This document shows, in pieces, positions 1 to 51,620 of a DNA stretch of 51,620 nucleotides; positions within the stretch are counted from its first letter, which is position 1; every line of letters begins with the position of its first letter. The DNA lies in NCBI GenBank assembly GCA_012523605.1, contig JAAYTY010000144.1, positions 1 to 51,620 of the forward strand. The letters are read 5' to 3'. Made by a program: the position numbers and the translations under genes. The notes under the pieces are model-generated. The model saw only the letters and a list, made by a program, of their open reading frames with translations, had not been told where the DNA came from and made no database searches. The DNA comes from Candidatus Fermentibacterota bacterium (GTDB taxonomy: Bacteria > Fermentibacterota > Fermentibacteria > Fermentibacterales > Fermentibacteraceae).

Positions 1-61
1 AACCCGGATTGGGATGATCTCCACCGGGCCGGAGCGCGACGACATCATCCTGAGGAAATGA
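1..61 (+). CDS. purA: 3' end of adenylosuccinate synthetase (partial)
   Basis: Frame 2 reads TRIGMISTGPERDDIILRK*, matching the typical PurA C-terminal 'ISTGP.R' motif. Stop TGA 59-61 overlaps the next ATG (ATGA). Only 19 codons are visible. Confidence 0.7.
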   Translation, partial: TRIGMISTGPERDDIILRK

Positions 62-1431
62 CGGGGTCCGGTCCCCACGCCCGTTTCGCCGACACGCACT
101 GCCACCTGTGCTTCGATGCGTTCGAACACGACCTCGAGCAGGTTCTGGAGCGGGCCTCCCGCTCCGGCGTCGATCTCTGCGTCGTGCCCGGAACCGACCT
201 CGCGACGAGCAGGAAGGCCGTATCCCTCGCAGGGAGTCACGGATCGGTCGCCGCGGCCGTCGGACTCCATCCCTGCGAGGAGCACCGCGGGAGCGACATG
301 GCGGAGATCAGGCGTCTGGCCTTCGAGCCGGGAGTCCATGCGATAGGCGAGACGGGCCTGGACATGAAGAGGATGGAAAGACCCCTGGATGAGCAGGAGG
401 AACTCTTCCAGAGTCACATGTCGCTGGCTGAGGCCACGGGACTGCCTCTGGTGGTCCACAGCAGGATGGCCGAGCCCCGTGTGCTTTCCATGCTCGACGG
501 CCATGAAGGGACCGTCGTTCTGCACTGCTACACGGGAAGCTGCAGAGAGGCGCGCGAGGCCGCCGACAGGGGATACTTCCTGGGATTCTCCGGGGCCGTG
601 ACCTACGGTGTGAACAGCGAGCTGAGACGCATCGCCGCCTCCCTGCCGCCAGGCTGCATTCTCTCGGAGACCGACGCGCCCTTCATGGCTCCCGCAAGCC
701 ACAGGGGCGGCCGGTCGGAGCCGGCGATGGTCGCTCTCACGGCAGGTGTCATCGCCGGGACTCGCGCCGAACCCGGATGGAAGGTCGCGGAGACCCTTAG
801 GGAGAACGCCGACAGGGCGTTCCTGCTCGGAAGATGGAAGAAACCCGCGACGCTCTACATCCTCGGCCGGCGGGCCTACGTGAATCCCACAGGGATGTGC
901 ACAAACGACTGCGCGTTCTGCGTAAGGAAGTTCAAGGCCGGCCTCGGCGGCTACCATCTCAGGCACGAGGGAGGGGATCCTCCCGAGAGTCTTGTGCTGG
1001 GCTCGATCGGAGCCCTCGATCCCGACGGCTTCGAAGAGCTGGTCTTCTGCGGATACGGCGAGCCCACCATGCGGCCCGGCCTCCTGGAGAAGGCGGTCCT
1101 CGAGGCCCGGGCCGCCGGCTGGAGGACGAGGCTCGATACGAACGGCCTTGCCGGGGCTCTTCTGGGAATGGAGGAGGCCATCAGACTCGCGCTCCTCTTC
1201 GACTCAACAAGCATCAGCCTCAACGCCCATGACGGAGAATCCTATGCACGCATCTGCAGACCCTCCATCCCCGGATCGTGGGAGAGCCTGATCGAGTTCG
1301 TGCACAGGATGGCGGCGAGCGGAGCGTCGGTCAGGCTGACCGCCGTCCGATGGCCGGGGGTGGACATGGACGCCGTCGGGCGCCTCGCCTCCTCCCTGGG
1401 CCATGTCCTGGTGGAGAGGGGGGGCGTGTGA
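58..1431 (+). CDS. tatD: TatD-family DNase fused to a TatD-associated radical SAM domain
   Basis: The N-half has TatD motifs DTHCHL, AVGLHP, AIGETGLD, VVHSR, LHCY and SETDAPF. The C-half has YVNPTGMCTNDCAFC (CxxxCxxC), VFCGYGEPT, RLDTNG and SISLNA. Confidence 0.92.
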   Translation: MTGSGPHARFADTHCHLCFDAFEHDLEQVLERASRSGVDLCVVPGTDLATSRKAVSLAGSHGSVAAAVGLHPCEEHRGSDMAEIRRLAFEPGVHAIGETGLDMKRMERPLDEQEELFQSHMSLAEATGLPLVVHSRMAEPRVLSMLDGHEGTVVLHCYTGSCREAREAADRGYFLGFSGAVTYGVNSELRRIAASLPPGCILSETDAPFMAPASHRGGRSEPAMVALTAGVIAGTRAEPGWKVAETLRENADRAFLLGRWKKPATLYILGRRAYVNPTGMCTNDCAFCVRKFKAGLGGYHLRHEGGDPPESLVLGSIGALDPDGFEELVFCGYGEPTMRPGLLEKAVLEARAAGWRTRLDTNGLAGALLGMEEAIRLALLFDSTSISLNAHDGESYARICRPSIPGSWESLIEFVHRMAASGASVRLTAVRWPGVDMDAVGRLASSLGHVLVERGGV

Positions 1432-2243
1432 CAGCGGCGGAGGTGCGCGGCATCCTGTCAAGGATCGGCGTGACGCCCTCGAGGTCGCTGGGCCAGCACT
1501 TCCTGCTGAGCGAGGGGGCGGCGGAGCGGATAGCCTCCGCTGCGCGAGGGAGGAGCACGCTGGAGATCGGGCCGGGCCTCGGCATCCTCACGAGGCACCT
1601 GGCGGGGCACTCCGGGTCGGTCACCGCCGTGGAGATCAGCGCGCCGCTCTCCGCGTTCCTCGGATCGGGCATCCTGCGGCCCGGCATAAACGTGGTCAAC
1701 GCCGACTTCCTTGCCGCGGATCCCTCGTCCCTGCCCGGATACCCCTTCGACACAGTTGCCGGAAACCTGCCCTACGGCATCTCTACGGCCGTCCTGTCCG
1801 CGATCTCGGGACCGCGGTTCTCCCGAGTCTCACGGGCGGTTCTCATGCTCCAGACGGAGGTCGCCGCGAGGGCCTCCTGCCTTTCTGGCGGAAAGGAGTA
1901 CGGACGCCTGTCCCTGATGCTCTGGCCGGAGTTCACCGTCGCCCGGCTCCTTGACGCGGGACCCGGGGATTTCTATCCACAGCCTGCGGTGAGCTCCAGG
2001 GTCATCGTCCTGGACAGGAGGCCCGAGCCGATGGTGCCGTCCGGAATGATGGTTCCGTTCAGGAGGATGGTGAAGGTCTGCTTTGCATCGAGGAGGAAGA
2101 CGATCCTGAACAACCTCGCCGCGCTGAAGGGGAGGGACGAGGCGCTGCGCCTCCTCGGGCGTGCCGGCATAGAGCCCGGCCTGAGGGCGGAGCAGGTGCC
2201 CCCCGAGGGATTCGCGCGCCTGGCCTCCCTGGAGACCGCGTGA
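1428..2243 (+). CDS. rsmA: 16S rRNA m6,2A dimethyltransferase RsmA/KsgA
   Basis: LGQHFL, LEIGPGLGILT, AGNLPYGIS, LMLQTEVAAR, RRKTILNNL and RAEQ motifs. GTG start at 1428 overlaps the tatD stop (GTGA), so the ORF-track start at 1278 is too long. Confidence 0.95.
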   Translation: MTAAEVRGILSRIGVTPSRSLGQHFLLSEGAAERIASAARGRSTLEIGPGLGILTRHLAGHSGSVTAVEISAPLSAFLGSGILRPGINVVNADFLAADPSSLPGYPFDTVAGNLPYGISTAVLSAISGPRFSRVSRAVLMLQTEVAARASCLSGGKEYGRLSLMLWPEFTVARLLDAGPGDFYPQPAVSSRVIVLDRRPEPMVPSGMMVPFRRMVKVCFASRRKTILNNLAALKGRDEALRLLGRAGIEPGLRAEQVPPEGFARLASLETA

Positions 2244-4060
2244 GACGGCTTCTGCTCACCGCGGCTCTCGCCGCCCTGGCTGCGGATGCACCTGCCTACG
2301 ACATCTCCTATTCGCTGGGGCTGGACCAGTTCAAGAGCACGAGGAGGCTCACGAACACCCTCTTCCTCACCCAGCAGCTCACCGAAGAGTTCGCCATGAA
2401 CGTGAACACGACCTTCTCCGCCGACAGGAGCGACGACCTCGACAGGTTCCTCGACAACCGAAGCGGCAGAGCCTGGATCAGCTGGACACCGTCGAGATCC
2501 GTGGAGATCGCAACCAGCATCGCGCGCACTATCCAGCTTGAGGAGCGCTTCGGGCAGACGATCCTCGACCAGGTGGACAACACCGCCACGGGCGAAGTCC
2601 GCTTTCGACCCGCGCAGTGGATCGGCACTGAAATCGGTCTGGGCTCGCACTATCTCGACTACGAGAACGTATCCGGCGACTCCACCGTTTCCGGGCACGA
2701 CGAGGGCGGGGTGAGGAATGCCTCGGTCAGTATGAGCAGAAACTTGTTCAGCAGGCTGGGCGCGAGCCTCTCGCTCGGAGAGCGCCGTACCCTGGGGCGC
2801 CAGTACGACATGGGCAGCGACGATCTCCTCCTACGGATGACCTACTCGTTCCCCGGGGGATACGAAGGGGGCTCCATCGAGGCTCAGGCCGGAGCCGCGC
2901 GGATGTTCACGTCCTACGCCGACTCCCAGTACAGCCATCGAGAGCAGGACTGGAGCCACAGCCTCATGATCACCGCTCCCACCCTGATGGAGAACCTCAG
3001 CCTGCAGGTCTCGACCGACTGGTCCTGGAACAACCGCTACTGGGACAACCCAGCCGACACCACTGGCGCCGGCGATCCCAGGGACAGGCTGGAGCGGGCG
3101 CGCGGGATTTCCGGCAGGCTCCTGTGGAGCATGATGGACGACCTCGATCTGGAGTTCACCCTGACCCGGACCTTCGACAGGAACGACAGGAAGAGGACCT
3201 CGCCCGGGGTGCCCGAGGTATTCGAGGTATATGACGTTTCGGACAACAGGCTGTTCTCCTCCCGCGTCTCGTACACTCCCGGGGAGTCCAGGATCACCTT
3301 CGAGAGGAGCATCCAGCTCTTCCGGTTCGACACCGAGGGCACGTGGGAAGACCAGTTCGGCTTCGTGTACGAGGACGACAGCGACAGGGACGAGCAGAGA
3401 CAGCTCCTCTCGCTGACCGCCGAGATACCATTCACGGGAAGGCTCGTCGTCCTGGGCCAGGTTCAGGGCCAGAGGATCGAATCGGTCTATCTCCGGGCGG
3501 AGCAGTCGGGCAACAGCAAGACCTCGTCCACCTACAGCTTCTCCCCCGGATACCGGTACGACTTCGGCGGGGGCTGGGAGATGGAGCACGAAGTGCGTCT
3601 GAGCGCCGACTACACGACCTTCAGATTCCCCGGGAGCAGCTTCTCGGGGAACGATCTCCTCTTCAGGAGGCTCGACTCGCAGTTGAGACTGGGCCGCCTC
3701 TCCTCCGACTCGACCTCGCTCGGCATCAGCCACAGGCTGAGGCTGCAGGACCAGGGCACGCTGGAGGATCGAGTGTATGGACCGTACGAGCAGAGCGCGA
3801 ACAGCGTTCTGACCCTCGACACGGGGTTCCATATCGGTGACGGGATCGGAGTCACGCCGAGCTACTCCTACGAGTACTCCATCCGCGACTTCCTCGGGAG
3901 CTCGTCCCCCAGCCTGACGGAGCACCTGCACCACGCAGGCCTGAGGACGAGGATGGACGTGGGGAAGGGCGAACTCGCCCTGCAGATCACCAGAACCTTC
4001 TATGCCGACGGCAGGCCCAGCTACTGGAAGGCCTCCGTCGGCTTCGACTACGTACCGTGA
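2240..4060 (+). CDS. Secreted protein, probable outer-membrane beta-barrel (606 aa), function unknown
   Basis: Signal peptide MRRLLLTAALAALAADA, alternating Ser/Thr/aromatic beta-strand pattern throughout, C-terminal WKASVGFDYVP. Overlaps the rsmA stop (GTGA). Confidence 0.7.
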   Translation: MRRLLLTAALAALAADAPAYDISYSLGLDQFKSTRRLTNTLFLTQQLTEEFAMNVNTTFSADRSDDLDRFLDNRSGRAWISWTPSRSVEIATSIARTIQLEERFGQTILDQVDNTATGEVRFRPAQWIGTEIGLGSHYLDYENVSGDSTVSGHDEGGVRNASVSMSRNLFSRLGASLSLGERRTLGRQYDMGSDDLLLRMTYSFPGGYEGGSIEAQAGAARMFTSYADSQYSHREQDWSHSLMITAPTLMENLSLQVSTDWSWNNRYWDNPADTTGAGDPRDRLERARGISGRLLWSMMDDLDLEFTLTRTFDRNDRKRTSPGVPEVFEVYDVSDNRLFSSRVSYTPGESRITFERSIQLFRFDTEGTWEDQFGFVYEDDSDRDEQRQLLSLTAEIPFTGRLVVLGQVQGQRIESVYLRAEQSGNSKTSSTYSFSPGYRYDFGGGWEMEHEVRLSADYTTFRFPGSSFSGNDLLFRRLDSQLRLGRLSSDSTSLGISHRLRLQDQGTLEDRVYGPYEQSANSVLTLDTGFHIGDGIGVTPSYSYEYSIRDFLGSSSPSLTEHLHHAGLRTRMDVGKGELALQITRTFYADGRPSYWKASVGFDYVP

Positions 4061-4692
4061 TTCCCTCACGCCAGCCGAAGGCGCCGCGTCGGGACCCGGG
4101 GCTCGCCGCCCTGGCCGTCGTAGCGGCTATCACCTGCTCCTGCTCCCTGTTCGAGCCCAGGACGCCCGAGGATCCAGGCGGCGGGGGATCGTTCTGGCAG
4201 TACCCGTCCGCACCGTGGATCGTGGTGAACAACGTGGACGGCTCCCTCGAGGCCCGGTCGATAACTCTCTACATGACTTCGCTCGACACATCGTTCGTAT
4301 TCGTCCCCGACGCCGCCGACAGCGTCGAGTTCGGAGGCTTCCTGGACTTCTCGAGCTGGGATTACGCCGACGAACAGAACACGATCACCAACCTCTTCGC
4401 TCAGGTGGCCGCCGAGGACAGCGTGATCGTCGCGGACTTCTCCTTCGTCGAGGGATACCCCGACCCCCCCGCGCCGACGGACAGCGCGACGATATGGCGC
4501 GACTACGAGATCGTCATCGTGGGAAGCGGCTTCGCGGAGTGGGGGAATCCGCTCAGGGGAAGGGCGAGGATCACCCTGACCGAGAGCTCGACCGCCACCT
4601 GGGCCGTCTCGCTCTGGGAGGACTTCAGGCCGGACGACTACACGCCAGGCGAGGAGTACACCTGGGGCTACGCAAAGGCCTCCTATCGCTGA
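4057..4692 (+). CDS. Hypothetical lipoprotein, possibly NTF2/SnoaL-like fold
   Basis: Hydrophobic stretch ending ITCSC followed by SLFEPRTPEDP; acidic mature part. Translationally coupled to the upstream barrel gene (GTGA). The fold is a guess. Confidence 0.65.
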   Translation: MIPSRQPKAPRRDPGLAALAVVAAITCSCSLFEPRTPEDPGGGGSFWQYPSAPWIVVNNVDGSLEARSITLYMTSLDTSFVFVPDAADSVEFGGFLDFSSWDYADEQNTITNLFAQVAAEDSVIVADFSFVEGYPDPPAPTDSATIWRDYEIVIVGSGFAEWGNPLRGRARITLTESSTATWAVSLWEDFRPDDYTPGEEYTWGYAKASYR

Positions 4693-4723
4693 CGGAGCGC
4701 ACGGAGCTCCCGATCCGCCGGGC

Positions 4724-5350
4724 ATGACCTCCGACACCATCGCCCTGGTGGACGGTCTCCCGCCCGGCTGGGGGGGTCTGGCCTTCGACCTCTGCTCCGG
4801 CCCCGGCCACGCGGCCTTCGAGGCCGCGGCCCTCTGCCCCGGCCGTGCCTGGATCCTCGTCGACACGAACCGGGAACTTCTCCGCGCGGCGGCGCGGAAG
4901 GCGGCAGGCCTGACTGCCGGATCGTCGTTCATGTTCGCCTGCTGTGATGCGGAAAGCGTCCCGTTCGCCTTCAGCGCCGGATGCGCCGGGCTGGTTCTCT
5001 GCAATCCCCCGTACGAACCGCCCGGGGCCGGCCGGGCTCCGGCGGGAAGGGCGAGGCGCGAGTCGAGGATCGCTCCCGACTCCTTCGGCACCGCCAGGTT
5101 CGTCGCAGCCGCGGGGCATCTGCTGGAAAGGGGAGGCGGTCTGAGGATCCTGGCCAGGCCGTCGGGACTGGTCGCCCTGCTCAGAGCCCTGGATGCCTTC
5201 GGGCTGGGCTCCTTCGTAGTGCGCCCGTGGGGGGCGCCGGGGGCTCCGGCCGTGCTCGTCAGGGTGGACTGCGTGAAGGGCGGGCGCGGAGGGCTCGTCC
5301 TCGCCCCGCAGGAACCGCGGCCCGCCTTCGCGGGGCCGCCCGCATCGTGA
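4724..5350 (+). CDS. SAM-dependent N6-adenine-type methyltransferase (TrmN6/YfiC-like, divergent)
   Basis: Motif I FDLCSGPG and motif IV LCNPPY, then R..ARRE and AAGHLL..GG as in TrmN6-like enzymes. Confidence 0.65.
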   Translation: MTSDTIALVDGLPPGWGGLAFDLCSGPGHAAFEAAALCPGRAWILVDTNRELLRAAARKAAGLTAGSSFMFACCDAESVPFAFSAGCAGLVLCNPPYEPPGAGRAPAGRARRESRIAPDSFGTARFVAAAGHLLERGGGLRILARPSGLVALLRALDAFGLGSFVVRPWGAPGAPAVLVRVDCVKGGRGGLVLAPQEPRPAFAGPPAS

Positions 5351-5356
5351 TATGAT
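5348..5356 (+). promoter_or_regulatory. Possible extended -10 promoter (TGaTATGAT) for the cpsB-rmlD-gmhA-flippase operon
   Basis: TG-n-TATGAT about 50 bp upstream of the TTG start at 5408, which has a GGAGGTG ribosome-binding site. The -35 is weak. Confidence 0.4.
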
Positions 5357-5407
5357 CCCCTCTGGACCCGACCCGCCGTCGGCAGTCCGGCCGGGCATGG
5401 AGGTGGC

Positions 5408-6148
5408 TTGAGAATCGTAGACGCCCACTGCCATCTGCTGCCGCTAATCGACGACGGCCCCGGGGGATGGGACGAGGCCGAGGCTCTCCTCGGAAGGCTC
5501 GCCGTCTCTCTGGGGAGCGGCTCGCTGTGCTTCGCCTCTCCTCATGTGAGGTTTTCGGCCTGCGCCGCACAGTCCTCCCCCGTTCATGCCAGGATGGACG
5601 AGTACACGGCGGTCGTGGAGAAGGCCGCGGGAGGGATGAGGGTGGGACTGGCTCCGGAGATCCTTCTCGATGCTCTCTCTCCGGTTCCGCCCGAGCTCTC
5701 CTTCATGTGCTACCCCGGGACGAACCGCCTGCTCGTCGAGCTCCCGCCGCGATTGCCCGGTATGATCGCCGTCCTGATGCTCGGCCGCCTCGCAAGACGC
5801 GGATTCTCGCTGATGCTGGCGCATCCCGAGAGATATCGCTTCGCCCAGAGGAGATCCTCCGCCGTCGTCTCCCTTGCCTCGGCCGGAATAGCACTGCAGA
5901 TCAGCCTGCGCAGCCTGCGAAGCCCCCTTTCCGCCGTCAGGCTAACGGCGGAACGCCTGCTGCGGGACGGCCTCTGCCATGTTCTGGCGAGCGACTGCCA
6001 TCATCCCGGAGATGCCATGCTGACGGAGTGCAGGGGCGAGATCGACACGCTCTCGGGAAGGGGATCCTGGGACATCCTCTGCCGCACGAACCCGTCCGCG
6101 GTGGTCGAGGGCGGGCGACCCGTGCTCCTCAGGGAGGCCCTGCCATGA
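5408..6148 (+). CDS. CpsB/CapC-family PHP tyrosine-protein phosphatase
   Basis: VDAHCHLLPLIDDGP, ASPH, LLVELP, LAHPERY and LASDCHH motifs. Confidence 0.88.
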   Translation: MRIVDAHCHLLPLIDDGPGGWDEAEALLGRLAVSLGSGSLCFASPHVRFSACAAQSSPVHARMDEYTAVVEKAAGGMRVGLAPEILLDALSPVPPELSFMCYPGTNRLLVELPPRLPGMIAVLMLGRLARRGFSLMLAHPERYRFAQRRSSAVVSLASAGIALQISLRSLRSPLSAVRLTAERLLRDGLCHVLASDCHHPGDAMLTECRGEIDTLSGRGSWDILCRTNPSAVVEGGRPVLLREALP

Positions 6149-6951
6149 GCCGGCCCGTGTTCCTCGTCATCGGCTCGGCCGGGCTCCTGGGGAGGCACTT
6201 CATGTCCGCCCTGGGCGACTCCGCCACCGGCCTCGACCTTCCGGAGTTCGATCTGCTCGGCGGCTGCGAGGCGGTGCGCTCAGCGGTGAGGTCGTCGGGC
6301 GCCGGGGTGGTCATCAACTGCGCCGCCATGACCGACGTCGACGGCTGCGAGGAGCATCCCGCCGCCGCGTATGCCCTGCACAGGGACGCCGTCGGCATCC
6401 TGGCCTCGGTGTCTCCTCTGCTGGTCACCTTCGGCACCGATCATTCCTTCTACGGTCCCGGCTCCGCTCCGAGGCTCGAAGCCGATCCTACCGCCCCCGC
6501 CAACACCTATGCCAGGAGCAAGCTCCAGGGCGAAGCTCTGGCGCTCGGGACCGGGCGCTCCGTGGTGGTCAGAACCTCCTGGCTCTTCGCCGGCGACAGG
6601 GGCATCGTTCCGTATCTCGCCGGGGATCCGTCCCGCACCGGCCCCGTTCGCGCCGTCACGGACCAGAAGGCGTGCGTCACATACGCCCCGGATCTCGTGG
6701 ATGCAGTGCTTTCGATCCTCCGTGACGGAGGCATGGGCCTTTATCACCTCGTGAACCCCGGAGAGGTCTCTCCGTTCGAACTCGCCGCGGAGCTCCGCTC
6801 CGGGAGCATGGAGGATCCGATCCCCGTGAGATGGGAGGACCTCCGGCTTCCGGCCCGCAGGCCCCGCTACTCCGCCCTGGGAACCTCCAGAGGCTATGTT
6901 CTTCCGTCGCGTCAGGACGCTCTGAATCGCTGGAGGCGAAACAATGGGTGA
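6145..6951 (+). CDS. rmlD: dTDP-4-dehydrorhamnose reductase (RmlD/RfbD family)
   Basis: IGSAGLLG, NCAAMTDVDGCE, TD, YARSKLQGE (YxxxK), RTSWLF, DQ..C.TY..DL and A.RPRYSAL. ATG 6145 overlaps the upstream stop. Confidence 0.85.
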   Translation: MSRPVFLVIGSAGLLGRHFMSALGDSATGLDLPEFDLLGGCEAVRSAVRSSGAGVVINCAAMTDVDGCEEHPAAAYALHRDAVGILASVSPLLVTFGTDHSFYGPGSAPRLEADPTAPANTYARSKLQGEALALGTGRSVVVRTSWLFAGDRGIVPYLAGDPSRTGPVRAVTDQKACVTYAPDLVDAVLSILRDGGMGLYHLVNPGEVSPFELAAELRSGSMEDPIPVRWEDLRLPARRPRYSALGTSRGYVLPSRQDALNRWRRNNG

Positions 6952-7504
6952 GATCGGAGACTACCTGGCTGAGGCCGTCGCCGCCCTCGGTTCGCTCGAC
7001 CCCGGCGGGCTCGAGAGGGCCGCCGGCATCTGCGCGGACTCGATCCGCGCCGGAGGCACCGTATTCTTCTGCGGGAACGGTGGGAGCGCCGCCGATTCGA
7101 TGCACCTCGCCGCGGAGCTGGTCGGCCGGTTCGGCAGGGACAGAGCCCCGATCAGAGCCGTTGCGCTGACCGCGGACACGGCTGTCCTCACCGCCGTGGC
7201 GAACGACTACGGATACGACCGGGTGTTCGCGCGGCAGATCGAGGCCCTTGGGCGGACAGGCGACGTGCTCGTCGCCATATCCACCAGCGGATCCTCTCCA
7301 AGCGTCCTGCGGGCGGTCGAAGCGGCCCGCGCGGCCGGCATGAAGGTGGTGGCGATGACGGGTGAGAAGGGCGGAGGATTCGCCGCTTCGGCCGATGCGG
7401 CAGTCGTCTCCCCTTCCGGCTTTCCCGGGCACGTGCAGGAGGTCCTTCTTGCCGCCGGCCACGCCCTGTGCCTCGCCGTGGAGAACTCGGTCCGCGGCTC
7501 ATGA
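6944..7504 (+). CDS. gmhA: Phosphoheptose isomerase
   Basis: CGNGGSAADSMHLAAEL, TAVANDYGYDRVFARQIEALG, GDVLVAISTSGSS and HVQEV. Confidence 0.95.
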   Translation: MGEIGDYLAEAVAALGSLDPGGLERAAGICADSIRAGGTVFFCGNGGSAADSMHLAAELVGRFGRDRAPIRAVALTADTAVLTAVANDYGYDRVFARQIEALGRTGDVLVAISTSGSSPSVLRAVEAARAAGMKVVAMTGEKGGGFAASADAAVVSPSGFPGHVQEVLLAAGHALCLAVENSVRGS

Positions 7505-8493
7505 GGAGGGGCAGAACCCTCCTCCAGCTCTCGATCGGCCTCGCCGTGGCGGGGCTCGCTCTGTGGCTGACCTACCGCAGGGTCCCCCCGGGGGATCTGC
7601 TGGATCTCCTGGAGGATGCGCGCTGGGGCTGGCTGCTGGTGGTCCTGCCGCCGCTCGCGGCGAGCTACGTGTTCAGGATCCTGCGATGGATGGTCCTGCT
7701 GGGACCGGTCAGGGCGGTCCGCTTCCGGGATGCTGCGTTCCCTCTTCTGGCTGGCTTCATGGTGAACTCGATCCTCCCGGCAAGGGCCGGCGAGATAGTG
7801 AGGGTTCTGCTCCTGTCACGGCGCACAGGCGTGCCGAAGGCTTCCGCGCTGGGCACGGTGGTTCTCGACAGGATATTCGACGGACTTACGCTGACGGCCA
7901 TGACGCTCGGCTGCATCGCCGGGCTCTGGTCCGGCCTGGGAGCCGGGGTCCGGCTCGGTCTGGTGGCGGCCAGCGCCATGTACGTCTTCATGCTCCTGTT
8001 CGCGGTGGCGCTGCGCAGATGGCGCGGCGGCGCCGCCCGGGCCGTCGCCCGGCCCCTGGCCCGGGCGGGCCTGAAGCGCCCCGCCGAGAAGCTGGAGAGT
8101 GTGCTCCTTTCGTTCTCCGAGGGACTGGCGACCATCCAGAGCGGCAGGGAGGTGCTCTTCCTCGCGCTGACCTCGGCAGGGGTGTGGGGAAGCCTCGCAC
8201 TCTCCATTTACCCGGTGTTCTACGCGCTCGGACTGCCGCTGGCATGGCACTACCCGGTGATTGTGCTCGTTCTGGCCGCCTTCGGCATGCTGGTCCCGAC
8301 ACCCGCCGGCACCGGGACTGTGCATGCCGCTCTCGCAGCTGTGCTCCCCGCAGTGACGGAGCTGACGACCGGGCAGGCCATGGTTCTCGCCCTCCTGTTC
8401 CATGCCACCCAGTTCCTGCCGGTCATAGCGGCAGGCATCGCGGCGGCGGTTCACGAGGGGGTGCGCCCTCTGGAAGTGGCGGAGGCCGGCTGA
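7501..8493 (+). CDS. Lysylphosphatidylglycerol-synthase TM (AglD2/YbhN-like) flippase-domain membrane protein
   Basis: RILRW, NSILPARAGEIVR, DRIFDG and PTPAGTG motifs with multiple TM helices. ATG 7501 overlaps the gmhA stop. Confidence 0.85.
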   Translation: MRRGRTLLQLSIGLAVAGLALWLTYRRVPPGDLLDLLEDARWGWLLVVLPPLAASYVFRILRWMVLLGPVRAVRFRDAAFPLLAGFMVNSILPARAGEIVRVLLLSRRTGVPKASALGTVVLDRIFDGLTLTAMTLGCIAGLWSGLGAGVRLGLVAASAMYVFMLLFAVALRRWRGGAARAVARPLARAGLKRPAEKLESVLLSFSEGLATIQSGREVLFLALTSAGVWGSLALSIYPVFYALGLPLAWHYPVIVLVLAAFGMLVPTPAGTGTVHAALAAVLPAVTELTTGQAMVLALLFHATQFLPVIAAGIAAAVHEGVRPLEVAEAG

Positions 8494-8585
8494 TCCGGCG
8501 CGCCAGGCTGGCCGCCCGGAACGGCCGCCGCCCGGAAATGCCATGTCATTGCATTCCACTGCAACCACTTGCCATGACAAAGATG

Positions 8586-8602
8586 CTGGCCTGATTGTTG
8601 CT
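8586..8602 (+). promoter_or_regulatory. Putative sigma54 (-24/-12) promoter
   Basis: CTGGCCTGATTGTTGCT, with GG (8588-89) and GC (8600-01) separated by exactly 10 nt, about 70 bp upstream of the FmdB start. Confidence 0.55.
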
Positions 8603-8672
8603 TGATCGAATCGCGTATCGTTTCCTGCGACCCTGAGGGCAGGGTCGGGCCCGAAATGAAACCGGAGGCACG

Positions 8673-8951
8673 ATGCCCACCTACGAGTACGAATGCGAAG
8701 GCTGTGGAAGCCGCTTCGAGCGTTTCCAGCAGATGACCGAGGCCCCGCTTACGAAATGCCCTTCCTGCGGAGGCAGCGTCAGGCGCATCATAGGCACCGG
8801 ATCGGGCATCATCTTCAAGGGGGCCGGCTTCTACGCCACCGACTACCGGAAAGGAGCCTGCCCCGAAGGGAAGGGCTCGTGCGAGGCCGCCAGGCCCTCC
8901 GACGACTCCGGAGGACATACCTGCTCCGGGGGATGCTGCCGAGACAAGTAG
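8673..8951 (+). CDS. FmdB-family zinc-ribbon regulatory protein
   Basis: MPTYEYECEGCG...KCPSCG...IIFKGAGFYATDY signature, Cys-rich tail, GGAGG ribosome-binding site. Confidence 0.9.
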   Translation: MPTYEYECEGCGSRFERFQQMTEAPLTKCPSCGGSVRRIIGTGSGIIFKGAGFYATDYRKGACPEGKGSCEAARPSDDSGGHTCSGGCCRDK

Positions 8952-9172
8952 GGCGGAGAGTCGGTCCGTCCGCCGCCGGTTCCCTTCTGCTCCGGCCGTG
9001 AGCTGCCTCTGATCCGCCTCTGACAGGGGAAGGACCACCCCCCGGCATGGTGCGGCGCCGGCCTCAGCCCGTGCCCGGCGCCCTGCGATCCGCGTTATCC
9101 CTGAACCCATCCGCCCCGCGCCGTTCTATATTCACGGCTCAGGCTGGTGACACCCAATCCCGGGGGGACCGG

Positions 9173-10513
9173 TTGAGCCCGAGAGCGCTCGCATGCATCC
9201 TGACAGCACTGGCCGCCGCATCCTTCGGCTGCGGCAGGTCCGCCGAGCCGGGCGGGGTCGTCGAGGTGGTGTTCTGGCACGCCATGGGAGGACCCCTGGG
9301 CGACGTGCTGGAGGACACCCTGATCGCCGAGTTCAACGCGACACATCCCGGCATCCGGGTGATCCCCGTCTCCATGGGGAATTACAGAGCCCTCAGCCAG
9401 AAGATCATGGCCGCCGCCATGGCCGGCGAACCGCCCGCCCTGGCGCAGGCCTACGAGACATGGACGGCACAGCTCATCAGGGGCGGGGCGATCGTGCCCC
9501 TGGATTCCATGATGGATCTGTCCCCCGCCTTCCGCGATTCGATCTGGCCGGACGTGTTCGACGTCTTCAGACGCGACAACACCTTCGGGGGGCGGATATA
9601 CAGCCTTCCCTTCAACAAGAGCGTGCCTCTCGTCTACTACAATGCGGACCTCTTCGACAGCCTGGGACTGTCGCCCGCGGAGACGTGGGAGGAGCAGAGG
9701 GAGCTCCTCGGGAGGCTCTGCCTGGACTCCAACGGGGACGGCGACCTGCTCGACGAGGGCGATCGATGGGGGGCGGGCATCACCGTGAGCGTCTGGACCT
9801 TCGAGTGCCTGCTGGCGCAGGCCGGAGGCAGTCTCCTCTCCGAAGACGGCACGGAGACCGCCTTCGACTCCCCGATGGGAATCGAGGCGCTGTCGTATCT
9901 CGAGTCGCTCCTCCACGAGGACCGATCGGTCTTCCTCGCCAGCGGTTTCGAGCACCAGAGAGCCTTCTCCGAGCGGAGGACCGGGCTGGTCGAAGGATCC
10001 GTGACCTCGCTGGCCTACCTGCTGGAGGACATGGAGAGGAGGGCCGAGAGCGGTCTTCCGACTTTCAGGATCGGAGTCGCGCCCCTGCCGGCGGGCCGCG
10101 AGCACGCGGTCTTCATAGCCGGGACGAACGTCGTCGTCTTCCGCTCCGACGATCCCCGCCGGGTGGCGGCCGCATGGGAATTCGCGACATGGTTCCTGGA
10201 GCCCCGTCAGCAGGCGAGATGGTTCGCCGGGAGCGGATACCTGCCTGCTGTGAGGTCCGCTCTCCGGGAGCCCGAAGCACTCGAGAAGATCGAGAGGCAC
10301 CCCGGGCTCGAGCGCGTTATCGGCCAGCTCGAATACGCGCGGTTCGAGCCCCAGACCACCGCCTGGTACGACGGCAGGGAGTTCCTCTCCGAAGCCGTGG
10401 AGATAGTGCTGTACGGCAGGATGTCGCCGGAGGAGGCCTTGGAGAGGGCCGCCCGGCTGACCGACGAAGAGATGCGTCTGGACGCCCGGTCTGACCGAAT
10501 GGAGGTCGAATGA
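9173..10513 (+). CDS. ABC transporter solute-binding lipoprotein (CUT1/UgpB-like)
   Basis: Lipobox AAASFGC, FWHAMGG, LPFNKSVPLVYYNAD, GTNVVVF, AAWEF..W and SGYLP. Likely TTG start at 9173. Confidence 0.9.
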   Translation: MSPRALACILTALAAASFGCGRSAEPGGVVEVVFWHAMGGPLGDVLEDTLIAEFNATHPGIRVIPVSMGNYRALSQKIMAAAMAGEPPALAQAYETWTAQLIRGGAIVPLDSMMDLSPAFRDSIWPDVFDVFRRDNTFGGRIYSLPFNKSVPLVYYNADLFDSLGLSPAETWEEQRELLGRLCLDSNGDGDLLDEGDRWGAGITVSVWTFECLLAQAGGSLLSEDGTETAFDSPMGIEALSYLESLLHEDRSVFLASGFEHQRAFSERRTGLVEGSVTSLAYLLEDMERRAESGLPTFRIGVAPLPAGREHAVFIAGTNVVVFRSDDPRRVAAAWEFATWFLEPRQQARWFAGSGYLPAVRSALREPEALEKIERHPGLERVIGQLEYARFEPQTTAWYDGREFLSEAVEIVLYGRMSPEEALERAARLTDEEMRLDARSDRMEVE

Positions 10514-11514
10514 AGCTGCTCCTTCTCGCCCTGCCGCTGGCGGCGGGTCCGGCTCTTGCAGTGACGGTGTCGGAGGCCCGAATGGATGCCGACGGGGACG
10601 GCCTGCCGGACCTCCTCGGGCAGACCGTGACCATAGAGGCCGTGGCCACCTGCGAACCGGACCTGTTCTCCGGGAGCGGCGTCTCCTTCTACGTCCAGGA
10701 CGCTGCGGCCGGCATAAACGTATATGCCTACGACCCGCCGTCCTTCCCCGTGGGGCCGGGCGACCTCCTCCGCATCACCGGCGAGATCGCTCAGTACAAC
10801 GGCCTCACGGAGATAGAACCCTCCTCGCCGGACGACTACGAGTACCTCGGTTCCCCCGGTGTTCCCGAGCCCGTCCAGCTCGCCAGGCACCAGGGAGTCT
10901 CGGAGCCCCTCGAGAGCATGCTCCTCAGGGCCGGAGACCCATCAGGCCCCGTCTGGGTGACTGTGGCGACCACGCCCTCGCAGTCCGGAGGCGGCTTCAA
11001 CTTCAGCGTCTGGAACGGGGAGACCGCCATCGCGGTCAGGGTGAACGGGACCACCGGAATCTCGGTGTCCGGGATCGAGCCGGGGGTGCGGCTCTTCCTC
11101 ACCGGAATCGGCGGCCAGTACGATTCCGAGCCCCCATATACCACCGGCTACCAGCTTCTGCCACGCTACCAGGAGGATCTCGCGTTCTACACCCCGTCCA
11201 TACCGGACTTCTTCCATCTCGACCTGCTGTCGGAATCCCCCTTCTCCCCCTCGTCGGGCGAGGCGATACTCATGGAATACGGGGGAGCGCCGGGGCTCAG
11301 GTTCACCCTGAAGGTGTTCGACAGGGCCGGAAGGGAGGTCGCCCGGCTGGCCAGCTCCAGGGCGGGGGGCGACGTCGTCGAATGGGACGGCAGGGACGAC
11401 AGCGAGGAGATCCTGCCGATTGGACCCTACATCGTCCTTCTCGAGGGGATAGCCCCCGACGGCGGGCGGCTCGTCACGACCGAGACGGTCGTGGTGGCCG
11501 CCGGCCTGGAATGA
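10510..11514 (+). CDS. Secreted protein with two OB-fold-like repeats and a C-terminal FlgD-Ig/T9SS-CTD-like domain
   Basis: Signal peptide; GQTVTIEAVAT..FYVQD...GINVY...GD...ITGEIAQYNGLTEI, an OB fold of the type found in YhcR/ExeM-like nucleases; a second repeat ending YQLLPRYQEDL; C-terminal PFSP..KVFDRAGREV..WDGRD...PIGPYI. Confidence 0.7.
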   Translation: MKLLLLALPLAAGPALAVTVSEARMDADGDGLPDLLGQTVTIEAVATCEPDLFSGSGVSFYVQDAAAGINVYAYDPPSFPVGPGDLLRITGEIAQYNGLTEIEPSSPDDYEYLGSPGVPEPVQLARHQGVSEPLESMLLRAGDPSGPVWVTVATTPSQSGGGFNFSVWNGETAIAVRVNGTTGISVSGIEPGVRLFLTGIGGQYDSEPPYTTGYQLLPRYQEDLAFYTPSIPDFFHLDLLSESPFSPSSGEAILMEYGGAPGLRFTLKVFDRAGREVARLASSRAGGDVVEWDGRDDSEEILPIGPYIVLLEGIAPDGGRLVTTETVVVAAGLE

Positions 11515-11524
11515 GGTGGTTCCC

Positions 11525-12343
11525 ATGAAAACGATGCTCTTCGCCGCTTCACTCGTGCTGGCCGCCGCCCCGCCCGCCCTCGCGGCCTTCGAAGAGCTGG
11601 AGCTGGGAGTCGCCGACCAGGCGATGGGCTCGACGGGCGTGATGGGGACTGGAGCTGTCTCGGTGCTTTCGAACCCCGCCTCTCCGGCCGGAAGCGCAGG
11701 CTGGTCGGTGACCGCCTCCAGCCGCCTGCCCTTCTCCATCACCGACCTCGCGACCCACGGTCTGGATGTCTCCATGCCCCTGCGCGGAACCTGGCGGGGC
11801 TCGGCGTCCATCCGGCAGTTCGGCTTCAGCGAGTACTCCGAGCAGATGGTGGCCGTGACCATCTCGGGAATGCTCGGGAGGGAGCTCGCCTTCGGGATCC
11901 AGCCCACCCTCGGAGCCGTGAGCATCGGCGACGGGGTTTCGAGCTACGGCTCGGCGACCGCCCTGTCGCTGAACGCCGGATTCCAGGCGAGGATCTGCGG
12001 GCGATGGAGGATAGGGGCGTCGGTCCGCAACCCGTTCGAGAGCGGCATCGGAGAGAGCGGAGAGCACCTCGAGAGGAGGATCGACGCGGGTGTGGCCTAC
12101 GAGCCCTCCGCCGGCATGGAATCCCGCTTCTCGTTGTCGAGGGACTTCCGCGGAACGAGGGTCCACGCCGGGCAGGCCGTCCCGGTCGGCCCTCTGAGCC
12201 TCATGGCCGGAGTCGGCACATCCCCGGTCACCATCTCCGGCGGGCTGTCGGCCTGCGTGTCCGGGGTGAGGCTGGAGTACGCGGTCCAGTCGCATCCCGA
12301 CCTCCAGCCCACGCACCAGGCCGGGATCACCTATGTCTTCTAG
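11525..12343 (+). CDS. Small outer-membrane beta-barrel, PorV/PorP(SprF)-like
   Basis: Signal peptide, A.AMG...NPA N-terminal motif, amphipathic strands, C-terminal HQAGITYVF (aromatic beta-signal). Alternative GTG start at 11516. Confidence 0.65.
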   Translation: MKTMLFAASLVLAAAPPALAAFEELELGVADQAMGSTGVMGTGAVSVLSNPASPAGSAGWSVTASSRLPFSITDLATHGLDVSMPLRGTWRGSASIRQFGFSEYSEQMVAVTISGMLGRELAFGIQPTLGAVSIGDGVSSYGSATALSLNAGFQARICGRWRIGASVRNPFESGIGESGEHLERRIDAGVAYEPSAGMESRFSLSRDFRGTRVHAGQAVPVGPLSLMAGVGTSPVTISGGLSACVSGVRLEYAVQSHPDLQPTHQAGITYVF

Positions 12344-14771
12344 CTTCCTGCTCGCGATCCTGGCCGCCGCCGGTCCTTTCGGCAGGGTGGACCTCAACAC
12401 GGCGACCCTGGAGCAGCTCCGCGCACTGGAGGGGATCACCGACGAGCAGGCCGACTCCATCTACTCGCGCGCGCTCTCGACGGGGGGATTCGCGGACATA
12501 TACGAGGTGGCGGAGATACCCGGCATGACTGCATCGAGCCTTGCGTGGCTGAGGGACAACTGCATGGTGTCGCCCCGCGCGGAAGGCTCTCTGAGCCCCG
12601 CGGTGATGGACCTCATGGAAAGGCTCGCGGTCGAGGACGGTCCCGGCGACGCAGCCGTGGACGAATGGGAGAACCTCCTGATCCGCCCGATGCCGGTGAA
12701 CGGCCTGAGGCACTGGGACCTCCGGATGCTCGACAGAGTGAGCATCGTGGACGCCGCCGCCGTCGAGCGGAGACTGCGCGATCTGGGCCCTGTCTCGGGC
12801 GTGGCTTCCCTTCGCGGGAGCGACGGCTTGAGCTACTACGGCTACAGGAATCTCAGGGACTATGTCGCAACCCGCGAGCTGGACCTCTCCAGCACCGACT
12901 TCTTCGGCGGACTGCGCGTGACCGTGGACGGGGGCGCAGGGCGGTCGGAGGGCGAAGGATCGCTGGCTGCGCGCCTGGACGACCTGGGCAGCGCAATCGG
13001 GGACATGGAGTCCGGAGGCAGGGACTATTCGGGCAGTCCCGTCGACAGCGCCGCGCTGTACGAACAGCTCGTTTCGGAGCGCGACGAGCTGGCCGGCGCC
13101 CGAGGCGTGACAGGAAGCGTTCAAAGGCTCCGATTGGGCCTCGGGGACAGGTGGAGAGGGGGCATCAGGCTCTCCCGGGGACGCTGGTCAACCGCCGGGC
13201 ACGGCCTCCTTTCCGGCATGGACATGGGCGTGATAAGCGAGACCTACGACGTCGCGAAGGCTTTCGCCTCCCTGCACCGCCTCGGACCGCTCCACCAGGT
13301 GATACTCGGGAACTACAGGCTCTCCCTCAACCAGGGCCTCCTGGTGGACAACGCCGACGAGCTGATGAGCCGCTCTCTCTACAGGCCCCGGGGTCTGCAT
13401 CCCGACCTCACCTCGACACGGCAGGCCGCGTTCACCGGGGCGGCGTGCGAGGTGCGCAGCGGGCCTCTGGTGGGATACGCCTTCGTCTCGTCGGCCCCCC
13501 GGGACGCCATCATGAACTCCGACGGCACGCCGAACTCGCTCGTGCTCTCCCGCTGGCGCACCTCCGCCATGGCCGGAGCACTGCAGGAGACCGCCGCGGG
13601 AGGCTACGGCTATTTCGACCTGGGCGGCTTCCTTCCCTGCGGGACCTTCGTCGGAGCCGGAGCGCTGACCGTCTCCTGGAGCGACAGCCTGGTCCCCGAC
13701 CCGGAATTCCTGGACATTCCGAACGACGCGGAGGTCTGGAACTGCCCGGAGTACTCCGTCATGCCCCAAGGCGACGCCCTGTCGGCCTGGTCGGTCTCGG
13801 GGCAGACCGTCCTGGGCGGATTCGGCGTCGAGGGGGAGGCCGCGATGCAGGACAACGACGCCATGGCGGCCGTAGGCGGCGCAAGATGGCAGAACGACTG
13901 GTTCTACCTGCTCTGCTCGATAAGGCACTACGACCTGGAATACACAAACCCCTACTGCAGGGGATTCGCGGAGCAGAGCAGATTCGACGATACGGTGTTC
14001 GAGAAGCCCTACTATCTGAACGACCCCTCGGCGGCCGACCTCGCGGACTGGCCGGTTCCGAAGCCCGAGGAGGGGATCTACCTGGAATCCCGCTTCCAGG
14101 TCAGCCGGCAGATTCTGTTTCCCAAGGTCTATCTGGATGTGTGGCGCTCGATCCCCTGGGGCTTCGAGAACTACAGGTTCCAGGGGGAGCTGGAATACAG
14201 GCCCGTGTTCCCCCTCCGGTTCAGGCTGAAGTACAAGCTGCAGGACAAGACGAAGATGCAGGATCTCCTGCCGACAAGCTCGGTGACCCACGAGGCCACG
14301 CTGAGAACCATCGTCCTCCCGGCGGGCGGGGACTACTTCGAAATCGGCGTGCGGGCGGGGCTGGTGGAGCTGACGCCCAACCCTCTCTACACCGACGACA
14401 GGCTGATGAGCGGGGGATTCCTGAGCGCAAGGTGGGAGCACCGCTTCACGCCCGGGTTCTCCGTGCTGGGCGGAACGACGCTCTGGACCACCGACGGGAT
14501 GAGCCAGTGGGAGTTCGAGGACACGGGAATCGACTTCCTGGACGGCAGGGGCACGAAGTTCTACGTGACTGTCAAGGAGCAGATATCCGACAACATCCAG
14601 ATACGCCTCCGGCTGCTGCGCAAGGACACCTTCTTCCCGAGGAACGGGCTCTACAGGCCCGATCCCGAGGACCAGTACTACTACGAGGGCGACCCCGGCA
14701 GCCCCGTGAGGGATTTCGGCGATCACGCGGAGAGCTACGGTATCAACTGCCAGCTCGATCTGCGCTGGTAG
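12333..14771 (+). CDS. ComEA-type helix-hairpin-helix protein fused to a large outer-membrane beta-barrel
   Basis: VDLNTATLEQLRALEGI...A..I...R...GGF.DI.E...IPG (ComEA HhH pair), a second HhH-like unit PVN..WDLRMLDRVS, GNY.L..NQGL, and C-terminal QLDLRW. Confidence 0.8.
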   Translation: MSSSFLLAILAAAGPFGRVDLNTATLEQLRALEGITDEQADSIYSRALSTGGFADIYEVAEIPGMTASSLAWLRDNCMVSPRAEGSLSPAVMDLMERLAVEDGPGDAAVDEWENLLIRPMPVNGLRHWDLRMLDRVSIVDAAAVERRLRDLGPVSGVASLRGSDGLSYYGYRNLRDYVATRELDLSSTDFFGGLRVTVDGGAGRSEGEGSLAARLDDLGSAIGDMESGGRDYSGSPVDSAALYEQLVSERDELAGARGVTGSVQRLRLGLGDRWRGGIRLSRGRWSTAGHGLLSGMDMGVISETYDVAKAFASLHRLGPLHQVILGNYRLSLNQGLLVDNADELMSRSLYRPRGLHPDLTSTRQAAFTGAACEVRSGPLVGYAFVSSAPRDAIMNSDGTPNSLVLSRWRTSAMAGALQETAAGGYGYFDLGGFLPCGTFVGAGALTVSWSDSLVPDPEFLDIPNDAEVWNCPEYSVMPQGDALSAWSVSGQTVLGGFGVEGEAAMQDNDAMAAVGGARWQNDWFYLLCSIRHYDLEYTNPYCRGFAEQSRFDDTVFEKPYYLNDPSAADLADWPVPKPEEGIYLESRFQVSRQILFPKVYLDVWRSIPWGFENYRFQGELEYRPVFPLRFRLKYKLQDKTKMQDLLPTSSVTHEATLRTIVLPAGGDYFEIGVRAGLVELTPNPLYTDDRLMSGGFLSARWEHRFTPGFSVLGGTTLWTTDGMSQWEFEDTGIDFLDGRGTKFYVTVKEQISDNIQIRLRLLRKDTFFPRNGLYRPDPEDQYYYEGDPGSPVRDFGDHAESYGINCQLDLRW

Positions 14772-14784
14772 AGCGGAGGGTGAC

Positions 14785-15978
14785 ATGACATTGCTCGGCG
14801 GCTTGCTCGCTCTCGCCGCGATGACCGGCGGACTCCCGGAGGACTGTCTCCTGGGCACTCCCGGATTTCCGGTCACCGCACGCTCCCTCGCGATGGGCCG
14901 GGCGGAGTTCATGGATCCCTCGCCCATGGGCGCCCTGGCGAACCCGTCGGCGGCCGTCTCCGCCGGCGTCGGGCTGTCTCTCTGCGCCTCCGCCGGGATG
15001 GACCTGGAGATGGAGAAGAGGACCCGGACCGTCTACGATTCATTCGGGAGTTCCATCGGGGAGGCCGAGCACTCCTTCGACCGTTCGGCCGACCTCTTCC
15101 CGGGAGGCGTGGCCGCTTCGCTGGCCGGTTTCGACGGCATGCCCCGGGGGCTCGGGCTCGCGGCCGGCTGGAGGGCGCGGAACGGCTTCGGCTACGACTG
15201 GGACAGGGAGGTGAGGAGCGAGTACTACGCCCTGCTCGGAAGCGAGGCCCTCTCCATATCCGGCACGGCCGGGGAACTCTGCGCCTCGGCGTCGTTCTCT
15301 CCCCTCGATGCTCTCTCCCTCGGATTGGGGGCGGGCTGGCTCTCGTGCACGCGGGAGGAGACCTGGAGGCAGATCTGGGTGGACGAGAGCATTCCCGACG
15401 TACTCGAGACCCAGGAATCCGACCTCGAGGTCGTGACGGTCCGCGCCGCGTTCACCGCGCGCCCCTCCCGAAGGGTGACGGCTTCTGCGGGAGTCGAGGC
15501 CCCACTCTCGGCCGGATGGTCCGGAGACGCCGACGGCCCGCTCGACCTTCCGCCCCTCGCCCGCGCCGGCTTCCTCTGGATTCCCGGAAACTCCCTCAGG
15601 AGCGTCTTCACCGCGGAATTCTCCTACAGGGCGATGTCCGGTGCGAGATTCGACGGCGCGGACATGGGTCTGCGTGACTCCTGGAGCGCGTCCGCCGGCG
15701 TGGAGAACAGCCTGCCCGGAGGCGGGCCCGAATGCCGCTTCGGCTTCAGATACGACCGCTCCCCCATTGCGCGCTGCCTCGACTGCGTGTCCGTGACCGC
15801 CGGTCTCGGCTTCGACCTCTCCGGATGGACCCTGGATGCCGGAGGCCTTTTCTCCCCGAGGACGTGGGAGCAGGTGGATGTCGGCTCGCTCCCGTCCTTC
15901 TCCGAAGGCGACAGCCTCTCCGTCGAGGAGACGGAGACTGTCCTGCTGCTCTCACTGAGCCGCAGGATCTCGCTGTAG
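14785..15978 (+). CDS. FadL/PorV-like outer-membrane beta-barrel
   Basis: Signal peptide, ARSLAMG...ANPS motif, strand-rich body including RFGFRYDRSP and TAGLGF. Confidence 0.65.
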   Translation: MTLLGGLLALAAMTGGLPEDCLLGTPGFPVTARSLAMGRAEFMDPSPMGALANPSAAVSAGVGLSLCASAGMDLEMEKRTRTVYDSFGSSIGEAEHSFDRSADLFPGGVAASLAGFDGMPRGLGLAAGWRARNGFGYDWDREVRSEYYALLGSEALSISGTAGELCASASFSPLDALSLGLGAGWLSCTREETWRQIWVDESIPDVLETQESDLEVVTVRAAFTARPSRRVTASAGVEAPLSAGWSGDADGPLDLPPLARAGFLWIPGNSLRSVFTAEFSYRAMSGARFDGADMGLRDSWSASAGVENSLPGGGPECRFGFRYDRSPIARCLDCVSVTAGLGFDLSGWTLDAGGLFSPRTWEQVDVGSLPSFSEGDSLSVEETETVLLLSLSRRISL

Positions 15979-15988
15979 GGCTGGCGTC

Positions 15989-17587
15989 GTGCGGACGGCG
16001 GCGGCGCTCCTCCTGCTCTCGGCTGCTTCGGCGCCTTGCCTCGCGAGGGTTTTCACTCTGGACATACTGCACACGAACGACGTCCATGGAGGGATCGTCT
16101 CCCGCGACGCCACGTTCCTCAACCCGGACTTCCCGCCCGAGATCGGCGGCGCCGCCTGGCTCGCCTCCTATGTGGACTCGGTCAGAAGGGAGGCGGCCGG
16201 AACCGGGGGGTACGTACTCCTCCTCGACGCCGGTGACATCTACCAGGGCACCCCCGTCGGCGGCTACGACCTCGGAGCTTCCGTGGTGCGGTGGATGAAC
16301 TTCGTCGGCTACGATGCCATGACGCTCGGGAACCACGATTTCGACGACGGAGCGGCCAACGCCCTCGCGATCGCCGCGGCCGCGGACTTTCCGGTGCTGT
16401 CCTGCAACTTCGTCGAGGAAGCCACCGGGCTTCCCCCCTGCGGCATCGAGCCCATGACATTCTTCGAATTCGAGGGCGTGAAGATCGCGCTCATCGGACT
16501 CTCGACCTCCGATACGTGGGGGCTGGTGGACCCTGCGCTGCTGGAGGGCTACTCCTTCCTCGACGAGGAGGAGTCCGTCGGAGCGGCGATGGAGGAGGCC
16601 CGCCGCAGCGGCGCCGACATCGTCTTCGTCCTGTCCCACCTGGGTCAACCCTCGGATCCCGGAAGATACGTGGAGTCCGTGAGACAGGCCTGGATCTCGG
16701 GGGAGGAGTTCGACAAGGAGTTCGCCCTCAACAACGCCGAACTCTCCTCGCTCCTGCCGGGAATCGCCCTCATCGTGTCGGGCCACATCCACTACGGCCT
16801 TGCGCGCCCCTGGGTGAACCCCTTCACCGGAACGATCGTGGTGCAGGGCTATGCGAACGGGACGGGTGTGGGGCACATCAGGCTGCTGATAGACTCCGAG
16901 GCCCGCACGGTGACAGGGTACGAACTGCCGCGCGGCGAGGAGATCGTCAACCTCCTCCACGACGAGTTCCAGCCGGACCCCGAGGCTCTGGCGCTGATCG
17001 AGTCCTTCAGGACCGTGGCCGAGGCGGGCATGGACGAGGTGATAGGAGAGGCCCTGGAGGAGATCCCCAGGGGAGGCGCCGAGCATCCGATGGGAAGGCT
17101 GGTCGCCGATGCCGTGCTGGAATGTACGGGGGCCGACGTTGCCCTTGTGAACCGCGGGGGGATCAGGTCGTCCATTCCCAGGGGCTTGATCACGCCGAGG
17201 ATGATCTACGAGGCCATTCCGTTCGAGGAGGACCTCTATCTCGTCGAGGTGACCGGAGCCCAGCTCAGGAGGATTCTGGAGACCGGGATGCAGGGGCGCA
17301 GGCGCGACATGGAGCCGGCTGGATTCACCGCGGTGAGAAACCAGGCTCTGCCGGACATGGCCAAGATCGAATCCCTGATCGTGGGTGGCGAACCGGTCGA
17401 TTCGTCCAGAGCCTACGTCCTCGCCACCACGGGCTATCTAGTCCAGGGCAACGTTGGATACGACGTCATGAGGGAGTTCGAGGCGGTGCCCGCGGGATGC
17501 ACCCTGTTCGACGCGGTGGTCGCGTATGTGAAGGCTCACAGCCCCCTCGAGCCGGACGAGGTTCCCAGAATCCGATGGACGGAGTAG
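15989..17587 (+). CDS. Secreted bifunctional metallophosphatase/5'-nucleotidase (UshA family)
   Basis: ILHTNDVHG, LLDAGDIYQG, YDAMTLGNHDFD, LSHLG, IVSGHIH, and a C-domain with N.GGIR and PF. Signal peptide present. Confidence 0.93.
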   Translation: MRTAAALLLLSAASAPCLARVFTLDILHTNDVHGGIVSRDATFLNPDFPPEIGGAAWLASYVDSVRREAAGTGGYVLLLDAGDIYQGTPVGGYDLGASVVRWMNFVGYDAMTLGNHDFDDGAANALAIAAAADFPVLSCNFVEEATGLPPCGIEPMTFFEFEGVKIALIGLSTSDTWGLVDPALLEGYSFLDEEESVGAAMEEARRSGADIVFVLSHLGQPSDPGRYVESVRQAWISGEEFDKEFALNNAELSSLLPGIALIVSGHIHYGLARPWVNPFTGTIVVQGYANGTGVGHIRLLIDSEARTVTGYELPRGEEIVNLLHDEFQPDPEALALIESFRTVAEAGMDEVIGEALEEIPRGGAEHPMGRLVADAVLECTGADVALVNRGGIRSSIPRGLITPRMIYEAIPFEEDLYLVEVTGAQLRRILETGMQGRRRDMEPAGFTAVRNQALPDMAKIESLIVGGEPVDSSRAYVLATTGYLVQGNVGYDVMREFEAVPAGCTLFDAVVAYVKAHSPLEPDEVPRIRWTE

Positions 17588-17592
17588 CGGAG

Positions 17593-18990
17593 ATGGCGCC
17601 GGGCGGCCCGGGGAGAGTCGTAGTCCTGGGTGCCGGCCTCGCCGGCCTCAGCGCCGCCGACGTCCTCGTTTCTCACGGCGTGCGAACCGTCGTCGTCGAG
17701 AAGGAGGCCGCACCGGGAGGACTCGCCGCCACCTGCAGGGTCGGCGGATTCCATTTCGACTTCGGCCCCCACCGCTTCCACACCAGGAACCCCGCCGTCC
17801 TCGCCAGAGTGTCCGCCCTGCTGGGAGGCGACCTGCTCCAGGTAGAGAGGTTGAGCCGCATTCGTCTGCTCGACCGGTACTTCCTCTATCCCCTGAGCCT
17901 CGGAGACGTGCTCCGGAGGATGCCCCTCCGCAAGGGGGCCGCCATGATGGCCAGCTATATGGCCAGGAGGGGCAGGAGGCTCTTCGGCGGGCTTCCCGAC
18001 GACAGCTTCGAGACCTGGGTGGTCAACCGCTTCGGCCGCTGCCTCTACGACATCTACTTCGGTCCCTACACCGCCAAGCTCTGGGGGATCCCCCCTTCGA
18101 GCCTCTCGCCGGACTGGGCCAGCCAGCGCATAACAGTGCCCAGCCTCACGGGGCTCGTGAGGGAGACGCTCTTTCCCCGGGGGGAGAAGGGCGCCAGGAG
18201 CCTGGTGAGCACGTTCCACTACCCCAGGGGCGGCATCGGGAGGATCTCGGAGGCCTTCGCCGCGAGAGTGAGGGAGGGCGGGGGGGCCCTGATGACATCG
18301 GTCGAACCCCTCTCGATATCGCGCGGTCCCGGAGGATTCGTGGTGGAGACGACCGCAGGCGCATTGGAAGCCGACGGTCTGATAAGCTCGATTCCCGTGA
18401 CAAGGCTGGCCGAGCTCGCGGCCCCCATGCTGGACGAACGGTCCCGCGAGGCCGCCGCCTCGCTCTCATACAGGAGCATCGTGTTCGTCACGCTCAGGCT
18501 CGCGAAGCGTCCGGAACCGCGTGACCACTGGATCTACACACCGGAGGACTGCTACAGGTTCAACAGGCTCTCCATCCCGGAGAACTTCGATCCGTCGGTC
18601 TCGGAGTCCGGCGGGCAGGTCGTCTTCGAATTCACCTGCCAGGAGGGCGACCAGATCTGGAACGGGGGCGAAGCGCTGGCGGCGGAATGCGTGAGCGGAG
18701 GAGAGAGGCTCGGTCTCTTCCGGACCGGCGAGGTCATGGGGCATGCCGTCACGAGGCAGGCTCATGCCTACCCGATCTACGACAGGGGGTACGAGGTCAG
18801 ATCGGGAATCCTCCTCGAGGCTTTCGACGCCCTCCCCGGAATCGTCACGTGCGGGAGGCAGGGCCTTTTCCGCTACAACAACATGGACCACTCGATAGAG
18901 ATGGGCGAGTACGCAGCTCTCGAGCTCCTCGGCATCGGAACCCTTCGCGAGCGGTTCGACTGGACCAGAAGCACATGGGCCGACGGCTGA
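17593..18990 (+). CDS. FAD-dependent oxidoreductase (HemY/amine oxidase-like, envelope-associated type)
   Basis: VVVLGAGLAGLSAA, GGLA.T, FDFGPHRFH, F.YPRGG.G, AYPIY and GRQGLFRYNNMDHS. The ORF-track start at 16291 is a shadow extension. Confidence 0.85.
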   Translation: MAPGGPGRVVVLGAGLAGLSAADVLVSHGVRTVVVEKEAAPGGLAATCRVGGFHFDFGPHRFHTRNPAVLARVSALLGGDLLQVERLSRIRLLDRYFLYPLSLGDVLRRMPLRKGAAMMASYMARRGRRLFGGLPDDSFETWVVNRFGRCLYDIYFGPYTAKLWGIPPSSLSPDWASQRITVPSLTGLVRETLFPRGEKGARSLVSTFHYPRGGIGRISEAFAARVREGGGALMTSVEPLSISRGPGGFVVETTAGALEADGLISSIPVTRLAELAAPMLDERSREAAASLSYRSIVFVTLRLAKRPEPRDHWIYTPEDCYRFNRLSIPENFDPSVSESGGQVVFEFTCQEGDQIWNGGEALAAECVSGGERLGLFRTGEVMGHAVTRQAHAYPIYDRGYEVRSGILLEAFDALPGIVTCGRQGLFRYNNMDHSIEMGEYAALELLGIGTLRERFDWTRSTWADG

Positions 18991-19496
18991 CGCCGTTCAC
19001 GAGCCCCTCGGCCCGTGCCGCCGTGTTCGTCGTCGCGTCGCTCCCGGCGCTGGCGATGCTGGCCGCATCCCTTGTCCAGCCGGTGGTCGGAGGGGATTTC
19101 GGGGCGGCGCTGGGGCGCTTTCTGGGCTACACCTGTCACCGCCTGCCTCGGCGCTGCCTGACCCTTCCCTGGGGTCTGAGCGGGCTGTGCGCGAGATGCA
19201 CCGCGTTCTGGGCCGGGCTCGGGACCGGGACTGCCGTGACGGGCATTACGGGAATGGGCGTGCGCCGCCCCCTCGACGGGCTGGCCATGACCGCCCCGAT
19301 GGCGCTCGACGGGCTCCTCCAGGCTGTCGGACTCTACGAGAGCCTCAACGCCGTCCGGGTTGCGACCGGCCTGGCGGGAGGCTGGGGAACGGGCATCATG
19401 TTCGTCTGGCTGTTCTGCCTCCTGCTCGAAAGACGCTTCCCCGCCCGTGACCGGATCCGGCAGACCGGCCGGAGAGCGCGGAACCGCCGGGCCTGA
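18975..19496 (+). CDS. DUF2085-like membrane protein
   Basis: CHRLPRRC...LCARCTAFWAG, PMALDGLLQ and N.VRVATG match the DUF2085 pattern as I recall it. Overlaps the upstream stop. Confidence 0.7.
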   Translation: MGRRLTPFTSPSARAAVFVVASLPALAMLAASLVQPVVGGDFGAALGRFLGYTCHRLPRRCLTLPWGLSGLCARCTAFWAGLGTGTAVTGITGMGVRRPLDGLAMTAPMALDGLLQAVGLYESLNAVRVATGLAGGWGTGIMFVWLFCLLLERRFPARDRIRQTGRRARNRRA

Positions 19497-19533
19497 CAGC
19501 CCGGGCCGGCCCCGGACCCGCCGGCCGTCGGTG

Positions 19534-19562
19534 TTGACAAATCATACCGCCGTATGAAGATT
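19534..19562 (+). promoter_or_regulatory. Promoter -35 (TTGACA) with palindrome TCATAC-CGCC-GTATGA in the spacer
   Basis: Perfect TTGACA at 19534-39 and an inverted repeat at 19542-19557. The -10 is weak (AAGATT at 17-bp spacing). Confidence 0.45.
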
Positions 19563-19687
19563 CTGGACCGGCCGGGCCTTCGAGGATCGGCCGCTTTCAC
19601 CTGTCGGGAGAGGCCGGGCTCCGTCGTCTCGGGCCCGCTGTTGCTTTCCTGCAAGAACGCACCACACTTGCGGAAAGGACGAGGTCC

Positions 19688-21037
19688 ATGCTGAAGAGAA
19701 AAGTGCTGATACTCGGCGCGGCAGGGCGCGACTTCCACAACTTCAACACGGTTTTCAGGGGGAACGAGTCTTTCGAGGTCGTGGCCTTCACCGCCGCTCA
19801 GATTCCCGACATCGCCGGCAGGAGGTATCCGTCCGAGCTGGCAGGCGGCCTTTACCCCGGAGGAATCCCGATCATCCCCGAGAACGAACTCGAGGAGACC
19901 ATCGCCTCGCGTTCGGTGGACCTGTGCGTGATGGCCTACTCCGACGTGTCGGACAGCCACGTGATGGCGCTGGCAAGCCGCTGCAACGCGGCTGGAGCGG
20001 ATTTCACGATGATCGGCGTGCGCTCGACCATGCTGCAGAGCGGCAAGCCGGTGATCGCGGTGACAGCGGTCCGAACCGGCTGCGGCAAGAGCCAGACCAC
20101 CCGCAGGGTGGCCGAACTGCTCCGTGCGGCCGGGAAGAAGGTCGTCGTCGTCCGCCATCCGATGCCCTACGGTGATCTGGCGGCCCAGAAGGTCCAGCGC
20201 TTCGCAACGATAAAGGATCTCGAGAAGCACCGCTGCACCATAGAGGAGATGGAGGAGTACGAGCCCCACATCGCCCGCGGCATGGTCGTCTACGCCGGAG
20301 TGGACTACGAAGCGATCCTTCGCGAGGCCGAGAAGGAGGCCGACATCGTCCTCTGGGACGGCGGCAACAACGACACCTCCTTCTTCAGGCCCGACCTCAC
20401 GATAACCGTGGTGGATCCCCACAGGCCCGGAGACGAGATCTCCTACTACCCCGGCCAGACCAACCTCAGGCTCGCCGACGTGGTGGTCATCAACAAGATC
20501 GACTCGGCCTACCCCGAGGACGTCAACGAGGTGCGCGGCAACGTCCGTCGGACGAATCCCCGCGCGCGGATAATCGAAGCCGCCAGCCCCGTGAGCGTGT
20601 CCGATCCGGGCGTCATCCTGGGGAAGACCGTTCTGGTGGTCGAGGACGGCCCGACCCTCACCCACGGGGACATGGAGTACGGCGCGGGCTTCGTGGCGGC
20701 CGAGCGCTTCGGGGCGACCGGCACGGTGGATCCCCGCGAGTTCGCGGTTGGATCCATCGCCGACACGTTCGACAGGTACTATGCCGATCGTGAGGAAGCC
20801 CTGGTGCTCCCCGCGATGGGCTACGGCGCCGAGCAGATGAAGGACCTGGAGGCCACGATCCGGAACTGCGAATGCGACGCAGTCATAGTCGCGACTCCGA
20901 TAGACCTCGGCCGGGTCATAAGGATCGACAAGCCATTCGTAAGGGTGACGTACGACCTCGAGGAGATTGGAAAGCCCGACCTGGCGGAGGTGCTGGAGCC
21001 CTTCACCGGGGCGGGTAAGCCGCGGAAGGGGATGTAG
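19688..21037 (+). CDS. arcE: COG2403 P-loop ligase (cyclic 2,3-diphosphoglycerate synthetase superfamily), most likely arginine synthetase ArcE type
   Basis: ILGAAGRDFHNFN, AFTA.QIP, AYSDV, AVRTGCGKSQ, RHPMPYG, TIEEMEEYE, WDGGNND, EDGPTLTHG and LPAMGY. From memory, the GAAGRDFHNFN start is the ArcE-type signature. Confidence 0.75.
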   Translation: MLKRKVLILGAAGRDFHNFNTVFRGNESFEVVAFTAAQIPDIAGRRYPSELAGGLYPGGIPIIPENELEETIASRSVDLCVMAYSDVSDSHVMALASRCNAAGADFTMIGVRSTMLQSGKPVIAVTAVRTGCGKSQTTRRVAELLRAAGKKVVVVRHPMPYGDLAAQKVQRFATIKDLEKHRCTIEEMEEYEPHIARGMVVYAGVDYEAILREAEKEADIVLWDGGNNDTSFFRPDLTITVVDPHRPGDEISYYPGQTNLRLADVVVINKIDSAYPEDVNEVRGNVRRTNPRARIIEAASPVSVSDPGVILGKTVLVVEDGPTLTHGDMEYGAGFVAAERFGATGTVDPREFAVGSIADTFDRYYADREEALVLPAMGYGAEQMKDLEATIRNCECDAVIVATPIDLGRVIRIDKPFVRVTYDLEEIGKPDLAEVLEPFTGAGKPRKGM

Positions 21038-21039
21038 GG

Positions 21040-21357
21040 ATGCGGGAGGTCTCCGGAGAGGGTTCCAGGGAGACGCCCCCCCCCGCAACCGAAGAGGCTG
21101 CCGGGAGGGACGGCGGAAAGGACCGCGGGGAGGTTCGGTCCTACGTCCACATCTTCCACGAGTGGTGCAAGGGCTGCGGGATATGCGTGGCCTTCTGCCC
21201 GAAGAAGGTGCTGGAGATGGGCCGGGGGCAGAAGGCGCACGTTGTGCACCCCGAGCTGTGCATCAAGTGCTACATGTGCGCCCGCCGCTGCCCCGACCTT
21301 GCGGTGACAGTGACCGAGGAGCTCGAGAGGATGCGGGAGGAGGGCGAGACCGAATGA
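21040..21357 (+). CDS. 2[4Fe-4S] ferredoxin, delta subunit of 2-oxoacid:ferredoxin oxidoreductase
   Basis: CKGCGICVAFCP and CIKCYMCARRCP. Confidence 0.9.
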   Translation: MREVSGEGSRETPPPATEEAAGRDGGKDRGEVRSYVHIFHEWCKGCGICVAFCPKKVLEMGRGQKAHVVHPELCIKCYMCARRCPDLAVTVTEELERMREEGETE

Positions 21358-22496
21358 CCGTTCCCTGGGGAGAGACCAGGCTGGTGCAGGGCAACGAGGC
21401 CGTGGCCCTCGGAGCCCTGGCCAGCGGAGTGAGGTTCTTCGGCGGATATCCCATCACACCCTCCACCGAGATCGCCGAGATCCTGGCCCGCGAGCTTCCC
21501 AGGCTCGGGGGCGTTTTCATCCAGATGGAGGACGAGATCGCGAGCATCAGCGCCGTCATGGGCGCCAGCCTCGCCGGTGCGAAATCCATGACAGCCACCA
21601 GCGGGCCCGGTTTCAGCCTGATGCAGGAGGGTCTGGGATTCGGCTGCATCGCCGAGATCCCGTTCGTCCTGGTCGACGTCATGCGCGCAGGCCCCTCGAC
21701 CGGTCTCCCCACGCAGGTCTCTCAGGGCGACGTGATGCAGGCCCGCTGGGGAACCCACGGCGACCATCCCGCCGTAGTCCTCGCACCGGCCACGGTGCGC
21801 GAGTGCTTCGATCTCACCATAAGGGCCTTCAACCTCTCCGAGACGTTCCGCACCCCCGTCATCCTGCTCTCGGACGAGGTCATCGGGCACATGCGCGAAC
21901 GCGTCACCTTCCCCCGCCGGGAGGAGGTGGAGGTGATCGAGAGACCTGTGCCCGAGACCCCGAAGGAGTGGTACGAGCACTACCATCCTACGGCCTCGAA
22001 CGTCTCGCCCATGGCGTGCTACGGCTCCGGCTACCGCTTCCACGTGACGGGGCTCACCCACGACAGGCAGGGCTTCCCCACGAGGCGCCGCGACGAGGTC
22101 AACGAGATGATGGAACGCCTGAAGCACAAGGTCGCGAGGCGCCTCGACGAGCTCGTCGAGGTGAAGATGCACGACGTGGAGCACTCGAGGGTGGTGATCT
22201 TCGCCTACGGCTCGGTGGTGAGGTCCGCGAAGGCCGCCCAGGTCATGCTGGAGAAGAAGCACAGGAGGGTCGGGGTCTTCAGGCCCGTCACCCTTTGGCC
22301 CTTCCCCGACAGGGAGGTGAAGCAGCACCTCGACGAGAAGGACGTGATCATAGTCCCCGAGCTCAACCAGGGGCAGCTCATCCACGAAGTCGAGAGGCTG
22401 ACTTCCGACACCGTCAGGGTGATACCCGTCCAGCGCGTGGACGGGTACGAGATCACGCCCGACGAGATAGTCGCCGCGGCCATGGAGGTGATGTGA
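21354..22496 (+). CDS. korA: 2-oxoacid:ferredoxin oxidoreductase alpha subunit
   Basis: GNEA.A.G, GYPITPSTEI, QMEDEIAS, TATSGPGFSLMQE, RAGPSTGLPT and PELNQGQL. Confidence 0.93.
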   Translation: MTVPWGETRLVQGNEAVALGALASGVRFFGGYPITPSTEIAEILARELPRLGGVFIQMEDEIASISAVMGASLAGAKSMTATSGPGFSLMQEGLGFGCIAEIPFVLVDVMRAGPSTGLPTQVSQGDVMQARWGTHGDHPAVVLAPATVRECFDLTIRAFNLSETFRTPVILLSDEVIGHMRERVTFPRREEVEVIERPVPETPKEWYEHYHPTASNVSPMACYGSGYRFHVTGLTHDRQGFPTRRRDEVNEMMERLKHKVARRLDELVEVKMHDVEHSRVVIFAYGSVVRSAKAAQVMLEKKHRRVGVFRPVTLWPFPDREVKQHLDEKDVIIVPELNQGQLIHEVERLTSDTVRVIPVQRVDGYEITPDEIVAAAMEVM

Positions 22497-23338
22497 TGCC
22501 GGCCGAGTTTCCCTACGAGCACAAGTATCTGAGGGCCAAGAAGAAGTTCCCCCACGTGTGGTGCCCGGGATGCGGCATCGGCATAGTGATGGGATCCATA
22601 ATCCGGGCCGTCGACAGCCTGGGATGGAGCAAGAACGAGGTCATGGTCGTCTCGGGCATCGGATGCACCTCCCGCATGCCCGTCTATCTCGACTTCAACA
22701 CTCTGCACACGATGCACGGAAGGGCGCTGGCCTTCGCCACGGGGATAAAGCTCGCCAACCCCGAACTCAGGATCATCGCCGTGATGGGCGACGGCGACGC
22801 GCTGGCGATCGGCGGCAACCACATCATCCACTCCGCGCGCAGGAACATCGACATCACCGCCGTGATAGTGAACAACTACAACTACGGGATGACGGGCGGA
22901 CAGCACTCGCCCACAACCCCGCTCGAGAAGATCACGAAGACCTCTCCTTACGGAATGGTCGAGCCCGAATTCGACATCTGCGAGCTCCTGAAGGCCGCAG
23001 GAAGCGTGTTCGTCGCGCGCGGTACGGTGTACCACGTGATCGAACTCGACGGGCTCATAAGGAAGGCCCTCGAGAAGAAGGGCTTCAGCGTCGTCGAGGC
23101 CATCTCGCCCTGCCCCACCAACTACGGCAGGGACAACAGGCTGGGCGACGCCGTCAGGATGATGGAGTCCCTCAGGGACGACTCGGTCAACGTGGCCCAG
23201 GCCGCCCGCATGAAGCCGGAGGAGCTCGCGGGGAAGATCGTGAGGGGAGTCCTCGCGGACAGGGAGGCGCCCGAGTACACCGATCTCTACCTCGAACTCT
23301 GCCGCAGGGTGCGGTCTTCGGGGGAGGTCGGGGAATGA
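22496..23338 (+). CDS. korB: 2-oxoacid:ferredoxin oxidoreductase beta (TPP-binding) subunit
   Basis: WCPGCG, SGIGC, HGRA..FATG, GDGDA..IGGNH, NNYNYGMTGGQ.SPT and SPCPT. Confidence 0.94.
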   Translation: MPAEFPYEHKYLRAKKKFPHVWCPGCGIGIVMGSIIRAVDSLGWSKNEVMVVSGIGCTSRMPVYLDFNTLHTMHGRALAFATGIKLANPELRIIAVMGDGDALAIGGNHIIHSARRNIDITAVIVNNYNYGMTGGQHSPTTPLEKITKTSPYGMVEPEFDICELLKAAGSVFVARGTVYHVIELDGLIRKALEKKGFSVVEAISPCPTNYGRDNRLGDAVRMMESLRDDSVNVAQAARMKPEELAGKIVRGVLADREAPEYTDLYLELCRRVRSSGEVGE

Positions 23339-23961
23339 GATACGCCGAGATAAGGCTGAGCGGCTCGGGAGGGCAGGGTCTGGGCCTGGCCGGCCGCATA
23401 CTCTCCGAAGTGGCGATGGCCGAGGACTTCAACGTATGCCAGACGCAGAGCTACGGGCCTGAGGCGCGCGGAGGCGCCAGCCGCACCGACGTGATAGTGT
23501 CCCGTGATGAGATACTTTTCCCCAACTGCCGCGAGATCGACGTTCTCCTCGCCATGAACCAGGAGAGCTGCGACACCTTCGGCGAAGAGGTGAAGGAGAC
23601 GGGGATCGTCATCGTGGATTCCACGTTCTGCGACCAGACTCCGGCCGTCGGCACGGTCTACAGGTATCCGTTCACGCGGGTGGCTGTCGAGAAGTTCGAG
23701 TCCGCTCTCACGGCGAACATGATAGCCCTCGGCGTCCTCGCCTCGATCACGAGGTACTTCCCGTTCGAGGCCTGGAAGAGGGTCATATCCGCACGGACGC
23801 CCGAGCGCTTCCGCAGGGTCAACCTGGAGGCCTTCGAGTTCGGATGCGCCGAGGGCCGCACGCTGGTGAAGGAGCAGTCCGAGAACAGGCCCGTGGTCTG
23901 GGATCGGAAGGCTCCGGTGCCGCCCGGTCTGAAGAGAAAGCAGCGAGGCAGGCAGTCCTGA
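23335..23961 (+). CDS. korC: 2-oxoacid:ferredoxin oxidoreductase gamma subunit
   Basis: IRLSGSGGQG, SYGPEARGG, ANMIALG and N.EAFE.G. Confidence 0.92.
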   Translation: MRYAEIRLSGSGGQGLGLAGRILSEVAMAEDFNVCQTQSYGPEARGGASRTDVIVSRDEILFPNCREIDVLLAMNQESCDTFGEEVKETGIVIVDSTFCDQTPAVGTVYRYPFTRVAVEKFESALTANMIALGVLASITRYFPFEAWKRVISARTPERFRRVNLEAFEFGCAEGRTLVKEQSENRPVVWDRKAPVPPGLKRKQRGRQS

Positions 23962-23969
23962 CGCCGAAT

Positions 23970-23996
23970 CGAGCCGGGGAGCCTTTCCCCGGCTCG
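23970..23996 (+). terminator. Stem-loop after the arcE-kor operon
   Basis: Perfect 11-bp stem CGAGCCGGGGA / TCCCCGGCTCG with a 5-nt loop, 8 nt after the korC stop. No U-tract. Confidence 0.55.
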
Positions 23997-24106
23997 CCTC
24001 CGTCCCTCACGCGACGGACCGTTTCCCGGACATCGCAGACCGCCGCAGGATGTTCACGAAACTTGCCGGATACCCGGCGGCGCGCGGGGTTTCCGGCCAT
24101 AGGCTC

Positions 24107-24146
24107 TTGCCGCGCACAGCCCGCCCCTTATATTAGGCATGCCTAA
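24107..24146 (+). promoter_or_regulatory. Promoter (TTGCCG-16-TATATT) overlapped by a DtxR-family operator TTAGGCATGCCTAA
   Basis: Perfect 14-bp palindrome at 24133-24146 with TTAGG...CCTAA arms typical of DtxR/IdeR/SirR boxes, directly upstream of a DtxR-family gene. Confidence 0.8.
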
Positions 24147-24173
24147 CAATCGAGATGACCCCGGAGGTGCGGC

Positions 24174-24902
24174 ATGGAGAAGCAGGCTGCTCTTACGGAG
24201 AGCATGGAGGACTACCTGCTCTCCGTCTACAGGATAGTGCGATCCGGTCGGAAGCCGCGCGTCACCGACATTGCGAAGAACAGGTCCGTGAGCCCGGCGA
24301 GCGTATGCCAGGCCCTCCGGAAGCTCGACAGGGACGGCCTCGTCCGCTACTCCTCGGGAAGGAGCATCACCCTCACCGGGGAGGGCGCGAAGGCGGCCCA
24401 GAGGCTGGCGTCGCGGCACGACTTCCTGCTGTTCTTCCTCCGCGACATCCTGGGCGTCGAGCCCTCCGCGGCCGAGAGCGACGCCTGTGCGCTCGAGCAC
24501 CACGTGAGTTCCGACACCCTCTCCCATCTCGTGGCCTTCGCCCAGTTCACCGAGCTCCGGATGCTCGGAGGGGACAAGATCGGCGCCGCGTTCAGGGGCG
24601 CCGAGCCCACCGGCTGCCTCGCCGCGGCTCCGCCCGGCCGGTGCAGGAGGCGCAGGGGCGGTATGGGCCTCGCGCTGTCCGACCTCCCTCCGGGGGCCAG
24701 GGCGCGCATACTGCATCTGCACTCCGACTGCACCGCGAGGCAGAGGCTCGCCGAGATGGGGCTCCTTCCAGGAGTCGAGGTGGAGGTGGTCCGCCGCGCC
24801 CCGCTGGGAGGGCCGGTGGAGATAAGGCTCGAGAACTCCTCCCTGACCCTTCGCAGGCGCGAGGCCGCGTCCGTCGAGGTCGAGGAGGCTCCTGCCGAGT
24901 GA
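24174..24902 (+). CDS. DtxR/MntR-family metal-dependent repressor with C-terminal FeoA domain
   Basis: LTESMEDYL, R.TDIA...VSPASV, RH..L..FL and DACALEH; FeoA-type RLAEMGL.PG.EV.V.R.APLGGP. Confidence 0.92.
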   Translation: MEKQAALTESMEDYLLSVYRIVRSGRKPRVTDIAKNRSVSPASVCQALRKLDRDGLVRYSSGRSITLTGEGAKAAQRLASRHDFLLFFLRDILGVEPSAAESDACALEHHVSSDTLSHLVAFAQFTELRMLGGDKIGAAFRGAEPTGCLAAAPPGRCRRRRGGMGLALSDLPPGARARILHLHSDCTARQRLAEMGLLPGVEVEVVRRAPLGGPVEIRLENSSLTLRRREAASVEVEEAPAE

Positions 24903-26932
24903 AGACCCTCAGGGTGGCCCTCGCGGGCAATCCCAACTGCGGGAAGAGCACGCTCTTCAACTGCATGACCGGCATGGCGGAAGCCGAGGGGAACTATCCA
25001 GGCGTCACCGTGGACACCGCGGTAGGCCGCATTCGCCGCGGCGACCGTCTGCTGGAGATGACCGATCTTCCCGGCATGTACGGAACGAGGCCCTCGAGTC
25101 CCGACGAGGAGCTGGCGGTGAGGGCTCTTCTCGCGGGATCCTTCGACGTGGTGGTGAGCGTACTCGACAGCACCAACCTCGAACGCGGGCTGGCCATGAC
25201 GATCCAGCTCCTGCACATGGGCCGGCGCGTCGTGGTGGCGCTGAACATGATAGACGAGGCGCGGCGCGCCGGCTCTGCCCCCGACTCCGCGGTGCTGTCG
25301 CGCCTTCTGGGAGTTCCGGTGGTCGAGACCTGCGGCAGGACCTGCGCCGGGACCGAGGAGCTCCTGCAGGCCGTCCTGACGGTCTCTTCCGCGAATCCCC
25401 GCCCGAGACGGATAAGCTTCGGCGACGAGCTGGACAGACAGCTTGTAGATATCGCTGCACAGATCCCCCCGTCCAGGGTGCCGGCGGCACCGGCTTATCT
25501 GGCCGCGTCTCTGCTGGAGGGGAGCGAAGCGGCATGGCGCCTGGTTCAGCTGTCGCTTGGCAGAGAGACCTCGGCGAGGATAGCACACGCGGTGGAAAAG
25601 GCCTCGAAGGAGATCGCCAGGGTCTTCGGCGAGACGCCGGACCTGGTGGTGACACGGGCGAGGCACGGGATCGCGCGGGGGGTGGTGAGGGAGTGCATTC
25701 CGGGCATCGTCCGGAGATCCACGGATCGGGATCTCACGCGGAGGATAGACGACGTGCTCCTGAGCCGCCTCTGGGGCATACCCGTGTTCGCCGCTGTGAT
25801 GTACGCCACTTTCTGGCTCACCTTCAGAGCGTCCGCCCCGCTGGCCGGCCTGGTGGGCTCGCTGTTCGAGGCTCTGGGCGGAATCGCCGCCGATGTCCTG
25901 CCCCCGGGCGCGCTGTCGTCGCTGGTCCGCGACGGGGTTATGGGCGGCGTGGGCGGCGTGCTCCAGTTCCTGCCGGGCATGACCGTCCTCTTCATGGTGA
26001 TGACGCTCCTGGAGGACAGCGGGTACATGGCCCGGGCCGCGTTTCTCACCGACGGCTTCATGCACAGGGTGGGCCTTCACGGGAGGAGCTTCATACCCCT
26101 GCTGCTGGGCTTCGGATGCACGGTGCCCGCTCTCATGGCCACCAGGGCGCTCGAGGACAGGCGCGACAGGCTCGCGACCATGCTCGTTCTCCCTCTCATG
26201 TCGTGCGGGGCCAGACTCCCCGTGTACATCCTGCTCATCCAAGCCTTCTATCCCGGAAGGCAGGGGGCCATGGTGGCGATGCTCTACGCAGCCGGTGCGG
26301 CGCTCGCGCTCGGCCTCGCCGGGCTCCTGAGGAAAACCGTTCTCGCGGGCCGCGATGCCGCGTTCGTCATGGAGCTCCCCCCCTACAGGCTGCCTACCCT
26401 GCGCAGCGTGCTGAAGCACGTATGGCAGCGCGTGAAACACTATCTGGCCAAGGCCGGCACGGTCATCCTGGCCTTCTCCGCGCTGCTGTGGCTTCTGAGC
26501 TACTTCCCAGTTCCCCGGCCCGGGCTCGGCGGTGCCATGCCTTCCGGCGCAGAGAGGCTGGAACAGTCCTACGCCGGCAGGATCGGCCGCCTGCTGGAAC
26601 CGCTCACGGAGCCTCTCGGATTCGACTGGAGAATGAACATGGCCATGCTCGGCGCGATGGGCGCGAAGGAGCTCTTCATATCTCAGACGGCGATCCTGCT
26701 GTCCCTGGAGGACGGCGGAAACGAGAGCATCTCGTCGGCCCTCCGTGCGCGCTACGCCCCGGCGACGGGGCTGGCGGCCATGTTCTTCATCCTGGTCTCT
26801 CCGCCCTGCGTGGCAGCGCTGGCGGTGCTCCTGAAGGAGTCGGGCGGATGGAGATGGGTCGTTCTGCAGTTCACGTTCCTGACACTGCTCGCATGGCTGG
26901 CCGGGTTCGCCGCGGTCAGGCTTGCGGGCTGA
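24899..26932 (+). CDS. feoB: Ferrous iron transporter B
   Basis: G1 GNPNCGKS, GNYPGVTV, DLPG.Y, NMID, LEDSGYMAR, GFGC.VPA, MSCGARLP and FVMELPPY. GTG start overlaps the dtxR stop. Confidence 0.95.
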   Translation: MKTLRVALAGNPNCGKSTLFNCMTGMAEAEGNYPGVTVDTAVGRIRRGDRLLEMTDLPGMYGTRPSSPDEELAVRALLAGSFDVVVSVLDSTNLERGLAMTIQLLHMGRRVVVALNMIDEARRAGSAPDSAVLSRLLGVPVVETCGRTCAGTEELLQAVLTVSSANPRPRRISFGDELDRQLVDIAAQIPPSRVPAAPAYLAASLLEGSEAAWRLVQLSLGRETSARIAHAVEKASKEIARVFGETPDLVVTRARHGIARGVVRECIPGIVRRSTDRDLTRRIDDVLLSRLWGIPVFAAVMYATFWLTFRASAPLAGLVGSLFEALGGIAADVLPPGALSSLVRDGVMGGVGGVLQFLPGMTVLFMVMTLLEDSGYMARAAFLTDGFMHRVGLHGRSFIPLLLGFGCTVPALMATRALEDRRDRLATMLVLPLMSCGARLPVYILLIQAFYPGRQGAMVAMLYAAGAALALGLAGLLRKTVLAGRDAAFVMELPPYRLPTLRSVLKHVWQRVKHYLAKAGTVILAFSALLWLLSYFPVPRPGLGGAMPSGAERLEQSYAGRIGRLLEPLTEPLGFDWRMNMAMLGAMGAKELFISQTAILLSLEDGGNESISSALRARYAPATGLAAMFFILVSPPCVAALAVLLKESGGWRWVVLQFTFLTLLAWLAGFAAVRLAG

Positions 26933-26939
26933 CGCCCGG

Positions 26940-28763
26940 CTAGAACCCCGCCCAGAGGCCCAGGACGGACGACGTCCAGAGGTCGTCCTCGAGGGCGGAA
27001 CGGAAGTACACCCTGTCGGCCCTGGGAACGCGCTTCGACAATGCGGGCAGGTCGTGTCCCGGCGGCAGCCTTACCCCGACGTCCGCCTCGAGAAGCTCCC
27101 CGGGGATGTCGCGGGGATCCCCTGCGTCCACGGCGAGCGGACACGATGCCGCAGCCTCACGGAGCCAGCCTGGGGGGAAGCCCTCCATCGAGCGCAGGAG
27201 TATCGAGGGTCTTATCCCCCCGTCGGTCCCGTGCATCGCGGCCACGCGCGAGGAGTAGTCCGCCTGCTCTTCCAGCGCCCTGATCGTGTCCAGCAGATCG
27301 AGCGGAAAGGGTGCTCGCGGCTCGAGCACGACGTCCAGCACGCAGTACGGATCCGCCGACCTGCGCCTCCTGACGTGCGCCTCTACGAGTGAGCGCCTTG
27401 CCCAGAGATCCTCGGAAGCCAGCCTCACCGAACCGTGTCGAAGAGAGGGCGGATCGGGCAGGGATGCCGGGTCCGGAACGTTTTCGACGTCCAAATCGTA
27501 CTCCTCGGTGCCCTCCCATCCATCGAACAGGACTGGGCGGTGGCCGATGTCGAGATCGAACCCGAACATCTCCGCGATCGCCTCCCTGATCCGGCGCATC
27601 TCGTCGAACACCACGCCAGGCGCTTCGAGAACGTAGTACGGGGGCCTCTCCATCCACGAAACGCCCATACCCGCCGAGCGCGCCCTGAGCTCCGTGCCGG
27701 GGAGGACCGAGAGATAGAAGACCTGCGCGTCGAAGTCGAAGCCCCTCGACGCCACCTGCCTCGCTGCTTCCAGGGGACCCGCCGCGGTATCCCCGGGAAG
27801 GCCCAGAATGATGTCCAGAACGGGTTTTACGCCGGCCTCAGCGAGGGCCTGGGCGCCGTCGAGCGCAACGCCCGGATTCCCGCGCCTCCCGGCGGTCCTC
27901 AGAGCCTCGGCGCTCCACGACTGGAGGCCTATCTCCACGCTCCTGAAGCCCGCCGACGCGTAGAGCCGCGCCAGCCCGTCCGTCACGGACTCGCCCGATA
28001 TCTCGCCAAAGCATGACGCGCCGAGCTCTCCCAGGCCTTCCAGCAGGATCCGGAGGTCGGGTCGCGCATCGAAGGTGGGGTCCAGGAACACTAGCTCGGA
28101 AGCACCGGCCCTCACCAGCCTGCGGCAGAGAGCAAGCGCGGCGGAGGCATCCATCCTCCTCGGCACCGGGTGGCGCCGCCTGTAGGAGCAGTAGATGCAC
28201 CCCGACGGGCATCCCCTTACGGTCTCGACGGAAGCGGAGCCGTCGCGGCGGAGGTCGAGCTGGCCCGAGAGCCAGGGATCGGGATAGGCTCCGGGCGGGA
28301 ACGAATGAGCCCCGGAATCGAGGAGACCGGACTCCGGCCCCAGATCGGCGATGCCCTCCGGACCGGTCGAGAGGAGGCGCCCCGCCAGGGGCTCGCCCTC
28401 TCCCGCCACGAGGAGGTCGAAAACGCCGTTTGCGAGCAGCCAGGAGTTGTCGGGGCTTGCCTCCGGCCCTCCCGCGACGAGGACCGTTCCCGGCGCCTTC
28501 TCCCTGACGAGCGAGGCGACATGACAGCTCCGCTCCGAATTCCAGCAGTAGAGCGTGAACGCTGCGATCCCCGGCTCCATCGAAGCGATCCGCGCTGCCA
28601 GGGCGCGATCTCCCAGCCGGTCGGCCTCGTCCTGGCACAGCACCCGGCCGGGAGCGAGGCCTGCGGCGGCAGCGAGCATCGCTCCCGCCAGAGGGATGTT
28701 GCCCGTGGGCTCGAACGGCGCGGAGGGATTCAGGGGAAGCTGTACGAAGAGTGGAGACTTCAT
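26940..28763 (-). CDS. B12-binding-domain radical SAM protein (class B-like)
   Basis: N-terminal FTLYCWN..VAGGPE..GEGE (cobalamin-binding Rossmann domain), ETVRGCPSGCIYC, F.DPTF, EIGLQS and IILGLPGD. True start is MKSPLF at 28763. Confidence 0.88.
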   Translation of the reverse strand: MKSPLFVQLPLNPSAPFEPTGNIPLAGAMLAAAAGLAPGRVLCQDEADRLGDRALAARIASMEPGIAAFTLYCWNSERSCHVASLVREKAPGTVLVAGGPEASPDNSWLLANGVFDLLVAGEGEPLAGRLLSTGPEGIADLGPESGLLDSGAHSFPPGAYPDPWLSGQLDLRRDGSASVETVRGCPSGCIYCSYRRRHPVPRRMDASAALALCRRLVRAGASELVFLDPTFDARPDLRILLEGLGELGASCFGEISGESVTDGLARLYASAGFRSVEIGLQSWSAEALRTAGRRGNPGVALDGAQALAEAGVKPVLDIILGLPGDTAAGPLEAARQVASRGFDFDAQVFYLSVLPGTELRARSAGMGVSWMERPPYYVLEAPGVVFDEMRRIREAIAEMFGFDLDIGHRPVLFDGWEGTEEYDLDVENVPDPASLPDPPSLRHGSVRLASEDLWARRSLVEAHVRRRRSADPYCVLDVVLEPRAPFPLDLLDTIRALEEQADYSSRVAAMHGTDGGIRPSILLRSMEGFPPGWLREAAASCPLAVDAGDPRDIPGELLEADVGVRLPPGHDLPALSKRVPRADRVYFRSALEDDLWTSSVLGLWAGF

Positions 28764-29596
28764 GCCCGCATGTCGGGCATCGCTGTCTGTCCGGCCAGGA
28801 CCAGCGCGAGCAGCAGGGGATAGGCGGCCGCCGCGAGCAGGTTCGCAGCGGGATGGTGCAGGCGCCTCCGGTCGAGGTAGAGAATCGCCGCCACCGGAGC
28901 CGGGATGAGAGCGAAGGCTGCGGACCTGGCCGCGCACGCCTGCACTCCCCCCGGCTCGATGAGCATCAGCGTCATCGCCGCCAGCAGGAAGGGTATGCCC
29001 GCCAGGAAGGCGCGTCTGGCGAGGCTCTCGGAGGAGGCGAGCGGAGGGAGGGCCGAGTTCACGACTCGATCCCTGCGGACCTTCAACCTGATGAGATATA
29101 CTATCACCGCGGAGAAGCACACCGCGAACGCCAGAAGGGCCGCCGCGAGAGCCGCCCCGGACAGCCAGTTCACGGAATGGACCTGCTGTCCCGGGGCTCT
29201 TTGCGCAGGAGCGAGGAACGGTACTAGGATGGCCAGCAAGGCCTGCTGGCAGGCCATGACCGTGAGGAAGGCCCTGTTGCCTGCAACCTGCCTGCCCAGG
29301 ACGCGCAGGACCTGCATCATGAGCATCTGAGAGGTAATCTGTCCGAAGCTGCTGGTCATGAGCTGGGTGCCCGCCCTGCCCCCCGCGAGAAGCCAGAGCA
29401 GTGCGAACGCGGCGAACTGAAGCAGCTTCACGATGCGGTAATGGAGCATCTGCCTCCGGCGATGAGCTTCCTGCCCCTCGGGGCCTTCCAGGGGAACGGC
29501 CCAGACCGGAAGGCTCCTCCCGTACCCGCCGAGGTGGAGGTAGAGCTCCTCCAGGATCAGCGTGGCCAGGCACAACAGGGAGGCCGCAGTGATCAT
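28760..29596 (-). CDS. Multi-pass membrane protein with weak CcsA/YpjD-like resemblance
   Basis: About 7 hydrophobic segments. YL..LK...LPPL...E.L.RR....G.PFL resembles the CcsA/HemX loop, but there is no WWD motif. Coupled to both neighbours by 4-bp overlaps. Confidence 0.55.
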   Translation of the reverse strand: MITAASLLCLATLILEELYLHLGGYGRSLPVWAVPLEGPEGQEAHRRRQMLHYRIVKLLQFAAFALLWLLAGGRAGTQLMTSSFGQITSQMLMMQVLRVLGRQVAGNRAFLTVMACQQALLAILVPFLAPAQRAPGQQVHSVNWLSGAALAAALLAFAVCFSAVIVYLIRLKVRRDRVVNSALPPLASSESLARRAFLAGIPFLLAAMTLMLIEPGGVQACAARSAAFALIPAPVAAILYLDRRRLHHPAANLLAAAAYPLLLALVLAGQTAMPDMRA

Positions 29597-30867
29597 CCGC
29601 CCTCCTCCCTCACCGCTGCGAGCACCGAACCACCGGCCGCGAAGAGAACCAGCGTGGCAAGTATGGACAAGCGGGCGCTCCCGGTCATGTCCCGGACCAC
29701 GGCGAACATCAGGGGGCCCAGGATGCTGGCGAACCTCGACGAGACAGAGAAGAGGCCGAAGTACTCCGCCGCGAGTCCGGCGGGGATGAGCCTGCTGTAC
29801 ATGCTCCTGCTGATCGCCTGCAGACCGCCCTGGAAGACGCCCACGGCGCAGGCCAGAGCCGTGAACTCGCCGGCGGTCCTCATGCGCGATGCCGCCAGCA
29901 CGATCGCCATGTATGCGAGGATCCCCGCCATGATGGATTTCTTCGCGCCGAAGCGCGAGGCCGCCCTTCCGTAGAGCATGCTCCCCGGCACGCCGACCGC
30001 CTGCGTGAGCAGGAGGGCGGCGACCAGATCGCCCGTGTCCAGTCCCATCTCGGCCTTTCCGAACACGGCTGCCATCAGGATGACGGTCTGGATGCCGTCG
30101 TTGTAGAGAAGGAAGGCCGTCAGGAAGAGAAGGAGGTTCCGCTGACGCGGAAGAGCCCGCAGAGTGGCGCCCAGCGCTGTGAGACCCTCGCGCAGCGCGG
30201 AGCGGGCCGGGATCCGCCCCGCGCCCTCGGGAACGGTCGCGAACAGCGGAAGCGAGAAAAGCGCCCACCACGCCGCCACGCTCAGGAAGCTCGCCCTGGA
30301 GGCCGCCGCGGCATCCTCGAGGCCGAAGAGCCCGGGCTTCCTTATCATCAGGAGGTTGACCGCCAGCAGGATTCCGCCTCCGAGATAGCCCCATGCGAAT
30401 CCCCCGGCCGAAGCCCTGTCGCGTCCTTCGGGGGGTGTAATCCCGACGAGCAGGGAGTTGTAGAACACCTGCGCTCCTGCGAAGCCGACCTCCCCGACCG
30501 CCAGCATGGCCAGGGTGAACGCGACCATGCCCGGGCCGGCCAGCGACAGCGCCGCCGAGGCCGCCATGCCGCCCGCCGCGAAGACTCCGAGGAAGAGCTT
30601 CCTCCTGCCCCCGGCGTCGGCCACGGCTCCGAGAACCGGCGACAGCACGGCCACGAGAGCGGCGGCGGCTCCGACGGCGTAGCCCCAGAGCGATGTGGGC
30701 GAGCCGCCGATCCTCGAGCCGAGGACCTCGAAGCCTGCCTCGCCGCCGCCGCAGACGACTCCGGCGAAGTATGCCGGAAGGACGGCCGCCACGACAGTGG
30801 TCACGAATGCGGAATCGGCCCAGTCGTAGAGCTTCCAGGCCCTCAGAGGGGTGAAGAACCTGCTCAA
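29593..30867 (-). CDS. MFS transporter (UMF1/Atg22-like)
   Basis: W.LYDWADSAF.T.V, SPVLGAVAD..G.RK, FYNSLL, GYLGG, FLLYNDGIQT and SRS..S.LIP...AEYFG. TTG start overlaps the HAD stop. Confidence 0.9.
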   Translation of the reverse strand: MSRFFTPLRAWKLYDWADSAFVTTVVAAVLPAYFAGVVCGGGEAGFEVLGSRIGGSPTSLWGYAVGAAAALVAVLSPVLGAVADAGGRRKLFLGVFAAGGMAASAALSLAGPGMVAFTLAMLAVGEVGFAGAQVFYNSLLVGITPPEGRDRASAGGFAWGYLGGGILLAVNLLMIRKPGLFGLEDAAAASRASFLSVAAWWALFSLPLFATVPEGAGRIPARSALREGLTALGATLRALPRQRNLLLFLTAFLLYNDGIQTVILMAAVFGKAEMGLDTGDLVAALLLTQAVGVPGSMLYGRAASRFGAKKSIMAGILAYMAIVLAASRMRTAGEFTALACAVGVFQGGLQAISRSMYSRLIPAGLAAEYFGLFSVSSRFASILGPLMFAVVRDMTGSARLSILATLVLFAAGGSVLAAVREEGG

Positions 30868-31556
30868 GCCCGCCGGTCCCCCGTCATGAGGCCGGATATG
30901 GAGGCCGTGTCGGTGAGGTCGGGAACCACGCCGGACGCCCCGGAAGCCGCCAGCTCCTCCTCGTCGTAGGGGCCGGTGGCCACGGCCAGCGTCTCGAAGC
31001 CCCAGAAGCGCCCGCAAGACACGTCGTACGGCGTGTCGCCCACAACCCATGTGTCCGAGGGGGCGAAGGTCTTCCCCGTCAGGAGGCGCGCACCCTCGAC
31101 CGCGTTCGGCACCAGCTCGGCCCGCTCCCTCCCGTCGTCGGCGAAGCCTCCGAACATGAAGCGGCCGTCCAGCCCGCAGGCCGCGAGCTTGAGGAAGGCG
31201 CCCTCCTTCCAGTTGCCGGTGAGCAGGCCGATCGCGGCGCCCCGATCATCCAGCGATTCCAGCAGGTCCGGCACCCCGGGGAGAACCGCGGCGGTGCACC
31301 GGACGGAAGCCAGCTCCCTGGCGAGGTGCCTCAGGTATGCGCTTCTCATCCCGCTCACCGCGCCGGGGGTCGGCTCCACGCCGCCGCGCCTGAGCCCTTC
31401 TTCCGTTATCAGCCTGTCCGTCCGTCCCGCGAACTCGACGCCCCTGAACGCCGCCTCTATTCCGTATAGCTCGCCCATGGCGGCATCCAGCGCCCTCGCT
31501 CCGGCGCCCGCGCTGGAGATGAGCGTCATGTCGACGTCGAACAGGATCAGTTTCAA
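30864..31556 (-). CDS. HAD-superfamily hydrolase (phosphoglycolate phosphatase-like)
   Basis: ILFDVDMTL, G.TD, LLTGN, VVGDTPYD and AVATG. Confidence 0.9.
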   Translation of the reverse strand: MKLILFDVDMTLISSAGAGARALDAAMGELYGIEAAFRGVEFAGRTDRLITEEGLRRGGVEPTPGAVSGMRSAYLRHLARELASVRCTAAVLPGVPDLLESLDDRGAAIGLLTGNWKEGAFLKLAACGLDGRFMFGGFADDGRERAELVPNAVEGARLLTGKTFAPSDTWVVGDTPYDVSCGRFWGFETLAVATGPYDEEELAASGASGVVPDLTDTASISGLMTGDRRA

Positions 31557-31617
31557 GCGACCTCCTCCTCCGGGAGCCCGAAGCCCGAAGATAGGCCACG
31601 GAGCCTCCCGGCCGCCA

Positions 31618-31647
31618 TTGGCCTTCGCGGCGGCGTGGGCTTATTCT
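31618..31647 (+). promoter_or_regulatory. Possible sigma70 promoter for pckA (TTGGCC-18-TATTCT)
   Basis: Lies in the divergent intergenic region and has the same -10 hexamer as the TBDR promoter. Confidence 0.4.
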
Positions 31648-31707
31648 TTCCGGACCCGGCTGGAGGCGTTCTCCGCCCGCCGGGTCAACCATCACCGGGG
31701 GTGTGCA

Positions 31708-33357
31708 ATGACTCTCCAGGATAAGCTCGCGAAACTGCTCGCCGGGCGCCCGGGTGTTTTCGAGAACTCTCCGAGGCCCGTGCTCATAAGGGAATGCATG
31801 GCGAACCGCGAGGTGATGGCCGCCGCCTGCGGCGCGCTGGCGATTTGGACCAGGCCCGAGTCGACCGGGCGAAGCCCGAGCGACACCCTCATGGTGAAGA
31901 GGCCGGCCAGCGAGAAGAACATCGACTGGACCAGCGCCAACTGCCTCCCGGTGACCGAGGAGACCTTCGACATGGTTGCGGAGGACACTCTCGGCGTCTT
32001 CGGGAGGTCGAAGAAGCTCTATGTGACGGACCGCCTGGTGGGCGCCGACCCGAAGTGCACCCTTCATGTGAGAACCGTTTCGGACAGGGCGATCACCGCC
32101 CTGTTCACCTGCAACATGTTCAGGCCGTTCGACGAGAAGCTGCTGGCCCGGAGCTGCTTCCGCGACAGGCCCTTCACGCTGCTCGTCACCCCCGACAGCA
32201 AGCTCGACCCCGCCCGATACGATGGCCGTCTCCGCGTGGACCCCGCGCTGGGCCATACCTCCACGATGATGATCGGCATGGACTTCGACAGGTTCCTGGG
32301 ACTGGTCCACGGCTCGGCCTACTGCGGCAGCGTGAAGAAGCTCATCTTCACTGTGATGAACTACCTCCTGCCGTTGGAGGGGATTCTCCCCCTCCACTGC
32401 AGCGCCAACGAGGGCAGGGACGGCAGGTCGGCCCTGCTGCTGGGCCTCTCCGGCACCGGGAAGACCACCCTCTCCGCCGATCCCTCCAGGGCTCTCCTGG
32501 GCGACGACGAACATTCCTGGAGCGACGAGTGCATCGCCAACTTCGAATACGGATGCTATGCGAAGCTCATCAACCTGAAACCCGAGAAGGAGCCCGACAT
32601 ATACAGGGCATGCTTCCACGAGGCGCCTCCCGAGGAGCACGGCGCGATAATAGAAAACGCCATGATCTACCCCGACGGCACGTTCGACCTCGCCGACCAG
32701 AGGCTGACGGAGAACTCGCGCGGGTCCTATCCGCTCAGCTTCCTGTCCAACATCAAGGAACCGCCCATCGCCGGACACCCGTCTGCGATCCTCTTCCTGA
32801 CCGCCGATGCCAACGGCGTCCTTCCGCCGATCGCCAGGCTCACGAGGGAGCAGGCGATGTTCTGGTTCGTCATGGGGTACACCAGCAAGCTCGCCGGGAC
32901 CGAGCGCGGGATCGTCGAGCCGAAGAGCACCTTCTCCCGCTTCTTCGGCGGACCGTTCATGCCGCTCCTGCCGGACGTGTATGCGGGCATGCTGGGCGAG
33001 AAGCTGGACAGGCACGGGTCGAAGGTGTACCTGGTGAACACCGGCTGGAGCGGAGGCCCCTACGGCGTGGGCAGGCGCATGGACATCTCGCTTACGAGAG
33101 CCATGGTGGCCGCCGCCCTCGAGGGAGGGCTGGACGGAGCGGAGTTCGATCCCGCCCCCTGTTTCAAGGTCCTTGTACCGCGAAGCTGCCCCGGCGTGCC
33201 CGACCCGTCCGTGCTCTCGCCGGCGAACACCTGGGCGGACAAATCGGCCTACCGCGAGAAGGCGAAGAAGCTCGCAGCCGAGTTCGCCTCCTTCTTCGAG
33301 AAGAACTATGCGGGCAGGCTCGATCCCTCGGTTGCCGCGGAGTGTCCGGGGAGATAG
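31708..33357 (+). CDS. pckA: Phosphoenolpyruvate carboxykinase (ATP)
   Basis: TGRSP.D, Y.G.VKK, LHCSAN, GLSGTGKTTLSADP, GDDEH.W, GCYAK, TENSR.SYP, GYTSKLAGTERG and LVNTGWSGG. Confidence 0.95.
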   Translation: MTLQDKLAKLLAGRPGVFENSPRPVLIRECMANREVMAAACGALAIWTRPESTGRSPSDTLMVKRPASEKNIDWTSANCLPVTEETFDMVAEDTLGVFGRSKKLYVTDRLVGADPKCTLHVRTVSDRAITALFTCNMFRPFDEKLLARSCFRDRPFTLLVTPDSKLDPARYDGRLRVDPALGHTSTMMIGMDFDRFLGLVHGSAYCGSVKKLIFTVMNYLLPLEGILPLHCSANEGRDGRSALLLGLSGTGKTTLSADPSRALLGDDEHSWSDECIANFEYGCYAKLINLKPEKEPDIYRACFHEAPPEEHGAIIENAMIYPDGTFDLADQRLTENSRGSYPLSFLSNIKEPPIAGHPSAILFLTADANGVLPPIARLTREQAMFWFVMGYTSKLAGTERGIVEPKSTFSRFFGGPFMPLLPDVYAGMLGEKLDRHGSKVYLVNTGWSGGPYGVGRRMDISLTRAMVAAALEGGLDGAEFDPAPCFKVLVPRSCPGVPDPSVLSPANTWADKSAYREKAKKLAAEFASFFEKNYAGRLDPSVAAECPGR

Positions 33358-33493
33358 CCGCCCGCCTGCCGCGTCAGCGACCCGCCGAAGCCTCCCGGCG
33401 GCTGGAGGTGCCGCGAACGGCTCCTCATCCGTGCGAGCCCCGGCGGACCGCCGCCGCGGCGCAGCATCGGCGCATGTCCGCCCGACCCCGCTC

Positions 33494-34024
33494 CTACCGC
33501 TCCTTTACGGGCAGACCGAGGTGCGACCAGTCGCCCGGAGTTGGCGCCGGGATGTCGCCCGACACGAGCAGGCGCAGAGTCCCGACGAGCAGGGAAATGC
33601 TCCTGTGGACAGGCGGGTTCAGGAGGCCGGGGAGGTCATCGGGCTGGTGGAAGCCGGTTCTCCCGGTGTCGAGCTCCTCTTCCGGTCCTGCCAGGGCTCT
33701 CGCATCCCACCACGTGAGGAAGCCCGCCGGTACGGGAGCCCCTTGCTCCCGCCCGGCCATGAGAAGGAGAAAGTCGCACTTCGCACGGGCCATGGACTCG
33801 AAGGTCCATCCGGTGCGGGGCACGGGGCCCACGGCAAGCCGCCGGCCGTCGTGGAGGACGATCCCGTACCTGCCCTCCGTGCCCGGAGGGGAACCGCTCG
33901 TCCAGCAGGCGAAGCCGGAGGAAGCCAGCCAGCGCAGAGCCGCCCTTTCGAGGGCTGCCGGATCGTACCCCGCCCGACCTGTCCGGGCCCCTGTTCCGTC
34001 ATCTCCCGGCCTGTTCCTGCTCAT
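33494..34024 (-). CDS. Hypothetical protein (176 aa)
   Basis: The most protein-like ORF in the ~750-bp gap between pckA and gcvT. No recognisable motif. Confidence 0.45.
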   Translation of the reverse strand: MSRNRPGDDGTGARTGRAGYDPAALERAALRWLASSGFACWTSGSPPGTEGRYGIVLHDGRRLAVGPVPRTGWTFESMARAKCDFLLLMAGREQGAPVPAGFLTWWDARALAGPEEELDTGRTGFHQPDDLPGLLNPPVHRSISLLVGTLRLLVSGDIPAPTPGDWSHLGLPVKER

Positions 34025-34110
34025 TGCCGGGAGTCTCCTGCAGACGTAGATTCGCTGGTGATTTTACCTTCTCCGGCGGGGCCGCCCCGCCTTTCCAGGG
34101 AGAGAGAACG

Positions 34111-35214
34111 ATGGACAGGAAAACGCCGCTCTACGATCGCCACTCGGCTCTAGGCGCCAGGATCGAACCCTTCGCGGGATACCTCATGCCCATCCAGTAC
34201 TCGGGCATCATGGCAGAACACATGGCCGTCCGCAAGAAGGCCGGGCTTTTCGACCTGTCGCACATGGGCGAATTCATGGTCGAGGGGCCCGGAGCGCTCG
34301 ACTTTCTCGACATGCTCCTCACCAACAACGCCGACGTCGAGCCGGGGAAGGCCTACTACAGCACGATGTGCTATCCCGACGGCGGCATAGTGGACGACCT
34401 GATAGTGTACCGGCTCTCCGAGAGCGAGTACCTAATGGTGGTGAACGCGGCCAACCTGGACAAGGACTGGGCCTGGGTCTCGAGCCACGCTCGAGGGTGT
34501 GACGTGCGTATCACCAACCGGAGCGACGAAACGGCCCTGGTGGCGATTCAGGGGCCGGAAGCCCAGAAGATAGCGTCGAAGTTCACGGACACCGATCTCG
34601 ATTCGATACCGTACTACGCCCACAGGAGCGGCGCCGTCGCAGGCAGGAGCGCCATCATCGCTCGGACCGGATACACGGGGGAGGACGGATTCGAGTTCTA
34701 CGTCTCCTCCGGAGACGCCACTGCCGTCTGGGACGCTGTGATGGACGACTCGGCCTCGAGCAGGATAGTCCCCGTGGGTCTCGGCGCCCGGGACACCCTT
34801 CGCCTGGAGGTGGGGTACGTCCTCTACGGAAACGACATAGACCATACGACTACCCCCCTGGAGGCGAAGCTGGGCTGGGTGGTGAAGCTGGCCTCGGGCA
34901 AGGATTTCATCGGCCGCGAGGTTCTTGCGAGGCAGAAGGAGGAGGGAACCGCGCGGAGCCTAGTCGGGCTCAGGGTCGAGGGCCGCGGAGTCATACGCCA
35001 CGGCACAGACCTCTACTCCGGGGAGAGCCGCGTCGGTGTGGTGACCAGCGGGACGATGGCCCCGGCTCTAGGGGTCTCCGTGGGCCTCGGCTATGTCGAG
35101 AAGGCCCTTGCAAAGACCGGCACTCCGCTCGAGGCCGAGATCAGGGGCAGCCGTGTGCCGGTGAAGGTCGTCAAGATACCTTTCTATACAACTGGCAGCC
35201 GCCGCCAGGCATGA
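34111..35214 (+). CDS. gcvT: Glycine cleavage system T protein (aminomethyltransferase)
   Basis: KTPLY..H, F.GY.MP.QY, FDLSHMGE, DDLIVY, RTGYTGEDGFE and GLGARDTLRLE. Confidence 0.97.
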   Translation: MDRKTPLYDRHSALGARIEPFAGYLMPIQYSGIMAEHMAVRKKAGLFDLSHMGEFMVEGPGALDFLDMLLTNNADVEPGKAYYSTMCYPDGGIVDDLIVYRLSESEYLMVVNAANLDKDWAWVSSHARGCDVRITNRSDETALVAIQGPEAQKIASKFTDTDLDSIPYYAHRSGAVAGRSAIIARTGYTGEDGFEFYVSSGDATAVWDAVMDDSASSRIVPVGLGARDTLRLEVGYVLYGNDIDHTTTPLEAKLGWVVKLASGKDFIGREVLARQKEEGTARSLVGLRVEGRGVIRHGTDLYSGESRVGVVTSGTMAPALGVSVGLGYVEKALAKTGTPLEAEIRGSRVPVKVVKIPFYTTGSRRQA

Positions 35215-35236
35215 CCGGGCGGGGAAGGAGCTTCGC

Positions 35237-35623
35237 ATGAGCAGCATCCCTAAGAATCTCCGTTACACCGAGACCCACGAGTGGGCAAGGCTGGAGGCCG
35301 ACGGCACGGTGACCATAGGCATCACGGACTACGCTCAGCATCAGATGGGCGAGATAGTCATGGTGGAGCTGCCCAGGAAGGGGCATCAGGCGGCCAGAGG
35401 TGCGAGCCTGGGCGCCCTCGAGGCGGTGAAGACCGCCTCCGACTACTACTCTCCCGTGGATGGAACCGTGGAGGACGCCAACACGAAGCTCGAGTCAGAC
35501 CCCGGTCTGGTGAACACCGACTGCTACGGGGCCGGCTGGCTCGCGGTCGTGAAACCCTCCGACCCCTCTCAGCTCGACTCGCTCATGGACGCATCCGGCT
35601 ACGCCAGGCATACGGGCGAATAG
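35237..35623 (+). CDS. gcvH: Glycine cleavage system H protein
   Basis: Y..THEW, GITDYAQ..G.IV.VELP, and the lipoyl-Lys motif EAVKTAS..SPV.G. Confidence 0.97.
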   Translation: MSSIPKNLRYTETHEWARLEADGTVTIGITDYAQHQMGEIVMVELPRKGHQAARGASLGALEAVKTASDYYSPVDGTVEDANTKLESDPGLVNTDCYGAGWLAVVKPSDPSQLDSLMDASGYARHTGE

Positions 35624-35630
35624 GGAACAG

Positions 35631-36977
<1,347 letters not shown>

Positions 36978-36978
36978 G

Positions 36979-38439
36979 ATGGAAGGGACCATCTTCTCGA
37001 AGAGCTGCTGCGGACGCCGGGGAATGGACCTCCCAGCGCCGGAGGTTCCCGTGCTCGATCCCTCCGCGGTCCTGGGTCCCGGCAGGCTCCGTTCCGCGCC
37101 GGTCGGCCTCCCCCAGGTCAGCGAGCCTCAGGCCGTGAGGCACTTCGTCAACCTCGGGGTCAAGAACTACCACGTGGACAAAGGCATCTATCCGCTGGGC
37201 TCTTGCACGATGAAATACAATCCCAAGCTCAACGAGGACCTCGCGAGGCACCCTGCCTTCGCCGGCCTGCACCCGCTTGCTCCGGCCCGGGCCGCCCAGG
37301 GCGCGCTGGAGCTGATGCACGAGCTGGGGACCTACCTGTGCGAGATCACGGGATTCCGCGGAGTGACCCTCCAGCCTGCCGCCGGAGCCCAGGGTGAGTT
37401 CACGGGACTCCTCCTCATCAGGAAGTGGCACGACGCGAGGGGAGATGCCGGAAGGGTCGAGGTGCTGATGCCCGATTCGGCCCACGGCACCAACCCCGCA
37501 TCCAGCACTCTGGCGGGCATGCGGGTGGTCAGCGTGAAATCCGACTCCCGAGGCGAAGTGGATCTCGACGACCTGAAGGCGAAGGCCGGCCCCCTGACCG
37601 CGGCTCTCATGCTGACGAACCCCAACACTCTCGGGATCTTCGAGTCGCGCATCGGAGAGATCACGAGGATCGTCCACGAGGCCGGCGGCCTCTGCTACAT
37701 GGACGGAGCGAACCTCAACGCCCTCCTGGGGATCGCGAGGCCGGGGGACATGGGATTCGACGTCTGCCACGTGAACCTGCACAAGACCTTCTCCACCCCC
37801 CACGGCGGAGGCGGGCCCGGCGCGGGGCCCGTGGCCTGCGCCGAGCCTCTGGCCAGGTTCCTGCCGAATCCGGTCGTCGTGCGCGCCGGGGACGGCTCCT
37901 ATGCGTTCGAGCCCGGCGGGAGGGAGTCCTTCGGAAGGCTGCTGGCCTTCCACGGCAACTTCGGGGTTCTCGTCAGGGCCTGGGCGTACATCCGGACTCT
38001 CGGCGCGGCAGGCCTCCGCGAGACGGCCGAGAACGCGCTGATAAACGCCAACTACCTCAGGGCGCGGCTGAAGGGTGCCTTCGAGCTTCCCTATGACCAC
38101 GGCCCCTGCATGCACGAGTTCGTGCTGTCGGGCGAGGCGCAGGCGAAGAAAGGCGTCAGGACGCTGGACATCGCGAAGAGGCTGCTCGACTACGGTTTCC
38201 ATGCCCCCACCATCTATTTCCCCCTGATCGTTCACGAGGCGATCATGATCGAGCCCACCGAGACCGAGGGTCTCCAGTCCCTCGACGCCTTCGCGGACGC
38301 CATGCTCGCCATCGCGAGGGAGGTCGAGGAGAAGCCGCACCTCGTCACGGACGCACCGGTGAACACGCCGGTCCTTCGGCTCGACGAGGTCCGCGCCGTG
38401 AAGGAGCTGGACATAGCGGAACCGTGGGAGAGAACGTAG
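36979..38439 (+). CDS. gcvPB: Glycine dehydrogenase subunit 2
   Basis: PLGSCTMKYNP, QPAAGAQGE, SAHGTNPAS, PLP-Lys motif NLHKTFSTPHGGGGPG, and IEPTETE. Confidence 0.97.
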   Translation: MEGTIFSKSCCGRRGMDLPAPEVPVLDPSAVLGPGRLRSAPVGLPQVSEPQAVRHFVNLGVKNYHVDKGIYPLGSCTMKYNPKLNEDLARHPAFAGLHPLAPARAAQGALELMHELGTYLCEITGFRGVTLQPAAGAQGEFTGLLLIRKWHDARGDAGRVEVLMPDSAHGTNPASSTLAGMRVVSVKSDSRGEVDLDDLKAKAGPLTAALMLTNPNTLGIFESRIGEITRIVHEAGGLCYMDGANLNALLGIARPGDMGFDVCHVNLHKTFSTPHGGGGPGAGPVACAEPLARFLPNPVVVRAGDGSYAFEPGGRESFGRLLAFHGNFGVLVRAWAYIRTLGAAGLRETAENALINANYLRARLKGAFELPYDHGPCMHEFVLSGEAQAKKGVRTLDIAKRLLDYGFHAPTIYFPLIVHEAIMIEPTETEGLQSLDAFADAMLAIAREVEEKPHLVTDAPVNTPVLRLDEVRAVKELDIAEPWERT

Positions 38440-38867
38440 AAACCGGGGCGCGGTCCGTACTCGAGTGGAGGTCGCACCCTGCAGCCGAGAGGCCGCTGGC
38501 CGCCGCCCTTCTGCTCGTTATAATGCTCGCTGCCACGGGCGGGGCGGTGCTCTGGGGCGGAAGCCCGTGGTGGGGCGTCGTGGGCTTCGCGATGCTCTTC
38601 CTGGGCTTGTGGAGCTTCCTCCTGCCCGCCTGGTACCGGATGGACGGGAAGGGGGTCTCGAAGCGCACCGTCTTCGGCCTGGAGAAGCGCGAGTGGCGGG
38701 AAGTCAGGAGCTTCACGGTGGACAGGTACGGAATGCTCCTCAGTCCGTTTCCCGGACCTGCGAGGCTGGCGAAGTTCCGCGGGCTGTCCGTCCAGTTCTC
38801 GCCCTCCAACAGGGAGGAAGTCGTTGGGTTTGTCGAGGCAAGGACCGTGGGGGACCGTACCCGCTGA
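38424..38867 (+). CDS. Small two-TM membrane protein with a C-terminal soluble (PH/YcxB-like) domain
   Basis: W.SHPA, two hydrophobic helices, then FLLP.WY...R.W..VR..LLSPF..RL..FRG. Overlaps the gcvPB stop. Confidence 0.7.
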   Translation: MGENVETGARSVLEWRSHPAAERPLAAALLLVIMLAATGGAVLWGGSPWWGVVGFAMLFLGLWSFLLPAWYRMDGKGVSKRTVFGLEKREWREVRSFTVDRYGMLLSPFPGPARLAKFRGLSVQFSPSNREEVVGFVEARTVGDRTR

Positions 38868-39273
38868 CGCCGCGGAGGGCGAGTCCTACGACGATCTGAT
38901 AGGGAAGATCGCCCGTGAGATAGTCAGCCGCGAACTCACAGTTCCGGCGATCATGTTCCTCGAGTCGGTTAAGCCCCTGTCGTTCCTCGGGAACCAGCTT
39001 CTCGTGTTCCTGGATCCGGTGGTCTCCCTCGTGGTGACCTCGGGGGAATACCGGCGCTTCGTCAGGATGCTCGAGGACAGGGAGAACCTCGAAAGGCTGA
39101 TATCCGTGATAGAGGAGGAAAACGCCCTCGAAGAGGCCCGCAGGAGGGAGGAGAGGAGCAGGCGCCCCCGGCGCGGGCTTCGCGCCTTCTTCGGGCGCCG
39201 TGGAGGGCCCGCAGGGGAGCAGAAGGGAGACGGCATTGGCCGGCAAGGAGATCACCAGGATACTGGCAACTGA
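38824..39273 (+). CDS. Conserved-looking hypothetical protein
   Basis: KIA..IV.R.L.VPAIMFLES.KPL.FLGNQ...F..P core and a charged tail. GGAGG ribosome-binding site before TTG 38824. Confidence 0.7.
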   Translation: MGLSRQGPWGTVPADAAEGESYDDLIGKIAREIVSRELTVPAIMFLESVKPLSFLGNQLLVFLDPVVSLVVTSGEYRRFVRMLEDRENLERLISVIEEENALEEARRREERSRRPRRGLRAFFGRRGGPAGEQKGDGIGRQGDHQDTGN

Positions 39274-41101
39274 CTGCGGCAGCACGACGACCAAGGCCAT
39301 TCTCATCGAGAAGCGGGCCGGCGAGTACAGGCTGATCCGCCGGGGCGAGGCGCCGACGACGGTGGAGGCGCCCGCCGAGGACGTGACCAAGGGGGTGCTC
39401 AACGCCGTAGGCGAGATAGAGGACCTCGAGGGCAGGGAGTTCCTCGACGCCTCCCGCGAAGGGATAGCCGTGGGTGACGATCTCTCCAGGGGCGTGGACA
39501 TCTTCGTCTCTACCTCCTCCGCCGGGGGAGGGCTCCAGATGACCGTCGCCGGAGTGGTCAAGTCCATGACCGGCGAGAGCGCCCAGCGCGCCGCCCTCGG
39601 CGCCGGCGCGATCGTCATGGACGTCGTCGCCTCGAACGACGGCCGGCTGTTCCACGAGAAGGTCGCCGACATCAGGCGCCTCCGGCCGGACATGATCCTG
39701 CTCTCCGGCGGCATAGACGGAGGGACCATAGACCATGTCGTGGAACTGGCCGAGGTCATAAGGGCCGCCGACCCCAAGCCCAGGTTCGGGGTGGGCTACA
39801 AGCTGCCCGTCATCTACGCAGGGAACAGGGACGCCACAGGAGAGGTGGAGCACGAGCTCGGCGGGATGTCCGCCCTCAAGGTGGTCCCCAACATCCGGCC
39901 CGTCCTCGAGAGGGAGAACCTGGGCCCGGCGCGCGACACGATACACGAACTCTTCATGGAGCATGTCATGGCCCAGGCTCCGGGCTACGGCAAGCTGATG
40001 CAGTGGGCTGGCCACTGGGTTGACGGCAGGTGGGAGAACGTTCCGATCATGCCCACTCCAGGGGCCGTCGGAAAGCTGATCGAGATGGTCGCCAGGGCCG
40101 AGGGCATCCATGTCATGGGCGTGGATATCGGCGGCGCCACGACCGACGTGTTCAGCGTCTTCGACAGCCAGGGCCAGCCCGTCTTCAACCGCACCGTATC
40201 GGCCAACCTGGGGATGAGCTACAGCATTTCGAACGTCCTCGCCAGCGCAGGCATGGAGAACGTGATGCGCTGGGTTCCCTTCAGGATGGACGAGGCCGAC
40301 CTCAGAAACCGCATCCGGAACAAGATGATCAGACCCACGACCATCCCGCAGACCCTCGAGGAGCTGATCGTCGAGCAGGCTATCAGCCGGGAGGCCCTGA
40401 GACTTGCCCTGGTCCAGCACCGGGAGCTGGCCGTGGGCCTCAAGGGGGTGGCGCAGGAGCGGACCATCGGCGACGCCTTCGAGCAGACCCAGACGGGTGC
40501 GACCCTGGTGGACATGATGAAGCTCGACCTGCTGATCGGCTCGGGCGGAGTCCTGTCCCATGCTCCGAGGAGATGCCAGGCGGCGCTGATGATGATCGAC
40601 TCGTTCCTCCCCGAAGGCATCACGATGCTGGCGGTGGACTCGATCTTCATGATGCCCCAGCTCGGCGTTCTCTCGAAAGAGCTCCCGGAAGCGGCCGCCG
40701 AGGTCTTCGACAAGGACTGCCTCATCCGGCTCGGAAGCTGCGTCGCTCCTTCCGGCCAGTCGAAGGACGGCCAGACCACCGCGACCATGCAGATGGAGGC
40801 CCCCGACGGCCGGACGCGCGAGTTCAGGATCGTCTACGGCAGAATGGAGGTGATCCCCCTGGGCGTCGGCGAGAAGGCAAGGGTAACGATACGCCCGGCG
40901 AAGGGGATAGATGTCGGAGCCGGTCCCGGAAGGCAGCTCGAATCGGTGGTCGAGGGCGGAGTCGTTGGAGTCGTGCTCGACGGCAGGGGCAGGCAGCCGT
41001 TCGGCCTTCCGGCGGGAGACGCCGAGAGGATCCGCAAGCTGCAGGAGTGGGCCATGGCCATGACGGCCTACCCCGAGAAGTTCCTTTCCCTGGGGAGGTA
41101 G
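39236..41101 (+). CDS. GlmL/MutL (glutamate mutase L)-family ASKHA-fold ATPase with C-terminal extension
   Basis: Phosphate-1 motif ATDCGSTTTKA, SSAGGGL, LLSGGIDGG, MPTP.AV, phosphate-2 motif VDIGGATTDVFS, RTV..NLGM and IGSGGVLSH. TTG start at 39236 after AAGGGAG. Confidence 0.85.
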   Translation: MAGKEITRILATDCGSTTTKAILIEKRAGEYRLIRRGEAPTTVEAPAEDVTKGVLNAVGEIEDLEGREFLDASREGIAVGDDLSRGVDIFVSTSSAGGGLQMTVAGVVKSMTGESAQRAALGAGAIVMDVVASNDGRLFHEKVADIRRLRPDMILLSGGIDGGTIDHVVELAEVIRAADPKPRFGVGYKLPVIYAGNRDATGEVEHELGGMSALKVVPNIRPVLERENLGPARDTIHELFMEHVMAQAPGYGKLMQWAGHWVDGRWENVPIMPTPGAVGKLIEMVARAEGIHVMGVDIGGATTDVFSVFDSQGQPVFNRTVSANLGMSYSISNVLASAGMENVMRWVPFRMDEADLRNRIRNKMIRPTTIPQTLEELIVEQAISREALRLALVQHRELAVGLKGVAQERTIGDAFEQTQTGATLVDMMKLDLLIGSGGVLSHAPRRCQAALMMIDSFLPEGITMLAVDSIFMMPQLGVLSKELPEAAAEVFDKDCLIRLGSCVAPSGQSKDGQTTATMQMEAPDGRTREFRIVYGRMEVIPLGVGEKARVTIRPAKGIDVGAGPGRQLESVVEGGVVGVVLDGRGRQPFGLPAGDAERIRKLQEWAMAMTAYPEKFLSLGR

Positions 41102-41105
41102 GAGG

Positions 41106-42227
41106 ATGGCATTCGCTTACACACCGGGTCTCAGGGTCGCCGACGTGACGACCGTCCGCAAGGAACGCCGCCTCCCGCTCAAGGGCAGAGTCCTGGTCCG
41201 TGAGGGCGCCGACGTGGACGCCGAGACGGTGGTCGCCAGGACCGAGCTGCCCGGCAACGTGAAGATGCTCAACATAGCCAACATTCTCGGCGTGCCGCCC
41301 GACGACATCCCGGAGCTCCTCTTGAAGAAGGAGGGCGACCCGCTGTCGGAGAACGAGACGATAGCCCAGTCCAGGGGGCTGTTCGGGCTGTTCCGGAACA
41401 CCGTGAGATCACCCATCGAGGGATCCTTCGAGAGCTTCAACAAGGTCACGGGACAGGCGGTTCTCAGGGAGCCGCCGATTCCGGTGACCATCGACGCATA
41501 CGTGAAGGGGCGCGTGGTGGAAGTGATCCCCGACGAGGGCGTCGTGGTGGAGACGAGGGCCACCTTCGTACAGGGCATCTTCGGCATCGGAGGAGAGGTC
41601 AGAGGGTTCCTGAAGACGGTCGTCAAGAGCCCCGACCAGGAGCTGACATCCGATCTGATAGACGCCTCCTGCTCGGGGAGGATCCTGGTGGGAGGCTCGT
41701 TCGTTACCGTGGCCACGCTCCGGAAGGCCGTGTCGGCCGGTGTGAAGGGGATGGTCGTCGGCGGCTTCGACGACAGGGATCTGAAGGATTTCCTCGGCTA
41801 CGATCTCGGCGTCGCCATCACAGGCCACGAGAACAAGGGCATAACCCTCGTCCTGACGGAGGGGTTCGGCCGCATGAACATGGCCCGGGCCACTTTCGAC
41901 CTCCTGAGGAGCCGCGAGGGAATGCTCGCGAGCATAAACGGCGCGACACAGATCAGGGCGGGGGTGATCCGCCCGGAGGTGGTCATCCCGGTCGGCGACG
42001 AGGTACAGGGCAAACCGCCTTCGAGGGAGCAGGGGGCTCTCGTCACCGGATCGCCCGTCAGGGTCATCAGGGCGCCGTATTTCGGCAGGCTGGGCAGAGT
42101 GTCGGCGCTGCCGCCGGAGCTGCAGCAGCTCGAGACCGAGGCTCACGTGAGGGTGCTCGAAGTGGAGTTCGGGGACGGCTCCAGGGCGGTGGTGCCCAGG
42201 GCAAACGTCGAGCTCATAGAGGAATAG
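41106..42227 (+). CDS. Hypothetical soluble protein with barrel-sandwich-hybrid-like repeats and a C-terminal KOW/SH3-like motif
   Basis: G.VLV.EG..V....VVAR and KKEGD......IA...SPI.G half-motifs, VQGIFGIGGE, LTEGFG, G.TQIRAGV.RPE and G..VRVIR.PYFG..G.V. AGGAGG ribosome-binding site. Confidence 0.8.
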   Translation: MAFAYTPGLRVADVTTVRKERRLPLKGRVLVREGADVDAETVVARTELPGNVKMLNIANILGVPPDDIPELLLKKEGDPLSENETIAQSRGLFGLFRNTVRSPIEGSFESFNKVTGQAVLREPPIPVTIDAYVKGRVVEVIPDEGVVVETRATFVQGIFGIGGEVRGFLKTVVKSPDQELTSDLIDASCSGRILVGGSFVTVATLRKAVSAGVKGMVVGGFDDRDLKDFLGYDLGVAITGHENKGITLVLTEGFGRMNMARATFDLLRSREGMLASINGATQIRAGVIRPEVVIPVGDEVQGKPPSREQGALVTGSPVRVIRAPYFGRLGRVSALPPELQQLETEAHVRVLEVEFGDGSRAVVPRANVELIEE

Positions 42228-42270
42228 GTCCGGGCATGTCCTTGCCCTGCTGTCAGGTTCTATCCATGAC

Positions 42271-42292
42271 CCGGGGAGTTTCGGCTCCCCGG
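42271..42292 (+). other. Intercistronic RNA hairpin with UUCG loop
   Basis: CCGGGGAGT-TTCG-GCTCCCCGG: a 9-bp stem with one G-U pair, in the 100-bp gap inside the module. Confidence 0.6.
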
Positions 42293-42327
42293 TTCCATTC
42301 TGAGGTCCTGTCGATCGGAGGAGTGGA

Positions 42328-43542
42328 ATGAGGTTGTTCGGTCTTCTCGCGCTGGCGCTGGCCGCCGGCCCGGCGGCACAGCCGGCCGGGCCGCCCGGGA
42401 CCGGCCCGGTTGCATACGGGCAGGCCGCGGCCGACTCGATGCCTTCACCGCCCCCTGCGCCTTCGGTGACCGGTCTCGCCGCCCGCGATGTGCGCGACGA
42501 CGCCGGCGGCGCGATCGAGCTCTCGTGGGAGCTGGTTCCAGGCGTGACGGCCGACTCGCTCCTCGTGTCCCGAAGCGCCGACGGCGGGACATGGGAGACG
42601 GTCGCCTTCCTGCCCGGAGCCGAAGTGGTGTTCACGGACGAGGGGCTGGAGGACGGCGTCGAGTACTCCTACACCGTCACCTCCCTCCTGGGCGGTGCGG
42701 CATCCCAGCCGGCGGGGCCGGTTTCTGCGGTCCCCTCGGCGCAGTGGCTTCACTCGAAGCGCACCGGGATGCTCATCATCCTGGTCCTGCTCTCCGGCGT
42801 GATCTTCTGGTTCATCGACCAGGGCAGGAAGGGCCGAAAGCTGTACATACGCGAGATCGCCGGGCTCTCCGCCGTGGACGACGCCGTCGGCAGGGCCACC
42901 GAGATGGGCCGGTCGGTGCTCTACATCCCCGGCATCATGGGCATGGACGACATCCAGACGATAGCCAGCATGATCATCCTGGGGCGCGTGGCCGGCAAGA
43001 CCGCCGAGTACGGCGCCGACCTTCAGGTGCCGGTCTGCAACAGCGTCGTGATGAGCGTGGGACAGGAGATCGTGAAGGAGGCGTATCTCGCTGCCGGAAG
43101 GCCCGACTCCTACCGTCGCGACAATGTCTTCTACCTCACCGACGACCAGTTCGGATACGCGGCGGGCGTGGACGGGATAATGGTCCGCCAGCGGCCCGCA
43201 GCCATATTCATGCTGGGCACCTTCTACGCCGAGAGCCTCATCCTGGCCGAGACCGGCAAGAGCGTGGGCGCGATCCAGATCGCCGGCACGGCCATGCCCA
43301 GCCAGCTTCCGTTCTTCATCGCCGCCTGCGACTACACCCTCATAGGCGAGGAGCTCTTCGCCGCCAGCGCCTACCTTTCCCGCGAGCCCAAGCTCCTCGG
43401 GAGCCTGAAGGGCCAGGATGCAGCCAAGCTGATTATCATGCTGGTGATCGTTGTCGGCGTGCTCGCCGCCTCGATAGGCACATGGTGGGCGCCGGCGGCC
43501 TCCCTGGCGGACTTCCTCCGCCGCATCCTTCACGTCGAGTAG
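42328..43542 (+). CDS. Signal peptide + fibronectin type III domain + TM + DUF6754-like domain
   Basis: FN3 motifs L.A.D...D.GG.I.LSW and F.D.GL.DG..Y.Y.V; a TM helix; IR.IAGL.A.D.AVGRATEMG, IQIAGT...QLPFF and LIGEELFAASAYL; C-terminal TM. The DUF number is from memory. Confidence 0.75.
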   Translation: MRLFGLLALALAAGPAAQPAGPPGTGPVAYGQAAADSMPSPPPAPSVTGLAARDVRDDAGGAIELSWELVPGVTADSLLVSRSADGGTWETVAFLPGAEVVFTDEGLEDGVEYSYTVTSLLGGAASQPAGPVSAVPSAQWLHSKRTGMLIILVLLSGVIFWFIDQGRKGRKLYIREIAGLSAVDDAVGRATEMGRSVLYIPGIMGMDDIQTIASMIILGRVAGKTAEYGADLQVPVCNSVVMSVGQEIVKEAYLAAGRPDSYRRDNVFYLTDDQFGYAAGVDGIMVRQRPAAIFMLGTFYAESLILAETGKSVGAIQIAGTAMPSQLPFFIAACDYTLIGEELFAASAYLSREPKLLGSLKGQDAAKLIIMLVIVVGVLAASIGTWWAPAASLADFLRRILHVE

Positions 43543-43553
43543 GGGGTGGCGGA

Positions 43554-44213
43554 ATGAGGACGATCCTTCCTCTCGCGATTACGTTCGTAACGGGAATGAT
43601 CATGGTACTCAACTTTTTCGTGCCCCACCGCCCCTTCAACTCCATGGGCAACTCGCTGTCCGACTGGTACATGATCGTGGCCTCCGCCGCCATCTTCCTC
43701 GGCGCGATGAACCTCCTCCAGGTCCACTTCGCGAGGATCCGCCACAGAGCCAGGAACTGGCAGTACAGCCCGGTGGCGATAGGCGGGTTCCTCCTCATGC
43801 TGACGGCCGGGCTGGTCACCGGTGTGGAGGAGGGCCGCGCATTCGACTTCATGTTCCAGAACATGGTGGTCCCGATGGGAGCGACGATGTTCAGCCTCCT
43901 CGCCTTCTTCGTCGCGTCAGCCGCCTTCAGGGCGTTCAGATCGTCCAACTGGAGGGCCACCCTCCTCCTGGTCTCGGCGTTCGTCGTCATGCTGGGCAGG
44001 GTTCCGATCGGCGACCTCCTGTGGAGGCTCGTGCCCGGAGCGGCTTCGGGTGCGCATCCGAGCCTGGTGACGGAGATCGCCGAGTGGATAATGCAGGTCC
44101 CCAACATGGCCGGACAGCGAGCTGTGATGATAGGTGCCGCGCTGGGCGTCGTCGCCACCTCGCTCCGCATGATCTTCGGCGTCGAGCGCAGCTACCTCGG
44201 AGGTGCGGACTGA
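43554..44213 (+). CDS. Polytopic membrane protein (~6 TM), unknown function
   Basis: Almost entirely hydrophobic, with TMFSLLAFFVASAAFRAFR, MLGRVPIG, W.M.VPN.AG.R and G.ERSYLG. Confidence 0.85.
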   Translation: MRTILPLAITFVTGMIMVLNFFVPHRPFNSMGNSLSDWYMIVASAAIFLGAMNLLQVHFARIRHRARNWQYSPVAIGGFLLMLTAGLVTGVEEGRAFDFMFQNMVVPMGATMFSLLAFFVASAAFRAFRSSNWRATLLLVSAFVVMLGRVPIGDLLWRLVPGAASGAHPSLVTEIAEWIMQVPNMAGQRAVMIGAALGVVATSLRMIFGVERSYLGGAD

Positions 44214-45073
44214 TGGGTGGCCTCCTCGAAAAGCTCGACAGGATAGACAGGCGGTTCATCTATCTCCTCATGGCTCTGTCGGTCCTCGTTCCGCTCGCAT
44301 TCAGGCTCGAGATGCCGATCCCGGTCAGCCCCGGCCCCAGCATGGACCTCTACGAAGCGGTCGACGCGCTTCCGCCGGGCTCGGTCGTGATAGTGAGCTA
44401 CGACTACGATCCCTCCACGATGCCAGAACTCCAGCCCATGGCCGTGGCGCTGACCCGGCACCTCATGTCGAGAGGCGTGAAGATCATCGCCACGGCTCTC
44501 TGGCCGCAGGGCGCGAGCCTCGCGCAGAACGCGCTCACGCAGATCTCCGACAGCCTCGGGCTCTCGGAGTACGAGGACTGGGTGAACCTGGGCTACACCG
44601 TGGGAGGGGCCGTTTCGGTCGTCAGGATGGGCAGCTCGATAAGCGCCGTCTTTCCCAGGGACAGGGTCGGGGTGCCCTACGACTCGATCCCTGTGCTCGA
44701 AGGCGTCGGCAGGCTGGCCGACATCTCGATGGTCATCGCGCTGTCCGCCGGCGATCCCGGCATCCACGCCTGGGTGATGGTGGCCCAGGGCAGGTTCGGC
44801 ATCCCCGTAGGAGGGGGCTGTACCGCCGTCAGCGCGCCGGAGTTCTACACCTATCTCGGCTCGGGCCAGCTGGTCGGCCTGCTCGGCGGGCTGAAGGGGG
44901 CCGCCGACTACGAGACCCTTCTCAAAAGGGACAATCCGGGAGCCCCCGGCGGCACCGCGACCCCCGGAATGGCCGCGCAGTCCATCTCGCATCTCGTCAT
45001 CATGGGATTCATAGTGATAGGCAACATCGCCTTCATCGCTGGCAGGAAGAGGAAGAGGGGGGGTGCGAAGTGA
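44213..45073 (+). CDS. Membrane-anchored protein (TM - alpha/beta domain - TM), unknown function
   Basis: DRRFIYL plus TM, DYDP....EL.PM, WVNLGY, GG.TAVSAP, SGQL.GLLGG.KGAA.YE, and a C-terminal TM with an RKRKR tail. TGATG coupling to the upstream gene. Confidence 0.85.
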   Translation: MGGLLEKLDRIDRRFIYLLMALSVLVPLAFRLEMPIPVSPGPSMDLYEAVDALPPGSVVIVSYDYDPSTMPELQPMAVALTRHLMSRGVKIIATALWPQGASLAQNALTQISDSLGLSEYEDWVNLGYTVGGAVSVVRMGSSISAVFPRDRVGVPYDSIPVLEGVGRLADISMVIALSAGDPGIHAWVMVAQGRFGIPVGGGCTAVSAPEFYTYLGSGQLVGLLGGLKGAADYETLLKRDNPGAPGGTATPGMAAQSISHLVIMGFIVIGNIAFIAGRKRKRGGAK

Positions 45074-45726
45074 ACTGGGAGATCCTCGGCATCTGGCTGG
45101 GGGCCCTGCTGACCCTGAGCCTCTATAGTTTTCTTTACAGGGACAACCCCTTCTACAAGTTCACCGAGCATCTCTTCGTGGGGATGAGCGCGGGATACTG
45201 GGTCATCTACAACATCTTCAACGTACTGAGGCCGAACCTCTGGGACAGGCTGACCGGCGCCGGGGAGGCCGGTCCCGACCTCTGGATGATCATCCCCGCC
45301 GTGTTCGGCGTGTTCATGATCCTCCGCCTGGTGCCGAAGGTCGCCAGCCTGTCGCGGTTCGCCCTCGCGATGATAGTCGGCACGGGCGCGGGACTGAGCC
45401 TCGTCACGACGCTCCAGACGAACGCCCTCGCCCAGGTGGAGGGGACCATACTGTCGGTGACCGGCGGCGGGCTGTCGGAGTTCCTCGACAGCTTCCTCCT
45501 GGTCGCGGGGGTGGTCTGCGGGCTGGTGTACTTCTTCTTCTCGAAAGCCCACAGGGGGGTGATCGGAGGCGCCGCCGGCATCGGAATCACGATCCTCATG
45601 ATCGCCTTCGGCGCCAGCTTCGGCTACACCGTGATGGCGCGAATCAGCCTGCTGATCGGTCAGGCGCAGTTCCTGCTGTTCAGATGGCTGCCCACGATAC
45701 CCCTCTTCAGGGGCCTTGCCGGATAG
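45070..45726 (+). CDS. Polytopic membrane protein (~6 TM), unknown function
   Basis: LTL.LYSFLY.DNP.YK..EH..VG..AGY, L.YFFFS and M.AFGA.FGYTVM.RISLL.G. GTGA overlap with the upstream gene. Confidence 0.85.
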   Translation: MNWEILGIWLGALLTLSLYSFLYRDNPFYKFTEHLFVGMSAGYWVIYNIFNVLRPNLWDRLTGAGEAGPDLWMIIPAVFGVFMILRLVPKVASLSRFALAMIVGTGAGLSLVTTLQTNALAQVEGTILSVTGGGLSEFLDSFLLVAGVVCGLVYFFFSKAHRGVIGGAAGIGITILMIAFGASFGYTVMARISLLIGQAQFLLFRWLPTIPLFRGLAG

Positions 45727-45749
45727 TCGTGGACGGCGTTTGCGTCAGC

Positions 45750-45778
45750 TTGACACCGATGGCCTTCCCGGCTATTCT
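45750..45778 (+). promoter_or_regulatory. Sigma70-type promoter TTGACA-17-TATTCT for the TBDR operon
   Basis: Consensus -35, canonical 17-bp spacer and a 4/6 match at -10. Confidence 0.75.
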
Positions 45779-45961
45779 CACTTCGGGCAGTGTGCCCGTG
45801 ATGCGGCGTTCCGCCCCGTTGGGGCGGCTTTGTATGGGTTTGCTCGGCAGTGTTCGCTTCTTGATAGAGGTTGCGCCCCCCGGGAAAGGGAGGTGGACCA
45901 GCTCCGGAGGGCGGAGGCTTTCGACTGAGGTCCCCGATTCTTGGGAAAGGAGAAAAAGACC

Positions 45962-48661
45962 GTGCTGAGTAGGGCTACAGTGCTCTCTCTCGCCCTGGTC
46001 CTGCTGGTCGCGTTCGGCGCGATGGCCGGCACCACGGGCAAGATCGCAGGTCGGGTCACCGACCGGAACGGTCAGCCCCTGGTCGGCGCCGCGGTGCTCA
46101 TAGTGGGCACCCCCTACGGCGCCATGACCGACGCCAACGGCGAGTACTTCATCATCAACCTCGAGCCCGGCGAGTACACGCTGAGGGCGCAGATGGTGGG
46201 AATGTCCATGAAGGAGGCTCAGGGCGTGGAGGTCCTCGTGGACATGACCACGCGCATGGACTTCACACTCGACCCCGAGGCCGTGGGCAACACGGTTTTC
46301 GTGGTCACGGGCGACAGGGCGATGATCCTCCGCGACCTCACGCAGTCCGTCCACGTCGTCAGCCGTGACGAGATCAAGACCATGCCGGTGGCCGGCATCC
46401 AGGACGTCGTCAACCGCCAGGCCGGCTCCGTGGACCGCGGCGGGCTCCACATGCGCGGCGGCAGAACCGGCGAGGTGGTCTATCTCGTCGACGGCGTCGC
46501 CCAGGTGGATCCAACCAGCAACGTGTTCAACAGCGACATCCCCATGTCCGCGGTGGCCGAGACGTCGGTCATCTCCGGCGGCTTCGGCGCGGAGTACGGC
46601 AACGCCCAGTCCGGAGTCGTGAACATCGTCACCCGCGAGGGCGGAAACGAGTACACCGGCTCCGCAGAGTTCAGTGGAAACGACTGGCAGGCCCTGGGTC
46701 TGGCCGACGGCTGGACATTCGTCACCGACTGGGACGACGCCGGCCCGTTCTCCGAGGCCAGGCTCAACGGCGAGGCCTCCATCGGCGGCCCCGAGCCCCT
46801 CACGAGCTTCCTTCTGCCCGCCATCGGCATCGACATCCCCGGCGACATGCGCCTCTTCGCCTCCGGCGAATGGCTCGAGACCGGCGGCGGCGAGGATGGG
46901 CGCTACGAGTATCAGTTCAACAACTGGCGCACCCAGTGGAGCACCAACGTCAAGCTGACCTACCGCCCCAACAACAGGACGAAGATCAACCTCACCTCCT
47001 ACATCCTCGACAGGGTGGCGGGCTTCGGCATCTGGGAGTACTACCGCTGCGAGGAGCCGTACGTAGATCCGGCGACCGGCGACACCATGCCCGGCACCGA
47101 CGTCCGCTACATCCTCCCCACGAGGTTCTGGCTCAACACCAGCAACGGCATCGGCCTCACCCAGACCCTCAGCGACGCGACCTTCATGGAGTTCAAGGTC
47201 AACCAGTACATGGCCCGCTTCCGCTACAAGATCCGCGACCCGGAAGGCGGCTGGCTGGGCGAGGACTGGGACGAGGACGACTGGCTGGCATACCAGCCCT
47301 CCCGCGTGAACGACGAGGAGGGATATCCGCGCTCCGGCGCCAGCCGCTACGCCTGGAACGACACCCGCAGCACCATCTCCACGGCGAGGATAGACGTCAC
47401 GAGCCAGATCTCGCAGGAGCACCAGCTCAAGGCCGGCGTCGAGGGCCAGTACTACGACGTGTTCGACTACAGCGTGGACACCGCCTCCGGAGGCAACATC
47501 TACCTCAACAGGTATCACGCCTTCCCGAACAGCGGCTCCGCGTACATCCAGGACAAGATGGAGTACAGGGGCATGATCGTGAACGCGGGTCTCAGGTTCG
47601 ACTACTTCGACGCCAACTTCGACAACTACCCGGCCGATCCGTCGAACCCGGTGACCCCGGGCACGACGCCCGACGACCCCGACCACATAGTCAACCCGAT
47701 CTCCGTTCCGATCAAGTACCACCTCAGCCCGCGCGTGGGCTTCTCCCACCCCATCACCGAGCGTGACGTCCTCCACTTCACCTACGGCCACTACTTCCAG
47801 ATGCCGATGTTCGACAGGCTCTACTACGGATCTTCGTACGACCTGTCCGGCGCCTTCCCGCTGATCGGCAACGTGGACCTCGAGCCCGAGGAGACCATCT
47901 CCTACGAGGTGGGAGTGAAGCACCAGTTCGACGACGTGACCCTCATGGACGTGACGGGCTTCTACAAGGACATCACGGGCCTGATCGACACCGAGCGCAA
48001 CTTCTATTCGGCCGTTGACTTCTACGATCACTACATCAACGGCGACTACGGCAGCGTGCGCGGCGCCGAGCTCTCGATCATGAGGCGCCAGAGCGGCTTC
48101 TGGTCGTTCAGCGGCAACTACAGCTACCAGGTCGCCAAGGGCAAGTCGTCGGGCGCCACCCAGAACTACAGCTACCTATGGTCAGGCTGGGTCATCCCGA
48201 AGCGCGAGTCCTACCTCGACTGGGATCAGAGGCACACCGCCAACGTGAATGTGGACTTCCGCATTCCCAGGGGCGAGGGTCCGAGGCTCGGCGCATTCCC
48301 GATCCTCGAGGGCTTCGGCGTTTCCACCCAGTGGAGCTGGGGCTCGGGCTTCCCGTACACGCAGGACAACCAGGGTACCGCCTCCCCCGAGATCAACGGA
48401 AGGCGCATGCCCTGGACTATGAATACGGACATGAAGATCAACCGCACGATATGGGCGGGCCCGCTGACCTTCGACGTGTACTGCTGGATCATGAACGTCT
48501 TCAACCGGCAGAACATCAGCAGCATCGCCGATATCGCCTGGTATGACGCCGATCAGGACGGCGACGGCGAGCCCGACCACGATCCCGAGGGCTCGACCCA
48601 CAATCCGTACGTGTATTCGCGTCCGCGCATGATCCGCTTCGGCATGAGCGTGGAGTGGTAG
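45962..48661 (+). CDS. TonB-dependent receptor with N-terminal carboxypeptidase-regulatory-like domain
   Basis: Signal peptide; GKIAGRVTD..G.PL.GA.V; plug motifs H.RGGR..E..Y.VDG and SGGF.AEYGNA.SGVVN; SPR.GFS.P; L.PE.T.SYE.G; C-terminal RFGMSVEW. AAGGAG ribosome-binding site before GTG. Confidence 0.93.
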   Translation: MLSRATVLSLALVLLVAFGAMAGTTGKIAGRVTDRNGQPLVGAAVLIVGTPYGAMTDANGEYFIINLEPGEYTLRAQMVGMSMKEAQGVEVLVDMTTRMDFTLDPEAVGNTVFVVTGDRAMILRDLTQSVHVVSRDEIKTMPVAGIQDVVNRQAGSVDRGGLHMRGGRTGEVVYLVDGVAQVDPTSNVFNSDIPMSAVAETSVISGGFGAEYGNAQSGVVNIVTREGGNEYTGSAEFSGNDWQALGLADGWTFVTDWDDAGPFSEARLNGEASIGGPEPLTSFLLPAIGIDIPGDMRLFASGEWLETGGGEDGRYEYQFNNWRTQWSTNVKLTYRPNNRTKINLTSYILDRVAGFGIWEYYRCEEPYVDPATGDTMPGTDVRYILPTRFWLNTSNGIGLTQTLSDATFMEFKVNQYMARFRYKIRDPEGGWLGEDWDEDDWLAYQPSRVNDEEGYPRSGASRYAWNDTRSTISTARIDVTSQISQEHQLKAGVEGQYYDVFDYSVDTASGGNIYLNRYHAFPNSGSAYIQDKMEYRGMIVNAGLRFDYFDANFDNYPADPSNPVTPGTTPDDPDHIVNPISVPIKYHLSPRVGFSHPITERDVLHFTYGHYFQMPMFDRLYYGSSYDLSGAFPLIGNVDLEPEETISYEVGVKHQFDDVTLMDVTGFYKDITGLIDTERNFYSAVDFYDHYINGDYGSVRGAELSIMRRQSGFWSFSGNYSYQVAKGKSSGATQNYSYLWSGWVIPKRESYLDWDQRHTANVNVDFRIPRGEGPRLGAFPILEGFGVSTQWSWGSGFPYTQDNQGTASPEINGRRMPWTMNTDMKINRTIWAGPLTFDVYCWIMNVFNRQNISSIADIAWYDADQDGDGEPDHDPEGSTHNPYVYSRPRMIRFGMSVEW

Positions 48662-48688
48662 AAGGCGCAGGCTGAACAAACGAAGGCG

Positions 48689-48715
48689 GGCGGTTCCCCT
48701 TCCGGGGGGACCGCC
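48689..48715 (+). terminator. Intercistronic stem-loop between TBDR and exbB
   Basis: GGCGGTTCCCC-TTCCG-GGGGGACCGCC: an 11-bp stem with one G-U pair and no U-tract. Confidence 0.55.
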
Positions 48716-48748
48716 TCCCGACAGCGACCGACAAGGAGAAGTCCTTAG

Positions 48749-49582
48749 ATGCGTAACATCCTGATTGCAGTCCTGTTCATGGCTGCGCTCTCCTGGGGGC
48801 AGGCCGGCGGGACACCAGCGGCCGCGACGCCTGACTCGACTGCCGTACAGCCCGAAGACACCACCGCACAGGTGACCGAACCCGTCGCTCCTCCGGTGGA
48901 AGACGCCGCCACCCCTCCCGAAGGTCAGGACATCGAGCGCCCGCAGAGCGCCCGCATGGATATCAAGGACCTGTTCATAGCGGGCGGGATCTTCATGTGG
49001 CCGCTGCTCCTCTCCGCGATCCTCGGCGTGGCCTTCTCGGTGGAGCGCTTCATCACCCTCGGGAAGTGCAAGATCAACCAGGGTCTCTTCCTCGAACAGC
49101 TCGGGGGCTACATCCGCAAGGGCGACGCCCGCGGAGCCGAGGACCTCTGCGACCGCACGCGCGGCCCGGTGGCCTCCATCATGCGCGCCGGCCTCCTGCG
49201 CCGTGACAAGGGCCTCGACGCCGTCGAGAAGGGCATAGAGACCGCGGCCAGCGTCGAGGTGAACTTCCTCGAGCGGGGCCTCATCGTGCTCGCCTCGGTA
49301 GTCGTCATCGCCCCCATGCTGGGCTTCCTCGGAACGGTTTCGGGCATGATCAACGCCTTCGGCGCGATAGCCGCCGCAAAGAACGTCGAGGCCAGCCTTG
49401 TCGCGAGCGGCATACAGGAGGCGCTGATCACCACGGCCACCGGCCTGATGATCGCCATCCCGATCCAGATGTGCTACAACTGGTTCCTAGCTCAGATCGG
49501 CCGTTACGTGGTCGAGATGGAGGAAGCCAGCGGCTTCCTGGTGGACACCCTGACCGACATGGAGCAGCTCAAGAAGCTGTAA
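48749..49582 (+). CDS. exbB: MotA/TolQ/ExbB proton channel with a signal-like sequence and Pro/Thr-rich N-terminal extension
   Basis: GG..MWPLL, ER, LERGL..L, APMLGFLGTV.GMI.AF and GI.EAL.TTA.GL.IAIP. Confidence 0.93.
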   Translation: MRNILIAVLFMAALSWGQAGGTPAAATPDSTAVQPEDTTAQVTEPVAPPVEDAATPPEGQDIERPQSARMDIKDLFIAGGIFMWPLLLSAILGVAFSVERFITLGKCKINQGLFLEQLGGYIRKGDARGAEDLCDRTRGPVASIMRAGLLRRDKGLDAVEKGIETAASVEVNFLERGLIVLASVVVIAPMLGFLGTVSGMINAFGAIAAAKNVEASLVASGIQEALITTATGLMIAIPIQMCYNWFLAQIGRYVVEMEEASGFLVDTLTDMEQLKKL

Positions 49583-49591
49583 GGAGTTCGC

Positions 49592-50341
49592 ATGCGGCTG
49601 ATAAAGAAATCTAGCCCGAACGCGGATATTCCTGAGGCTTCAATGGCCGACATCGGGTTCCTCCTGATGATCTTCTTCCTCGTCACGACCACGTTCGAGG
49701 TCCAGAAGGGCATCTCCTACAGGCTTCCCAAGAAGCCCGACGAGCAGACGCAGGAGGTGGTCGTCGACGAGACCAACCGTCTCATGATGACCATCAAGCA
49801 GTGGGGGATGAACGAATACGTGGCCCTGATCGACCAGGCTCCTCCAGGAGGGCCCCTGCAGAGGGCCCGCGCGGGCGAGGACGTCAGCCTGGAGGACTCG
49901 GCCCTGGTGTCGGGCATCCGCGCGCTCGCATCCGAGCGCGCCGAAACGCTCGCGGCGGCGCGCAGCAGGCTGCTCACGAACCTGCTGATCGCGAAGGACC
50001 TCTCGGCCGGTTCCTACACCAGCCTCGAAGTGGCCATTCAGGGAGAGAACCTTGTTCCGCAGGTGCGCCCGGGGATCATGAGGTCGCACCTCGGATCGAG
50101 CATCGTCGTCGACGACGACCCCTTGTTCGGGCAGGTCGCCTTCGGCGACACTCTCGTGCTCTCCGACGCCGTGCAGGGCGAGATAGCGAGCGTGGTGAGG
50201 GAGAGCGAACTGGTCGTGATCCTGAAGTTCTTCCCCGACTGCGATTACGACGGCATGGTGCAGGCCCTGGACATGCTGCGCCGGAACGGCGTCAGCCGCA
50301 CGGGCATCACGATCCAGGAGAGGACGGGTGGCACGGTATGA
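49592..50341 (+). CDS. exbD: ExbD/TolR-family protein with a large internal insertion
   Basis: IP.ASMADI.FLL.IFFLVTTTF TM motif and C-terminal VILK...Y..MV..LD.L...GV. At 249 aa it is much longer than a typical ExbD. Confidence 0.82.
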   Translation: MRLIKKSSPNADIPEASMADIGFLLMIFFLVTTTFEVQKGISYRLPKKPDEQTQEVVVDETNRLMMTIKQWGMNEYVALIDQAPPGGPLQRARAGEDVSLEDSALVSGIRALASERAETLAAARSRLLTNLLIAKDLSAGSYTSLEVAIQGENLVPQVRPGIMRSHLGSSIVVDDDPLFGQVAFGDTLVLSDAVQGEIASVVRESELVVILKFFPDCDYDGMVQALDMLRRNGVSRTGITIQERTGGTV

Positions 50342-50796
50342 GGATAAAGCGCGCATCGAGGTCACCCGCCAAGATCCCCACCGCCTCCACGGCGGATCTG
50401 GTGTTCATCCTGCTGACGTTCTTCATGAGCACCACCCTGTTCCGCGAGGAGGGGGGGCTGAGCATCCGGTTCCCGCAGGCGCATCCCGAAGTCATGACCG
50501 AACTCGGGAGGCAGGCGCTGTCCATCAACGTGTGGGTGAAGCAGCTCGAGCCGGGCAACGACCAGAGCGACATCGTGGCGCGCATCGGCGACTTCGACAT
50601 GCCCGTCCGTGACGTCCCGGTTCAGCTCAGGGCCCTTAGCGAGCGCCTGTGGACGGAGCAGAACAAGAGCGTTGACGTGATCATCTTCAACATAGACCAG
50701 CGCGTCCCGATGCGGGCGATGGTCGAACTGTTCAACTCCCTCCGGTACGAGGAGCTGTACAGCGTCATGTTCAACGCCGAGGAAGTCCCATACTAG
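50338..50796 (+). CDS. exbD: Second ExbD/TolR-family protein
   Basis: IPTASTADLVFILLTFFMSTT.F and D..VP.....L...LR. ATGA overlap with the first exbD. Confidence 0.85.
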   Translation: MRIKRASRSPAKIPTASTADLVFILLTFFMSTTLFREEGGLSIRFPQAHPEVMTELGRQALSINVWVKQLEPGNDQSDIVARIGDFDMPVRDVPVQLRALSERLWTEQNKSVDVIIFNIDQRVPMRAMVELFNSLRYEELYSVMFNAEEVPY

Positions 50797-50806
50797 GGAG
50801 GACGCT

Positions 50807-51481
50807 GTGAGCACGCGTGCGAACGCATACAGCGAGTTCAAGGAGAAGGCCTCCCTGATGTACGACTGGGGGACGGTCATGGCGCTCGCAGCCGCCATCC
50901 TGATCTTCGAACTGGTCCCCCCCACGGAGATGGGAAGCATATCCACTCGCACCACCGACTCCGAGATGGAGGCCGTGGAGGCCGACCTCGCCTTCGACGA
51001 CACGGTCCAGGAGCAGGAGGAGGAGGTCCAGCAGGAGCAGGAGGAGATGCAGCAGGCCGCCGAGGAGCTGATCGAGCAGCTCCAGACGGACGTGACCCTG
51101 TCGCTGGGCGACTCGACGGGTCTCGCGACCGTCACGACCGTCCAGCAGACTGCCGAGAACGTCGGCGATGGCGGCGAGGAGATGGGCCCCCCCAGGTTCA
51201 TGCCCGTGGAGGTCTTCCCCAACTGCACGTTCCGTCCCCAGCCTGCCTACCCGGAGATGGCGCGGATGGCGGGCGTGGAGGGAACCGTCACGCTGTGGGT
51301 GTTCGTGAAGACCGACGGCACGGTGGGGGATGTTCAGCTCTACAACTCGAGCGGAGCGAGCGCCCTGGACGAAGCGGCCCTCGAGGCCGCCTGGCGCACG
51401 AGATGGACCCCCGCCCAGAACAGCGGGATTCCCGTCGGAGTGTGGACGACCGTGCAGTACGTCTTCACGCTGAACAACTAG
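50807..51481 (+). CDS. tonB: Energy transducer TonB
   Basis: N-terminal TM, acidic linker, and a C-domain P.YPE.AR.AG.EG.V...V...G.V....SSG...LD.AA..A.....PA...G.PV....F.L. Confidence 0.92.
   Translation: MSTRANAYSEFKEKASLMYDWGTVMALAAAILIFELVPPTEMGSISTRTTDSEMEAVEADLAFDDTVQEQEEEVQQEQEEMQQAAEELIEQLQTDVTLSLGDSTGLATVTTVQQTAENVGDGGEEMGPPRFMPVEVFPNCTFRPQPAYPEMARMAGVEGTVTLWVFVKTDGTVGDVQLYNSSGASALDEAALEAAWRTRWTPAQNSGIPVGVWTTVQYVFTLNN
51005..51055 (+). repeat. Short imperfect in-frame tandem repeat (GTCCAG[CAG]GAGCAGGAGGAG) encoding the Glu/Gln linker of TonB
   Basis: Translates as VQEQEEE VQQEQEE MQQ. Confidence 0.5.
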
Positions 51482-51600
51482 GCCATGACAGTGTCCGGAC
51501 ATGCGATAGAGGGTAGTGCCAGTGACTCGATCCGGGGGGGCGCGGCCGTCCGCCCCGTCCGCCCGGGCCAGAAGTGGACGAATTGGAGGTGAAGGAGGGT

Positions 51601-51620
51601 ATGAGGAACTCCAGTCACGG
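51601..51620 (+). CDS. Probable start of the next gene (partial)
   Basis: ATG at 51601 preceded by GAAGGAGGGT. Too short to identify. Confidence 0.5.

Follow-up and report, generated by a model that had tools for sequence, protein, structure and literature searches.

The question raised by this locus is whether six neighbouring genes of an uncultured anaerobic bacterium act together on nucleic acids from outside the cell, as a first-pass annotation of the DNA had proposed. The window, as the term is used here, is the whole 51,620-nucleotide stretch that was analysed, from contig JAAYTY010000144.1 of a Candidatus Fermentibacterota bacterium.

Layout and domain content of the cluster

Six abutting plus-strand genes, named g1 to g6, were called at positions 9173-17587, with frames picked by third-position GC (Table 1). 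Their junctions measure -4 (g1/g2), +1 (g2/g3), -11 (g3/g4), +13 (g4/g5) and +10 nt (g5/g6), and an N-terminal hydrophobic stretch was seen in 6/6 genes (12-residue Kyte-Doolittle maximum 2.0-2.4), in agreement with the first-pass description of a tightly coupled set with export signals. A FAD amine-oxidase-like gene starting at either 17575 or 17593 abuts g6, and the 3' end of the cluster is uncertain. No nuclease domain was found in the six genes in Pfam and NCBIfam searches, and the cluster is without an inner-membrane permease gene.

Table 1. Positions of the six genes and their main domains in the window
Feature	Position	Strand	Description
g1	9173..10513	+	446 aa, TTG start; CUT1-type lipoprotein solute-binding protein, UgpB-like
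g2	10510..11514	+	334 aa; OB-fold protein with T9SS-type C-terminal domain, putatively exported
g2 first OB fold	10555..10875	+	residues ~16-122
g2 C-terminal Ig-like sorting/anchoring domain	11209..11505	+	residues ~234-332
g3	11516..12343	+	275 aa; PorQ/PorV/PorP-like small outer-membrane barrel
g4	12333..14771	+	812 aa; ComEA-type HhH modules fused to large outer-membrane barrel
g4 first HhH module	12384..12557	+	residues 18-74; HHH_3, placed by genome search
g4 barrel	12900..14768	+	residues ~190-812, roughly 24 long strands
g5	14785..15978	+	397 aa; FadL/PorV-like barrel
g6	15989..17587	+	532 aa; UshA-like 5'-nucleotidase/phosphoesterase, putatively exported

The binding protein g1 is lipoprotein-like, with a Cys following its hydrophobic stretch, and it matched SBP_bac_8 (5.5e-30) and SBP_bac_1 (7.1e-26) in Pfam. 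Its best NCBIfam match was UgpB, at 110.7 bits and far below the cut-off of 411. Among solved structures the best relative was the 7c14/7c0f series (3.1e-41), which is annotated only as a 'sugar ABC transporter' protein and is probably the dinucleotide-binding protein of T. thermophilus; UgpB entries came after it. By tblastn, g1 is the sole CUT1 binding protein in its own genome.

The AlphaFold2 model of g2 (pLDDT 71.3) contains a first OB fold that resembles the RPA OB fold 3e0e_A (VIA Z 12.0, rmsd 1.9, 84 aligned residues), the anticodon-binding domains of AspRS (VIA Z 11.7) and the HIN domains of p205/p204 (VIA Z 11.0-11.2). The top Foldseek match was p204 HINab-dsDNA (E 1.5e-5), yet with a TM of just 0.23. 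A second beta domain (residues ~130-200) was modelled with low confidence. The C-terminal domain scored FlgD_ig (1.2e-5) at 25.7 bits, slightly below the cut-off of 27; across the family, Pfam detected FlgD_ig in 16/16 members and CHU_C in 13/16, and the domain resembles those at the C-termini of PorU (VIA Z 11.2) and PorZ (Z 9.5). A homologue in the distant locus L062 matched DUF5689 (7.4e-9) and the tRNA_anti-codon OB family (3.4e-6).

Although g3 had no Pfam or NCBIfam match, its Atlas model aligned at TM 0.89-0.92 to PorV/PorQ-named, TraF-like and DUF5723 clusters of small barrels, and at TM 0.90 to a Chlorobiota HhH-plus-barrel fusion; its L062 homologue scored TraF_2 (3.8e-5). Complex modelling, which had been suggested with the first-pass annotation, was run for g2 with g3 and predicted docking through the g2 C-terminal domain, with a score of 0.88 against 0.01 for the best of three controls. 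This mark is attained by 116 of 157 solved complexes and 2 of 215 mismatched pairs, counts that are only roughly valid here because self-built alignments were used. At least 87% of the contacts agreed between runs and partner pLDDT was at least 86. Instead of genuine binding, the score could reflect resemblance to solved complexes of T9SS barrels with their partners.

In g4, HHH_3 was detected at 7.7e-8 (32.8 bits, cut-off 27), and residues 16-80 superposed on ComEA 8dss (VIA Z 11.1, rmsd 1.5, 65 aligned residues, 28% identity). A second helical module follows the first HhH and extends to residue ~175, and relatives contain two HHH_3 stretches. The AlphaFold2 model is of middling confidence (pLDDT 70.8, pTM 0.66), and the strand count of its barrel was read from the DSSP string. 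The nearest structures to this barrel were the usher pores of PapC (VIA Z 15.1, rmsd 5.3, 365 aligned residues) and FimD (Z 13.9), and Foldseek returned generic barrels only (TM ~0.3). No Plug or TonB_dep_Rec match was obtained for g4 in Pfam searches. The width of the g4 pore, its lack of a plug and the placement of the HhH modules on one or other face of the membrane are predicted properties. The g4 family comprises 111 clusters (50% identity) at E<=1e-30; 55 relatives are of similar length to g4, most of them near 810 aa. We infer nucleic-acid binding by g2 and g4 solely from the resemblance of their folds and domains, and OB folds bind sugars and proteins too.

The Atlas model of g5 aligned at TM 0.87 to DUF5723/Toluene_X clusters, and the window protein had no Pfam match. 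Neither g3 nor g5 scored against the NCBIfam PorV/PorQ models at E<=0.01. For g6, Pfam reported 5_nucleotid_C (3.8e-28) and Metallophos (1.1e-10), and NCBIfam the UshA model NF007109 (3.4e-53, 181 bits, cut-off 600). Taken across Pfam, NCBIfam and fold matches, the first-pass domain calls (a UgpB-like solute-binding lipoprotein, an OB-fold protein, a PorV/PorP-like barrel, a ComEA-HhH barrel, a FadL/PorV-like barrel and a 5'-nucleotidase) were verified or nearly so; of the tandem OB folds claimed for g2, the first is firm and the second partly shown.

Conservation within and beyond the phylum

Sixty Fermentibacterota loci were compared, each gene being counted only where the DNA reaches its expected place. 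Presence was 47/48 for g1, 53/53 for g2, 56/56 for g3, 55/55 for g5 and 53/53 for g6, and 44 of the 45 loci reaching all places carry the complete, colinear set of six. The flanking RmlD-like, SIS, LPG-synthase-like and DUF2085 genes are likewise syntenic, so synteny inside the phylum is not specific evidence and the weight rests on distant loci. These were represented by 80 loci from metagenomes, in which the g4 relative shares ~25% identity with that of the window. Among the loci reaching the expected place, g2-like genes were found in 36/38, g3-like in 46/52, g5-like in 45/65 and g6-like in 50/54, and the core of g2, g3, g4 and g6 occurred jointly in 27/33. The synteny check proposed with the first-pass annotation thus found the genes together elsewhere, both in the phylum and as a distant core, and the objection that they do not co-occur clearly fails. 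A g1-like gene was present in only 6/80 distant loci and absent from L062, which makes g1 a looser member of the cluster.

Seven of the 80 distant loci were profiled with Pfam. In all seven the g2 slot holds a protein with an LTD and the g4 slot holds HHH_3; tRNA_anti-codon OB or DUF5689 was found in the g2 slot of 6/7 (L147 excepted), FlgD_ig in that of 2/7 (L147 and L152), and Toluene_X in the g5 slot of 4/7. L154 and L189 have the tail on an adjoining LTD protein, and both have EEP nuclease genes next to the module. L062 encodes an ExeM/NucH N-terminal region plus a DUF5689/OB protein, together with a NucT-like PLD nuclease and a UshA-like phosphatase. A binding protein stands beside the module in L119, L146, L147, L148 and L152, with a Ugp-type permease directly upstream of it, and in L142 without a permease. 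The nucleic-acid theme suggested by the window is reinforced, at the level of gene content, by these LTD/OB/DUF5689 proteins, EEP and NucT-like PLD nucleases and Ugp-type permeases.

A second operon and the proposed pathway

On another contig of the same genome (C86), an operon encodes an HhH protein with a ComEC-type metallo-beta-lactamase domain (HhH-MBL), followed by UgpA/UgpE-like permeases and a 307-aa PorV/PorQ-family barrel. The permeases, the only ones of this type in the genome, scored 128.1 against a cut-off of 335 and 108.2 against 297 in NCBIfam, and the barrel scored PorV_fam at 152 bits against 90. Nine of 10 other Fermentibacterota genomes examined retain such an operon, the HhH-MBL gene occurs in 61/61 genomes, and a LexA gene divergently adjoins the HhH-MBL operon in 10/10 genomes examined. 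In our best reading of these genes, the operon would supply the nuclease and the inner-membrane step missing from the window. No ATPase was identified for the Ugp-like importer. The claim of a surface-to-periplasm pathway for using nucleic acids as a nutrient is supported in part, by domains and co-occurrence, and needs amending in that nuclease and permease lie on C86.

The reading we prefer, with a probability of about 0.6, is that g1-g6 form the outer portion of a system for catching, taking up and salvaging nucleic acid from outside the cell, at best reading one that is TonB- and pilus-independent. Starting from what was obtained directly (gene calls, folds and domains, cluster conservation and the predicted g2-g3 docking), we infer the binding, transport and catalytic steps and their order as follows. 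The g2 protein would be exported by the T9SS-like system of the organism, and its C-terminal domain, docking on the PorQ-like barrel g3, would keep it at the surface, where its OB/HIN-like domains would bind DNA or RNA. Polymer or large fragments would reach the periplasm through the g4 barrel, with the two ComEA-like HhH modules on the periplasmic side gripping the incoming strand and favouring inward movement, the role supposed for free ComEA. There the polymer would be cut by the C86 HhH protein with its nuclease domain, g6 would strip phosphate from nucleotides, and g1 would pass phosphodiester-type products (di-/oligonucleotides or similar) to the C86 permeases. The g5 barrel may either anchor another surface component, as PorV does, or pass bases and nucleosides.

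Alternative readings and related systems

Elsewhere the genome encodes ComEC, DprA, a secretin and six pilus/T2SS-type ATPase matches, which qualifies the first-pass statement that the locus differs from pilus-based competence. The module might serve natural transformation through DNA uptake without pili, a route proposed for Riemerella anatipestifer, with g2 as surface receptor, g4 as an outer-membrane conduit with built-in ComEA function, and ComEC taking one strand into the cytoplasm. The ComEA-type modules of g4, the DUF5689/HIN-like character of g2, ComEC and DprA, and the divergent LexA gene all fit such a role, which is also compatible with salvage. In Riemerella, transformation depends on a DUF5689 protein, on the barrel paired with it and on a separate HhH protein, each being required (PMC8459023), and the ddb locus of Bacteroidales is described as related to that system (PMC12478041). 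We nevertheless consider this purpose unlikely, since a 5'-nucleotidase nearly always accompanies the module, and since the EEP/PLD nucleases and Ugp-type importers added by other lineages would break down the polymer or bring in small products instead of keeping a transforming strand intact; the secretin and pilus-type ATPases, moreover, make a canonical uptake route available.

That g2, g3 and g5 are ordinary T9SS secretion or attachment parts or cargo, and g4 an unrelated porin-like protein, is improbable. Such a cluster, with HhH and OB likenesses devoid of nucleic-acid function, might handle another surface polymer or adhesion, for example to biofilm-matrix eDNA, and it would agree with the PorV/PorQ/FadL-type folds of g3 and g5, the T9SS-type tail of g2 with its predicted docking, and the SprA_N match, 31 Por_Secre_tail and 29 FlgD_ig matches of the genome. 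However, it is the C86 barrel and not g3 or g5 that scores a PorV model, and a chance neighbourhood would not be expected to keep an HhH barrel, OB/LTD proteins and a 5'-nucleotidase together at such low g4 identity. Still more doubtful is the scavenging of small organophosphates, in which the barrels would be general diffusion channels, g6 would dephosphorylate free nucleotides, and glycerol-3-phosphate or glycerophosphodiesters would come in by way of g1 and the Ugp-like permeases. UgpB, UgpA and UgpE are indeed the best family matches, g6 is UshA-like and the window cluster is without a nuclease, but all three Ugp matches are far below their equivalog cut-offs and the nearest solved relatives of g1 are not UgpB. 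Such a reading would not account for the conserved OB/LTD surface protein, for the ComEA modules that g4 carries, for an HhH-MBL gene next to the permeases or for the nucleases seen in other versions of the cluster.

The closest named systems are the Bacteroidales ddbABCDEF and Riemerella transformation genes (PMC12478041, PMC8459023), which tempers the first-pass remark of knowing no named system with such a composition. A HIN/DUF5689-like receptor is common to all three; those two systems use a TonB-dependent transporter, whereas the window cluster is read as TonB-independent. DdbD, a DUF5689 protein, resembles the p202 HIN DNA-binding domain and is paired with an outer-membrane transporter in a locus needed for DNA depletion, as reported in PMC12478041. 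DNA is described there as a poor sole source of C, N or P for B. thetaiotaomicron; 'food' may oversimplify the purpose, even in the case of ddb. For the nucleic-acid salvage machine preferred here, g4 is most likely a previously unstudied outer-membrane pore with built-in DNA-binding modules.

Gene layout and conservation of the cluster

The six genes of the cluster (g1 to g6) are carried by a MAG of 2.39 Mb, 95% completeness and 67% GC, in which the window is contig C53; close homologues carry the source names Candidatus Fermentibacteria or Hyd24-12. Because high-GC DNA leaves many spurious open frames, reading frames were selected by third-position GC. The junctions between successive genes measured -4, +1, -11, +13 and +10 nt, and all six proteins carried a hydrophobic N-terminal stretch, with a lipoprotein-like cysteine in g1. 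A gap of 680 nt lies 5' of g1. At the other end, g6 is adjoined or overlapped by an amine-oxidase-like gene that lacks an export signal. Only some related Fermentibacterota loci retain this gene downstream; those of the Aegiribacteria type lack it and have DUF2085 immediately next, so the 3' end of the operon is uncertain. A consensus scan of positions 8300-19800 gave no promoter-like sites and two terminator-like sites, both intragenic and against a chance expectation of 3.4, a result uninformative on the operon ends. More than 0.9 of the sequence words were present in four sludge-metagenome runs from one study, possibly the sample of origin, and there were no RNA runs among the sequencing runs listed as containing the sequence.

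Features of the window, of two other contigs of the same genome (C86 and C186) and of the distant locus L062
Feature	Location	Strand	Description
TatD_DNase/Radical_SAM frame	window 1-1431		single open frame off the window start; TatD_DNase (31-274), Radical_SAM (294-461)
g1	window 9173-10513	+	binding protein; TTG start, 446 aa
g2	window 10510-11514	+	OB protein; 334 aa
g3	window 11516-12343	+	small barrel; 275 aa
g4	window 12333-14771	+	HhH barrel; 812 aa
g5	window 14785-15978	+	FadL-like barrel; 397 aa
g6	window 15989-17587	+	5'-nucleotidase; 532 aa
Amine-oxidase-like gene	window 17575 (or 17593)-18990		FAD/NAD-binding
DtxR-FeoA and FeoB	window 24174-26932		DtxR-type repressor-FeoA fusion (242 aa), FeoB directly after
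MutL-like row	window 39200-43542		MutL-like PF13941 protein (glutamate-mutase-associated type), unnamed 373-aa gene, DUF6754 protein
TonB group	window 45941-51481		TonB-dependent receptor, then ExbB, ExbD and TonB genes
TonB-dependent receptor	window 45941-48661		906 aa; CarboxypepD_reg + Plug + receptor
C86 operon	C86 (L091) 1325-5530	-	four genes, one strand
C86 gene 1	C86		362 aa; ComEA-type HhH + ComEC/Rec2-type metallo-beta-lactamase (MBL); TIGR00361, 1.8e-33
C86 gene 2	C86		UgpA-like permease
C86 gene 3	C86		UgpE-like permease
C86 gene 4	C86		307-aa barrel; PorV_fam, 152 bits vs cut-off 90
g3 paralogue	C186 (L092) 8317-9249	+	off the contig end
L062 slot 1	L062		992 aa; ExeM/NucH N-terminal region (3e-21), DUF5689/OB, T9SS tail
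L062 slot 2	L062		287-aa barrel
L062 slot 3	L062		807-aa HHH_3 protein
L062 slot 4	L062		360-aa protein
L062 slot 5	L062		NucT-like PLD nuclease, then UshA-like phosphatase

Outside the cluster, the open frame at the window start may represent a fusion or two genes in one frame. The TonB-dependent receptor, which lies 28 kb from the cluster and has no adjoining OB or nuclease gene, has the architecture of DdbC, a transporter discussed below.

Scanning a single genome from each species yielded 62 loci, comprising 60 from Fermentibacterota and two on Desulfuromonas-labelled contigs (31-44% identity). When counts were restricted to loci whose DNA reaches the expected place of the gene, the Fermentibacterota loci contained g1 in 47 of 48, g2 in 53 of 53, g3 in 56 of 56, g5 in 55 of 55 and g6 in 53 of 53, and the complete colinear set was found in 44 of 45. 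Synteny inside this phylum is weak evidence alone, since the flanking genes are syntenic there too. Judged from sequence comparison, the weight of the evidence for the grouping is with distant loci. When metagenomes were scanned with a distant g4 clade, 405 confirmed relatives were obtained and 80 loci kept, in which g4 is about 25% identical to that of the window. The kept loci derive from named MAGs of digesters and sediments and from marine-labelled contigs. By tblastn, in loci whose contig extends to the place concerned, a g2-like gene was present in 36 of 38, a g3-like gene in 46 of 52, a g5-like gene in 45 of 65 and a 5'-nucleotidase in 50 of 54, and the core of g2, g3, g4 and g6 occurred jointly in 27 of 33. 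The first-pass annotation had read these genes as a nucleic-acid capture-and-salvage pathway from surface to periplasm, a reading that presupposed their co-occurrence elsewhere, and the synteny search found it within the phylum and, for the core, in distant lineages.

Seven of the 80 distant loci were scanned with Pfam. Their g2 slot matched LTD in all seven, OB or DUF5689 in six and its own FlgD_ig tail in two; the remaining slots were occupied by an unnamed product some 300 aa long, an HHH_3 protein (820-880 aa), a barrel matching Toluene_X (4/7) and a 5'-nucleotidase. EEP nuclease genes adjoin the module in loci L154 and L189, and additional LTD-tail proteins lie beside it in L147 and L152. 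In L062 five slots are occupied in order. L062 and L063 bear Desulfuromonas or Desulfuromonadaceae labels, and a T9SS-tail protein with an HhH-barrel cluster is odd for that group; these contigs may be misbinned and may originate from an FCB-type organism.

A putative surface receptor and three outer-membrane barrels

The structure of g2 was modelled with 16 relatives (pLDDT 71.3). Residues 16-122 form a clear OB fold, closest to an RPA domain (VIA Z 12.0, rmsd 1.9 over 84 residues), followed by the AspRS anticodon-binding domain and the p204 and p205 HIN domains (VIA Z 11-11.7). Foldseek and VIA matches included HIN domains of the p202, p204, p205 and AIM2 types; the first-ranked Foldseek match was a p204 HINab-dsDNA complex, at E 1.5e-5 and a TM of only 0.23. 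The tandem OB arrangement claimed in the first-pass annotation was borne out for its first half, the second beta domain (about 130-200) being poorly modelled, and from the model a tandem OB in g2 is plausible. An Ig-like tail, closest to those of PorU and PorZ, makes up the C-terminal 100 residues (VIA Z 11.2 and 9.5). Among the 16 family members, Pfam matches were to FlgD_ig (16), CHU_C (13), tRNA_anti-codon OB (6), DUF4131 (5) and DUF5689 (a single match, E 0.021), the last being stronger in the L062 protein, over the homologous stretch (7.4e-9), and in L152 (1.3e-5). The genome has one SprA_N match, 31 Por_Secre_tail matches and 29 FlgD_ig matches, and a T9SS-like export route is therefore available for g2.

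In Porphyromonas gingivalis, the PorQ-PorZ and PorV-PorU pairs each consist of a FadL-superfamily barrel that holds a surface protein via its Ig-like C-terminal domain. PDB entries 6za2 and 5m11, from this set of proteins, appear among the structure matches of g2. Complex prediction supports binding of g2 to g3, with a score of 0.88 where the best of three controls scored 0.01; 116 of 157 solved complexes attained that mark, as did 2 of 215 mismatched pairs, counts that hold only roughly because our own alignments served as input. Contact agreement between runs was at least 87% and partner pLDDT at least 86, and the predicted interface sets g2 residues 242-334 against the loops of g3. This result could also arise from likeness to the solved T9SS barrel-partner complexes. 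As modelled, g3 and g5 have the FadL-superfamily barrel fold and g3 is predicted to hold a CTD-bearing partner; the likeness to the attachment pairs lies in the g2 tail and in its predicted docking on g3. Unlike PorV and PorQ, g3 and g5 match no PorV or PorQ model, and they are dedicated to the cluster and not to general secretion.

The Atlas model of g3 resembles small barrels of the PorV/PorQ/TraF-like type (TM 0.89-0.92), and that of g5 resembles DUF5723/Toluene_X barrels (TM 0.87). Neither protein matched any family at E<=0.01 in NCBIfam (including PorV_fam, PorQ and PorV) or at E<=10 in Pfam (including PorV and PorP_SprF), and profile searches of PDB sequences with g2, g3 and g5 gave chance-level matches only. 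Toluene_X (PF03349) did not match g5 of the window; it is carried by the Atlas structural rows for g5 and was matched by the same-slot gene in four of seven distant loci (2.6e-10 to 2.9e-5). A role for g5 as the general PorV of the organism was rejected, stronger PorV-family candidates lying elsewhere in the genome. A paralogue of g3 (28% identity) on contig C186 has a ComEA-like HhH motif at its C-terminal end and resembles a 370-aa Chlorobiota fusion in the Atlas.

The g4 protein matches HHH_3 (PF12836) at residues 18-74 (32.8 bits; cut-off 27) and scores only 23.3 bits on TIGR00426, whose cut-off is 53.1. Residues 16-80 superpose on ComEA of G. stearothermophilus (8dss) with VIA Z 11.1, rmsd 1.5 and 28% identity. 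ComEA is small and either soluble or membrane-anchored, whereas here the modules form the N-terminal end of an 812-aa barrel protein whose relatives are of similar length. In the model (pLDDT 70.8, pTM 0.66) helical modules extend to about residue 175 and are followed by about 24 long strands. The barrel, of about 620 residues, is closest to the usher pores PapC (Z 15.1) and FimD (Z 13.9), a likeness in barrel size and shape only (10% identity and rmsd 5.3 to PapC). Foldseek with the same model returned only generic barrels at TM about 0.3. Assignment of g4 as BamA, LptD or an usher was dropped, as no POTRA, LptD or usher family was matched and the likeness was at barrel level only. Plug, TonB_dep_Rec and CarboxypepD_reg were matched in none of the six proteins. 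The g4 family comprises 111 clusters (50% identity) at E<=1e-30; its taxonomic range is read from no more than a handful of source names, namely Calditrichaceae and the JGI label 'ComE-like'.

Binding protein, nucleotidase and a second operon

The g1 product is a CUT1-type binding protein that belongs to the wider SBP_bac_1/8 group (Pfam SBP_bac_8, 5.5e-30; SBP_bac_1, 7.1e-26). Its best NCBIfam match was UgpB (NF008211) at 110.7 bits, which does not reach the equivalog cut-off of 411, and its closest solved structures were the 7c14/7c0f series ('sugar ABC transporter', Thermus-type; 3.1e-41), with UgpB entries next. We take the 7c0f-7c19 series to be the dinucleotide (U3G)-binding protein of Thermus thermophilus. 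In the available text of a recent report, a T. thermophilus U3G-binding protein stands next to UgpB in a set of binding proteins that recognise phosphate (PMC12718374, 2025). Insofar as its top family and solved relatives are those of the UgpB/U3G-binding branch, g1 resembles this branch; it differs in scoring far under the UgpB equivalog cut-off, and a ligand of this kind is putative for g1. The g6 product has the Metallophos and 5_nucleotid_C pair of UshA-type 5'-nucleotidases, both domains scoring above their Pfam cut-offs. Its score on the UshA equivalog (181 bits against a cut-off of 600, NCBIfam) makes it UshA-like and does not fix its substrates.

Pfam and NCBIfam revealed no nuclease domain in g1 to g6, and a permease is likewise absent from the window cluster. 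An HHH_3 profile search of the genome led to contig C86 and to a conserved operon (the C86 operon) whose first gene encodes an HhH-MBL protein of nuclease type. An open frame at 2274-3410 (- strand) of this contig was rejected as a gene; it matched no family, and the second permease, read in a different frame, is the true gene at this place. The HhH-MBL gene was present in all 61 Fermentibacterota genomes searched, and the four-gene order recurred in nine of the ten other genomes fetched, the remaining one lacking the permeases. A LexA gene lies divergently beside the operon in 10 of 10 genomes examined. HhH-MBL tblastn matches in the metagenome loci were discarded, as they fall on the HhH region of g4 itself and are not MBL genes.

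The C86 operon encodes neither a binding protein nor an ATPase. By tblastn, the genome has no binding protein of this type other than g1 and no such permeases other than those of C86. A permease and a binding protein lie directly upstream of the module in five distant loci (L119, L146, L147, L148 and L152), and in L142 a binding protein alone lies beside it. The binding protein and the Ugp-like permeases are thus tied to the module in two ways, by being the only ones of their type in their own genome and by adjacency in the five distant loci. Such a split importer beside a ComEC-type nuclease domain suggests a hardly studied uptake route for small phosphodiester products.

Proposed function and relation to known systems

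The preferred reading, to which a probability of about 60% is assigned, is that the cluster serves the capture, uptake and salvage of extracellular nucleic acid; it builds on the anatomy of the proteins, their conservation and one predicted interface, from which the activities are inferred. In such a pathway g2 would be displayed on g3 and would bind nucleic acid, and the polymer would pass through the g4 barrel, gripped by the HhH modules of g4 on the periplasmic side. The HhH-MBL enzyme would then cleave the polymer, g6 would dephosphorylate nucleotides, and phosphodiester-type products would be imported by g1 with the Ugp-like permeases. The remaining barrel, g5, might act as a second anchor or as a channel for small products.

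The main rival role is natural transformation, which is compatible with salvage. ComEC and DprA are present in the genome, and transformation is the function shown for related genes of Riemerella anatipestifer, namely RA0C_RS04920 (DUF5689/DUF5017), RA0C_RS04915 (a CarboxypepD_reg barrel) and RA0C_RS02645 (HhH), in the accessible portions of that study (Huang et al. 2021, PMC8459023). As described there, those genes pair an HhH protein with an outer-membrane barrel and a receptor of DUF5689 type, a combination that the cluster probably shares, and both systems are pilus-independent by composition; in Riemerella, however, the HhH protein has its own gene at a distinct locus, the barrel belongs to the TonB-dependent receptors, and a 5'-nucleotidase and a binding protein are not part of the system. 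Two points count against transformation: the present module is constantly linked to a 5'-nucleotidase, to nucleases and to an importer of small solutes, which argues for consumption, and a secretin together with six pilus/T2SS-type ATPase matches offers the genome a canonical uptake route. The C186 barrel-HhH protein might correspond to RA0C_RS02645, the HhH protein of Riemerella. A purely T9SS-related module or plain organophosphate scavenging would each explain fewer of the conserved parts than capture and salvage does.

The closest comparison for capture and salvage is the ddbABCDEF locus of Bacteroides thetaiotaomicron, which in the available text encodes secreted nucleases and the TonB-dependent transporter DdbC, built of CarboxypepD_reg, Plug and a TonB_dep_Rec barrel, with the DUF5689 protein DdbD as its partner (Sharan et al., PNAS 2025, PMC12478041). 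The same text likens DdbD to the p202 HIN domain, reports that DNA depletion requires the locus and describes ddb as akin to the Riemerella transformation genes (PMC12478041). To the extent that ddb is described there, both systems are compact loci of exported proteins in diderms of the FCB group, serving exogenous DNA in ddb and presumably so here. In ddb a DUF5689 or HIN-like tandem-OB surface protein lies beside an outer-membrane barrel, and g2, likewise beside a barrel, may be of that kind. Nucleases are associated with both, within the locus itself in ddb; here the window cluster has no nuclease gene, and nucleases are found in distant versions (EEP in L154 and L189, NucT-like PLD in L062) or in the second operon (MBL on C86). 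In place of a TonB-dependent conduit, g4 joins ComEA-type HHH_3 modules to a barrel of about 24 strands, predicted to be plug-less and closest to usher pores. The ddb surface proteins are lipoproteins, whereas g2 has a T9SS-type tail and a predicted docking on a PorQ-like barrel, and the FadL-like barrel, the 5'-nucleotidase and the UgpB-like binding protein are extra here. Because conduit, anchoring and added parts differ, the cluster is not a member of the Ddb family, though a common receptor type and logic are probable.

Parallels are also found in the ExeM/NucH extracellular nucleases, which combine LTD, OB and EEP and include Shewanella ExeM (PMC6085458), and in the 'DNA-degradation loci' for eDNA use in Izemoplasmatales (PMC8289736). 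From the accessible parts of these two reports, exported LTD/OB proteins, 5'-nucleotidases and ABC binding proteins are grouped in a similar manner; in contrast, g2 of the window lacks LTD and the EEP catalytic domain, and a dedicated set of outer-membrane barrels is absent from those systems. A literature search, with subscription-only papers outside it, returned the ddb, Riemerella, ExeM and Izemoplasma papers only and no prior description of the cluster or of the g4 family, and the passages searched from the Fermentibacteria literature mention no nucleases, competence or outer-membrane proteins. The earlier statement that no named system of this composition was known is therefore to be narrowed; no description of the cluster was found, and related named systems exist in ddb and the Riemerella genes.

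A broader proposal is advanced tentatively, with the odds leaning against it. The g4 family may form an unrecognised class of outer-membrane nucleic-acid translocon, a large plug-less barrel dependent on neither TonB nor a pilus, since ComEA modules of its own in the periplasm would draw the polymer in as a ratchet. Together with an OB/HIN receptor anchored in PorQ fashion, it might serve Fermentibacterota, Calditrichota and further uncultured FCB-type lineages as their standard gate for eDNA, feeding salvage (HhH-MBL nuclease, 5'-nucleotidase and a Ugp-like oligo-/dinucleotide importer) and, where ComEC is present, transformation. The crossing of the outer membrane by DNA is understood for pilus-and-secretin systems. 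DdbC-type TonB-dependent transporters of Bacteroidota have very recently been proposed as an outer-membrane route, according to the available text (PMC12478041). A barrel with its own ComEA modules, if true, would be a third solution, new to the competence field, and the g4 family is a concrete, testable protein that is not rare. Extracellular DNA is a large pool of phosphorus and nitrogen in anoxic sediments and digesters, and the cluster may therefore mark its consumers there.

Follow-up and report, generated by a model that had tools for sequence, protein, structure and literature searches.

In a 51,620-nucleotide stretch of DNA from Candidatus Fermentibacterota bacterium (the window), a cluster of eight genes encodes an ASKHA-fold ATPase together with a membrane complex, and we tentatively propose that the locus may encode a membrane transporter or translocator that is modular, driven by ATP and served by a shared ASKHA energiser. 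The conserved core comprises two parts, a soluble module (g2-g3-g4) and a membrane module (g5-g8). The eight open reading frames lie in the same orientation on the + strand at 38424–45726 and mostly overlap, and checking the coordinates in the window bore out the positions and shared orientation given in a preliminary description of this DNA. That description had treated the locus as a module of eight genes; the cluster is real, but its members are not equal. In a neighbourhood survey of 80 loci centred on g4, a g1 homologue is present in 19, from Fermentibacteria plus Eisenbacteria and Zixiibacteriota loci, and g1 is an accessory gene limited to some lineages. The general features of the locus are shown in Table 1.

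Table 1. Coordinates of the gene cluster and its flanking features in the window.
Feature	Position	Strand	Description
gcvPB	36976..38439	+	Glycine cleavage P-protein subunit 2; Pfam GcvP2_C 2.7e-29, plus GDC-P; context gene
g1	38424..38867	+	147 aa; hydrophobic segments 20-38 and 51-69; C-terminal part soluble
g2	38824..39273	+	149 aa; one hydrophobic segment; K/R/E-rich tail
g3	39236..41101	+	621 aa; TTG start; ASKHA-fold ATPase, Pfam family MutL
g4	41106..42227	+	373 aa; without hydrophobic segment; soluble partner of g3
g5	42328..43542	+	404 aa; FN3-TM-DUF6754
g6	43554..44213	+	219 aa; polytopic; 6 hydrophobic segments
g7	44213..45073	+	286 aa; TM segment at either end; ~220-aa central domain
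g8	45070..45726	+	218 aa; polytopic; 5-6 hydrophobic segments
Promoter-like site	45750-45778		Between g8 and TonB-dependent receptor
Terminator-like hairpin	45811..45827	+	GC-rich; 3' of g8

The 3' end of gcvPB overlaps the 5' end of g1 by 16 nt, and overlaps also join g1/g2, g2/g3, g6/g7 (1 nt) and g7/g8 (4 nt). A 4-nt spacer (TAG-GAGG-ATG) separates g3 from g4, with gaps of 100 nt between g4 and g5 and 11 nt between g5 and g6. An alternative GTG start for g3 at 39200 gives 633 aa, and the start codon assignment of g2 is uncertain. The TonB-dependent receptor gene sits beyond the terminator-like hairpin and promoter-like site that follow g8; the total of such sites in the region does not exceed the shuffled expectation, and their position alone is suggestive. 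Searches of Pfam and NCBIfam gave no family above cut-off for g1, g2, g4, g6, g7 or g8, and no transporter family at E ≤ 0.1 for any of the eight subunits; from the sequence alone, no ABC, MFS, TRAP or ECF motif had been recognised in the membrane proteins. The counts of hydrophobic segments likewise agree with the earlier calls of a 2-TM g1, a soluble g4 and three membrane proteins, g6–g8.

The ATPase g3 matches the Pfam family MutL (PF13941) at E 7.8e-122 over residues 9–495, and a C-terminal extension of ~125 aa runs past the family model. The strings DCGSTTTK, DIGGATTD and GSGG can be read in its sequence, and we take them to be the ASKHA phosphate-1, phosphate-2 and adenosine motifs, respectively. 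Of the best 120 matches, 116 are full-length homologues, and all 116 retain the three nucleotide-binding motifs; the description of a 621-aa ATPase with intact ASKHA motifs thus stands. GlmL/MutL of glutamate (methylaspartate) mutase and Or-4 of ornithine degradation belong to the same Pfam family and have the same motifs. However, g3 is ~160 aa longer than these and has the C-terminal extension, scores below three NCBIfam cut-offs (GlmL, 221.6 versus 475; Or-4, 209 versus 600; TIGR01319, 157 versus 204), has g4 as a fused or coupled partner, and is inherited alongside DUF6754 membrane blocks.

Fold matches of the AF2 model of g4 (pLDDT 84) divide it into an N-terminal barrel-sandwich hybrid, a beta/beta/alpha domain of the swivelling type and, at the C-terminus, a KOW/SH3-like barrel, with similarity to Enzyme I (Z 9.4), RraA (Z 8.9), the NusG KOW domain (Z 8.7) and the N-terminal domain of RnfC and NqrA. 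A conserved phosphohistidine or biotin-carrier His or Lys is absent from g4, position H241 being H/N/S/F and K53 being K/Q/R/H. Homologues of g4 fall into 992 representative clusters at E ≤ 1e-30 and are 56–73% identical across phyla. Among the clusters P0241–P0290, 46 are proteins of at least 950 aa (median 997 aa) in which PF13941 is joined to a full-length g4, the g4 part at 43–53% identity; in P0241, residues 7–600 align with g3 (57% identical) and the remainder with g4. This fusion into a ~1000-aa protein in 46 clusters shows that g3 and g4 act as one unit. The small protein g2, encoded upstream of g3 in 30/80 of the g4-centred loci, has a conserved core PAIxFLESxKPLSFxGSQ...EDRENxE in an alignment of 18 sequences.

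Two known systems resemble the g3-g4 pair in part. The B12-dependent diol and glycerol dehydratase reactivating factors DdrAB and GdrAB also combine an ASKHA-type ATPase with a swivelling beta/beta/alpha domain, the two being joined in the large subunit of the diol dehydratase reactivase, and both systems could plausibly work by using ATP to remodel a partner protein. In contrast, the swivelling domain here belongs to g4, which is either a separate protein or fused C-terminally and which adds barrel-sandwich and KOW-like domains, a dehydratase or mutase partner is absent, and the partner would be a membrane complex. With NqrA and RnfC of Na+-NQR and Rnf the likeness lies in residues ~49–123 of the g4 model, which superpose on RnfC (Z 7.8, 65 residues) and NqrA (Z 7.7, 64 residues), in the presence of PF13375 or PF05896 in some g4 homologues, and in a soluble subunit encoded ahead of membrane subunits. 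However, a single ~65-residue domain matches, at Z values that the tool calls common, and Fe-S or flavin motifs, a redox partner and, for g6 or g8, a match to the Rnf-Nqr family are all absent.

The membrane protein g5 matches PF20539 (DUF6754) at E 1.2e-121, and its FN3 domain is recognised by fold (Z 13.6, rmsd 1.6 over 91 residues, model residues 40–136), with which the profile agrees, upholding the FN3-TM-DUF6754 assignment made previously. From the N-terminus it has a signal-like segment, the FN3 domain, a TM segment at 146–164, the DUF6754 domain of ~200 aa and a second TM segment at 365–383; we infer that the DUF6754 domain is cytoplasmic and the FN3 domain periplasmic. The central domain of g7 is predicted from its charge distribution to be periplasmic as well, and g8 has an invariant motif, SFLYxDNPxYKFxEH. 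Neither g7 nor g8 has a relative in the PDB, and apart from FN3 no solved chain matches the g5-g8 subunits.

The genes g5-g8 are a fixed four-gene block, intact everywhere examined, with g6 always between g5 and g7. The block recurs intact and in order as a second copy in the same genome, in four blocks of another (G004) and in the paired loci L134/L135; it is also intact in 6/6 isolated blocks of Poribacteria, Hydrothermus and WOR-3 and in 6/6 loci of another phylum. When four paralogous blocks from a single genome are compared, DUF6754 is the most conserved part (mean 52%) and g7 the least (mean 39%), which fits a common cytoplasmic partner with diversified periplasmic parts. The periplasmic head of g5 varies: it can be FN3 or a BamB-like beta-propeller (~550–650 aa), or be missing altogether. 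The genes next to isolated blocks have unrelated housekeeping roles (aroK/aroB, EF-G, PHO4/PhoU, lspA and an aminotransferase) and give no clue to a substrate.

The adjacency of ATPase and membrane genes recurs in several little-studied phyla with changes of order and orientation. In the g4-centred survey g3 is present in 38 and g5 in 27 of the 80 loci; the g5-g8 block is 3' of g4 in most, and precedes g2 in L036, L068 and L092. Of 41 genomes from an Ignavibacteria-type phylum, at least 19 have MutL and a DUF6754 gene no more than 5 kb apart, in divergent as well as co-directional arrangements. In L134 and L135 an independent paralogous pairing is seen, with a 916-aa fused MutL-g4-like protein encoded directly after g5'-g6'-g7'-g8'. 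Co-occurrence is close to perfect across 61 genomes of a phylum with a patchy distribution of the system: a strong MutL match, g4 and DUF6754 occur together in 32, DUF6754 stands alone in one (G221, 1.7 Mb), and all three are missing from 28, one of which has a marginal, 53-position MutL match. These genomes are related, and the count overstates their independence. Thus g3 is accompanied by g4 in 32/32 genomes, and 32/33 of those carrying DUF6754 have g3. In Poribacteria, Hydrothermus and WOR-3, g3, g4 and g5-g8 occupy three separate loci with unrelated neighbours, and all are retained. The synteny in several phyla, the paralogous pairing and the 32/1/28 co-occurrence demonstrate evolutionary coupling, in that g3-g4 and g5-g8 are inherited together.

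The copy numbers of the two modules differ. This genome has one MutL gene, g3, and two g5-g8 blocks; of 41 genomes, 40 have one MutL gene over cut-off and one has two, with 2–6 DUF6754 matches each, mostly 5. One ATPase for 2–6 DUF6754 matches suggests that a single g3-g4 pair could serve several paralogous g5-g8 complexes per cell, as in ECF-type or MsiK-type ABC importers. In the machine we propose, a cytoplasmic module of g3, its tightly coupled g4 and usually g2 would dock on the cytoplasmic face of a g5-g8 complex of ~16 TM segments, most likely on the DUF6754 domain, with the g5 FN3 domain and the g7 central domain facing the periplasm. ATP binding and hydrolysis in g3 would drive a domain movement, relayed by g4 to the membrane subunits, by which a substrate may be moved through, or extracted from, the inner membrane, the direction being as conjectural as the movement. 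The parallel to ABC and ECF importers is a functional analogy only: one cytoplasmic ATPase unit stands against several paralogous membrane modules whose cytoplasm-facing part is conserved and whose periplasmic parts have diverged, but there is no ABC ATPase domain, Walker-type NBD, or ABC, ECF, MFS or TRAP permease match, and the fold of g3 is actin-like.

With no transporter family and no structural match other than FN3, the label 'transporter' derives solely from the architecture, and we know of no ASKHA ATPase shown to energise transport. Import of peptides or amino acids, suggested earlier because the cluster lies between glycine cleavage genes and a TonB-dependent receptor, draws only on the neighbouring genes and is unproven. 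One half of that placement recurs: of 23 non-Fermentibacteria loci holding g3, 9 have gcvPB immediately 5' of g1/g2-g3-g4, but the receptor is a neighbour essentially in Fermentibacteria only.

Among the alternatives, the one that survives best, albeit as an unlikely one, is that g5-g8 would form a trans-envelope scaffold (e.g. for lipid, lipoprotein, cell-wall or outer-membrane biogenesis), with g3-g4 as its ATP-dependent remodelling or chaperone factor, akin to the ASKHA-plus-swivelling-domain reactivases that remodel B12 enzymes. FN3 and BamB-like heads typify the protein-protein scaffolds of envelope machines more than they do importers of small molecules, and the Enzyme I- and RraA-like swivelling domain of g4 is in keeping with such a factor. 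The housekeeping contexts also favour it, an amidase and a DD-carboxypeptidase surrounding one block and lspA following another, as do the strong conservation of g4 across phyla and the universality of the system within some phyla (DUF6754 in 151/151 genomes, MutL in 41/41). However, it would be unusual for a core biogenesis machine to be encoded by as many as six or so paralogous blocks in a genome, and the association with envelope genes is not consistent. The 50 g4 fold matches listed include no reactivase structure, but this does not count as a negative.

We are a little more doubtful still that the two modules are an uncoupled pair, g3-g4 being a soluble ATP-dependent enzyme of the hydantoinase/oxoprolinase branch and g5-g8 ion-coupled secondary transporters for its substrate or product. 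Hydantoinase_A and Hydant_A_N match g3 weakly and PF01968 is present in many of its homologues, enzyme-transporter pairs likewise co-occur and cluster, and the recurrent gcvPB neighbour could point to an amino-acid pathway. However, all the parts are kept at three scattered loci in Poribacteria, Hydrothermus and WOR-3, the conservation of DUF6754 among paralogues fits a shared protein partner better than differing substrates, and a catalytic residue set is not identifiable in g3-g4.

That g3 is a true GlmL/MutL reactivating or accessory factor, acting in trans on a distant B12 mutase beside incidental membrane neighbours, is already disfavoured and in our view very improbable; to our knowledge the biochemical role of GlmL itself is not established. 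Membership of PF13941 is consistent with it, and this genome carries a single methylmalonyl-CoA mutase gene, unlinked and on a different contig, as well as 13 B12-binding-domain matches. Against it, g3 falls below all three NCBIfam GlmL-type cut-offs and keeps company with g4 and DUF6754, and short-form MutL genes (open frames of 459–491 aa) coexist with the long form in G203, G230 and G255. A Pfam search of the eight genes confirmed that the operon contains no mutase or B12-binding subunit, g3 is never beside glmS/glmE here, and glutamate mutase (PF06368, glmE) is not found over cut-off in this genome or in five other carriers. Methylmalonyl-CoA mutase (PF01642) was not found in two of those five, one a complete 5.2-Mb chromosome; the GlmL-like ATPase is thus not tied to glutamate mutase and does not track methylmalonyl-CoA mutase either. 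Least probable of all is that adjacency reflects inherited gene order with no functional link, for although g4 lacks any other module gene in 41/80 loci (some of the fetched stretches being short), the adjacency outlasts changes of order and orientation, and the L134/L135 pairing and the co-occurrence pattern also speak against it.

Returning to the shared-energiser transporter that we tentatively favour, we found no defence-system match, no solved relative and no published description of the system. The cluster corresponds to none of the systems described so far, and may represent a new type of ATP-powered machine in the membrane.

The eight open reading frames lie at the positions that the preliminary description had assigned to them, all on the forward strand, and a family search of the neighbours confirmed their placement between the glycine cleavage genes and a TonB-dependent receptor. 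The genes are tightly packed, with overlaps at gcvPB/g1, g1/g2, g2/g3, g6/g7 and g7/g8, a g3-g4 spacer that reads TAG-GAGG-ATG, and 11 nt between g5 and g6; the sole real gap, of 100 nt, separates g4 from g5. The 5' flank comprises gcvT, gcvPA and gcvPB, and the 3' flank encodes the receptor, ExbB and ExbD. Promoter-like and terminator-like sites were located (see table below), but their overall number is not above chance, so that it is their position alone that is suggestive. A search of the window against Rfam returned no match to a riboswitch or any other RNA. Sequencing runs guessed to be RNA gave no more than small shares (0.05-0.06).

Features of the window and of related loci, with coordinates
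Feature	Sequence	Coordinates (strand)	Remark
751-aa ORF	window	31794-34049 (+)	directly 5' of gcvT; no Pfam family at E ≤ 1e-5
gcvPB	window	36976-38439	directly 5' of g1/g2-g3-g4, as in Fermentibacteria
g3-g4 junction	window	41080-41120	g3 and g4 in different frames, unlike G159
Promoter-like site	window	45750-45778	3' of g8, before the TonB-dependent receptor
GC-rich terminator-like hairpin	window	45811-45827	3' of g8, before the TonB-dependent receptor
TonB-dependent receptor with CarboxypepD_reg head, then ExbB and ExbD	window	45941-50341	downstream of the module
g3-g4 junction	G159, closest complete relative	L137:10580-10620	same frame, apart by TAG plus one codon
136-aa ORF	G004, Ignavibacteria-type	L110:7433-7843	between g3 and g4; weak, below-cut-off match to octameric membrane protein family 8xMP
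Second block g5'-g6'-g7'-g8' (loci L107, L106)	G000, the window's own genome	C172:6947-7591 (+) and C38:19723-22317 (-)	split over two contig ends
g5-g8 block with ABC genes	Ignavibacteria-type	L108:627-10032	no ATPase gene in the stretch
Methylmalonyl-CoA mutase match	G000	C169:14350-15888 (-)	sole match; one in-frame TAG

The product of g3 matches Pfam MutL (PF13941) over residues 9-495 of 621 (E 7.8e-122), and the three nucleotide-binding motifs (phosphate-1, phosphate-2 and adenosine) are present in all 116 full-length g3 homologues among the 120 best matches. By family match and motifs, g3 is thus classed from its sequence as a member of the MutL family (PF13941) within the ASKHA superfamily. 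Residues 137-385 of g5 belong to DUF6754 (PF20539; E 1.2e-121). Nothing above cut-off was found in Pfam or NCBIfam for g1, g2, g4, g6, g7 or g8, and none of the eight proteins matched a PADLOC anti-phage defence model at E ≤ 0.01. Hydropathy analysis gives two hydrophobic segments in g1, one in g2, none in g3 and g4, two in g5 (146-164 and 365-383), six in g6, one at each end of g7 and five to six in g8. The distribution of charge around these segments suggests that FN3 of g5 faces the periplasm, as does the central domain of g7, and that the ~200-aa DUF6754 core of g5 is cytoplasmic. The FN3 domain of g5 is the only part for which a solved relative was found; PDB searches by sequence gave none for g6, g7, g8 or the remainder of g5.

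The preliminary description had treated the ATPase and the membrane proteins as one module, and a neighbourhood survey bears this out in that the synteny of the ATPase pair with the membrane families is conserved. Among 80 loci centred on g4, g3 is present in 38, g5 in 27 and all of g5-g8 in 22, with g4 the sole module gene in 41 loci, some of them short. The window's order from gcvPA to g8 recurs in thirteen Fermentibacteria loci and in G159, a complete genome from the same family; at three loci (L036, L068 and L092) the membrane block stands ahead of g2-g3-g4. All four genomes examined with a solitary g4 (L038, L040, L064 and L069) carry elsewhere a single long MutL gene together with either one or two DUF6754 genes. 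In the Ignavibacteria-type phylum DUF6754 occurs in 151/151 sampled genomes and MutL in 41/41, and the two lie within 5 kb of each other, divergent or co-directional, in at least 19 of the 41 (among the 150 of 729 DUF6754 matches listed). MutL gave one match over cut-off in 40 of the 41 genomes and two in the other; DUF6754 gave two to six, mostly five, these being matches and not copy numbers. When the four blocks of one genome are compared, conservation is highest in the DUF6754 part (mean 52%) and lowest in g7 (39%), a pattern that fits one cytoplasmic partner common to diversified membrane modules.

Distribution is patchy in the phylum to which the genome of L092 belongs. Of 61 genomes sampled, 32 have strong matches to MutL, g4 and DUF6754 together, one (G221, 1.7 Mb) has DUF6754 only, and 28 have none of the three; since these genomes are related, the figures serve as a description only. 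Among these last 28, G231 shows a marginal MutL match of 53 positions, and sub-threshold N-terminal ASKHA matches, present in other proteins of many genomes, were left out of the counts.

The membrane genes g5-g6-g7-g8 form a fixed four-gene unit in all places examined. The second block of the window's own genome is 32-57% identical to the first and has no second g1-g4 beside it. One Ignavibacteria-type genome has four copies, two in tandem directly after g3-g4, and six isolated intact copies were found in Poribacteria, Hydrothermus and WOR-3 genomes; isolated blocks lie among unrelated housekeeping genes. The unit is also intact at six loci of a further phylum (L138-L143), where g5 is 800-920 aa long and a BamB-like beta-propeller (PQQ_2) of about 550-650 aa replaces FN3. 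Extra g7-like and g2-like genes follow g8 at two of these (L139 and L143). At L108 the genes directly ahead of the block encode an ABC solute-binding protein and a pair of permeases, and its flanks carry genes for an N-acetylmuramoyl-L-alanine amidase and a D-Ala-D-Ala carboxypeptidase. No sign of internal duplication was seen: profile-profile comparison and BLASTP show no relation between g5 and g7 or between g6 and g8. In the ESM Atlas g7 matched unnamed 'hypothetical' clusters only and g8 had no usable named match. The model of g5 is poor (pLDDT 67.5, residues 279-340 below 40) and the listed matches of its fold search were taken up by FN3. A complex prediction of g5 (residues 140-404) and g6 with g4, run without controls, scored 0.23 against a mark of 0.32, which weighs on neither side of the question of binding.

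The g4 family is large and nameless, with more than 8000 homologues in a 90%-identity collection, almost all between 370 and 376 aa long. Identity between the window's g4 and that of other loci is 56-73%, these loci bearing the titles Fermentibacteria, Hydrothermota, WOR-3, Ignavibacteria, Latescibacterota, Poribacteria, Edwardsbacteria, Cloacimonadota, Eisenbacteria, Zixiibacteriota, TA06 and Stahlbacteria. Its AF2 model (pLDDT 84) has no full-length match in the PDB by Foldseek; the matches are at the level of domains, namely a barrel-sandwich hybrid, a swivelling beta/beta/alpha domain (Enzyme I, Z 9.4, rmsd 2.7 over 105 residues; RraA, Z 8.9; rifampin phosphotransferase, Z 8.6; aconitase X, Z 8.3) and a C-terminal KOW/SH3-like barrel (NusG, Z 8.7). 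A role for g4 as a phosphohistidine or biotinyl carrier is not supported, since neither the histidine of the swivelling domain nor the lysine of the barrel-sandwich hairpin is conserved: the four commonest residues among 33 rows are H 19, N 7, S 5 and F 1 in the H241 column and K 18, Q 10, R 2 and H 1 in the K53 column.

There were 130 matches to longer relatives of g4, and MutL is joined to a full-length g4 in 46 proteins of at least 950 aa (median 997), among P0241-P0290; the fusion in P0241 was verified residue by residue. The existence of these 46 fusions argues that g3 and g4 work as one unit. Two other candidate fusions were discarded. In close relatives an apparent common open frame of ~1000-1039 aa spans g3 and g4, but translation of G159 shows TAG between them, so they are separate genes there; and P0257 (707 aa), an apparent g4-g5 fusion, is a single cluster with an internal signal-like segment and a shortened DUF6754 part, likely a read-through or assembly artefact. 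The 136-aa ORF between g3 and g4 of G004 shows no similarity to g2, which speaks against a relocated g2. A second, distant class of fused MutL-plus-g4-like proteins (P0291-P0360; L131-L136) is ~830-1060 aa long and 24-34% identical to g4, some members having HTH_3, zinc-ribbon or NQRA-type Pfam matches. At four of the six loci the fused gene has as neighbour an aromatic amino acid lyase, a Por-secretion-tail protein or both, without the membrane block; at L134 and L135 an intact g5-g8 block lies beside the fused paralogue. In a sister family within the window's phylum, P0317, a fused protein of this class, has a match at E ≤ 1e-20 in all 35 sampled genomes, for the most part at full length and beside split g3 and g4.

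The only annotations that proteins of these families carry are 'glutamate mutase L' and 'hypothetical'. The scores of g3 fall short of the NCBIfam cut-offs for GlmL (NF040745, an equivalog; 221.6 bits vs 475), Or-4 (NF040744; 209 bits vs 600) and TIGR01319 (157 vs 204). The operon contains no glutamate mutase gene (glmS or glmE), in agreement with the preliminary description of a mutase-less ATPase. PF06368 (glutamate mutase E) had no match over cut-off in the genome of the window, which is 95% complete, nor in five further carriers, in a search of uncertain sensitivity given that it gave only a weak match in one control genome, and PF09043, searched for ornithine/lysine aminomutase, had none in the own genome and none in the control genomes either. 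Methylmalonyl-CoA mutase is represented in the own genome by one gene, unlinked to the module, and is absent from two of the five other carriers, one of them a complete chromosome. The in-frame TAG in the own genome's gene could mean that it is broken, that the assembly is wrong there or that two genes are present. Short-form MutL genes (459-491 aa) coexist with the long form in three genomes. The failure to find glutamate mutase in six carriers, the carriers without methylmalonyl-CoA mutase and the short MutL in genomes with the long form together argue that the g3 clade is not a mutase accessory factor, and strict tracking of this clade with B12 mutases, which would have spoken against a recruited ATPase, was not observed.

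These data establish a conserved two-module system, the function of which the evidence does not fix. An ATP-driven transporter or translocator with a common ASKHA energiser is the likeliest reading, which we hold tentatively. The preliminary description saw no ABC, MFS, TRAP or ECF feature in the membrane proteins, and our searches of Pfam and NCBIfam at E ≤ 0.1 agree, in that none of the eight proteins matches an ATPase, permease or binding-protein family of those transporters. Next comes an envelope or assembly machine whose ATPase would act like a chaperone, which appears unlikely, and behind it an enzyme plus a dedicated carrier, which we consider rather improbable. Known systems were compared with the module. 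A kinship with the DdrAB-type reactivases of B12 enzymes is conceivable: g4 has a swivelling-type domain, no B12 enzyme adjoins g3-g4, and no reactivase is among the 50 rows listed for the g4 fold search. The likeness of g4 to the Rnf and Nqr complexes is confined to the barrel-sandwich hybrid domain of ~65 residues (RnfC, Z 7.8; NqrA, Z 7.7), and g5-g8 have no Rnf-Nqr family match, which sets the module apart from those complexes.

The flanking genes differ in how widely they accompany the module. Of the 13 Fermentibacteria loci with the window's full gene order, 12 also have the receptor in synteny, and outside these only weak receptor matches (27-35% identity) were seen, at two loci. Beyond Fermentibacteria, gcvPB lies directly 5' of g1/g2-g3-g4 in 9 of 23 loci with g3 (L044, L047, L050, L053, L070, L071, L072, L087 and L090), whose titles include WOR-3, TA06, Eisenbacteria and Hydrothermales. 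This adjacency may point to a connection with glycine metabolism.

No published work on this system was found, judging by titles and the openings of abstracts, and the ASKHA ATPase fold is not known to have been linked to transport. It is possible, albeit doubtful, that the module represents a novel type of primary-active membrane machine, with an actin-fold (ASKHA) ATPase in place of an ABC, P-type, F/V-type or AAA+ motor, in which a single g3-g4 motor docked on DUF6754 would be shared by as many as about six paralogous 16-TM g5-g8 complexes in a cell. The system occurs in all genomes sampled from some phyla and is unknown in model organisms. Its carriers are found in Fermentibacteria, Ignavibacteria-type, WOR-3, Hydrothermota, Poribacteria, Zixibacteria and Eisenbacteria lineages, many of which are abundant in digesters, sediments and sponges, and the family is large (992 representative g4 clusters at 50% identity, E ≤ 1e-30) and universal in some phyla. 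At a minimum, a widespread misannotation is corrected and a g2-g8 system is defined with clear, testable partners; if the proposal is true, an ATPase fold without a prior link to transport would drive a membrane process in these bacteria.

Follow-up and report, generated by a model that had tools for sequence, protein, structure and literature searches.

A conserved four-gene membrane module beside a GlmL-like ATPase encodes two bitopic proteins of apparently opposite orientation

Results

Gene order and conservation of the module

The window (the whole 51,620-nucleotide stretch of DNA analysed here) carries four consecutive genes, denoted A, B, A' and B'. An initial annotation had proposed these open reading frames, and the ORF list and translations place all four at the positions below, downstream of an ATPase gene and its companions.

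38424..39273, + strand: a pair of short genes (147 and 149 aa), 5' of the ATPase gene in many loci (ORFs; recurring gene order)
39200..41101, + strand: GlmL/MutL-like ASKHA ATPase belonging to the module (PF13941 match; linkage to A-B-A'-B' in many loci)
41106..42227, + strand: partner protein of the ATPase, 373 aa (ORF; position between the ATPase and A in recurring loci)
42328..43542, + strand: gene A, 404 aa, with signal-peptide-like N-terminus, FN3 domain, TM helix, DUF6754, TM helix and short amphipathic tail (ORF and translation, PF20539 match, AF2 model)
42454..42744, + strand: putatively exported FN3 domain of A, residues 43-139
42754..42828, + strand: first TM helix of A, residues 143-167, with the basic patch GRKGRK after it (model helix; family hydropathy and K+R counts)
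42736..43482, + strand: DUF6754 region of A, with a probably cytoplasmic domain at about residues 168-358 (Pfam match; residues 271-360 nearly invariant)
43402..43476, + strand: second TM helix of A, residues 359-383 (model, family hydropathy, K+R counts)
43554..44213, + strand: gene B, 219 aa, six TM helices, both termini probably inside (ORF, K+R loop counts, loop insertions)
44213..45073, + strand: gene A', 286 aa, with basic N-tail, TM helix, probably periplasmic Rossmann-like domain, TM helix and basic C-tail (ORF, conservation, model, K+R counts)
44336..44932, + strand: Rossmann-like (beta-alpha)6 domain of A', residues 42-240
45070..45726, + strand: gene B', 218 aa, with 6-7 hydrophobic segments and a probably external N-terminus (ORF, K+R loop counts, P0391 fusion)

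The four genes are tightly packed. An 11 nt spacer containing a G-rich stretch separates A from B, while the stop codon of B and the start codon of A' share a TGATG overlap, and those of A' and B' a GTGA overlap. As had been proposed, A and A' are each followed by a polytopic protein of about 219 aa (219 aa for B, 218 aa for B'). The resulting A-B-A'-B' layout is conserved, recurring over 158 fetched loci from several phyla. A phmmer search of 80 genome loci recovered A in all of them; B, A' and B' were recovered in 78, 76 and 73, respectively. A lay upstream of A' in 117/117 cases with room. A strict spacing rule recovered B in 92/117 and B' in 113/135 cases, nearly all misses being over-long ORF calls; L001 was the one locus without a B match, and L078 and L082 were the only ones without a B' match. 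The metagenome scan, based on 8 closer sequences, yielded the complete order in 36/78 loci, most of the rest being truncated versions. Within the locus set, repeated occurrences comprised the whole four-gene cassette, and a two-gene unit was never seen as a repeat.

Both sets of loci repeatedly show the longer order s1-s2-GlmL-Par-A-B-A'-B'. The ATPase matches PF13941 with an E-value of 8.3e-122, and scores 221.6 bits against the NCBIfam GlmL equivalog NF040745, under the 475-bit cut-off. No mutase was found among the listed ORFs from position 36000 to the end of the window. For the 373-aa partner protein, neither Pfam nor NCBIfam yielded a match above cut-off, and NCBIfam gave none for A, B, A' or B'.

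Architecture of A and A'

Protein A is a full member of PF20539 (DUF6754), matching model positions 2-250 of 257 with an E-value of 1.2e-121 and 405.1 bits (cut-off 27). The match spans residues 137-385, and a genome search gave the same result. Every one of the 8,000 candidates scored had a DUF6754 match at E <= 0.001. The protein is strongly conserved, with 52-68% sequence identity across phyla and a conservation of 0.87-1.00 per 10-residue block over residues 271-360. The FN3 domain forms a seven-strand beta sandwich that matches solved FN3 domains, and it was the only part of A retrieved by fold searches with the model or by a PDB sequence search with the A profile.

The initial annotation described both A and A' as an alpha/beta domain held between two TM helices. 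For A, the two TM helices stand, and the alpha/beta character is confident in the first half of the domain. Only residues 181-270 of the DUF6754 domain were modelled above pLDDT 60, as four beta-alpha units, whereas residues 275-287 and 297-360, including the motif that had been compared with A', fell below pLDDT 50. The confident half has the element order alpha0-beta1-alpha1-beta2-alpha2-beta3-alpha3-beta4, as does A' in its own model, so the two could have a Rossmann-like fold in common. Residues 291-345 of A were considered as a membrane-embedded segment and rejected, the family hydropathy being just 0.3-0.9 compared with 2.3-2.5 in true helices.

For A', the proposed layout holds in full. 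The model is confident (pLDDT 91.7), with TM helices at residues 13-29 and 249-283 enclosing a six-strand domain, the second helix being followed by GRKRKR. The domain is a parallel sheet with alternating helices, and is matched by solved Rossmann-type chains. These Foldseek matches are weak and generic (TM-scores 0.16-0.33). The family comprises 5,090 clusters at 50% identity (E <= 0.001). Searches with A' found no Pfam match at E <= 0.1 and no PDB sequence match better than E 0.5. In the protein atlas its matches were confined to unnamed clusters of the same type, with no usable match among named clusters. Invariant residues are grouped just after the strands: Y65, P71 and E72 after beta1, W97 and G100 after beta2, S178-G183 after beta4 and G202-P209 after beta5. 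The N-tail carries an invariant D12-R13-R14.

Membrane orientation

Charge bias, fusions and insertions were used to infer the orientation of each subunit, relying on the positive-inside rule and on a single example of each of two key fusions, P0174 and P0391. In the A family, K+R counts are 6.7 in the domain flanks, 2.8 before TM1 and 1.4 after TM2; with the signal peptide and FN3 domain, this probably places FN3 outside and DUF6754 in the cytoplasm, as had been claimed. The A' family has the reverse pattern, with 3.8 K+R in each of the N- and C-tails and domain flanks that are acidic (3.4 K+R vs 5.9 D+E). P0174 combines a lipoprotein-type leader with an A'-type domain lacking the A' helices, followed by FN3, a TM helix and DUF6754, and in the A' homologue P0275 a CARDB domain is inserted within the A' domain. 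Together these observations point to a periplasmic Rossmann-like domain with both tails inside, and thus uphold the annotated opposite orientation of A and A'.

The K+R bias is likewise opposite for B and B'. In the B family, the loops at residues 58-72 and 125-134 have K+R counts of 4.2 and 3.3, compared with 0.7 and 0.6 for those at residues 24-37 and 92-103, suggesting that B is N-in. The bias is weaker in B', with 1.9, 1.9 and 1.1 in the odd loops against 1.2 and 1.1 in the even loops (sums of about 4.9 and 2.3). In the A'-B' fusion P0391, one additional hydrophobic helix joins the two parts, and B' is probably N-out.

An insertion of 146-417 aa is found in the TM3-TM4 loop of B in 53 of 60 long homologues, one insertion being a CBM_4_9 domain. 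Such insertions in the predicted outside loops are consistent with an N-in B. Pfam scans of the B and B' alignments returned scattered single matches, none of them common to B and B'; DUF7549 matched 2/39 B members, under cut-off.

Sequence comparison of A with A' and of B with B'

The initial annotation regarded A and A' as distant paralogues within an ancient duplicated two-gene unit, and profile comparison gave no kinship signal for either pair. BLASTP returned E-values of 0.24 for A/A' and 1.7 for B/B'. With hhalign (alignment depth Neff 2.5-4.6), A/A' reached probabilities of 3.3-7.0%, the sole match in every run pairing A residues 147-171 with A' residues 260-284, a TM helix and basic patch. 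These helices scored 22.5 and 17.6 against TM5 of B', compared with 26.1 for the A/A' match, and restricting the comparison to the domains lowered the probability to 0.3%. B/B' gave 0.2-0.3%, the level of four control cross-pairs (0.1-1.5% across both runs). Comparisons of halves of B and B' gave 0.1-3.8%, and internal repeats within B and within B' 2.9-3.8%. None of 41 diverse A' members matched PF20539 at E <= 1.

The C-terminal pattern that had been considered loosely similar in A and A' was not confirmed beyond chance. Neither local nor global hhalign chose its register. As a 25-column ungapped profile score, this register ranked 355 of 32,231 diagonals (z 2.5; top 1.1%); adding a second piece with a 2-residue gap, chosen post hoc, gave rank 9 of 28,417. 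For B and B', the first three hydropathy peaks coincide (14/13, 46/40 and 79/79) and loop lengths differ after TM4. Their hydropathy profiles correlate at zero shift with r 0.48 (reversed controls 0.18, 0.22 and -0.03), a value that is not significant because shifted and reversed controls reach 0.50-0.55.

By sequence, then, neither A and A' nor B and B' can be shown to be related. The shallow alignments mean that an ancient duplication might go unseen by hhalign, and the inverted repeats of known transporters are often undetectable in sequence. On the other hand, both families evolve slowly, so some trace of kinship would be expected. We favour reading the layout common to A and A' either as having arisen twice independently or as the mark of a relationship too ancient to recognise; it does not amount to a demonstrable duplication. 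Sequence data are unable to carry the inverted-duplication idea.

Discussion

A proposed inner-membrane complex

Building on the established gene order, tight packing, domain content and A' fold, we propose that A, B, A' and B' assemble, each as a distinct subunit, into a single conserved complex of the inner membrane, with A and A' alike in layout and oppositely inserted (rough probability 0.6). A would display its FN3 domain outside and the highly conserved DUF6754 inside, a position from which that domain could readily contact the GlmL-like ATPase and its partner in the cytoplasm. A' would keep its two short basic tails inside and its Rossmann-like domain in the periplasm beside the FN3 domain of A, with B and B' providing the polytopic membrane body. 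We infer that the four proteins bind one another and that A is the subunit through which the ATPase works; it is a guess that the complex uses ATP turnover on the inner side to move or process a substrate on the periplasmic side. A complex prediction for B + B' (39-row alignment each) scored 0.20 and 0.22 against a mark of 0.32, a result that says nothing on binding either way.

The function of such a complex can be read in several ways. It might be an envelope enzyme or assembly machine and no carrier, with a catalytic or ligand-binding A' domain that the ATPase regulates or energises across the membrane. The invariant A' residues do follow the strands, where Rossmann-type proteins bind ligands, and the parts of homologues assigned to the outside include inserted domains of carbohydrate-binding and adhesion type, CBM_4_9 in a B loop and CARDB in A', besides the FN3 domain of A. 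The lack of any enzyme family match in Pfam, NCBIfam or PDB sequences, and of an identified cofactor motif, tells against this reading, which we consider unlikely. An improbable alternative is the duplication itself, in which A-B and A'-B' are halves fixed in opposite orientations to give the pseudo-symmetric core of an alternating-access transporter. It would account for the period-two layout with matched sizes, the opposite inferred orientations within each pair, the coinciding hydropathy peaks, the same secondary-structure order in A' and the modelled half of A, and the high-ranking motif register. Against it stand the lack of a sequence signal at every level tried, including halves of B and B', the trace expected of slowly evolving families, the loop lengths that diverge after TM4, and natural repeats that are four-gene cassettes. 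To our knowledge, the inverted repeats of known carriers do not have soluble domains on opposite faces, as the two halves would have here.

A more elaborate version takes A-B and A'-B' as structural repeats too old for sequence comparison, held in separate genes and opposite orientations. The membrane core made of B and B' would then have a pseudo-two-fold axis lying in the plane of the membrane, each face bearing a Rossmann-like 'lid' and the cytoplasmic DUF6754 lid being worked by the actin-fold ATPase, which would amount to a new class of ATP-coupled carrier; we regard this as a long shot. Finally, the relative of A' within A could be the outer part and not DUF6754, helix 2 and the basic tail of A' corresponding to helix 1 and the basic patch of A. 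A' would then be a version of A that lacks DUF6754, with FN3 replaced by the Rossmann-like domain. The sole hhalign match falls on exactly these segments, and P0174 has an A' domain ahead of the FN3 of A. Nevertheless, the probability of that match is low, TM5 of B' gives nearly as good a match to the same helices, and basic residues after a helix that crosses from outside to inside are commonplace, making this relation very improbable.

The proposed four-subunit complex yields a testable map of sidedness for A, A', B and B', none of which has a studied relative; the literature searched returned no paper on them. If the duplication is true, the module would be a rare inverted-repeat membrane core still in separate genes; if false, it is still an apparently undescribed machine connecting an actin-fold ATPase and the periplasm.

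Comparison with known systems

DUF6754, of which A is a full member, is a family without known function, and 'DUF6754' and 'PF20539' returned no paper in the literature searched. Among Rossmann-like proteins, MT0777 (1kjn), TrkA/KTN domains and short-chain dehydrogenases have 5-15% identity to A', which differs in having no identified nucleotide-binding motif, in its probable periplasmic location and in being clamped by two membrane helices. The upstream ATPase resembles GlmL/MutL, the glutamate mutase accessory protein, as a PF13941 member, but it scores below the equivalog cut-off and its neighbours are membrane proteins. SMR pairs (EbrAB) and CrcB/Fluc pairs are small membrane proteins encoded by neighbouring genes and inserted in opposite orientations, with clearly homologous partners. 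B and B' are similar in their neighbouring genes, partner sizes and opposite orientation as judged from K+R counts; in contrast, they have no detectable homology, and each is also accompanied by a bitopic subunit with a large soluble domain. In PilM-PilN of type IV pili, an actin-fold cytoplasmic protein sits beside a bitopic protein whose N-terminus, in the cytoplasm, is a short conserved peptide. By analogy only, the ATPase of the module and A', with its invariant N-terminal peptide, may form a comparable arrangement.

Organisation and conservation of the cassette

The cassette comprises four neighbouring membrane-protein genes, A, B, A' and B':

42328-43542, + strand: A, 404 aa
43554-44213, + strand: B, 219 aa
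44213-45073, + strand: A', 286 aa
45070-45726, + strand: B', 218 aa

A and B are spaced by 11 nt, and the stop and start codons overlap as TGATG at the B/A' junction and as GTGA at the A'/B' junction. On the 5' side, a GlmL/MutL-like ASKHA ATPase (Pfam PF13941, E 8.3e-122) and its 373-aa partner are encoded together with two small genes; on the 3' side lie a TonB-dependent receptor gene and ExbB/ExbD-type genes (45941-51481: receptor, one ExbB-type, two ExbD-type and one TonB-like gene). Directly 5' of the module, two ORFs at 35631-38439 were labelled gcvPA and gcvPB, which we take from their translations alone to be glycine cleavage P-protein subunits; ORFs so labelled occupy the same place in 22 or more of the 80 genome loci. 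The source names of the closest homologues indicate Fermentibacteria. Within the literature collection searched, no paper mentions DUF6754 or PF20539, or GlmL together with ASKHA.

A genome scan (80 loci kept of 565 confirmed matches) yielded loci spanning Fermentibacteria, Stahlbacteria, WOR-3, Latescibacteria, Zixibacteria and Coatesbacteria, and a further set came from scanning metagenomes with distant A' sequences as the seed (78 kept of 559). Of the 78 metagenome loci, 36 show the full A-B-A'-B' order and two are listed with deviating ones (B'-A' and A-B-B'-A'); A lies ahead of A' in all 117 cases with room. More than one cassette occurs in 8/78 metagenome loci, the repeat period always being four genes. 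In these 8 and in locus L057, at least two whole four-gene cassettes lie in tandem, e.g. B'-A-B-A'-B'-A-B-A'-B'. The ATPase, partner and small genes adjoin the cassette in many loci. Counting top categories, a TonB-dependent receptor follows it in at least 39 of the 80 genome loci (mostly Fermentibacteria) but in only 1 of the 78 metagenome loci, which represent other lineages. The window's own genome (G000) contains a second A-B-A'-B' cassette, split over two contig ends (C172:6635-7591, + strand; C38:19720-22317, - strand; loci L160 and L159). Some 50 extra residues separate family positions 113 and 119 of its A', and the flanking sequence retrieved shows neither a GlmL-like ATPase nor a partner.

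Membrane topology

We inferred orientations from family-wide K+R counts. For A, the count is 6.7 in the domain flanks, compared with 2.8 ahead of TM1 and 1.4 behind TM2; A' has basic tails (3.8 and 3.8) and a domain that leans acidic. B reads as N-in with six helices, since loops 58-72 and 125-134 are basic (4.2 and 3.3) and loops 24-37 and 92-103 are K+R-poor; for B', a charge bias weaker than that of B favours N-out. Naturally occurring variants, among them the insertions in B and A' homologues described below, fit these charge-derived orientations. In P0174 (628 aa), a lipoprotein-type leader and then an A'-type domain lacking its helices precede the fibronectin type III domain (FN3), a TM helix and DUF6754, an order that puts the A' domain on the same side as FN3, with one membrane helix between it and DUF6754. 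In the A'-B' fusion P0391 (598 aa), one additional hydrophobic helix joins the two parts, which fits an A' C-terminus and a B' N-terminus facing opposite sides of the membrane. The initial annotation had placed the domains of A and A' on opposite membrane sides, and both the K+R counts and P0174 bear this out.

Domain families and structural models

A matches Pfam DUF6754 (PF20539) with 405 bits over residues 137-385. The sole Pfam match of B is a sub-threshold hit to DUF7549, and no family was found for A' or B' in Pfam or NCBIfam. The AF2 model of A (mean pLDDT 70.0) has membrane helices at 143-167 and 359-383, the first followed by alpha0-beta1-alpha1-beta2-alpha2-beta3-alpha3-beta4. At residues 275-287 and 297-360, pLDDT drops under 50; conservation within the family is highest in this low-pLDDT stretch (0.87-1.00 per block), which contains the motif on which the initial annotation had compared A with A'. 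The A' model is confident (pLDDT 91.7, pTM 0.87) and consists of helix 13-29, alpha0, six beta-alpha units and helix 249-283. Its matches to known structures (Foldseek) are weak; as modelled, the soluble domain is clearly Rossmann-like. The proposed helix-domain-helix architecture is seen in both AF2 models, with the A domain partly below pLDDT 50. The architecture and the opposite orientation are real, the orientations as read from sequence.

Tests of kinship

The initial annotation regarded A and A' as distant paralogues within a duplicated, inverted two-gene unit. BLASTP of A against A' gave E 0.24, on a 21-residue membrane-helix piece, and B against B' gave E 1.7.

hhalign comparisons of the cassette proteins (probability)
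A/A', 51 vs 41 sequences: 5.5%
A/A', first sets from 80 genome loci: 5.0%
A/A', 122 diverse A' representatives (Neff 4.6): 7.0%
A/A', sets of 134-158 sequences from 158 loci: 3.3%
A/A', soluble domains only: 0.3%
B/B': 0.2-0.3%
Control pairs A/B, A'/B', A/B', B/A': 0.1-1.5%

All A/A' matches are identical, pairing the first helix of A plus GRKGRK with the second helix of A' plus GRKRKR, and TM5 of B' is matched nearly as well by these same helices. The C-terminal motif likeness fared no better: its register comes 355th among 32,231 ungapped diagonals, or 9th among 28,417 with a post hoc gap, as expected of a search by eye. PF20539 matched 0/41 diverse A' members at E <= 1, and the halves of B and B' revealed neither internal nor cross similarity. 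At the sequence level, A/A' similarity is not above chance and paralogy is unsupported in every test, for B/B' as for A/A'. In favour of kinship, the elements in the confident half of A are ordered as in A' in the AF2 models, so that the soluble domains may share a fold; Rossmann-like folds are, however, too widespread to establish kinship on their own. The natural repeats, being of the four-gene set, also speak against a duplicated two-gene unit. We estimate the chance of a genuine duplication as roughly one in eight.

Insertions and conserved residues

Of the 60 long B homologues (P0394-P0453), 53 have an insertion of 146-417 aa in the TM3-TM4 loop, and 28 have one in the TM5-TM6 loop as well; the inserts include one CBM_4_9 carbohydrate-binding domain. 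For the long B homologue P0395, WD40-type families are given in the source table. For A', we inspected the 29 of 150 representatives with lengths above 310 aa or below 255 aa; at least 12 of them have insertions around positions 102-124, and 8 around position 240. Inserts near position 115 of the periplasmic domain include CARDB (P0275) and a HEAT-repeat run (P0321). The 630-aa A' homologue P0251 resembles two A' domains in tandem.

The second membrane helix of A' (44957-45061, residues 249-283) contains invariant polar H260 and N271, and the N-terminal part (44213-44299, residues 1-29) has an invariant D12-R13-R14 in its short, predicted cytoplasmic tail. This tail could serve as a docking peptide for the actin-fold ATPase. 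The PilM-PilN pair offers a likeness: the PilN tail is a docking peptide for PilM, and the A' N-tail would correspond to that of PilN and the actin-fold ATPase to PilM.
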